A stretch of DNA of 40,232 nucleotides from an uncultured Nitrospiraceae bacterium (GTDB taxonomy: Bacteria; Nitrospirota; Thermodesulfovibrionia; Thermodesulfovibrionales; UBA6898): assembly GCA_963811165.1 (NCBI GenBank), contig CAWEQH010000002.1:1-40232 (forward strand), read 5' to 3'. The notes beneath the pieces were generated by a model. The model was not told where the DNA came from, ran no database searches, and was given only the letters and a program-made list of their open reading frames with translations. Every line of letters begins with the position of its first letter. Within the stretch, counting starts at the first letter, position 1. The translations under genes and the position numbers were made by a program. Below, one piece after another: positions 1-40,232 of this stretch.

Positions 1-189
1 ACTATGCCTCTCATGTGAAATGTCAAACGAGATGGCGGGCCATACTTACTCCGATCCGGATCGGTGAACCAGGACGGCGATACCAACGTTGCTCCACAAC
101 GCCTAAAAATTTCGAGCGACAGGGCTAATAGGGAAGATGGCGAATAAAATATGAAGGGATTTCACCAGCGAGGACGGGCTCACCGGTAT

Positions 190-2007
190 CTAATAAATTC
201 TGATTAAAAAGTCTTCTTTATCCTGCGTCAAATTCCGGGCTGTAATAAGGGTCGCCTTTTTCAAGGACGTTCTTCCATCTCGCCCTGGAACAGCGCTTCT
301 TCTTTTTTGCCCCGTTCTCTTTTTTCCACAGTGTTGTCATACCCCCTGGTTTTCAGCTCATCGTGATAAAGTTCGGAATATGGAGTCCAGACAATGAGAT
401 ATCCCTTCTCCCTCAGCCTTAGACAGAGATCAATATCCCCCAAGGGTCAATTTATATCCTTCGTCAAAACCTCCGATCTCCCCCGAGTGCCCTGTTTGCA
501 TCATCAGACATGCCGCGGGTGACTGCGCTTGACACATTTTGTATGATCTTGAGCCTTGCCCTGTAACCAAAGGCCGCGGAAGAAAAGAACCTGTGGGGAC
601 GAAGCACTGACCTTCTCGACTCCCAGTATCACCTCGGCACGCTGCACCGCGTCGTCACGATAATAGAGCTTCGCCCCGACTGCGCCGACATCTTTTCGCA
701 ACCGGGATGTTCAAGCATTTTTTCAAGCCAGTCAACACTAATAACCTCGGTATCATTATTCAGAAAAAAGCAAGACTTACCGTCTGCAAAACGCGCAGTA
801 CTGAATCATTGACCGAGGAATAATTGAATGGCTTGTCCTGATCGCAGCACTTTTACATTGCCGTATTCCTTCTAGTCATCGTATAGCTTGATATATGCGT
901 TTTTCCACGTTTCCGCTTTCAACGACATGGACCTCATAGTTCTTGTAAGCGGATTTCTCTGAAATTGATTTCATACAGTCGTTTAAAACATCCGCATGAT
1001 CCCTGTTCGGTAGATTATTATCGAGACCTTCGGACGATCAACCCGGCGGGGAAACATATCAGAGTCCAGGCGATGGGTCGTTACTCAATTATCTCTTCTA
1101 TCCCAGTGCGAAAAAGAATGGGGGGCAAGTGCTTTTTTCCCCTGCCTCATACGCATAAAACTTAACCTCCGGCCGTCCCGCACAGGAGTCCTTGGCGCAA
1201 ACTCCAAAAATAGCACCTTGGGTATATGGCAACAATTTTTTGGGCTACCTCCGCTGCCCTCAAGATCAGGTCGTAACTCATGACTTCCCCCTAAGCTAGC
1301 CCTCAACCCACCTCATTTTAAAAGAAGTTATTTTTTAATGACTGTCAGGTGCGTGAGATGAAGTCACAGCTCTCTTGAAGATTGTCTGGGCTCCAGTCGG
1401 GCTTGAAAAACCAGGCTCTGACCTTTGTTTTGCCGTTTTCCGAGAACTAGGTCTTCATTGGAATACAACAAAAGTCCGCTTCGGGGGTCTCCGTCATTGC
1501 CTTAACAATTTCTAAAAGAAGCGAAAGGCGCCAAGGTGTCATCATGGTCGAGTAATGCTAATAATTTCCAGTGGGCAATAGAGAGGGCCTCGTTTGAATT
1601 GCTCTTGCAATGCCTTTATTTTTCCTCAGAAATTTTATTTTTTATTTTTGGTGTCCCTGCCGTCATAGTCCATTAATGTCTTTGTGCTTTCGGGGTGTAA
1701 CGTTGTCTCCATCAGCGATACAAAGCTTCCAGTGCGGATAGGTCTGGTTAGTCACGGAAGTCAGCATTTCTCCTAAAAAGAACTCAGCGGTGTTATACAC
1801 AGGAACAATGACGCTGGTAACCTCAGGCTTATGGTCGAAAAACAAATTCCCGCCGCATCGCCAGGCTCTCCCCCGAGGGCTCATTTTTTTATTCTCTATA
1901 GCTCTGGGACCTCCCGCTAGAGAAGAGCCACGGCCTCTGGAGAACGGTCTTCAGGACTTCTTTGACGAAAAGCTTCAACCCGTAGACACGCAAAAAAATT
2001 AAGCCAT
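190..2007 (-). pseudogene. Heavily disrupted two-domain GT2 glycosyltransferase
   Basis: Collinear fragments lie in different frames: SVIVPVYNT...SVTNQTYPHWKLCIADG (1663-1884), ALLDHDDTLAPF (~1530-1560), VGAVGAKLYY (504-701), DIDLCLRLREKGYLIVWTPYSELYHDE (261-443) and terminal GDPYYSP/NLTQDKEDF (~190-255). There are many stops and frameshifts. Boundaries are approximate. Confidence 0.75.
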
Positions 2008-2183
2008 TTCTTATTTTTTTAAGGAAAAAATACATTGTATTATGTCAACTACACAACTACTCTTCCACTATCAATATGACATATCCGCATCGATTCTCCT
2101 GCCGTTGCTCCCGTTGTTACCCGTTTTTAAGAAAAAACGCTTAGTTCTGACCACACAGCCCGCCTCAGTGATTTTTCATCGCA

Positions 2184-3551
2184 TTATTTCTGGCCAAACA
2201 AAATACGATGGATTTTTCTGAGCGGCGAGGTCATTTTCCAGCTCAACGAATCATGTAACGCAGCTATCTGACTATCCTTGCGCCTGATAGCGATGTCAAG
2301 ATATTCCCAAAAAAAGAGAGCGAAAGGGCTGAAACTGCCAAGAAGGTTCAGCTCTGCTTCGGAAACCTCGGGCTTATCACGATAGGTACTGGCCACAATC
2401 TTATACCATTTTTCAGGTGAAAATGGCAGTTTGAGTGTTGTTGGCTTTATCAGGGAAGCGGCTGCATAAAAATTCTGGGCAAGTCTTAATGCGAAGCTTG
2501 TCGACTCCAGGTACTGCAGTCCGTATTTCTCGTCAGGCTCCAAATGACACCCCTCACCCCATTCGTTCCAGGAGTTAATAAAGACGAGCTGTTCATTTCC
2601 CTCGAGATGCTCAAAAGTATGCCAGACAATCTGGGAAAGCCAGAAAGCATACTTTTCAGGCGATGAATTTATAAAGATCGCCGGTGAATCCTTTCGCCGT
2701 GCTGAATTGTCCCATGAAGGGAAAATTCCCTTGAAGAGTTTATACGGAGGTTTGGGCCTGGTGAGCATCTCTTTCATAATGTGATCGTAATCGTAGATCA
2801 AAGGATTGGTTTGCACTGATTCATTGTACCGCGCCACTTCAGAAGTAACGAGCGGCCCAAAGCTTCCCAAATGGGGTGCAAACTCCACAGCCGCATCGAA
2901 GCCAATCTCCTCCGGCGGCGGATCGTATCCCTGAAAACAATTTTCCACCCGGATCAAATAGATGTCGCCAAGCCCCATACGCTTTGCCGTGTCTCGCCAG
3001 AGCTCGGCTGTTTTTTTTGCGTCGGGCAGAAGATTTGTCTTGTAGACGAGGAAAACAGGCCTGCCGTTTATCCTGATATATCTCTCATCCCTGAAGGCTG
3101 GAATCAGACTTTCGATGTGATGGCGATCGTCCTCGTAGCTGTATTTTTGTGCTATCAAGACCTGCTTGTCCTCCCCGTCCCATCGCCTAGTCCAGTTTTC
3201 GTTTGCCCAGCAAAGGCAAAAAGGAAAGTCCGGTTTGCGGGATCTCAGAACTTCATTAAACGGCCATTCCAAAAGGCGCCTGCCATTAAACCAATAATGG
3301 TAGTAACAGAACCCGTAAATACCGTATTCCCTCGCTAAAGCCGCCTGAGCAGTACGAATATCGGACGACCTCAGATCATAGTATCCCAGCTGCCCCGGCA
3401 CATGAGGCTGGTAATGCCCAGGGAACAGTGGGGCAGCTTTTCTCACGTTTGTCCATTCGGTAAACCCCTCGCCCCACCATTCGTCGTTCTCAGGGATGGG
3501 GTGAAACTGCGGGAGGTAAAAAGCAATGAGACGCATGTCAAAATTATCCAC
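2184..3551 (-). CDS. WbsX-family (GH99-like) glycan biosynthesis protein with C-terminal SLSWKMTSPLR tail
   Basis: 455-aa ORF with WbsX signatures IAFYLPQFHPIPENDEWWGEGFTEW, FCYYHYWF, WANENW, PSWDNSAR and INSWNEWGEGCHLEPD. Confidence 0.9.
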   Translation of the reverse strand: MDNFDMRLIAFYLPQFHPIPENDEWWGEGFTEWTNVRKAAPLFPGHYQPHVPGQLGYYDLRSSDIRTAQAALAREYGIYGFCYYHYWFNGRRLLEWPFNEVLRSRKPDFPFCLCWANENWTRRWDGEDKQVLIAQKYSYEDDRHHIESLIPAFRDERYIRINGRPVFLVYKTNLLPDAKKTAELWRDTAKRMGLGDIYLIRVENCFQGYDPPPEEIGFDAAVEFAPHLGSFGPLVTSEVARYNESVQTNPLIYDYDHIMKEMLTRPKPPYKLFKGIFPSWDNSARRKDSPAIFINSSPEKYAFWLSQIVWHTFEHLEGNEQLVFINSWNEWGEGCHLEPDEKYGLQYLESTSFALRLAQNFYAAASLIKPTTLKLPFSPEKWYKIVASTYRDKPEVSEAELNLLGSFSPFALFFWEYLDIAIRRKDSQIAALHDSLSWKMTSPLRKIHRILFGQK

Positions 3552-6500
3552 GACCCATTCTCCTCAGCTTCAATAGTATCTCGTGCGCCCGCCGGAGAGG
3601 ACCCGTCATACGCCAGCTTAAAGATTCTATGATTTGACTAATGCGGATCTCGCGAGTCTCAATATCGAGTTCGCGTTGCTCGATAAGGATGTCCTTCACC
3701 GCAAGCTGCCGCTCCAATTCCGCAATGCTCCTTTTACGAGCATCCGTAACCTTTCGAATTACGGCAAGCGCCTGCTCATTGTCGGTGTCTTTAGACAAGA
3801 TCAGTGCAGCAGGGGTTTTGATTGGGTCGAGGTCTGATCTGCCACTTGCTTCTTTCATAGCCCGACTGGTCGCCTCCAAATACGATCTCCCGAATTTCTG
3901 GTCTGGCTCTAGGTGATTACCTTCGGCCCATTCATTCCAGGCATTGACGAATGCAATTTTCTCATCCCCCCTCAGACGGGCATTTGTAAACCCGATAGCT
4001 TGTTTCAGCCAGTTTCGATATTTCTCGGGGGTAGAGCCGAGAAAAATATGTGCGCCATCGAGCCTTCTTGCGGTATTATCCCATGAAGGCGTCACGCAGC
4101 GGAACCAGGTGTAATCCGGAGCCGGTTTTTTCATCATATTGCTCACCAATTCATCGTAAAAATGGACATAGTTCTTCTCGCAAAGCTCATTTGGGATCTC
4201 CCAATTAAGGAGTTTTTTATTGAGCCTCTTATCATTTGCAATGACTCTTGGCCCCTTATTATTCCAGTCGGGCGCGAACTCCACAGCAGCATCGAAGCCG
4301 ATGGCCCTTGGGTCCGTCTTTCCGATGCTTTCGACCCTCACCAGGTAAAGCTCGCCGATGCCCGCTTTCCGCGCCTCCTCCCGCCAGACTTCGGCTGTCC
4401 TCCCAGGGTCCGGGATGTTCTCCGTCCGGTAGACCAGAAAAAGTGGCTTGCCATTAATCTTGATATAACGATGGTCTTCGAATATTCTGCAGAGTTCACG
4501 GATGTGGCGACGGTCATCTTCCTCACTGTACTCCAGTTTCATCAAAACCTGCTGGTCTTCCCCGTCCCATCGCCTGGTCCAATTTTCGTTTGCCCAGCAG
4601 ATGCAGAAGGGAAAATCCGGCTTCCCGGACTTGAGCAGGTCGTTGAGGGGTCTTTCGAGGAGCCTCTTGCCGTTGAACCAATAGTGGTAATAACAGAAGC
4701 CGTAGATACCATGTTCCCGGGCGAGTTTCGCCTGGGCAATGCGAGTCTCTTCCAGTCTCAGATCATAAAACCCCAGGTCGGCCGGTATATGGGGTTGATA
4801 ATGACCGTTAAAGAGGGACTTTGCCTTTGCAACGTTTCTCCACTCGGTGAACCCCTTTCCCCACCATTCGTCATTTTCCGGGATCGGGTGGTACTGCGGA
4901 AGGTAAAAGGCGATCAATCGGGGGCTTTCCCGTGTAGCCTTCGTTGCGGGAGAATCAGCCACTTTTACGGCAGCCTCTTGCCCGGCGGAAAAGAGAATGT
5001 TACTCATAAGTTCGGCGGCCTTTTGCGACGTAAATGTTTCTTCAATGAAAGTCGATCCACGTTCGCTCAGTTCTTTCAGTTTCTCCTCGTCTTTGTACAA
5101 CGAGACGACTTGAGAAGCGAAGGCGGCGGGGACGTCCTGGGCCGCGAATATCTCATCAATCCCTTCGATCCCTTCCAGTCCTATTGAAGTCGACACGACC
5201 GGCACGCCGTGATAGAGGGCCTCGATGGCCTTCCCCTTGACCCCGGCTCCAAACCTCAGGGGAATCACCACAAGCCTGGCGGTTTTGTAAAGCTCTTTCA
5301 GTCTCTCTTCGCTCACTTTGCCCAAAATCCTCACGTTTTTTGATTGCAGGGCCGAAATGTCCTTGGGCGGATTCGCGCCGACCACGTTAAATACGATCTT
5401 CGGGATCTCCCGCCGGATGAGGGGAAGAACCTCAGTGCAAAACCAGGAGACGGCGTCCCTGTTGGGCGTGTGGGCGAAGCCGCCGACAAATAGTAAATCC
5501 ATACGCTTGCCGAAATCACGATCCGGTGCCGGTACATTTTCGTAGAAGAAAAGAGGGACCGTCAGAACCCGCTTGTGTGGAAAATCCTCCTTGATTATCT
5601 TCTCCTCCACCTCGCTGAATGTCAACAGAACGTCACTGCTGGAAAATATAAAGTCCTCTTTCTTTTTATAAAGCCCCGCTTTAGCGAGAATTGTTTTATC
5701 ATTTTTCACCTGAGCCTCCCGCTTGAGCCTCAAGTAATGGAGGTCAGAACACTGGTAAATGATCGTGGCTTCAGTATACTTTTTGACAGCCTCCAAAAAT
5801 TTTATTGCAGGATCGGGCTTGTAAAAAAAGACATAGTCAATCTCCTGCCCATTGTTCCGCAGCCAGCTTTCCCAGTTGTTCCGGTACCACTCGCCGTCCA
5901 GAGTTTCAATCCCGAGGTCGTTGAGTTCGGACGAATACGGTTCCACGCGTTTGAAATCGGCAGGCAGGAATTTTACGTTAAGCCCCATCTTTACCAGCAG
6001 GGATAGGTACATGAAGTTTGTCCGTGAGCCGGCAAACATGTCGTAATGGGGAACTGTGTAATCCACAAATAGAAGGGTCTGTTTTTTAGCGCCCTTGCCC
6101 CGATTCGTTTCGGCTGTCGATTTATCTACTGCATCAGCTGAAAGAAAAGTGCCTGCTGCCCTTTGTGTTCCCTCCCTGCCAGAAGGCCAGCAAGCTTTCT
6201 TCTCCACAGGCCCGTTTCTGACCACGACGCGGGCTCGCGGTACAGTGTTTTTGATGAACTCGTGCTTGAGGAGTTCATAGTTCTCCCTTACGTATGCAAA
6301 AAGCTTCTGTTCCTCTTCCATAAGCGGCTGCAAGATCCGGAGTTCTGCGTCCGTAACGGTCAGAGGCTTATCTTTGGGAGTGACGTTGATGCGTACGTTT
6401 TTCAAACGTGCGCCCAACAATTCGGAGAGGGTCGAAAGAAAATCGTCATAGTGCTCCAGCGAAGCGACATAAACATGATTACGCTGAATATTGTCTACTG

Positions 6501-6939
6501 CGTCCTTAAACCTGCCGTTATGACTGAAATGCCAGCATGCCATATTGACCTGTTTGGTGCGGATTTGGTGTTTGACAAACGCCGAGAGATCCTCAAACTT
6601 AAGCTTATGATGGGCGGTCAGAGTGCTAACCCTGTGGTAATGCCACAAGGACATGAGCCGCTCGGCGGGATCACGAAGAATAGCTACGGCCGGATAGTCA
6701 ATGCCTTTATCAAGTATTTCTGTCAGTGAAATATGACCCGATATATAGTTATATTTCCTCAGTTCGTTGCTAGTCGCTTTCAAGAAACGGCGACGGTCTG
6801 CTTCATTTCCGAATCTGACCGAAGCGGCCTTTCCGAAGTGCCTCTCAAGCTCATGGTGCAAAGAGAGCCCCGCAGTCTTGGGGATATGAATGAAGACTAG
6901 GTTTTGTAAGCAACCCCAGCGTTGGCCAGCCGACATCAT
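3544..6939 (-). CDS. Multidomain protein: sulfotransferase (Sulfotransfer_2-like) + GT4/GT-B glycosyltransferase + WbsX/GH99-like + coiled-coil tail
   Basis: 1131-aa intact ORF. The N-terminus has PAPS-binding motifs FIHIPKTAG and LRDPAERLMS. The middle has LLFVGGFAHTPNRDA...PLRFGAGVKGKAIEALYHGVPVVST (GT4-like). The C-terminal part has IAFYLPQYHPIPENDEWWG...NAWNEWAEGNHLEPD and ends in a coiled coil plus SLSWRMTGPLR. Confidence 0.88.
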   Translation of the reverse strand: MMSAGQRWGCLQNLVFIHIPKTAGLSLHHELERHFGKAASVRFGNEADRRRFLKATSNELRKYNYISGHISLTEILDKGIDYPAVAILRDPAERLMSLWHYHRVSTLTAHHKLKFEDLSAFVKHQIRTKQVNMACWHFSHNGRFKDAVDNIQRNHVYVASLEHYDDFLSTLSELLGARLKNVRINVTPKDKPLTVTDAELRILQPLMEEEQKLFAYVRENYELLKHEFIKNTVPRARVVVRNGPVEKKACWPSGREGTQRAAGTFLSADAVDKSTAETNRGKGAKKQTLLFVDYTVPHYDMFAGSRTNFMYLSLLVKMGLNVKFLPADFKRVEPYSSELNDLGIETLDGEWYRNNWESWLRNNGQEIDYVFFYKPDPAIKFLEAVKKYTEATIIYQCSDLHYLRLKREAQVKNDKTILAKAGLYKKKEDFIFSSSDVLLTFSEVEEKIIKEDFPHKRVLTVPLFFYENVPAPDRDFGKRMDLLFVGGFAHTPNRDAVSWFCTEVLPLIRREIPKIVFNVVGANPPKDISALQSKNVRILGKVSEERLKELYKTARLVVIPLRFGAGVKGKAIEALYHGVPVVSTSIGLEGIEGIDEIFAAQDVPAAFASQVVSLYKDEEKLKELSERGSTFIEETFTSQKAAELMSNILFSAGQEAAVKVADSPATKATRESPRLIAFYLPQYHPIPENDEWWGKGFTEWRNVAKAKSLFNGHYQPHIPADLGFYDLRLEETRIAQAKLAREHGIYGFCYYHYWFNGKRLLERPLNDLLKSGKPDFPFCICWANENWTRRWDGEDQQVLMKLEYSEEDDRRHIRELCRIFEDHRYIKINGKPLFLVYRTENIPDPGRTAEVWREEARKAGIGELYLVRVESIGKTDPRAIGFDAAVEFAPDWNNKGPRVIANDKRLNKKLLNWEIPNELCEKNYVHFYDELVSNMMKKPAPDYTWFRCVTPSWDNTARRLDGAHIFLGSTPEKYRNWLKQAIGFTNARLRGDEKIAFVNAWNEWAEGNHLEPDQKFGRSYLEATSRAMKEASGRSDLDPIKTPAALILSKDTDNEQALAVIRKVTDARKRSIAELERQLAVKDILIEQRELDIETREIRISQIIESLSWRMTGPLRRAHEILLKLRRMGRG

Positions 6940-8084
6940 CTTTCCTTTAGCTTCAATATAATTTCGTGCGCCCGGCGCAGAGGCCCGGTCACACGCCAGC
7001 TGGAAGAGTTAAGTAGCTCCTCGACCTGCCTGGTTTTCTCTGCCAGTTGTTCTTTGGTCTTCTCCAGCAGTCTTTCTCGTTCAGCGAGATTCTCCCGGCA
7101 ATCATTTCTTATTACCGACATCATCTTCATTTTGTAATCGTAAATGCATATTGATTGGACGTCGAACAACTTTGCGATTCTTGCTGTTTCCTGTAATGTT
7201 TCATGATTGATATTGGCCGCGTCAGGCCTTTTTCGTAAAAAGACGATCTGCTGGTCCACATCGAGCTGAAAAGTTGTTATATGTTCATATAGGGAACTCC
7301 ATTGATTAACGAGCAGATCGGGTGAAAGAAAAGCCTCTCCATATGTGATTTCAGCATCCGAAGAATAAGGAATAAAGACAAAGCCGGTCTTTCCGTAAAG
7401 ATCCTCTTCCAATTCACAGTCTCGGGAAAAAGATGTCTGCAGCCTATAAAAATATCGCTCAGATTCGGGGGATCTGAGCGGCTCCTTCTGGAGCTGACGT
7501 ATGATATCAAAGCGGCGCGGCTGCCATACAGTCATCGCAAGCATTCCACCGGGCCTGAGGATCCTGAAATATTCATGCATCCATAACGTCACGGCATAAT
7601 ACGAAAGGTGAGTAAAAACGGAATATCCCTCGATTATGTCGAAACAGTCATCTTCATAGGGGGTTAGGGGAAGAGGGTTGATTAATTGAAAGTTCAGTTC
7701 ACCCCTGAAGCAGGAGTTGCAGATGTCAATACTCCGGGGAGATACGTCGCACCCCTTGAGGTTGGATGGAGTTATATCTTTCATGAAAAACCGTATAATC
7801 CTGCCCCAACCGGAGCCGGCGTCGAGCAGCTTTGTCTGTTCGCCTATTTTTCCATTCTGTGACACGTAAGTATCTTTAATGGATTTGTAATACTGATATG
7901 GCTCATGAACATTATTTTCGAGGGTCGATCCAACAAAATAACATTGGGTTGCTTTATCCGGGACAAGAGGAAAAGCAATTCCATCAACCATGGGATCGAT
8001 CGCCGATTTTCTGATTATTTCTTTCCAGTCTTCGTCGGGCGTAGAATTATACTTCCTGAATATTTTTTCAGCATTTGAACTCAT
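6936..8084 (-). CDS. Class I SAM-dependent methyltransferase with C-terminal coiled coil
   Basis: 382 aa with LLDAGSGWGR (motif I), FDIIEGYSVFTHL and RILRPGG. Tail LAERERLLEKTKEQLAEKTRQVEELLNSSSWRVTGPLRR. The stop overlaps the next start (ATGA). Confidence 0.88.
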   Translation of the reverse strand: MSSNAEKIFRKYNSTPDEDWKEIIRKSAIDPMVDGIAFPLVPDKATQCYFVGSTLENNVHEPYQYYKSIKDTYVSQNGKIGEQTKLLDAGSGWGRIIRFFMKDITPSNLKGCDVSPRSIDICNSCFRGELNFQLINPLPLTPYEDDCFDIIEGYSVFTHLSYYAVTLWMHEYFRILRPGGMLAMTVWQPRRFDIIRQLQKEPLRSPESERYFYRLQTSFSRDCELEEDLYGKTGFVFIPYSSDAEITYGEAFLSPDLLVNQWSSLYEHITTFQLDVDQQIVFLRKRPDAANINHETLQETARIAKLFDVQSICIYDYKMKMMSVIRNDCRENLAERERLLEKTKEQLAEKTRQVEELLNSSSWRVTGPLRRAHEIILKLKER

Positions 8085-8126
8085 AATATTTTCCTCTCCG
8101 AACTAGTTCGATGTGTCACCTTCATC

Positions 8127-9212
8127 TCACGACGTTACGACATGCAATGTTTTTTCAAGGTACGCTTCGCCCCACCTCAGATCCGGTTCCAGATAGTTGG
8201 TCTCGGCCCACTCGTTCCAAGACTTGATGAAGACAACCCTCCGGTCATGGCTGCGGGCAGCTACAAGGCCAACAGCTTCACGAAGGTGTTTGGCGTAGAG
8301 CTCGGGTCTAGAGCCTGCAAGGACAAAGCCGTTGACTCCGGAGCGGGGTGTGTTGTCCCAGTTTGGGACCACGCAAGGGTAGAACTCCGGCCGGCGCGTC
8401 TTTTCCGGAAAGGCGTTCCTGACGAAGGTTTCATAGGAGTAGATCTGTGGCAACTCCGGTTTATCGTTGGGGAAAGTCCGGGCAATCTTCTCGTTGAGGG
8501 ACTTGATCCCCTGGTATGCAAGCATTGCCACTGGAGGATTCGTTGTGCAGGCGTCATAGCTCTCCTCAGGTATCTTCCACGGATAATCCGTAATGGCGAT
8601 GAAATAGAATCCCGGCACGCCCTCTTTCTCCGCCAATTTCCGCCAGGTATTTATGAAGAGTCCCGGCTCCCAGAGATCAAAAGGGCGATAGATGCAGAAG
8701 ATATTTCTGTCGTCTATCTTCATGTAACGGGGGTCGCGGAAGGCATCAATCATGGCATAAAAGTGAGAGATGAAATCCTCTACGCCTGGATACGTCTGTT
8801 CGATCAGGATACGATCCGGGCAACCGTGCCAGATGCCCGACCATGTATGGTTGGCCCAGGCAAGACAAAAGGGAAAGTCAGGGTTTCCTGACTTCAGCAC
8901 TTCATTGAAGGGCCTCTCCAACAGTCTTTTGCCGCCGAACCAGTAATGCCAATAGCAGAACCCCTCTATCCCGTATCGATGGGCCAGCTCCGCCTGGGCA
9001 ATCCGGGACTCAGGCACCCGTAAGTCGTAGAAGCTCAGGTCTGCCGGGAAATTCGGCTGCTCGTGTCCGGCGAACAGAGGCTTTGCCCTGGCGACGTTCG
9101 TCCATTCGGTGAATCCTTCGCCCCACCATTCATCGTTTTCCGGGATCGGATGGAACTGGGGAAGATAGAATGCGATCAGACGGGCTTTGAGATCAGAATT
9201 CTGTCGTATCAT
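8127..9212 (-). CDS. WbsX-family (GH99-like) protein, stand-alone
   Basis: 361 aa with IAFYLPQFHPIPENDEWWGEGFTEW, FCYWHYWF, PNWDNTPR and KSWNEWAETNYLEPD. GGGAG RBS upstream. Confidence 0.9.
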   Translation of the reverse strand: MIRQNSDLKARLIAFYLPQFHPIPENDEWWGEGFTEWTNVARAKPLFAGHEQPNFPADLSFYDLRVPESRIAQAELAHRYGIEGFCYWHYWFGGKRLLERPFNEVLKSGNPDFPFCLAWANHTWSGIWHGCPDRILIEQTYPGVEDFISHFYAMIDAFRDPRYMKIDDRNIFCIYRPFDLWEPGLFINTWRKLAEKEGVPGFYFIAITDYPWKIPEESYDACTTNPPVAMLAYQGIKSLNEKIARTFPNDKPELPQIYSYETFVRNAFPEKTRRPEFYPCVVPNWDNTPRSGVNGFVLAGSRPELYAKHLREAVGLVAARSHDRRVVFIKSWNEWAETNYLEPDLRWGEAYLEKTLHVVTS

Positions 9213-9236
9213 AAACTCCCTGTTGATGACATTCGA

Positions 9237-10343
9237 TTATTTTGCCAATAAGCGGTCTGCCAGCCATCTGAGCGAGGCTGTTAACTCCCAACTCAGGGAG
9301 CTTTCCAAGGCATGTATCTTCTGGTCTTTTTCGGCTAAACGTCTGTCCTTTTCGGCCAGACGTTGGTCTCTATCGTCCAACTGACGGTGCATTTCAGCCA
9401 ACTGACGGTCCATATCAGCCAGTTGGGTCAATTGCCGGTTAATCAAGTCCAGAGTTTCTTTTCGATTCCAAAGATCGGTCGCATCGTAGCGGTAGAATCG
9501 CGCATAAGAAAAAAAGTCGTTCCACAGTCGGGCTACCGTCTCCCGATTTGAAGGGGAGTCCAGTGGATCACCCTCAAGCATGCGCTGAAAAAGTTCATAG
9601 AGTTCTTTTACGGGCCGGGGCGCTCCGCATTTATTGAGGTCCTCTGCCGTCGAAGCGCTGTGCCTCAAATCAGATCTTACAAAGGAAGCCATCCTCTCCC
9701 GAAGCTCGCTATCGTCCCGGGGCCACGAGATAGCCAGACCTTCTGAGACGCGTCTCAACTCCATCTCCCATTCGTCAAGGAAGAGGTCATAGGAGACGAA
9801 AACCTTCGATATTTTATCTATTGCCCGAAGAGCGGTGATGTTGTAATTGAACCATATGCCGAAGCCTTTATCGAGGGAAAACCCGTCTCGTTTCTGAAGT
9901 GAGCGCGCGACATCAAGGGGGTTTCTCACCACAAAAACTATGGAGAGATCAACCCCGAGATCAGTGAGAACTTCTTGCCAAAGCTCAATAAATATCTGCG
10001 AACGCGGATCTTTCCAGCCCCACAGAGGAATGCCGGAGAAGTTAGCCCTGATGAGCGAGCTGATCTCATCTCTAAAAGGCTTCACCTCCGAAGCACCTTG
10101 CCATCCGGAAGGAAAAGGCAGAGCCGTATCCCATTTTCTCTTCATCTCTGCCAGAAGTCGTTCCTGCAGATTATTGAAATCAATTCTCTCCCAGAGTCCT
10201 TCGGGATTATAGTCCCGGGCAGAGTAAAGGTCCGACTCTTCTCCAAGATATACACCCAACAGATTAATAGCCCGCGCGATCACAGAAGTTCCGCTCCGGT
10301 GCATGCCTAGGATGCAGATGGCTTTTTGTCCTTTACTGTTCAT
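9237..10343 (-). CDS. Sulfotransferase-family (Sulfotransfer_3-like) protein with heptad-repeat coiled-coil tail
   Basis: 368 aa with ILGMHRSGTS, WGWKDPR and VVRNPLDVARSL. C-terminal heptads are followed by SSLSWELTASLR. Confidence 0.85.
   Translation of the reverse strand: MNSKGQKAICILGMHRSGTSVIARAINLLGVYLGEESDLYSARDYNPEGLWERIDFNNLQERLLAEMKRKWDTALPFPSGWQGASEVKPFRDEISSLIRANFSGIPLWGWKDPRSQIFIELWQEVLTDLGVDLSIVFVVRNPLDVARSLQKRDGFSLDKGFGIWFNYNITALRAIDKISKVFVSYDLFLDEWEMELRRVSEGLAISWPRDDSELRERMASFVRSDLRHSASTAEDLNKCGAPRPVKELYELFQRMLEGDPLDSPSNRETVARLWNDFFSYARFYRYDATDLWNRKETLDLINRQLTQLADMDRQLAEMHRQLDDRDQRLAEKDRRLAEKDQKIHALESSLSWELTASLRWLADRLLAK
9321..9425 (-). repeat. Five degenerate 21-bp tandem repeats encoding coiled-coil heptads
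   Basis: Units start at 9321, 9342, 9363, 9384 and 9405 (e.g. acggtgcatttcagccaactg / acggtccatatcagccagttg). They encode QLADMDR-QLAEMHR-QLDDRDQ-RLAEKDR-RLAEKDQ. Confidence 0.8.
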
Positions 10344-10590
10344 CTTATTAGCGGGGGGAAATCACTCTTCTTCGAACTTTAAAATAACTTTTTTATCAAT
10401 CATGAAATAAACAAAAAAAAGTTCTCCTCATGAAAGTTAGACACAATTATTATAACATAGCGCTGTTTATTGAAAGTTTTGTTAGCAAAAATTGCTTCAT
10501 CGAGAAACGGACCAATTCGAAAGAAGAAATTCTTGGAGGGAGCATGAGGGGCGTGAAGTGTTTGTTGCAGCGGTCGCTGATAACTGCGCA

Positions 10591-10620
10591 TTGACTAGCG
10601 GCGCCTCGTCATGTTATAAG
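10591..10620 (+). promoter_or_regulatory. Putative sigma70 promoter of the radical SAM gene
   Basis: TTGACT (10591-10596), then extended -10 TGtTATAAG (10612-10620), ending 5 nt before the ATG at 10626. No Shine-Dalgarno sequence. Confidence 0.5.
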
Positions 10621-10625
10621 AATAA

Positions 10626-11660
10626 ATGTCTCAAAAAGCAGATTCCTACCAGTTAATAGATACAAAAAAAAGATTTAGAATAGACATAAAAAAAAGATTT
10701 AGAACTGTTCTAAATAAAGACGTTATAAACGTAAGATACTACACCGCTTTCGATGTCTGCAACTTCTCCTGTGAGTATTGTGTCGCGGGACAAAACAACA
10801 AGGCACGAATAATACATAATTTTGATAAACGCAAATATATCGAAATCGTGGAAGCAATCAAGAAGTTGCCTTTTTCAATGAATATAAGAATAGGGGTAGG
10901 AGGGGAATTTTTCCTGAGTCCGGATTTGATCGAAGGGGGAAGACGGCTTTCATGGTCCAGAAATGTAGAACATTTGAATTTAATCACAAATTTGAGTTTT
11001 GATTATGCTAGGTATGCTGATCTGCTAAGAGGCTACGACCGCAAAAAAGTTGCAATCGTTGCGAGTTACCATCCAACCCAGACAGAGAACAAAAAAAGAT
11101 GGCTCGAAACCGCCCTCCATATAAACAAGGAATATGATTTTGCTGTGATATTAGTGGCCTACCCGCCTCTTTTAGGGGATTTGCCTATTATTGCCAGAGA
11201 ATTGAGGCAGGCGGGTCTCGACGTATTTGTTCAAGGATATATCGGGAGCTACAACAATAAAGTGTACCCTCTTTCGTACACGATGGAAGAAAAAGAACTT
11301 CTTAAAGACATAATGTATAGCCGTCACGATTATGAATTTTTTGTAAACTGCAAAAAACCGGGATTATGCAACGCCGGATATAAAAGCCTATATATCGACA
11401 GAGAAGGGAAAGTATTTTCCTGTGGAATGGGAAAAGGTGTTAAACTCGGGAATCTGACGGAAAGCCCGGAGATCCGCTTCTTCGACGCTCCACGCCCATG
11501 CGTTCATGAAACCTGTTTTTGCGATACGGAATATATAAACACGGTCATTTTTGAACAATATTATTTTATGCTGGGGGGAAATCAGCATAAATATGCTTAT
11601 AGATTTAAGCAGCTTTCAGAACATATCAAAGAACTGGACGAATGGAAGATCGCTTATTGA
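10626..11660 (+). CDS. Radical SAM protein with Cys-rich SPASM/twitch-like C-terminus
   Basis: 344 aa with CNFSCEYC (CxxxCxxC) and GGE. C-terminal CNAGYKSLYIDREGKVFSC...PRPCVHETCFC. Confidence 0.85.
   Translation: MSQKADSYQLIDTKKRFRIDIKKRFRTVLNKDVINVRYYTAFDVCNFSCEYCVAGQNNKARIIHNFDKRKYIEIVEAIKKLPFSMNIRIGVGGEFFLSPDLIEGGRRLSWSRNVEHLNLITNLSFDYARYADLLRGYDRKKVAIVASYHPTQTENKKRWLETALHINKEYDFAVILVAYPPLLGDLPIIARELRQAGLDVFVQGYIGSYNNKVYPLSYTMEEKELLKDIMYSRHDYEFFVNCKKPGLCNAGYKSLYIDREGKVFSCGMGKGVKLGNLTESPEIRFFDAPRPCVHETCFCDTEYINTVIFEQYYFMLGGNQHKYAYRFKQLSEHIKELDEWKIAY
10655..10704 (+). repeat. 24-bp tandem duplication in the radical SAM N-terminus
   Basis: aatagatacaaaaaaaagatttag / aatagacataaaaaaaagatttag (2 mismatches), encoding IDTKKRFR-IDIKKRFR. 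Confidence 0.8.
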
Positions 11661-11747
11661 TATCTCTTCTATTCGCTCTGACCTTCTTTCGATCCAGAAG
11701 CGGGCCTCAACGATGGGAAAAGCGCTCATTGCATGGCGGACAGTTTG

Positions 11748-11778
11748 AAAAAAAAGGCAGGGTTATTCACCCTGCCTT
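11748..11778 (-). terminator. Rho-independent terminator after the S74 gene
   Basis: 10-bp stem aaggcagggt / accctgcctt with a 5-nt loop. The adjacent A-run reads as a U-tract on the minus strand. Confidence 0.75.
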
Positions 11779-11804
11779 AGAATAGCCTCAAAAAAACGTT
11801 TTAT

Positions 11805-12708
11805 CTAATTGCCGGCAGTCAGAGATGGTCCAACGCTTCCAAACATATCTTTTGATTTGATCTTCGTGACCTGTGCTTCAAGTTTATTCAACTTTTCCGA
11901 GAGTTCGGCAATTGTCTTGTTCTGCTCCTGAACAACTTTCGTCAATACTGCCACGATGTCCATGGTGCTTAAGGTCTTTCGGTCAGGAGTCGCCACGAGG
12001 TCCGGAACATCCTCTGCGATAAAACCGACATGTTTATAACCGGGGATATCCTTGTATACAAAGGTAACAGGATTCATTTTCTTGACGGCCGCGATAGCCT
12101 TTTCGGCACTAAGTTCTTGAATATTGTCTTTGTATTCTTCTGCTCGATGACGTAAACCATGTAGCTCCATCCGAACCTGCTCCGTTGGTCCCTACATTAA
12201 AAAGATGATGCAGCGTGGATGTGCCCGTGCCCACCCCGACTTTCCCACTGGGAAATAAAACACTGCTCCGACCAGCAATTGATATCATATCCTGAGGACC
12301 TGTCATATTATAATGTCTTATCTTAAATGTAGCGCTCGGCAAATTGAAGAGATTTGAACCAAAATCAAAAATTTCCCATCCTGGGTTTGAAGGATCTTGC
12401 GGACCTATAGCCTGCCATCTCGGGGCAAAATCAGTTGCCGAGCTTCCTATCAAACTGATCCTGCTGTTCGTTTGATTAGTCACAAGTTGAACATGAGACG
12501 CTCCACCGGTATGCCCCATTACTTGAATTTGGAATGCGTTGTTTGCGTCTGTTCCGCCGGCAAACACTTCACCGGTGTCGCTGACACTAAACACAGTATT
12601 CGTTCCCCCCGAATCCTTCACGATCAGTTTGTCCGCGCTGAACGCAGCCGCCGCCAGCAAAAAGATAAGAGCAACAACTGTCAATACAACTGCAAATGAC
12701 TTTTTCAT
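11805..12708 (-). CDS. Secreted fibre-like protein with C-terminal S74 intramolecular chaperone domain (one +1 frameshift at ~12140)
   Basis: Signal peptide MKKSFAVVLTVVALIFLLAAAAFSA and GKVGVGT fibre motif. Removing one A joins the ORFs as W-F-T-S-S-S-R-E-Y-K-D-N-I...NPVTFVYK...HVGFIAEDVP...LTKVVQEQ plus a coiled coil. AAAGGAGA RBS upstream. Confidence 0.8.
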
Positions 12709-13134
12709 CTCTTTTCTCCTTTCAAAGAAATATTTATAACAAACATTGACTTTCGATGTCCCGTCGATTTTCCTTAGTTGAGTTGCCTCCTTTGTTGATC
12801 ATCCGTAATATTTCTTCCCGATATAAATCGGCCCCATTAAACGTATATTATCAATTTTTGCGCGATTTATCAAAATAAAACTATCCACGAGCAGTTCCCT
12901 TTCTGTCCGCCCGCTTTGGGCGATACCTGCACGTGTTTATGTTTGGGTTGGCGATAAAGCCGATATTGTAGTCCGCCGCCACCTCGGGCGTTGATAGAAG
13001 GAGGATATGCCCCGAAGACTGTCGGACCACGGACTGAAATTTTCGCTAAAAATCAAGGCCTTTTTGGTGATATTATGAAATGCGCATAGCATGTCCGTTT
13101 CTGAAACAACGCTAACGTCAAGTTACGTTTTCCC

Positions 13135-15322
13135 TCACAGCACTATCACATTCCCGATGATTACGGTCCCCTTGCTGATCGTGAGTGTCCCGCTAATAGT
13201 CGTAGAACCGGTTTGGGACTCGAAGGCAGGGTCATAACCGCCCAGCAGACTTACGGTAATGCCCAGAGGCAGGTTAATGACGGGGCTTCCGGCAAGAGGA
13301 GTTTCCGGACTCGTCGTTTGCAGGCGAATGTCATCCCAGTTGCCGCAATCTCCTGCGGCCGTCTGGATGTCCGCATAGGTTGCCACAATTGCGCTGCCCT
13401 GCGCGAGCGCGACAGGATCGTTGCCGCGCAAGGGAATATCCAAGGTCGTCAAGATGGCAGGGTCATTGGATGCAATGCTCAACTGTCCGGTTCTTGCCCC
13501 TGCCCCTATGGGAGTAATAGAGACACTGCAGCTTGACAGGGACGGTATCGCATGACCTGAACAGCCGTCATTCGCTATTTCAAAATCGCCGCTGATCGAC
13601 ACAGTGCCTATGGTGAGGTCGGCGGTGCCCTGATTCACTATGAGTATGGTGCATGAAGTAGCAGCCGGATTTTGAAACATGTCAAATGTGCATGCATTGG
13701 AGTCGTTGACGAAATAGGCTGACGGCGGCAGGCCGGCAATCTGAGGGTACATCGCCCTTGCCTGAGTAATTAATAAAGGCGTATTGGTATGCGGCGGCTA
13801 CATCGAGCAGGCCGAACCCGTAGGTATTGTTAGGCGAAGAAGGCTCATCCGGCAGCGGAAGGGCTGACTTCTGAATAGCTTCCTCTATCTGGTCAGGCGT
13901 TAGCCCAGGCATTGCGCCTGCCAGTAGTGCTACAGCCCCTGAAGCATGCGGCGCAGATTGCGAGGTCCCGGAATATAAAGCATATTCGGAGGTAGTGGTG
14001 CCTGAAAAAATGGAACCTTCCGGGATAGAGGACCGGATGTTTGAACCGGGAGCAACCACATTCGGGAAGTTGATCCCCGTAAAAGTGGGGAAGTCAGGCC
14101 TGGCAGAACAGGCGGAAGGGCCCCAGGCGCTATAGCCTGCGATGACATTACTCGGGCTTGCGCAACCAATGCCAATGCAGTCTGTTGCGCCTACAGCGAA
14201 GACCCCAGGATTGTTGGCTGGGCTGAAGCTCGATGGAGAAATGACGGGCGTCGTGGGAACATTCCCGGCAGAAAAGACGACCTCTATCCCGGCAGCCTGC
14301 AGATTAGATATCGCAGATAAAAAAGTAGTGTCACATGCATTTTGAGAAGTGTCTATCTGCCATGAGTTGTTTACAACATCCGGCGCAGGTTCGCAGACAC
14401 AGCCGGTATCTGCAGGGTCGCAGCCAGGGCAAAGGGCCCACCCCAATGCACTGATAATGTCGCTGTCTTGCGCGTTGCCGGCATCGTTGAATATCTTTGC
14501 CGATATCCACTTCGCCCCCGGGGCCATCCCTATCGCATTGCCTGAAGCGGTTCCTCCGGCCATGATGCCCATCGTATGTGTGCCGTGGACATGAGTATTG
14601 TTCAGGTCGAGACAGGTAAAGTCCGAAGATTGGCATGCTACGGCCTTAAGGCCGTAAGGAGTCGTAGTATGATTATAAGGATCATACCAGCTTGGGCAAT
14701 TGGGAGGAGTGCTGCATGCCCCTCCTCTCCACCGGTACTTCAAATCCGGGTGGTTCACATCGACCCCTGTATCAAGATTGGCCACTACCGCGCCGACACC
14801 TGTGATGCCCGCGGCCCAGAGGGCGGGCGCGTTCACCCTGTCGATGTTCCAGCGGGGTGTGCCCGGCAAGGCAGGGACCATGGGCGTAAGCTGGACAACG
14901 GCATCCAGTTCAATGCTCGCTACCTGCGGCGAACCCGAGAGTTCGTTTATAGTTGAAGCCGGGACAGTGACGGCAATCGAATTCGTTATCCAAAGAGGCT
15001 TTATCTTCTTACCGCTTCTGTTTTGAAGCAATGCCTTGATCGGTCCCTGTGTCTTGTCCGCCTTGTCCTTAAGCGCAGCGGCAATCGCATTTCTTCTAAT
15101 TGCCCTGCCCTCCCGCGTACGACTCGCGGGGACTAGAGGAATTTGTTTAACGTCTACCTTATCGGCAAGATTAATGATGATAGCTACCTCCTGATTGGGA
15201 GGAGCTGTTTGTAATACCGATTGAAGTTCAGGGCTTATAGTAGCTGCCTCACAGACGGATAAGATAAACGAGAAGAGAATAGAAAGAAAGAAACAGAAAC
15301 GCAAACGCCTCATTTTGTTCAC
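13135..15322 (-). CDS. Secreted S8 subtilase with propeptide, Ig-like (choice-of-anchor D-like) domain and C-terminal beta-rich domain (one +1 frameshift at ~13746)
   Basis: Signal peptide. Catalytic motifs LDTG, HGTHTMG and SGTSQSAPH, with oxyanion-hole FSAGN. Removing one base joins GDVP-QIAGLPP to the 13135-13752 ORF (NQGTADLTIGTVSISGDF...C...LSIASNDP). Confidence 0.85.
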
Positions 15323-15387
15323 TCCTACAGTGCTGTCTTACATATATATTTTAGCAAAATGGTCCAACCTCATAACAATCCCAACAT

Positions 15388-15429
15388 AGAAGAAACCAAG
15401 GCCGCAGGGAGTATGTCCTGCGGCCTTGG
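15388..15429 (-). terminator. Rho-independent terminator after the multicopper oxidase gene
   Basis: 13-bp perfect stem ccaaggccgcagg (15396-15408) / cctgcggccttgg (15417-15429), followed by TTTCTTCT on the minus strand. Confidence 0.75.
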
Positions 15430-15459
15430 CGTGCAACTGTCCTGATACAGGCTAGTCCA

Positions 15460-18400
15460 TTACGGGGCGGTTACGTATCCCGCAATCTGGCCTGTATTAA
15501 TTGAAAATACGTTTAGTTGGCCAGTCAGCAAGGGATCCATCCCGGCTGCGGGCACGTCATTCGAAACAGCAGTTGCTATTTGCGTCCAGGCGGTGTTGCC
15601 TGTGAGGCTGTCGCCGTTAATGCTTGCCTTATTGATGTTAGTGTTGGCGGCACCCTTGGCAACGACCTCAAGTTTGTTTGTATTAGCGTTCCAGGTGATA
15701 CCAGGACCAGTCGAACTGGTGCCGGCAGGAAATACCTTCCAACCGCTGAACGACGAGCCGTTGTTATTGACGTTACCGACAAGGATCTGATTGGTGCTGT
15801 TTCTCGAAGCCAACTGGACCTTTCCGGTATTATCAATCGCAATTGCCGGAGCAGAAGCGACGACGCCTGCAAGTGCGGTCTGGGAGGCACCTGTACCGTT
15901 GTAGTTCATGGAACCTACCCATGCGGTGGTACCGGCCAAGATCGCATATTGCAGCTTGTTAGTTACAGGGTTCCAGGCGATTGCCGGAGCGGCAGTATTA
16001 CCCGCCCCGACCAGGGTATATCCGCTGAACCCTGAGCCGTCGGCATTCATATTCGCAACCCAGAGATTGTGTGAGAGCAGATCCCTTAACTGCGATTATG
16101 AGCTTCTTGTGTAGAGGGTCCCAAGCGATTGCGGGAGCAGTCGATGAGGTCCCTGGGGACAGAGGGGCAAAATCAAAGTTGAGTACGCCGTCCACATTCG
16201 CCGTCCCTACGTAGATCTTGCTGTCCGCTCTCCTGATGGCAACATGGTATTTGCCCAACGTGGGGTTCCATGCGACCGAAGGAGCGGAGGCCGAGTTAAT
16301 GGGGGCGATCTGGAAGACAATCGGCCGCATCATGTCGAATTCTTCGTGGGCCAGGATGTGGCAGTGCCACACGTATTCAAAGCCGAAGTCGGTCAGCGTG
16401 TTGGTTGTCTGGGCCACTGCGGGGACGCCCACCGGCGGCGCTATCGGCAGGAAGTTTGTGGTGGAACCCACAGGCGTCGAGGGATCCAGCGGCCGGATTT
16501 CGTGCGGCTCAGTGAACGGCAGCACCGGCTGGGTCGGCTTTAAGGCAATAAAGATGTCCTCAAAGGGGTTGGTCCTGATGGCTTCCCTCCAGCCCAGTTC
16601 ATCAGGATAGGGCGGCTTTACCGTGTTGGCATAGTCGACCCTGTTTATTACCTGAAGGTCGAAGAGGTGGAAGTGCATCACATGGGAATCGACGCCGAGG
16701 TGCGTAATGCGCCAGAGCACGATTTCGCCGTTGTTGAGGTACTCGGTCGGCGGGTCTATGAACTTCGAGATACCCACAACCGGGCCTGTGCCTACCGTCG
16801 GCGTAAGCGGGTTGGGGGTCGAACCGAGGAAGATGTTTATCCGCCCGTAGTCCGGATCAAAACCCTCGGTCAGGTTCTTCCCGGTAGGAGCAAGGGCGCC
16901 GGTCAGCAACGCCGAAGCAGTGGCGCCGGTGCCGTTGGTCCCCGGTGCAGCGATGAGGAAGACCAGAGGCTCATTGACGCATCCAGAGCCCGCATTTGTG
17001 ACCGTGATCGAGCCGACGAGGCCGGCGGTTGCCACGGTAACCGAGCAGGTCGCGCCGGTGCCGCCGCCGCCGCGTAATGGTGCAGGTAGGGGCTACCGCG
17101 TTAACCGCGGTGTTATAGTTCGAACCTGGCTCGACAATTGTGATAGCGGTAACTACACCGCCCGATATCGTTGCCGCTGCGGTAGCCTGTACGCCGCCGG
17201 CAAGGGGCGCGCCCAAGGTGACCGTAGGCGCCGAGGTGAACCCGGTGCCTGCCGCGACGAGCGTGACCGCGCCGATGGGGTTAATCCCCGCAGTCGCGGC
17301 GGGCAGCGTGGTGCATCCGCCTGCGCCGGGGACTATCTGAACCGAAGGAGCTACGGTATAACCTGCGCCGGGCAGTGTCGTCACGATCCTGGCGACGGTC
17401 TGACCCTTACCGGTTATATTCAGGCTGTCCATGTATCCCTGGCCATAAATATTGGCAGTCGCGAAGCCGGGGAAGGCCGCATTATACGCCAGCTGCGGCA
17501 CTATCGGTTTTTCCTGAACTGCTGCAAAGGCCTTCGGCAACACCGTCCTCAGAGCGGTGAACGTCGCCCCGAATGGGCCGCTCAGGGTCGGCGGGTTGAA
17601 GGACCCGGTAGGAGAGTGATCGAAAGCCGGGCGTTGCCGTGACATCGAAGTTGAGGGTCGACGTCTTGGTTCCCGCGATCCGGATCTGCATGAGGGTCCT
17701 GATGTTCGGGCCGAAACCTGCCGGTGTCGGGTACGCGCCTACCGGGAACTTATCAGGAGAGTCGGTGTAGTAGTCATAGGACGAATTGAACATTGGCATA
17801 GGCGTCGGTGCGTCGTTGTACACGATGAGCATGTCGCCTGCCGTGTAGTGGGAGAAATCGACGATAACGTCAGCGCGCATCGCGCCCATCAGATAGAGCG
17901 TACGGCTGGTGACGCCTGCGAAGGGGAGATTCTGCCGGATCATACTCATAGTCGACCGGATTCTGCGGCCAGACCGCAAGCTGCGCCAGGAACCCGGCTT
18001 CATTGCCTATCTGGAGCCACGGGCGGGCCTTGAGTGGTCAGGATCAGGCACGCCTCCGTCCCTGCCGTCTGTCGGCCAGGTCGGCGGATTGCCTGCGTCC
18101 ACTGCGGCGGGGACCATTGCGACCTCTGTGCAGAGGTTTTCCCAGGTCTGACCCGAGGGTGGCGTTGCATAATTGTAACCGAGGGACCCTGCTTTGCATA
18201 TGGTGCCCGCAAGGTAGCCTGCGCCGCCAAAGTTCGGACCGGTAAACGTGAAGCCGGTGACCGCGCCGGTTCCATCCAGTATCGGCGTTGCTGTGGCGAC
18301 CGTAGTCGGAGCGTGGCCGGCAACGTCGGTGATGGTCGCGGTGAGACCAGCGAGCACATCCTGCGCCCGGTCTCAGGACCGAGATGCCGGTGACGACGCC

Positions 18401-20390
18401 GCCGCGTACCACAGTCGAAGCGATAGGCATCGTGGTGCAGGTCGCCGGTGAAGGTGACATGGGCATGACCGACGGCCGCGCTATACAGCTGGAGGTTGAA
18501 GCTGCGGTCGTTTCCTGCGTCCAGTATCCTGAAGCGGAGGGCATCAGGCGGCAGGTTGACGAAAGGGAAGGCCGTGCCGTTGACGACCGCCGTGTCCTGG
18601 AAGGCCTCAGGCGTGACCGACGGGCTCGGCAGGGTGAGATACTTCGGGATCGCCGCCGGAATCATGAAGGGGCCGTAGTCCCACCTGCCGGTATCGGTGT
18701 ACCCTCTCGGGTCAAAGATGTTCTCGATCGGCATATACTCGTGGGGCATCCAGAGGTTCCCACCGGGCATGCCGAGGCCGTTGTTGGTATAGTTCACCCA
18801 GAGAGGGTCCACCGACCGAGGTTATCTCGTTGGACTGGAACTCAGCCGGGAACGGCCTCGGTGGCGGGATAGGCGTTACGAATGGCATCCGTCGACGCAT
18901 CTGCTCACAAAGGTCTTGTCCTGAATGACCAGCGGGATTCCGTAGCGGTATACCCCATTAGGGGTACCATTGTCAGGCAATATCTTGGTGGGCGCTGATC
19001 CCCGCGGCGGTGAAGACGCCCGAATTGTTCGTGCCGTCGATCAGATCATCCTCGACGTCGTCGACGATCAGATAGGGTGCGGCCATGCCGTCATAAACAG
19101 TCAACCTCGTAATGCCCCAGGCATGGTCGTGGAAGAAGAGCAGCCGGGGACTCTGCTGGTTCGTATAATACAGGGTCTCAATACCGTCGTTGGCTGAAGG
19201 CGTAATGCACTTCGCGCCGCCTACGCAGAGCACCGGGCCCGTCACCATGTCAGGGACATCCTGGAAGTCCGGACCTTTCTTCATGCCCCAGGGATATCCC
19301 GGAATGGCGGTCCCGGTAATCGGATCTCCCGCAGGAGTGAACCATTGGTGAGGAGTGTCCGTCGTTGCTGCCCGGGGTGTGGCCGCCATGGAGGTGAATG
19401 GAGATGCGGTTCTGCGTGAACTTGGCACAGGTCGAGAGCCCGTAATCACAGGCCGCGCCTGTCAAATCCTGGGGCCCCATTCCCGAGCCCATGATCGTCT
19501 CGTCCACAGGGAAGGGGAGCGCATCCGCGCCGCCTGTGCTGAGCGGAAGATGGTTTTCGAACCTGAAGCGCACCGGCTTGCCGTTTACCGCGCTTCCCAG
19601 AGGATAAGCACCGATGAATCCGGTGCTCCCGGCCGGCTTGTCAGGATGATAGGTGCGGGCTATGATCGCCGGTCCCAGATACTGAGGTGTGCCGCCGGCG
19701 TTAGGGTCTGTTGCGGTATCACCTTTAATGTAATAGCCCCGGAGCGTCGTCGGAGGCAGGTCGGTGTGCATCTGCGCGTGAATACTGCGCTACGCCGAGT
19801 TCATAGTAGTCCGAAGCAGGGGCAATACCCGTTGCCGGAAAGCTTGCCGTATCGGGAATGGCAATCGGGATGAACTCTCCGAGGTTGTTCTGGTTGCATG
19901 TACCACCGGTAACATTAGGGGGTGTGCCGGTACCCGGCGTGCATCCCTGAATTCCCAGTCCGGGCAGCGAGTCAACGAACTTCCTGATGCTCGGGCTCTG
20001 GGCAAAGTTCGGAATGGTGTAGTCGACGACCGGGTTAAACCCGATCCCTGGCGGGTAAAGCGGGTTGGCCGCGACCGCCGGACCAACGACCTTGGACGGA
20101 TAAGGCGGTCTAACCGGCCCGCTCGGCATCTGATTGATAGCCTCAGGAATCGGTCCGCGGAACCTTTGTCCGCTGGCCTTTATCGTGTTCAGCATCTGTT
20201 GAGTCCACTGCAGATACTCATTGTGTCTATCGAGGTCAGTATTCACTCCGCTTTGAAGCGACGGCGCTACCGTCCCCTTTGGCGGGTGGCCTCTTTCCCC
20301 TTCCTCTGCGTTGCCCCTGTCAACTCCCCATAAAAAGAGAGTTGCCGTGAGGAGCAGGCCCATTACAACAATAATTTTTCGTCCATACAT
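15460..20390 (-). CDS. Large (~1640 aa) secreted multicopper oxidase, MofA/OmpB type, broken by multiple frameshifts
   Basis: Collinear ORF pieces give a signal peptide (20390), then RKFVDSLPGLG...NNLGEFIPIAIPDT, and all four Cu-binding regions in order: IHLHGGH, FFHDHAWG, HVMHFHLFD and WHCHILAHEEFDMM. Thr/Gly-rich inserts and C-terminal PAIAWNP repeats are present. GTAGGAGG RBS upstream. Confidence 0.88.
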
Positions 20391-20483
20391 TATGTTTGCC
20401 CTCCTACTTTTAAATGTTATCCTTCATTGCGCTTAGCCGTGACACATCATAATTCATAACTTCGTCTCAACACCCCCTTCCCT

Positions 20484-20501
20484 TTGTCGATTCTCCGACA
20501 A
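20484..20501. promoter_or_regulatory. Palindrome upstream of the oxidase gene, possible operator
   Basis: TTGTCG-attctc-CGACAA, about 95 bp upstream of the oxidase start. Confidence 0.3.
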
Positions 20502-21043
20502 TTTGATTGCTAAGAGTTCTATCTGGAAATATGCGTCTAGTGTACTATTTACTCCCCCCATCAAGCGCCCGCTTGAGTGGTATCCGAATTTATTAAGTAT
20601 ATTTAATGATGCCAACCGACGTTTAGTATACTTATCTATTTAGAAATTTCAATATAAAAATATATAAAATATAAAAACTGTGCATTTATTCTCCCACCAT
20701 CCACCATGAATGTTGAATAATTTTAACCAACCAGGGGATTTTCAACAATAAGTCTTAGTCCGAAATTAATGTAGGATTCATTAACTTCGCATGTAAGTCA
20801 TTTCCCTACAAAAATCGGGTTTAAGTTCGCCACCCATGATCCTGAATAATCAGTAACAAGCTGTTATAGCTGCTTTTTTTAGCTACCGCCGGTAATTTCG
20901 ATTGTGAGCGTAATTGGAAGTCTCCAGGCCCAAGCAGATCATGCGGGAAGTCTTGCCGGAAAGCCCCCCGAGCTGCAGGCTTCCTCATTGCACCGTAAAT
21001 CCCGCCGAGGCACGGGGGGCATTCTGTCATGTTTCGGAAACGC

Positions 21044-22820
21044 TTAGTAAATGACCCAATCGCTCTTCCTGATAAGTTCAGGTTTCGGTCCTTTCTTGAG
21101 CTGGACGATATAGCATCCCTTGGAGGCATAGCGTTGACCCGGACCGAAGCTCAGGCGCTCATACGGAGCAATCTCCTGGTCCTCCATCATTCCAATGACA
21201 TCCAGAAAGTAGTCACGGTAATATTTCCCCCTCATATCCATGAGCGCCCGGTCCAGGACCTGGATAACGTCGTGTGTCCGCGCTGTAATCTGCTGAATAT
21301 CGTCCTGAGCCGGCTTTCTCGTTACCGTCTCGATGTGGCCTACATACGTCGCTTCATCCTGGCGCAACCTGAAAGGGTAGGTTACGTAAGACTTGCGCAA
21401 TTTGAAAGGGTAGGTTATATACGTGAAGTCACGGTCCTGATCCTTCAATTCCCAAATACTCTTCCCAAGATAGCTCGATGAGACAAAAACCATACGGGGC
21501 CTGTTATGGTCGGTGGCTGCCAGATCGTCGAGCGCCGACAGGGCCTCCGGACCGTCCCAAAGGACGAGCACGGCAGGTTTTTCCTTAGCCAATGCCTTCC
21601 GCAAGGAGGCTGCAGTCAGCGCTTCCCCTGCCTTGAGGGTGACCGACACGGGGGGGCGATGTCCCGTTTCCTGCAATGTGTTTTGAAACCCGGCCGCCAG
21701 CGCCCGGCCTTCACTTGAATCGCGAAAGATCTGGAGTATCACCCCGCCTTTTGCCGGTTCGTCCTCTGCCGTATTGAGATATCTGGCCGCGCTTTCGCCT
21801 TCCTGATAATATCCCTTCGACAGATACCAGGTATACCAGTCATTTTCGGAAATGACCGGTAAATCGGTAAAAGGGAAGAGTTCCGGGATTTTATTTGTCT
21901 CGCAGAAATCGTGTACCGGCTTCCAGTCACCACTTGTAATTCCCCCTATCAGAGCAAATACAGGATTGTTACGATAGTATTCTTCCAGCTGGCTGCGCCA
22001 GGTCTCCCGGGGACCTTTGAGCACCCAGACGGACAGTGACAGATCCCGGTATGCCTGTTCCGGACCGGCGAATTGTCCCTGGGACACCGATGATTCCTGC
22101 ACGGAGCGGCTCATGCCTTCCTCAACCTTTTTGAAATATGCATTGCTGTTCCAATTCACTATGTAGTTCTCCAGGGGACGCAGCATCGCCTTGCGAACTT
22201 CGGGGCCCACATCCTCGGAGATGACCGTCGCCAAGTGCAGCGTCGAAGCCGAGACCCCGGGAGAAAAATGAGATGAAAGCGATTTGAGGTAGAAGATGAG
22301 CACTGCCATGTCCTTATCATCAAGCAGATAACGAGGCATGACCTCGCTCAGGACCCGGCCTGTCGGATCTATGCCGCCCCTGATTACGTCAGCCAATGTT
22401 TCGTCCGTATACGCCGGCCGATATAAAAGCGGCGTGGGAGCTTTTTGAAAATAGCCTGTATAAAATTCTATCTTGTACGGATGAAAGAGCTTATTCCCGG
22501 TTGTAGGGGGCGTGATAACACTGCCCTCGATCGAGCCGAGCCCGCTGCGCAGGTGACAACTGACGCAGCTGAAGGCCGTTCCCGCTACGGGGATTTCCCC
22601 GTTTACCACGGCCTCCATCGGTTCTCCCGAGGGAAGGATCCCGTCGCGATACATCCGTTCCCCAAGGCGTACTGCCTCTTCATTGGTTATCCCGGGAGCA
22701 GGGAGGGGCTTTACGTCATCTGCCCATACAGGCCCGGAGCCAATAAAGCGCGAGCAGGGTAATAAAAAATCGCAGACCGATCAATGCCCCGCGTCCTGTC
22801 TTTGCAATATATGTTTTCAT
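21044..22820 (-). CDS. Monoheme cytochrome c fused to a type I periplasmic-binding-protein-like domain (frameshift in the signal-peptide region)
   Basis: One CxxCH (CVSCH), then RPAYTDETLADVIRGGIDPTGR..MPRY, and a PBP-like region (PVFALIGG, LFPFTDLP). The frame extends upstream as VWADDVKPLPAPG. An ATG at 22820 overlaps the SCO stop but is 1 nt out of frame. Confidence 0.8.
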
Positions 22821-23401
22821 CATTTGGCCATCCTTTCATATTCGGCCAAAAGGTCGGAAGTCCCGATGAGACCGTAGATTCTGAGCCATCGTTTGTCAGC
22901 CGAAGAATACAGCAGGGCCAGCGGCAAGTGGGACATCTTATTCATGGTGTAGGCCTCCAGGACCTTTGTCACTCTTTCGATATCTCTCTTGGAACCTGTC
23001 AGGAATTCCCACCCTGGTTTTGCACCATAACGTTTAAGGTACTCGGTCAGCCTTTTCGGGGTATCATTTTCAGGATCAATCGAGATGGAAACGAGCAACA
23101 CATCCTTCGGATCCTGGCCGACCCTCTTTTGGAAATTTGCAAAGCCGGCTGAAAGCACCGGACAGATCGTGGTGCAGGTGGTAAAAATAAAATCCACCAA
23201 CACTACTTTCTTCGAGTTCAGCAGCTCAATGAGCTTCACCTTTTTTCCATGTTGATTCAGCAGCGTCACGTCCGGAACGACATAGTCTTTGAACGTCCTC
23301 GTGTACTTTTCCTGTGTCCCGGCGCTGACTATCTCTGCGGGAAGTAATAGCGTAAGCGCGGCCAACAAAACCGGGAAATACCATATCTTGAGTTTTGGCA
23401 T
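22820..23401 (-). CDS. SCO1/SenC-family copper chaperone
   Basis: 193 aa with signal peptide, FIFTTCTTICP (CxxxC), SISIDPENDTP, WEFLTG and the conserved His (MSH). Confidence 0.92.
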   Translation of the reverse strand: MPKLKIWYFPVLLAALTLLLPAEIVSAGTQEKYTRTFKDYVVPDVTLLNQHGKKVKLIELLNSKKVVLVDFIFTTCTTICPVLSAGFANFQKRVGQDPKDVLLVSISIDPENDTPKRLTEYLKRYGAKPGWEFLTGSKRDIERVTKVLEAYTMNKMSHLPLALLYSSADKRWLRIYGLIGTSDLLAEYERMAK

Positions 23402-23525
23402 TGCAAAACCTCCATTATATTTTTACACTGACTTTTTTACTCTATCATAAAAAATCACGGGGGGCTAGCAGACGAAAAGGTGCAGCCTCATCTTATCCCT
23501 GCAACCAATTCCCTTTTTGTCGCCC

Positions 23526-23554
23526 TTGTCTTGAAGTGTTACGTCTGATATGAT
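23526..23554 (+). promoter_or_regulatory. Putative sigma70 promoter of the TPR gene
   Basis: TTGTCT - 17 bp - TATGAT, with an extended -10 TG. Confidence 0.4.
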
Positions 23555-23571
23555 GGCTGTATTACATCCTC

Positions 23572-24561
23572 ATGAAAAGGAGTCTTATGAAATCAAGATT
23601 CGCAGTTTTCATGGTCTTGCTCTTTCTCTCACTGTCTTCTCTGAGCTATGGGACTGATTGGTGTCAGGAATATTTGAATAAAGGAGAATATGACAAAGCG
23701 ATTGATGCATGCACAGCCATGATTCAATCGCCGGCCCCTCAGACATATCGTAGCTTCTACAATCGCGGGTTTGCCTATTCCAAGAAGGAACAATACGACA
23801 AGGCCATTGCGGATTACACCACGGCAATTGAGCTGGCCCCCCGAAACGGGGGCATTTACGAGGCACGGGCATCCGCCTACGAGGGCACGAAGCAGTACGA
23901 TAAAGCCATTGGGGATTGGAGTAAAGCCGTTTCAATCGCTCCCTCAGAATATAATTACCTCCATCGCGCAGGTCTCTATCGCAACAGTGGGCGATATCGT
24001 GAGGCCATAGCGGATTACGGCAAGGTCATACAGTTGGACCCCGAAAAGGCCGCAGGCTATTGGTTTCGCTCAGTTGCCTATTACGAAGAGGGATCGTTCG
24101 GGGACAGCGTCCGGGACAACAGGAAATTGATAGAAATAATGCCGAAGACAATCCATGATGTGAAATTGGATCTTCTCTATGTGCGTCTTTTAAATTCCGC
24201 AGGGAAGCTTTCTCAAGGCGAATACGACAAAGTCCTCGCAGAACTCCGGAGCTATGTGGCCTCTCACGACGTTTCATCCGACGACGAAAAGTGGTGGCGG
24301 GCCATTTCAAAGTATTACCTGGGGATGGGTGACGTGACGGATATCCGATTGCTTGAGGAAGCGCGCAATGGCAGGACTGAAGAAGCGGTGCAACACAGGC
24401 TTTGTGATGCATATTATTCGATCGGCGAAAAAAAACTTATGGAAGGGGACAGAAAAGGGGCAGAAGGGTCCTTTAATAAAAGCATAGAAACGGGCGTAAA
24501 TTCATATTCATCAAGATATGCAAAGGCGATGCTGATGCTGATGCATGAGGGAAAGCTGTAG
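23572..24561 (+). CDS. Exported tetratricopeptide-repeat protein (NlpI-like architecture)
   Basis: 329 aa with signal peptide and TPR units such as FYNRGFAYSKKEQYDKAIADYTTAIELAP and YLHRAGLYRNSGRYREAIADYGKVIQLDP. Confidence 0.85.
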   Translation: MKRSLMKSRFAVFMVLLFLSLSSLSYGTDWCQEYLNKGEYDKAIDACTAMIQSPAPQTYRSFYNRGFAYSKKEQYDKAIADYTTAIELAPRNGGIYEARASAYEGTKQYDKAIGDWSKAVSIAPSEYNYLHRAGLYRNSGRYREAIADYGKVIQLDPEKAAGYWFRSVAYYEEGSFGDSVRDNRKLIEIMPKTIHDVKLDLLYVRLLNSAGKLSQGEYDKVLAELRSYVASHDVSSDDEKWWRAISKYYLGMGDVTDIRLLEEARNGRTEEAVQHRLCDAYYSIGEKKLMEGDRKGAEGSFNKSIETGVNSYSSRYAKAMLMLMHEGKL

Positions 24562-24744
24562 TTCCGTTCCCGTGTATCTTTGCTTTTGTCCTTACGGAAA
24601 CGTGACCGGTCGGTCCAAACGCAGACGAAAAAGTCTGTCCCCCTTTTCCCGCAGACAGGTTGAACTAAAGCGCCTGCCTCCACGGCCGAGGGGGGAACCC
24701 CATCCCGTCTATGCGCTACGCCAAGAATACGTCGCAGAAGGTGT

Positions 24745-25603
24745 CTACTCGAAGGGGGCGGTGGTTACGTCAAGTTTTATTGCCTTATCGATAGCCTTTG
24801 CCGCCTCTTCATTTCGGCCCAGAGCTCGAAGGCTTACGCCTTTATAATACCAGGCATACACTTCCTCTTCATGGCCCAGGCCGAGGCTTATCGCCTTATC
24901 GTACGCCTTCACCGCTTCTTCATGCCGTCCCAGAGTTCGAAGACTTGAGCCTTTCAAATACCACGCGTGAGGAGTTAACTCCTTCCTCAGGCCGAGGCTT
25001 ATCGCCTTATCGAGGGCCTTTGCCGCCTCTTCATTTCGTCCTAATGCTTGGAGGCTTAAGCCGTTTGAGTACCATGCATATGCCTCGTCTTCCTTCTTAA
25101 GGCCGAGGCTTATCGCCTTATCGAAAGCCTTTGCCGCCTCTTCATGTCGTCCTAATGCTTGAAGGTTTAACCCGGTTGAATACCACGCATATGCCTCGTC
25201 CCTTTTCTGCAAACCGAGGTTTATTGCCTTATCGAAGGCCTTTAACGCCTCTTCACGTCTGCCCAAACTTCCAAGGCTTGCCCCCTTCTCATACCAGGCA
25301 TATGCCTCTAAATCTTTCCGTAGGGGCCAGCAGGCTTATCGCCTTATCGAATGCCGCTATCGCTTCTTCGTATTTGCCGGCCTGGCTTAACCCTACTGCC
25401 TTGTTATTCCAGTCCGTTGCATTGTCCTCTGCAAAAGCCGGCGCGGCTGCTGAACCGGATACTATGAAACAAGACAGCAAAAATGCCATTGCAGTAAAAT
25501 AGTAAGTGCTTTTTCTCGCTGCCGCGTTCCTCGGTTCTTTCACCGGACGGCCAACTTCGTGAGAATTGAGTATAATCATTATCGTCCTCCCTAAAAGGTC
25601 CAT
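24745..25603 (-). CDS. Exported TPR protein with 37-aa repeats (one +1 frameshift at ~25325; start uncertain)
   Basis: A hydrophobic signal segment ending AFA-ED, then WNNKAVGLSQAGKYEEAIAAFDKAIS. After the shift come LRKDLEAYAWYEKG and repeats of AWYxxGxxLxxLGRxEEAxKAxDKAISLGL. Confidence 0.82.
24770..25350 (-). repeat. 111-bp coding tandem repeats (about 5 units)
   Basis: The motif ccgagg(c/t)ttat(c/t)gccttatcg recurs at 24881, 24992, 25103 and 25214, an exact 111-bp period. A fifth copy lies near 25329. Confidence 0.9.
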
Positions 25604-25652
25604 TATTTCTATAGATTATATAAAAACGTGATACGAAATCAGCAGAAATACC

Positions 25653-26387
25653 TCAACCGCCGTATCTCTTTATCGTTCCCGCAACATCGGCGCCGGACTC
25701 ATGAATCTGGCCGTGGTCCAGCCAGACGACTTTGTTGCAGAGGTCTTCTATGTCGGTCAAATTGTGAGAAACGAGAAGCATCGTTGTCCCCTTTTCTTTG
25801 AACGCACGAATTCTTTCGTTGCACTTTCTTTTGAAATGTGCATCGCCCACGGCGAGGATTTCATCGATGATGAGTATCGCCGGATCGACTTCGGTCGCGA
25901 TCGAAAACCCGAGTCTGGCTATCATCCCGGAAGAATATGTTTTAAGGGGGCTGTAAATAAAACCGCTGAGCTCGGAAAAATCCACTATCGCCTCGAACTT
26001 GTTGTCGATCTCCTTTTTTGAAAGTCCGAGGATCGAGGCATTGAGGTATATGTTTTCTGAGCCGGTCAGCTCCATGTCAAAACCCGCGCCGAGCTCTATA
26101 AGAGGTGCGATTTTGCCGCTTACAAAAACGCTTCCCGCTGTGGGCTTCATCACCCCGGCGACTACCTTTAAGAGCGTGCTTTTCCCTGCACCGTTAGCAC
26201 CGATAATGCCGAGGGTCTCCCCTTTGCCGACCTCGAAGCCTACATGCCTCAAGGCCCAGAAATCCTCATAATTGGTCTTCCTGCCTTTTAGTTTCTGTAT
26301 GAGAAATTCCTGGAGCGTCTTCGGTTTTTCCCTGGAAAGACGGTAGCGGACCGCAACGTCCGCAATCTTTATTGAGAGATCACTCAT
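25653..26387 (-). CDS. wzt: ABC transporter ATP-binding subunit for polysaccharide export (no C-terminal carbohydrate-binding domain)
   Basis: GANGAGKST (Walker A), YSSGMIARLGFS signature, IIDEILAVGDAHF and LVSH. Likely start MSDLSIK at 26387. Confidence 0.92.
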   Translation of the reverse strand: MSDLSIKIADVAVRYRLSREKPKTLQEFLIQKLKGRKTNYEDFWALRHVGFEVGKGETLGIIGANGAGKSTLLKVVAGVMKPTAGSVFVSGKIAPLIELGAGFDMELTGSENIYLNASILGLSKKEIDNKFEAIVDFSELSGFIYSPLKTYSSGMIARLGFSIATEVDPAILIIDEILAVGDAHFKRKCNERIRAFKEKGTTMLLVSHNLTDIEDLCNKVVWLDHGQIHESGADVAGTIKRYGG

Positions 26388-26419
26388 CCCCGTGCCCCCA
26401 AATATTTCTCCGCCCGCGA

Positions 26420-27207
26420 TCACAGATGATAAACCACCCTATCTTTATATCTGTCGTAAAAAATCCAGCCTGTGGACAATGCTCCCAGGGCGAACAATGA
26501 CGCGAACAACAGTTTTTCATAAAAAAAAGGGACGTCCATGTATAAGACACCCCTGAAGACGCTTATAAAATAGTACATGGGGTTCAACTCAAAGATTATC
26601 CTGAATCGTTCAGGGACTATCGACTCGGGGAAAAACACAGGGGTCATATACATCATGGCGAGCAGAACGACTTCATAAATGTATTTCGTGTCATGAAAAA
26701 AAACGGTCAGCGTCGAGAGGATGAGTGAAACCCCGTAACAAAATATCCCTACAAGGACGATTACCAATGGAAGCATGATAATACGGCCGCCGACAGAGGT
26801 GCCCGTCAGATAAAAGATTAAAAAAAGAGGGACGAGGGAGAAGACGAAATTGACAACTGCCGACATCACGACAGACAGTGGGAAGATGGCCTTCGGAAGA
26901 TAGATCTTCTTGATGAGATTGCTGTTAGTCAGCAGGCTTACGAGCGCCGATGACGTGCTCTGCGAGAAGAAGTTCCATAGAATGATCCCGGAAAGGAGAT
27001 AGGATGTGTAGTTTTTGGTCGCCACCCGAAAGAGTTCGGAAAAGACCATATTGAGTATCAGCATCATAAACAGAGGGTTAAGCATGACCCAGAGAAATCC
27101 GAGAACAGACCTCTTATAGCGCACTTTAATGTCCCGCATGACGAGGTTCCTCAGGAAGTTCCTTGTATCTGAGGATGTCAAATATTTCGCTTTTATATGG
27201 TCACCAT
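26420..27207 (-). CDS. wzm: ABC-2 permease for polysaccharide export (N-terminus frameshifted)
   Basis: LVMRDIKVRYKRSVLGFLWVMLNPL, IKKIYLP, YMTPVFFP and NPM, with about 6 hydrophobic segments. An alternative frame upstream reads EIFDILRYKE. ATG at 27207 follows a TATAAT box. Confidence 0.9.
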
Positions 27208-27307
27208 GCCTTGCCTCGGTTTGATATTATACAGCATCCGCCCCGTCTTGTTCGCCTATGTCACGTGAATCTGTGAAAGCCCTCCCCGGGCTGTGCTAAA
27301 ATCTTAC

Positions 27308-28465
27308 ATGGCCCAAGAGTCCAAAATGGTTTTATTTTTCGCTGAAGAAGGCCCTGAACCATTGAAGATAGGTATTAATGCAACATTCCTGAGCGAAAAA
27401 CCGACCGGCTTAGGGGTTTTTACACAAGAGATATCCCGCCATATCTCTGCGCTTAACAGGGACTTCGTCGTATTTTCACCGGTCGCCCTGGAAGGAGTTT
27501 CGGAAGTTTTTATCCATAAAGTCCCGCCTTCGGTCAGGGGTTCTCTGAGGTTTCGCGATAACCTGCTGCGGTTTGTGTATCTAAACGGTCTCTTCCCCAT
27601 GCTTTGCCGGAAGAGCAAAGTTGATGTCCTGTTTTGCCCGATGATAGAGTTTCCCTTTGTACCACTTGTCCCGCTTGTTGTGCAAGTCCATGACCTGCAC
27701 CCGATACAATTTGCCGCGCAGTTCAAGCGCGCTGCAGTTCACTTCAGATTATCACTGAAAAGGTTGGAGAAAGTCGCCGGAAGGGTGACCGTCTCGTCCG
27801 AGTTTGTAAAAAAAGTTCTCCTTTCGGCAACAAACTTGGGAGAAGACATGATCGACGTAGTCCCGCTTGCCTATAACCGGGAGAGGTTTTATCCAAGAGG
27901 CCAGGAGGGAAGAGCCGGGTTCCTGGCAAAATATTCCCTCAATGGCCCTTACATCCTTGCGGTGGGAAATCTCTTTCCTTATAAAAATATTGGCAGCCTT
28001 GTTGAGGCATTTCTCAGGATTAAAGGTAAGGTGGCTCATTCATTGGTCGTTGTCGGCAGAAAGGAATTTGCGGCATCGCAATTGGCCGATGACGAACGGG
28101 TACTGTATACCGATTATGTCCCGGACGAAGACCTCCAGAAATTTCACTCCTACGCCGATCTTCTCGTACACCCCTCCCTGAGCGAAGGCTTCGGACTTAC
28201 TCCTCTTGAAGCGATGGCCTGCGGTACGCCGGTCATATGCTCTGACCGCGCATCATTACCGGAAGTAGTCGGAGACGCAGGGCTGCTTTTTGATCCTGAC
28301 GACAAGGCCGCCCTGGGGGAATTGATTCTGAAGGTGCTCGGCAATGAAGGACTGAGAAGAGAACTCTCGGCAAAAGGGCTGAAAAGGGCGCAACTATTTT
28401 CCTGGGAGAAGACCGCCTCGGGCATCCTTGATTCGTGCAGGAAGGCGCTAAAAGAGAACCGGTGA
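27308..28465 (+). CDS. GT4 (group 1) glycosyltransferase
   Basis: VHDLHP, ILAVGNLFPYKN, PSLSEGFGLTPLEAMACGTPVI (EX7E) and FSWEKTA. Start uncertain. Confidence 0.92.
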   Translation: MAQESKMVLFFAEEGPEPLKIGINATFLSEKPTGLGVFTQEISRHISALNRDFVVFSPVALEGVSEVFIHKVPPSVRGSLRFRDNLLRFVYLNGLFPMLCRKSKVDVLFCPMIEFPFVPLVPLVVQVHDLHPIQFAAQFKRAAVHFRLSLKRLEKVAGRVTVSSEFVKKVLLSATNLGEDMIDVVPLAYNRERFYPRGQEGRAGFLAKYSLNGPYILAVGNLFPYKNIGSLVEAFLRIKGKVAHSLVVVGRKEFAASQLADDERVLYTDYVPDEDLQKFHSYADLLVHPSLSEGFGLTPLEAMACGTPVICSDRASLPEVVGDAGLLFDPDDKAALGELILKVLGNEGLRRELSAKGLKRAQLFSWEKTASGILDSCRKALKENR

Positions 28466-29577
28466 AGATACTCCATCTGCTTTACGAAAGCAAGGGCGAT
28501 TATTTCGGGATCGGCGGTGTCGGAACGCGCGCATACGAGATTTACGGCCGCCTCAAAGGCAGGCACGAAATTACGCTTTTGTGCAAAAAATATCCTGGCG
28601 CACGCGACAAAGAGATAGAAGGATTGGCACATATCTTTGCGGGTACCGAAAGCAGGAGTCTCACCAGGACGCTGTTGTCCTACGCATACAGGGCGGCCCG
28701 CTTTGTCTCGGAGAAGGGGAAAGAATATGATCTCATAATTGAGGAATTCTCCCCGGCCGTGCCGACCTTTCTCCATGCCGTTACGAAAAGGCCGGTTGTG
28801 CTGCAGGTCCAGGGATATACGGGGTCCCTTTATTTCAGGAAGTACAACCCCCTCTATTCTTCGGTCCTTTTTCTTTTGGAGCACCTGCGGCCGTTGCTCT
28901 ATTGCAACTTTATATTTATAAATGATGAGACCGCGGGCAGGCTCTTTCTCGATAACAAAAAGCATAAGACGGTCATCCCAAACGGCGTGGCCCCCGAACT
29001 CTTCGGCCTCCCGTTTCGGCGAGGGGATTACATACTTTACCTGGGCCGTATCGACATGTACGGCAAGGGGCTCGACCTGCTTTTGGCTGCGTATACTGAA
29101 TTTTGCAGGTCTTTCGGCAACATCAAACTGGTCGTGGCCGGGGACGGCAGGGACATGGAAAGGTTAAGGTCCGCGGTGACGGCACTGCCGGAGGGCGTAA
29201 GGGGGAACATCGAACTTCCCGGTTGGGTCTCGGGAGTAAAGAAAAGCGAAATTATCGGTGATGCCTCTTTTGTCGTCTTTCCTTCCAGGCATGAGGTCCA
29301 GCCCATATCGGTCCTTGAGGCTATGGCCTGCGGGAAGTCTGTTTTAGTGAGCGATATCCCCGCATGCTCTTTTGTCACGCAAAACGGGGCAGGGGTCTCC
29401 TTCAAGTCAGGGGACCCGGCCTCGCTGGCCCTCTCTATGAAAGGTCTCGCCGAAAGCTCCGCACGTGAAGAAATGGGGATCAAGGGAAGGGAATGGGTCA
29501 AAAATTTCACATGGGACAGGATCGCCGCTCAATATGAGAAGTTCCTTGTCGAGACAGTCGAATCTTACTCGGAGTAA
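28462..29577 (+). CDS. GT4 glycosyltransferase
   Basis: GTG start overlaps the upstream TGA. Motifs IPNGV, YLGRIDMYGKGLDLL, PSRHEVQPISVLEAMACG and FTWDRIA. Confidence 0.9.
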   Translation: MKILHLLYESKGDYFGIGGVGTRAYEIYGRLKGRHEITLLCKKYPGARDKEIEGLAHIFAGTESRSLTRTLLSYAYRAARFVSEKGKEYDLIIEEFSPAVPTFLHAVTKRPVVLQVQGYTGSLYFRKYNPLYSSVLFLLEHLRPLLYCNFIFINDETAGRLFLDNKKHKTVIPNGVAPELFGLPFRRGDYILYLGRIDMYGKGLDLLLAAYTEFCRSFGNIKLVVAGDGRDMERLRSAVTALPEGVRGNIELPGWVSGVKKSEIIGDASFVVFPSRHEVQPISVLEAMACGKSVLVSDIPACSFVTQNGAGVSFKSGDPASLALSMKGLAESSAREEMGIKGREWVKNFTWDRIAAQYEKFLVETVESYSE

Positions 29578-30794
29578 ATGACCGCCTTGATCTTCTCCTT
29601 GTCTTTTATCTTTGCGGCCAATTTTGCCGACTCTTTTCTGTCTGAGGTATTTCCGATCAGCACACGGTAGAAAGTCCCTTTGTCTTTGCCGGAGCCCCTG
29701 ACCACAAAGGCATCGTATCCTTTCCCCTTAAATTTATTCGTAAGCGCAACAGCATTGTCTTCGCTTTTAAACACGCCCAGTTGGACGGAATAAACTGCCT
29801 TCCCTGAAGGTTTCGCTTTAGCCGAAGGCGTGGGCGCCGCTGCGGCAGGGAGAGGCGGTCCTTTTTTCACAGGCATTATGGGTGCCGGGGAAGGCGTTGC
29901 AGGGGCTGTTTTCCCGGCAGACGGGGAAGCCGCAGGGGCCGTTTTATTCTCAGCGACTGTCTGCTGTTTCTGCTGCTCATTTACCGGAGCAGGCGACGGA
30001 GTCGGAGACTGAGCGGGCGCCGGAGGTTGGGCCTTCGGCTTCATCGCGGTACTCAATGGCTTTATGGGGACGGCCTTTTTGGCCCCCATTCCCGGTATCA
30101 GCCCGAGGTAAAAGAGGGCGCCTGCAGCGATTCCGACAATTAAAATGGCCGCTCCGGCGATGACCGCAGGGAGGCTGCTCTTCTTTTTTCTGCGCCTTGA
30201 CGCTTCTTTTGAAATGTAGGCATCCGCAGGCTCCGGAACTTTTTTCTCCCCGTACACAATTTCTTTATCAGGCTCTTCGTCAAGCTCCGGTATCCCCGGC
30301 ATCTGAAAAATCTGAGGCTCGATGTCAGGGGCCTGTTTTACAGCCGGGCGCTCAATGGGGAAGGCAGTCTCTTCGCTTTCAAACGCACGTTCTTTTTCCT
30401 TGACGTGCAGTACGATGGGGGCCTTTGTATCGAGGACTTTCGCGGTCTTTTCGAGGAGCTCCGCGGCGGTGAAAGGGACGGTAAGCACATCGGCAACGCC
30501 GAAGGCCGAAGAGACGGCGGTGTCCACTTTGCTCAACGGAGATGTCAATAACACGAGGGGGACCTTCTGCAATGACTCAAAGCCGTGGATCGTCCGGCAT
30601 ATTTCAAGGCCCTTGTCGCCTGCCTCCTCCGGGTTCACGAATATCAGCGACGGACTGACTTTTTGGGCCATTTCAGCCCCGATATCGCCGCCAGGGACGG
30701 CAAACACGAGATACCCTTCAGTTTCGAGTGTCGACGCGATTATCTGCTCAGTCTCGCTGTCAGCGTCAATTACAAGGACAGTTTTGCTTGCCAT
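29565..30794 (-). CDS. Bitopic membrane protein: pseudo-receiver domain - TM helix - Pro/Ala linker - SPOR peptidoglycan-binding domain
   Basis: Likely start MASKTVLVID (30794, GGGGGA RBS). REC-fold pattern, then RRRKKK and TM segment LPAVIAGAAILIVGIAAGALFYLGLI. A Pro-rich linker leads to SPOR motif YSVQLGVFKSEDNA...YRVLIG. Confidence 0.85.
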   Translation of the reverse strand: MASKTVLVIDADSETEQIIASTLETEGYLVFAVPGGDIGAEMAQKVSPSLIFVNPEEAGDKGLEICRTIHGFESLQKVPLVLLTSPLSKVDTAVSSAFGVADVLTVPFTAAELLEKTAKVLDTKAPIVLHVKEKERAFESEETAFPIERPAVKQAPDIEPQIFQMPGIPELDEEPDKEIVYGEKKVPEPADAYISKEASRRRKKKSSLPAVIAGAAILIVGIAAGALFYLGLIPGMGAKKAVPIKPLSTAMKPKAQPPAPAQSPTPSPAPVNEQQKQQTVAENKTAPAASPSAGKTAPATPSPAPIMPVKKGPPLPAAAAPTPSAKAKPSGKAVYSVQLGVFKSEDNAVALTNKFKGKGYDAFVVRGSGKDKGTFYRVLIGNTSDRKESAKLAAKIKDKEKIKAVIYSE

Positions 30795-30838
30795 CGACAA
30801 GTCCCCCGTTAAGAAATTAAAGGCGTGGAGAGAAGACC

Positions 30839-31869
30839 TCAAAGAGGTTCCCAATATTTTGACGGCATGTCCTGCGCAAGTTTGAGCGCGCCGTTCGGCA
30901 CCTGAAAACAAGGGGTCTTCAACGCACGAGACCTTGCATCAGCCGTCTTCCTTCAATGCGTCCTGGAGATACTCTTTAAGTCCCCTGATCAGACTGCCGC
31001 CGCCAGCCAGGACTATGTTGTTTTTGACCCTGATCTGGAATTCCGGATCGAACCGCGCAATCATCTCGGTCGTTGTCTCGACCAGGGCCGGAAGGATACT
31101 TTCGCAGGCGCGTCTTACCTCATTCTTTATATCGTGCATAACCGGTTTTCCGTCAACGGGGATCTCGACGCGGATATCCTCCGGCGTATCTCTGACGAAG
31201 CTGTAACTCTCTTTGAACTGCCTCACCATATTCTTATTGAACTTCGAATTGGGATATTTCTCGTTCAGGTAGCTGAAAAGCTGATCGTCGATATAATCAC
31301 CGGCATTAAGTATCGTCTTTTGGTCTTCCTCGGCAGGGATAGTGCCGTGCATAATGCAAAAGTCAGTCGTGCCGGCGCCGATATCTATCACCAGAGAGTT
31401 GTTCAGGAGGTTCATACCGTAGGCCACCGCAAAAGGCTCCGTGACAACCAGCAGGGAATGGACGAACTCCGCCACCGCCTTCCGTATCGCAAGCTTGTTC
31501 ACCTTAAGCGTGTCCGCGGGCACCCCGACCACCGCGAATATCTTTTGTTCGCCGGGAAGGGCCGGCGAGCTCAACCAGGTGCCGGATTATCTCTTTTACG
31601 GCCTCTTCGTTCTTATCGATCCCTTCCCTGATAACCCCGTGTTCGAGGGGCCGGCAGAGATCGAGTGAGAGCCTGTTTTGGAGCGCCTCTGCCCCGAACA
31701 GTACGGGCTTGCCGACCACCTGCATCGCGATAAAGTCCCTAGGCCATCCTACAAAGCTCTCTATCCACTCCTTCTTGTCGTTGCTTGCGGAGATCGAACT
31801 CCTGGACGTCCCCAGATCGATCCCGACATACAGGACATCATCTTTTTTCTGCATATCTTTCTGCCTCAT
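30839..31869 (-). CDS. mamK: MamK-family actin-like ATPase (two +1 frameshifts and one in-frame TGA in this sequence)
   Basis: Actin motifs GIDLGTS, EPFAVAYG, DIGAGTTD and LAGGGS. MamK-type segments are SFVGWPRD, LDLCRPLEHGVI, AVVGVPA, HGTIPAEEDQ, AGDYIDD, ACESILP, FDPEFQ, CVEDPLF and GALKLAQDMPSKYW. AAAGGAGA RBS before ATG 31869. Reconstructed length is ~340 aa. The symbol denotes family, not proven magnetosome function. Confidence 0.85.
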
Positions 31870-32917
31870 AGCCCGCTTCTCCTTTATTTAAGTAATCGAG
31901 TATTCCCTTCTCAAGATAATGGGCGATATTTTCCCTGTGGGCAGGGCTTTCCTAACTGCCGTTCCTCCTCCTTATTGCTGAGGCAGGAGACCTCGGCCAG
32001 CACGGCAGGCACGTCCACTCCAAGCAGCACGACAAAAGGCGCCCTCTTGACCCCGAAGTTTTGGGCATTGCCGTTTTCTTCTTTTTTCATGTTAAGGAAC
32101 ATTGTTTTTCTGGATCGCATAGGCAAGTTCTTTCGACTCCTGGGTCTTCGAGTTCTTTTTCACCAAGCTTCTCGATGATCTCTTTGAAGTCGCTCAAGCC
32201 ATACTGCGACCCTGCATTCTCCTGCTCCGCAAGCCGCTGAGTCTTGGAGTCCGCAGATCGGCCCGAATAATAAGTCTCGACGATATTGATCGGCTTGTAA
32301 GGCAGAGAATTGAGGTGGAGAAGCAGGATGGAAGAGTGAGCTTTTGCCGCCATCGCCACTTCCACTCTCCTGTTTAGCGGCACTGTGACATCCTGGTCGC
32401 GGGTCATGAGCACATTATAGCGTCCGTACTTGTCAAGACGTGAGTTCAACCTTTTTGCAATGTCCAGTGTCATGTCTTTTTCCCTGGTGCCCATTTTCCC
32501 CTGCGTGCCCGAGTCTGCCCCGCCGTGTCCGGCGTCTATCATGATCGTCTTCACACCCAGCCCGAAGGTGCGGCTCACCGACATATCGGGATTGGTGATA
32601 AAGGCCTTAAAATCCGCCGGATTCGAGGCATATTTCGGCGCCTGCGGCTGAGGGTTCCTGAACTTCAGCGCACTTGAGGCAAGCTGCTGTTCAGGGAAAA
32701 AAGAGTTCGAAACGTAGGAGCCCTGAACGAAGATGGCTGCCGTCGAGAAAAGCAGTAAAGTCAGAAGAAACTTATTGAAAATAAAAGACTTTTGACGAGA
32801 ACCAGGGCCTGATGGCCCTTCCCGTTCGATCCTCAGGTTATCCTCGTAGACACCCTTCAGGATTTCGTCCTTGATTTTGCAAGATGATTCTTTCTTTTCC
32901 TAGAAGATAGGCATCAT
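31838..32917 (-). CDS. N-acetylmuramoyl-L-alanine amidase (Amidase_3) with N-terminal membrane anchor (frameshifted; start uncertain)
   Basis: Zn-amidase motifs IDAGHGG, EKDMTL, LHLNS, GVKRAPFVVL and AVLAEVSCLSN. An upstream in-frame hydrophobic segment reads FLLTLLLFSTAAIFV. The reconstructed tail RENIAHYLEKGILDYLNKGE...KR* overlaps the mamK-like start. An in-frame TAG lies at 32900-32902. Confidence 0.82.
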
Positions 32918-33220
32918 AACGGTTAGAGACACTTTAACAATTTACAAGAAAAAATTCAATGGTGAAGCTCTCTTATAGCAGGCATGTCACTTGTCCTGTG
33001 CCCTCTGCAGCAAAAAATGTATCTTGTTCCAGGCCATGTTGTTAGCGCCTGTGCTTGCCCGCTATGTATATGTAATAGTAATGGCGCCGAGGGGAACCCT
33101 CTCCCAGGTTTTTCTCGCTCTTGCCTATCCCGAAGCCGAAATTCAAGAAATTCAGTCTCTGTCGTCCATTAATTCATATTCTTCAACTATAGAGTATTCA
33201 TCCTGAATCCGGAAAACAAT

Positions 33221-34271
33221 TTAAATTATGACCTGCATCTTCTTCAGGCCAAAGGCAGTTAGGTTCGTTAAGAGGAAGGATAGCATATAAATGATAATCA
33301 CTAGAAAAGAGAATAACAAATAATCTTCTAAGAGATTTAATTGAAGGTATCTAAAAAGAGGTAAAGTCTGAGTTAATAAAATATGATGAATTAGAAATGC
33401 TCCATAAGAATATACACTGAAAAAATTAACAATCTTCTTAAGAAATAAAATATCAAAAAAAGAGAGAGACACATGATAAACATATGAAAATGCAAATACC
33501 TTCTATAGCCGTCCTATAAAGGATAGGCATATTCGTTTCAACAGCCAAGAAAAAGAATATTCCTGCTATTCCTATTATGAAAACTTTTGACAATCCATGA
33601 GAGGGGTTATAGAAATAAACAAAACTCATGCCAAAGGCAAATTCGACTAACCGAGACAGCGGAAATCTGAGAATTTCCATATTCAGACAATAAAATCTTT
33701 CCGTCAAGATCATTATGAATACACAAAACAGAAAGGTGATCAATTGATTTGTCAAAAATAGACGCCGCAAAAAAGGAAAAATCATATACATGATGATGAT
33801 AAAGCCTAAAAACCATTCTCCCAGCAAATAAAAATTATTTACTCCATACCGCAAAAAACCATCTAGCCCCGCGATTGTAAGCAAGAAAGTTGCCAAATGT
33901 GCTTTTACAGGAACCGCTTGATATTTCAAGAATAATATTGAAAAAGTTATCACATAAGTAACCCAGAAAAGAGGATAAATGGAAAAAAACCTTTTTTTAA
34001 AAAAAGCCTTTGCCTCAAAGGTGTCTTTTGTGCTTACCATTAGTGAAGCTCCCGATAGAATAATGAAGAGTGACACTCCTATAAGTCCCCAAAAAGAGTG
34101 ATCCAAGCTAAACAGCGATTGAGGCCAGAAGACGATATTGTTCGTAATTCCCATTTCCAGGGCATGATAATTGTAATGAAAAATTATTATCAGTAATATT
34201 GAAATCGCTCTTAAAAAGTCAAGGTAGAAAAGTCTTTTCCCCTTCATCGTATGTAGTTTGACATTATCCAC
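33221..34271 (-). CDS. Acyltransferase family 3 (membrane O-acyltransferase), +1 frameshift in an A7 run at 33455-33461
   Basis: LDFLRAISILLIIIFH, GVSLFIILSG, KKRFFSIYP, WFL and SYGAFLIH, with many TM segments. Confidence 0.87.
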
Positions 34272-35283
34272 GAAGAAACTTTTTGATCTTCATTAAGAAG
34301 AAGTCCTTTTCCCAAACAGAGGTCATAATACTGTAAAGGTATTTATTATCGACTTTCACGGTTTTCATAATTTGTTTTCTCTTGCTCATCATGCTTGGAA
34401 AAAAAATGACAACGTCTCTTTTTGCCTTAAGATAAACCCTCAGTTTCCTATGCTTTACTGCAAAATAGATAAACTCAGATATGATGCCAAGGATAAATTC
34501 CGGGAAACACCTCAAGAAAAGAACAAATGAGATATTCTTGATTCTCACAAATTCGCTGTTCCTGAGGGTATAATAAACAGCCATATCGCTCATATGACCT
34601 ATCGATGAGCGAACCTTATGATAGACTACCGCGGTAGGTACGTAGAGGACCTGCCAACCTGCAAGCTGAGCCCTGAAGTTAAGATCGGTATCTTCGTGGA
34701 TCAGGAAAAAATCTTTGTCAAGAAAACCGATCTCATCGAGCATTTTCCGCCTGTAAAGTGCAGCACCTGCACAAGCACCGAAGACATATTCCTGGCTGTT
34801 ATAGTTGAGGCTGGCTTCCCCTTCTCCTCGTTTAAAGCCCTTCAGCGATGTTGAGTATCCGTCACCCGCACTATCTATGTTATCTGTTCCAAAAACAATC
34901 ATTTTAGAAGCGCAGATGCCCGTATCGGGACGCGCTTCCATCACTCTAACAAGATTATCGATCCATTCCCTGCCGGGTTCGGTGTCATTATTAAGGAGGG
35001 CTATATATTCGGCTTCCGTATACGCTAACCCCGCCAGATTACCACCAGCAAAGCCTGAGTTACCGTTTAAGGGGATTAATTTTACAGGATTTAAAGTGCT
35101 CATTTCTAAAAACTTTCGGATTTCATTTATTGAATTATCTGACGAGCCATTTTCAACAATGATAACCTCAAAGTCCTTAAAGCTCTGCTCCTCAATAGCT
35201 CTCAGACAATCTATCGTCAGGTCGCTCCCATTGTAATTGACAATAATTATGCTTACTTTGGGCATCTGCCTTGGTTGATGCAT
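34264..35283 (-). CDS. GT2 glycosyltransferase
   Basis: SIIIVNYNG, ENGSSD, NSGFAGGN, LLNNDT, GACAGAALYR and EDTDL. Confidence 0.92.
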   Translation of the reverse strand: MHQPRQMPKVSIIIVNYNGSDLTIDCLRAIEEQSFKDFEVIIVENGSSDNSINEIRKFLEMSTLNPVKLIPLNGNSGFAGGNLAGLAYTEAEYIALLNNDTEPGREWIDNLVRVMEARPDTGICASKMIVFGTDNIDSAGDGYSTSLKGFKRGEGEASLNYNSQEYVFGACAGAALYRRKMLDEIGFLDKDFFLIHEDTDLNFRAQLAGWQVLYVPTAVVYHKVRSSIGHMSDMAVYYTLRNSEFVRIKNISFVLFLRCFPEFILGIISEFIYFAVKHRKLRVYLKAKRDVVIFFPSMMSKRKQIMKTVKVDNKYLYSIMTSVWEKDFFLMKIKKFLRG

Positions 35284-35333
35284 GTCTGAATAATGAAGAT
35301 AGGGAGCCCGATCTCATTCATACGGGTTTGCAC

Positions 35334-37876
35334 TTAATACGAGGAAATTAAATATGAAACGTCATCGCTTTCGCTCTTAATGAATACCTTAATGATATTA
35401 AAGCCAGTATCTTTAGAAATTACTTCCTTTAAAACTGATCCCCCAACTTTAAACTCCCATCCCGAATTCAGACAATCAGCCCTATCAAAATGCTTTTCCA
35501 CATCCGGACGCGGCATCCCAAGCGTTGCCTTTCCCACAAGTTCAGCATTGGCATAAATGAAGATCTCCTTTACGGGGTCATTGATTCCTTTGCCTATAGC
35601 CCACCCGAAAATGGAGAGACCGCCATCCTGTGTCATCCAAACAGAATCAATGTTTCCCATAGGGTAATGGGTAGGCATCAAATTGTTCATCTGCGGAATA
35701 TTCTTTTTTGTAACCACATAAATATCCTGAAATCCGCGTAATTCTTTCTCCAGAAAATAAATATTGGCAATGCCTATTTTCTTGCCCAATCCCTCCACCC
35801 AATCTCGTTTTACAAAGGTAGATCCATATTCCTTTGAAGACAATGACCTGCTTTCGCTCCAATTAAAAAAGGTGAACCCTGACGGATCGATCTGAAGTCC
35901 TTCAGGGCACAACGATTCTCCATGCGTTGAAAAGATAAGGATTCCGTCATCGTCCAAAACGTTATAGAGAGTCGATAGCCACTCTTCAAAACGGTTTGCG
36001 GGAAGATGAGAAAATAGAGATCCTACATAAATTATCTCAAAGTTTCCGGGAAATACCAGGCGTGAAGGTTCTGTTTCAGAGTAAAACCCATTTACCATAA
36101 AATATTTCTTTTGAAAATCTACCGCGTCCTTGTAGATATCGCTTACCCATACTTTGGTGGACTCGATCTCTTGAATCAAGAACCTCGTAACCCTTCCGTA
36201 GCCGCATGCAAAGTCCAAAAAGGTTCTTACTTCTCGAAACGACTTTCCGCTAAACCGTATAATATTTTCAATGCTCTTAAAACATTCTCTGCCTATTATG
36301 AAATAGAGATATTTTGCCGTATCCTTCTGCTCGGTGCTATTTCTCGAAGTGATATACATCTCATCTTCCGGACTTATTACATCAACAAAAGTATTGGGGT
36401 TCTTCGCTGCCGTTTCGATGTAGGCATTCGCTAATTTTTCCTCTCTGTCAGTGAACAAATGTTGATTGATGACATGCCTGTCATTAGATCCTTTTGTCTT
36501 CTCCATACACTGTCTAATAAATCCTTTTATCTTTTCCATGCATTGTTTGTTAAAAGTCTCTTCCCAGCTCTGGCTCCAATGAACGTTGGCTCCGCTTACA
36601 CGGCTGTCATAATTTTCAATATTCTTTATTGCCCTCACGAGTCCATTTTCTATTCCTTCTGTTGTGGGTTCAGCCGGGATAATATTTGTCGAAGATTTCC
36701 CTAAGACGTTCTGCTGTTTTATTAGCAAAGGTATTTGTTATAACAAGCATCCCCGCTGCAGCCATTTCTAAAGGTACAATGCTTGGGTGTGGTGAAAGCA
36801 TCAAACTAAGGCCAATATCAAACCCCGGCAGCACCTCTTTATATTCGTTCAGACTCAGCTTCGGCAACAGTTTCATAGATACATTGTCATGAAGGATTAT
36901 CTTCTTGTTCTCTCCCTCTACACTGCCGATTCCATAGAACTCCCAGTTATCAACATCAAAATAACCACTTCCGATTACATTGGACAATGCGATCATTCCA
37001 AGCTCAAACATGTTTCGTGATGCATGTTCCTCAGGGCGTGCATAAAACAATAATTTCTTTTTTGCCCTACTCGCCATCTTGGTCTTGTCTAATTGAAATT
37101 TCAGAATCGCGTTCTCAATAGCAACAGACGATTCCTCACCGATTTGATGCCCGTCTCTAAATACTCCTAATCGATTCTGACTGAAATATTCTCTCAGTAT
37201 TTCCGTAGAAAACACCGCGTAATGAGGAAGATTATAGCTTTCCATCGCCAAAGCCGCAAATGATCCCATCGGGTAAAATATAGGTTCGAATTCCTGGCTG
37301 AGATATAGAAAGTTATGAGAATTGAGGTATTTTATAGCGTAATTTGCGATATGAGCCGTCCACCAGCTGGTCGCCATGAAAACATCTTTTCCGCTCACAT
37401 TTATTGGCTTTGACCTGAGGACAGCATATTCAACTTCAACATAATCAAAGAACCCTTCAAGTCCTTCGTATTTCTTAATCTCCTCTTTCCACACATCGGG
37501 TTCAAACTTACACTCATCGATAATTACCATTCTGACTTTAAATCCTTCTGCTGTCAGCTTTTTCGCAAGATTAAAGACCGATAGATATCCACCAAAGAAA
37601 TACTTAAAATTGATGATGGAAATCAGCATATTCACCCGTTCTGGTTCGCTGTCCACAATTTCAAGATTTAAGGGTGCAATCTTCTGTCTGATGAAATTGA
37701 TGACAGGATAATCCCGAAACGCTGAAGAATCTGCAGAATGATTTGTGCTGTCCACCACTTTTTCCCTTGCCTTCTTTAAGAAAAGCCCTGAATCCGTAAT
37801 TTCTTATATATAAAAAAGATTTTTGTGCAGTTAGTTTATTGAATAGCCTCAAAAATTTCAATACAGTTTCCGCCAT
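35334..37876 (-). CDS. Probable fusion of a WsaF-like GT-B glycosyltransferase and a class I methyltransferase (two +1 frameshifts, ~37765 and ~36695)
   Basis: ATG 37876 overlaps the upstream gene end. The GT part has FFGGY, ATSWWTA, QEFEPIFYP, FYARP and LSLMLSPHPSIVPLEMAAAG. It continues into EISTNIIPAEPT...WSQSWEETF, then FLDFACGYGRVTRFL and SLFSHLP (methyltransferase). Confidence 0.75.
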
Positions 37877-40232
37877 TGATCTGCTTCTCCTACGATTTTC
37901 TTAATGCATCTATAATATGCATTCATTAATCTATTTGCAAAAATACTCTTAAGCAGCAGGGAATCCATCCCAAGCGTGGTACAATCCTTATTAAGGAGTT
38001 TATCCTTTACGATCTGAAGAAAGATGCTTAACACTGACTTTTCAAAGCTGACAAATCTCTCTATGATTCTTCTTTTTTCCCCTGAAACATTGCTGCAACG
38101 CAGACGGAGCACATGAGCAATCATAACCCTTCGGGGATAATGATTATAATATTCGGCTTGATTATGCTTCAGCAAAGCTAAAATATCATTGAACCACCTT
38201 CTTATCGTTAACCTTTCTTTAAGGTTCTTCAGAAGTTCGATAAGTTCTTCCTGTGAGACCTTATTCTGTTTGACATAATGGCCCAACACATTACCTGAAT
38301 GCTGATAGTAATCATAAAGGGGTTTATCGTGATATTTTATTTTTCCCATAGCAAGTGCAACGCAGGCAATAAAATGATCATGATAAAAATCCCCTATTTT
38401 CGCAGGAAAGGGCAATAAGACATTCAGAAGCTCCTTCCGAAAAAGAGAGGCTGCTCCGGTAACCGTATTGGTAAGTATGAGAAGATCAAGTTCACTGAAA
38501 TTATTCTTCCTTGTCGTCCAATACGTATTGTATATAACGTTCCCTTCTGTATCCACAATATTCATATCGGAATACACTAAAGTTGTATCCTTATCAAAAA
38601 GAGCCATCAGGGTAGATAACTTGTCCTCATGCCAGTAATCATCCTGATCAGCGAGGGCCACAAAAGATGTCCCTTCCGGGACATAGGACAGACACCTCTC
38701 AAAGTTATGATAGAATCCCAGATTAGATGGGTTTCTGTATAATATAAAGCGCCTGTCTCCTGCAACAATATCTTTAACCTTTTCAAATATTTCAGGTTCA
38801 GAACAATCATCATTAATTATGCATACCCATTTTTTGTATGTCTGGCATATGATTGAATCTATCTGTTTCTTGAAGTATCTCAATGAAGGATTATAAGTAG
38901 TCATGCATATGGCAATTATAGGCTGCCCATATGACTTATCATCTATAGTGCGCATGGACGATGCAGCCGGGCTCATTTCCGGCTCGAGAGTGAGGCTTCC
39001 CATTGAAGATGTACATTTGTTTCCATTATAAAGCTCTGTTCTAATATCAAGGGTTATCTGGCGTGGAGAATCGATTTTAGTAAAGGGAATGATTACCCAA
39101 AACTTAGTCATGATACTATTTCCTTTACCATCTTCTTGAAAATGTGTCGGGGGGCCACTATCTTTAAGAAAAGAAAAGTGAGAAACCGGATACTCACCAC
39201 CGGCAGCAAGGACAACAATTTTTTTTACCCATTGAGACGGATGGTAACACCAGCCATGCAAAAAAAAGGCATTCCCTGCACCAACAATAAACGGCATTGA
39301 AAGGTTAGTTTCTATATGATAGGTCAGCTTCTCCTCAATAAATGTCTTTTTTTTTTCATCAGATTTGCCGGGATAAATACTATGAGATCAAAAACCCTCT
39401 TAACGAAATGTCTCCTAATAGAATTCGCAGGTAGAAGTTTGTCCCGGATCCTGTAAAATAGCGACAACGTCTTCCATCCGCGTGAGCTATAAATGCTCTG
39501 CAGAAGAAAATCTTTATCCTTTACTAAAGACTCAATGTTGGTTATTCGCTGGTCTCTTTGATCAATATGGTATGCGAGGTTGGTAATATACTGGTCTTTT
39601 CCCTTTATCACATCCCGCAGATTTTTCGCATAAACTTCAAGCTCTTTTATATGCCTACCTTTATCATTTTTATCTTTTTCAAGCTCCCTCAAATATACAT
39701 TCTGTTCTCTGAGAGCTTCAAGATTCTTGACGTGAACATCCTGATGACGGGCATGACATTCTCTTAAAATATTATCCATTCGCCCCTTGAAATGCATCCA
39801 TGAGCTCCAACTGACATATTCTTTGTTTCTTTCGAAAACTATAGAAGCAAACTTCTGGATGTCATATCTGCTTTCAAGGTAATTCTCGATGGAAGCAGCG
39901 TAAATATTATATTGGCAAGTAACTTTCTTCAGGTGCAGGAATTCATGGTTTCTTGAAATTAGAGTAAGCATTCGCCAATCTTCGTGTGTATGAAGATCCT
40001 CTTCGAACCGCCATTTGGTGAGCACATTCTTCTCAAACATAAGACACATGAACGGGATGTAGTTTTCGAACAATAACCTTTCCCTGTCAAAGTCCTCGGA
40101 ATACAGCCTTTCCTTTTTCTTGAGAACATATTCATCCGGAGCTGCTTGGATTTCATGAAAGGCGAGATACGAATCGGCATAAGCAACTTTATAATAATTG
40201 CCCTTGCTGAGTTCGCTGACAAGTGTATCAAC
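37858..40232 (-). CDS. Large multidomain GT2 glycosyltransferase (GT2 - coiled coil - GT2), 5'-truncated by the window, frameshift at a T10 run at 39347-39356
   Basis: The frame is open from the window end (LLFENYIP, HEDW), through a coiled coil and YSSRGWK. A shift at the homopolymer gives KKTFIEEKLTYHIETNLS-MPF, joining the 479-aa GT2 ORF (ICMTTYNP, DDCS, ALADQDDYW, NTVTGA, HD). Confidence 0.78.

Follow-up and report, generated by a model that had tools for sequence, protein, structure and literature searches.

A MamK-family actin paired with a putative membrane-anchored cell-wall amidase in non-magnetotactic Nitrospirota and in other phyla

What does an actin of the MamK family do in a bacterium that is not magnetotactic? 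The question is raised by the genome of a Thermodesulfovibrionia-type Nitrospirota bacterium that keeps MreB, FtsA and PilM. In the 40,232-nucleotide stretch of this genome analysed here (the window), three co-oriented genes of the minus strand (29565..32917) encode an Amidase_3 enzyme, a MamK-family actin and a protein with a receiver-type domain, a transmembrane helix and a SPOR domain. The gene order and direction given in the original prediction were seen again: the amidase stop codon, ending at 31838, falls within the start region of the actin gene, so that the last amidase codons overlap the actin start, and the SPOR gene begins 44 bp past the actin stop. A scan for promoters and terminators gave counts at chance level (2 versus 2.3; 5 versus 5.5).

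Two of the three genes are broken in the window. The actin gene (30839..31869, minus strand; 342 aa on read-through) carries one-base insertions at about 31551-31554 and about 30900 and an in-frame TGA at 30939-30941, and the amidase gene (31838..32917, minus strand, start near 32917) is broken by insertions, with about 12 further indels. Both are intact in another copy in this assembly (contig C3), with an amidase of 349-352 aa, and all indels between the two copies within these genes are insertions in the window. Two other studies yielded related contigs (about 96-99% identical), which tile this stretch in pieces with none spanning the in-frame TGA. In them, the extra base at 31554 is missing, as are those at five sites in the amidase, so that the insertions in the window are probably assembly errors. 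The window actin is 87% identical to the C3 actin, and 202 compared codons contain 83 synonymous versus 25 non-synonymous differences. A true pseudogene is thus disfavoured by the one-directional insertions, the related contigs and the strong synonymous bias, although the in-frame TGA may still be genuine. DNA comparison with the C3 copy delimits a divergent allele block (30579..32947: amidase, actin and receiver residues 1-70) of about 79% identity between flanks that are 99-100% identical. Paralogy within the genome was rejected, the three copies being strain haplotypes of one locus.

The original prediction assigned the actin to MamK and not to MreB, and this assignment holds. All the MamK motifs that it named were located in the window actin, and the MamK ATPase motifs (phosphate 1, EP, phosphate 2 and adenosine) are kept. 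The intact C3 actin scores 409.2 bits against the NCBIfam MamK model (NF040964, cut-off 400) and only 92 bits against the MreB model (cut-off 293). A monomer model superposes on the MamK filament subunit 5ljv with a TM score of 0.92 and an rmsd of 1.5 at 40-41% identity. MamK assembles into ATP-dependent double-helical filaments, and the present protein likely forms an internal filament too. A separate mreB lies elsewhere in the genome (C1:88913), far from the actin in the tree; the actin does not group with MreB and differs from it in score, tree position and mreBCD context. BeeR (PDB 8R2N; NF053558) is likewise a MamK relative from non-magnetotactic bacteria, with a function described as unknown (PMC11929497). 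It stands on a separate branch, however; the C3 actin reaches 233 bits against the BeeR model, whose cut-off is 530, and its N-terminus of 10 residues lacks the N-terminal extension of 30-50 residues of BeeR (same source).

This actin has the amidase as its fixed partner, and not the SPOR protein. The amidase gene immediately precedes that of the actin, in most cases overlapping its start, in 27/27 genomes of the class, in all 66 cross-phylum loci with upstream DNA and in all 25 Acidobacteriota genomes found using the actin alone as query. No amidase is upstream of magnetosome-type MamK (0/13 loci) or of other MamK-like actins (0/9). The amidase part of the predicted amidase-actin-SPOR synteny therefore recurs in every genome concerned, whereas the SPOR part is missing from many operons. 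Within the class, 173 of 201 relatives are without the module, and no cultured carrier was seen among the names of the matches returned. The amidase-linked actins form a single clade (support 98/87), outside both the Nitrospirota magnetosome MamK clade (100/100) and the clade containing the MamK-like protein of AMB-1. Compared with Magnetospirillum MamK (PDB 5LJV, 5LJW, 5JYG; NF040964), they share the fold, the ATPase motifs and a score above the cut-off; they differ in forming their own clade without mam genes, in having a fixed amidase partner and in 24 positions that are conserved within the clade and rare among other MamK-type actins.

The amidase itself is of the AmiA/B/C type. Its zinc ligands and catalytic Glu (H128, E143, H197, E302) are invariant in 70/70 sequences, as is E229 (C3 numbering), which aligns with the autoinhibitory E167 of E. 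coli AmiA; the Glu-Asn of this blocking helix lies at 32216..32221 (minus strand). Judged by the alignment, the enzyme has an AmiA-type autoinhibitory latch and an intact zinc site. Ahead of the enzyme domain, a hydrophobic segment preceded by a basic stretch (32712..32772, minus strand) is predicted to be an N-in membrane anchor, which would leave in the cytoplasm an N-terminal helix (32822..32878, minus strand; consensus ILRGVYE(E/D)NL), a candidate actin-binding tag. The Asn of this helix is invariant in 70/70 amidases, and the helix core is conserved between phyla while the linker and the membrane segment are not. An N-terminal profile built from amidases adjoining these actins matched at E below 1e-7 in exactly 28 of 201 genomes, those with this actin, and in 0/173 others; given how the profile was built, only its silence in these 173 is informative. 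The helix has diverged in Acidobacteriota, where the profile matches 13/25 at E below 0.01. It is weakly amphipathic (median moment 0.23), and it could bind the membrane or another protein instead of actin. A single-sequence search with the first 48 amidase residues returned 9 close amidases among 11 candidates, covering lengths of 191-611 only and thus silent on other carriers of the helix; an Atlas search with the N-terminus gave no usable match. AmiA and AmiC are exported by Tat. A Tat-like motif was found in only 7/70 of the present amidases, in which a long conserved region precedes the hydrophobic segment, and Tat export as a soluble periplasmic enzyme was rejected on this count. The amidase may nevertheless be cleaved behind the hydrophobic segment.

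In the original prediction it was the SPOR protein that linked the filament to the wall, and the amidase would then merely supply its ligand. This protein (29565..30794, minus strand) is intact, bitopic and 409 aa long, with an N-terminal receiver-like domain (30794-30447) and acidic linker, a membrane helix (about 30164-30096) followed by a Pro/Ala-rich linker, and a SPOR domain (29795-29577) in its C-terminal part. After its third strand, the receiver domain has no phospho-acceptor Asp (most of the 48 aligned rows have Asn, Lys or Arg there), and it has to be corrected to a pseudo-receiver. The layout is FtsN-like, the pseudo-receiver is conserved, and the glycan-binding Gln is kept in 48/48 rows together with the Arg (residues as described in PMC6895207). 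The receiver-SPOR form occurs in 18/25 class loci with downstream DNA and in 6/10 Desulfobacterota-type loci, and a different TM-SPOR gene lies 3' of the actin in at least three Acidobacteriota loci, which suggests repeated recruitment. However, the receiver-SPOR form is missing from 25/25 Acidobacteriota loci, 2/2 Rokubacteria loci and 7/25 class loci, and the amidase, with its own predicted cytoplasmic tail and membrane segment, stays in all of them. A link made mainly by the SPOR protein would also leave the conserved amidase tail unexplained, and we regard it as unlikely. The receiver-SPOR protein is an accessory component, seen in Nitrospirota and Desulfobacterota.

From the sequences we favour, with moderate confidence, a conserved amidase-actin pair, unrelated to magnetosomes, in which the MamK-type filament likely attaches to the amidase through the latter's predicted cytoplasmic helix and likely sets the sites of wall cutting. 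The actin would polymerise with ATP. Since no membrane anchor is predicted for the actin itself, it would be the amidase that ties it to the inner membrane. Holding the enzyme by its N-terminal helix, the filament would place the cutting of stem peptides from the wall, with the amidase latched off until its release by an activator presumably encoded outside the operon; no activator gene is conserved around the pair in the neighbourhoods compared. Where the pseudo-receiver/SPOR protein occurs (Nitrospirota and Desulfobacterota), it could bind the freshly made denuded glycan and feed back on the filament, as FtsN, which binds FtsA, does on the latter. We see the module as an addition to the standard machinery of elongation and division, most likely serving to shape or mark the envelope locally. 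More tentatively, and as a possibility that we would not yet call probable, it could represent a new class of bacterial actin system that occurs in five phyla or more. Its MamK-type filament, being dynamic, would hold on to the latched amidase through the membrane and lay down a line of denuded peptidoglycan, along which the filament would then be guided by the pseudo-receiver/SPOR protein. Such a machine would pattern the wall in a self-reinforcing way, separately from elongasome and divisome, and would show in living cells what MamK-type actins do in the absence of magnetosomes.

According to PMC10945521, the M23 hydrolase LmdC is bitopic, and its cytoplasmic tail is bound by the bactofilin BacA. 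Both systems have adjacent genes, a wall hydrolase that spans the membrane and has a short, conserved tail on the cytoplasmic side (predicted in our case), and the character of an accessory morphogenetic module. In our case, however, an ATP-binding actin takes the place of the bactofilin and a latched Amidase_3 that of the M23 enzyme, the tail is a predicted helix where LmdC has a beta-hairpin, and binding of tail to polymer is a prediction. The host genome also encodes an M23 protein. The divisome, as described in PMC10268282 and PMC6895207, similarly combines an actin on the inside (FtsA), a bitopic SPOR protein (FtsN) and a latched amidase (AmiA/B/C) that makes the SPOR ligand. Here, FtsA is encoded separately; in place of a Tat signal or AMIN domain, the amidase has a membrane segment and a tail predicted to be cytoplasmic; a pseudo-receiver is part of the SPOR protein; and the distribution is patchy.

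The module could alternatively serve a trans-envelope machine (for pili, gliding or secretion) by opening the wall, or set motility polarity in cells without flagella, which we consider quite improbable. PilZ genes do lie 3' of the actin in two loci, and fliF is found in 4/28 carriers versus 120/173 others, but this pattern largely follows lineage and kin are not independent. Moreover, pilM is near universal (28/28 versus 151/173), and no trans-envelope machine genes are conserved next to the pair. Little probability is also given to an extra daughter-separation device at the septum, alongside AmiC and FtsN. The latched AmiA/B/C-type enzyme would suit such a role, SPOR domains accumulate at septa (PMC6895207), and polarity in Sinorhizobium meliloti is also set by an amidase and a SPOR protein (PMC7822825). 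Yet the host encodes FtsA, two further Amidase_3 enzymes and three further SPOR proteins, most relatives do without the module, and it is never within a division cluster in the neighbourhoods compared.

No magnetosome genes were found near the actin or elsewhere in the genome by profile searches; since the cut-off for MamB is by itself set too high for Nitrospirota, where a genuine MamB reaches 249 against a required 350, this was rechecked by tblastn, in which the mam proteins of a magnetotactic genome of the same family matched generic homologs or nothing. That the gene is a magnetosome mamK, displaced or left over, or that its product stands in for MreB or FtsA, is very improbable and already largely refuted. 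In favour of such a reading, the MamK cut-off is passed, the same family includes magnetotactic genomes (G151, G167) and sisterhood with the magnetosome MamK of Nitrospirota is not rejected by an AU test (p 0.26; tree backbone open). Against it, MamM is over its cut-off in 0/28 carriers of the class and 0/5 from other phyla, identity to magnetosome-type MamK is only 40-46%, MreB and FtsA are both present, and replacement of FtsA was rejected with ftsA in 28/28 carriers. Given the AU result and the open backbone, the ancestral role of MamK considered in the original prediction is no more than a possibility. With no mam cluster lacking only mamK, no grouping with MreB and a neighbourhood that recurs, the original prediction of an actin outside magnetosomes stands.

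Our literature search found no description of a MamK-type actin paired with a wall amidase. Among the 44 class genomes over the MamK cut-off, 27 belong to the amidase-linked clade and are without MamM, which means that mamK alone overcalls magnetotaxis. Few jobs are known for bacterial actins, and only one for those of the MamK type. The amidase-actin module is a direct test case for a new job, tying a MamK-type actin to a wall hydrolase, and offers a way into the question of how MamK was recruited to magnetosomes.

On the minus strand of the window, an Amidase_3 gene (about 32917-31838) is followed by an actin gene (31869-30839) and by a gene encoding a receiver-TM-SPOR protein of 409 residues (30794-29565). 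As originally noted, the amidase stop falls within the start region of the actin, whose own stop precedes the start of the third gene by 44 bp. The window is contig C2 of a 3.66-Mb assembly (95% complete). It and C1:570812-610858 are haplotypes (96.5% identical), and contig C3 represents a third haplotype. The three strain haplotypes carry different alleles of the amidase-actin module. In C3 the operon is intact (amidase 352, actin 342 and SPOR protein 406 residues), and this copy was the query for our searches. The window actin has two one-base insertions and one in-frame TGA, the latter spanned by none of the contigs from other studies, and the window amidase has about a dozen indels. Every indel in these two genes is an insertion in the window relative to C3. 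Contigs of two other studies carry neither the insertion at 31554 nor, in the amidase, the added bases at five sites. We read the window insertions as assembly errors. The block 30579-32947, covering the amidase, the actin and receiver residues 1-70, differs from C3 at about 21% of the DNA, and its flanks are 99-100% identical to C3. The actins show 83 synonymous to 25 non-synonymous changes over 202 codons. This pattern suggests that a working block may have been exchanged between lineages; the block could also be an assembly chimera. The surroundings form a variable surface-polysaccharide region (2184-9212 and 25653-40232), with three WbsX glycosyltransferase genes, GT2/GT4, WsaF, methyltransferases and an ABC-2 exporter. 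A minus-strand gene run at 13135-23401 comprises genes for a subtilase, an SCO1/SenC protein and a protein that weakly matches multicopper oxidases, along with several frameshifted ORFs that match no Pfam family.

The actin belongs to the MamK family and not to MreB, in agreement with the original prediction: the NCBIfam MamK profile gives the intact protein 409 bits (cut-off 400), the MreB profile 92 (cut-off 293). On the profile of BeeR, one described MamK-related branch (PMC11929497), it reaches 233 bits, below the cut-off of 530. Its predicted model (pLDDT 89.9) fits the MamK filament subunit 5ljv (TM 0.92, rmsd 1.5) better than BeeR and MreB. ATPase motifs are kept across 64 aligned relatives, the closest being labelled Nitrospirota and Thermodesulfovibrionales. 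Residues 1-10 are polar and of low model confidence, so the actin probably has no membrane anchor of its own. Other architectures were encountered in the family. Proteins of 520-1230 residues (P0125, P0127, P0129, P0130, P0133-P0136, P0139, P0141, P0142, P0144, P0148 and P0153) carry a C-terminal MamK-type actin preceded by a long N-terminal region that matches no Pfam family; four of them were included in the tree and group as a single clade. P0157 (768 residues) has an FtsZ/tubulin domain ahead of the actin domain, in a single record that may be an assembly or gene-calling join. The cluster of P0152 contains MamK-type actins labelled ANME-2 and other Methanosarcinales archaea.

The claim that magnetosome genes are absent was borne out at the genome level. 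The source genome encodes no MamA, MamB or MamM near family level, and searches with the Mam and Mad proteins of three magnetotactic relatives returned nothing, or generic TPR, CDF and HtrA homologs. Among 201 sampled genomes of Thermodesulfovibrionia-type Nitrospirota, 44 pass the MamK cut-off, and scores split cleanly into two groups. MamM is above cut-off in 16 of the 17 high-score genomes (at least 455 bits) and in pieces in the 17th. It is found in none of the 28 low-score genomes (359-441 bits, counting the source genome and one added cut-off copy at 359 bits), nor in five examined carriers of the amidase-linked actin from other phyla.

The same division appears in gene neighbourhood. 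An amidase lies immediately upstream of the actin at 27/27 low-score loci (all of them) versus 0/13 high-score loci, the latter drawn from 12 of the 17 genomes. A scan of all species, partly sharing genomes with this comparison, gave 80 loci, of which 71 are of the amidase-linked type, five of these being cut upstream; the amidase is present in all 66 uncut ones. The nine remaining loci (eight Planctomycetota, one Geobacteraceae) have none. By record titles, the amidase-linked loci come from Nitrospirota, Desulfobacterota, Acidobacteriota with Aminicenantes, Rokubacteria and Sumerlaeota. A second sample, independent of these, comprised 301 Acidobacteriota genomes; 25 of them contain the actin, every one with the amidase upstream. 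Among 301 Desulfobacterota genomes, 15 have a MamK-type actin: 3 amidase-linked, 8 of another clade and 4 others. That other clade (loci L191-L195, L197, L199 and L200) has no amidase, its actins lie behind a long low-complexity Glu/Gln-rich gene, and seven exceed the MamK cut-off.

The proposed recurrence of the three-gene order held for the amidase-actin pair and only in part for the third gene. Receiver-TM-SPOR follows the actin at 18 of the 25 class loci whose downstream DNA is available, and at 6 of 10 Desulfobacterota-type loci, and at none of 2 Rokubacteria and 25 Acidobacteriota loci. Among the downstream genes scanned, a different TM-SPOR gene occupies this position in at least three Acidobacteriota loci. 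With the amidase constant and the third gene patchy, the core is amidase plus actin. In some Nitrospirota loci (L105, L108 and L109, two of them scanned) a Ysc84-family gene (Pfam 'Las17-binding actin regulator') replaces the SPOR gene. Other third genes encode receiver-PilZ (L050:7236-7988), PilZ (L215:210-1328) and SPOR-TPR (L059:9300-10256) proteins.

Actin trees were built with FastTree (110 rows) and, for a chosen subset of 48 rows, with IQ-TREE (LG+G4, rooted on BeeR-like rows), leaving out ParM and FtsA. The amidase-linked actins form a single clade (support 98/87). Nitrospirota magnetosome MamK (100/100) falls outside it, as does the group of the AMB-1 MamK-like protein (P0277), with many other MamK-type lineages around. 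The deeper branching order is open, and constraining the amidase clade with Nitrospirota MamK was not rejected (p-AU 0.26). The suggested ancestral role of MamK is neither shown nor excluded.

In the amidase, the zinc/catalytic residues H128, E143, H197 and E302 are invariant in 70 full-length homologs. So is E229, which corresponds in the alignment to the blocking-helix latch of E. coli AmiA, Glu167 (PMC10268282). With this latch conserved, the amidase is predicted to need an activator. No activator gene is conserved in the neighbourhood, and the single M23 gene of the source genome lies away from the module. The N-terminus consists of a conserved helix (consensus ILRGVYE(E/D)NL, with Asn in 70/70), a variable basic stretch, a hydrophobic segment whose uncharged stretch has a median length of 20 residues, and a variable linker with a median of 59. 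As a Tat-like motif occurs in only 7/70, we read the enzyme as N-in anchored, with a predicted cytoplasmic helix. A profile of this N-terminus matched all 28 carriers (E below 1e-7) and one further genome (9.5e-4), and was silent in all 17 magnetotactic genomes; since it was built from carriers, the silence elsewhere is the informative part. The helix has drifted in Acidobacteriota, with a profile match in 13/25 and recognition by eye in five more.

In most of 48 homologs the receiver domain of the third protein has no phospho-acceptor Asp, and this pseudo-receiver is likely a binding module. The SPOR domain retains Gln335, Phe339 and Arg374, corresponding by motif to Q270, F274 and R309 of RlpA (PMC6895207). 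The layout forms two unnamed clusters in the Atlas.

MamK homologs are known outside magnetotactic bacteria, and only 227 of 2798 MamK-like metagenome matches share their scaffold with other mam genes (PMC7449369). The consulted part of PMC10653835 deals with magnetosome actins only. No description of the MamK-amidase pair or its neighbourhood was found in the literature searched, which excludes most subscription papers and supplements. The amidase-actin module is real and conserved, and apparently undescribed within this limited literature.

Judging from these sequences, we lean slightly towards a model in which the actin would polymerise and the polymer would hold the amidase through its predicted cytoplasmic N-terminal helix, so that the position of the bound enzyme would set the sites of peptide stripping from the wall. 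In loci that encode it, the SPOR protein would bind the stripped glycan and feed back via its pseudo-receiver. The closest working precedent is a bactofilin, BacA, which binds the bitopic hydrolase LmdC by a cytoplasmic tail of 38 residues (PMC10945521). The weakly amphipathic character of the amidase helix counts against this model. Carriers are mostly without flagella (fliF in 4/28 versus 120/173 others), a difference that tracks lineages and is overstated by a Fisher test. Two magnetotactic genomes of the window's own family (G151 and G167; loci L077 and L078) have a magnetosome gene cluster, yet no fliF match. FtsA and PilM are each present in 28/28 carriers, and the source genome also has MreB, two further Amidase_3 genes and three additional SPOR proteins; with this normal machinery in place, the module is an add-on. 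Its cut could serve septal separation or make room for surface machines; in our preferred reading it would shape or mark the envelope locally.
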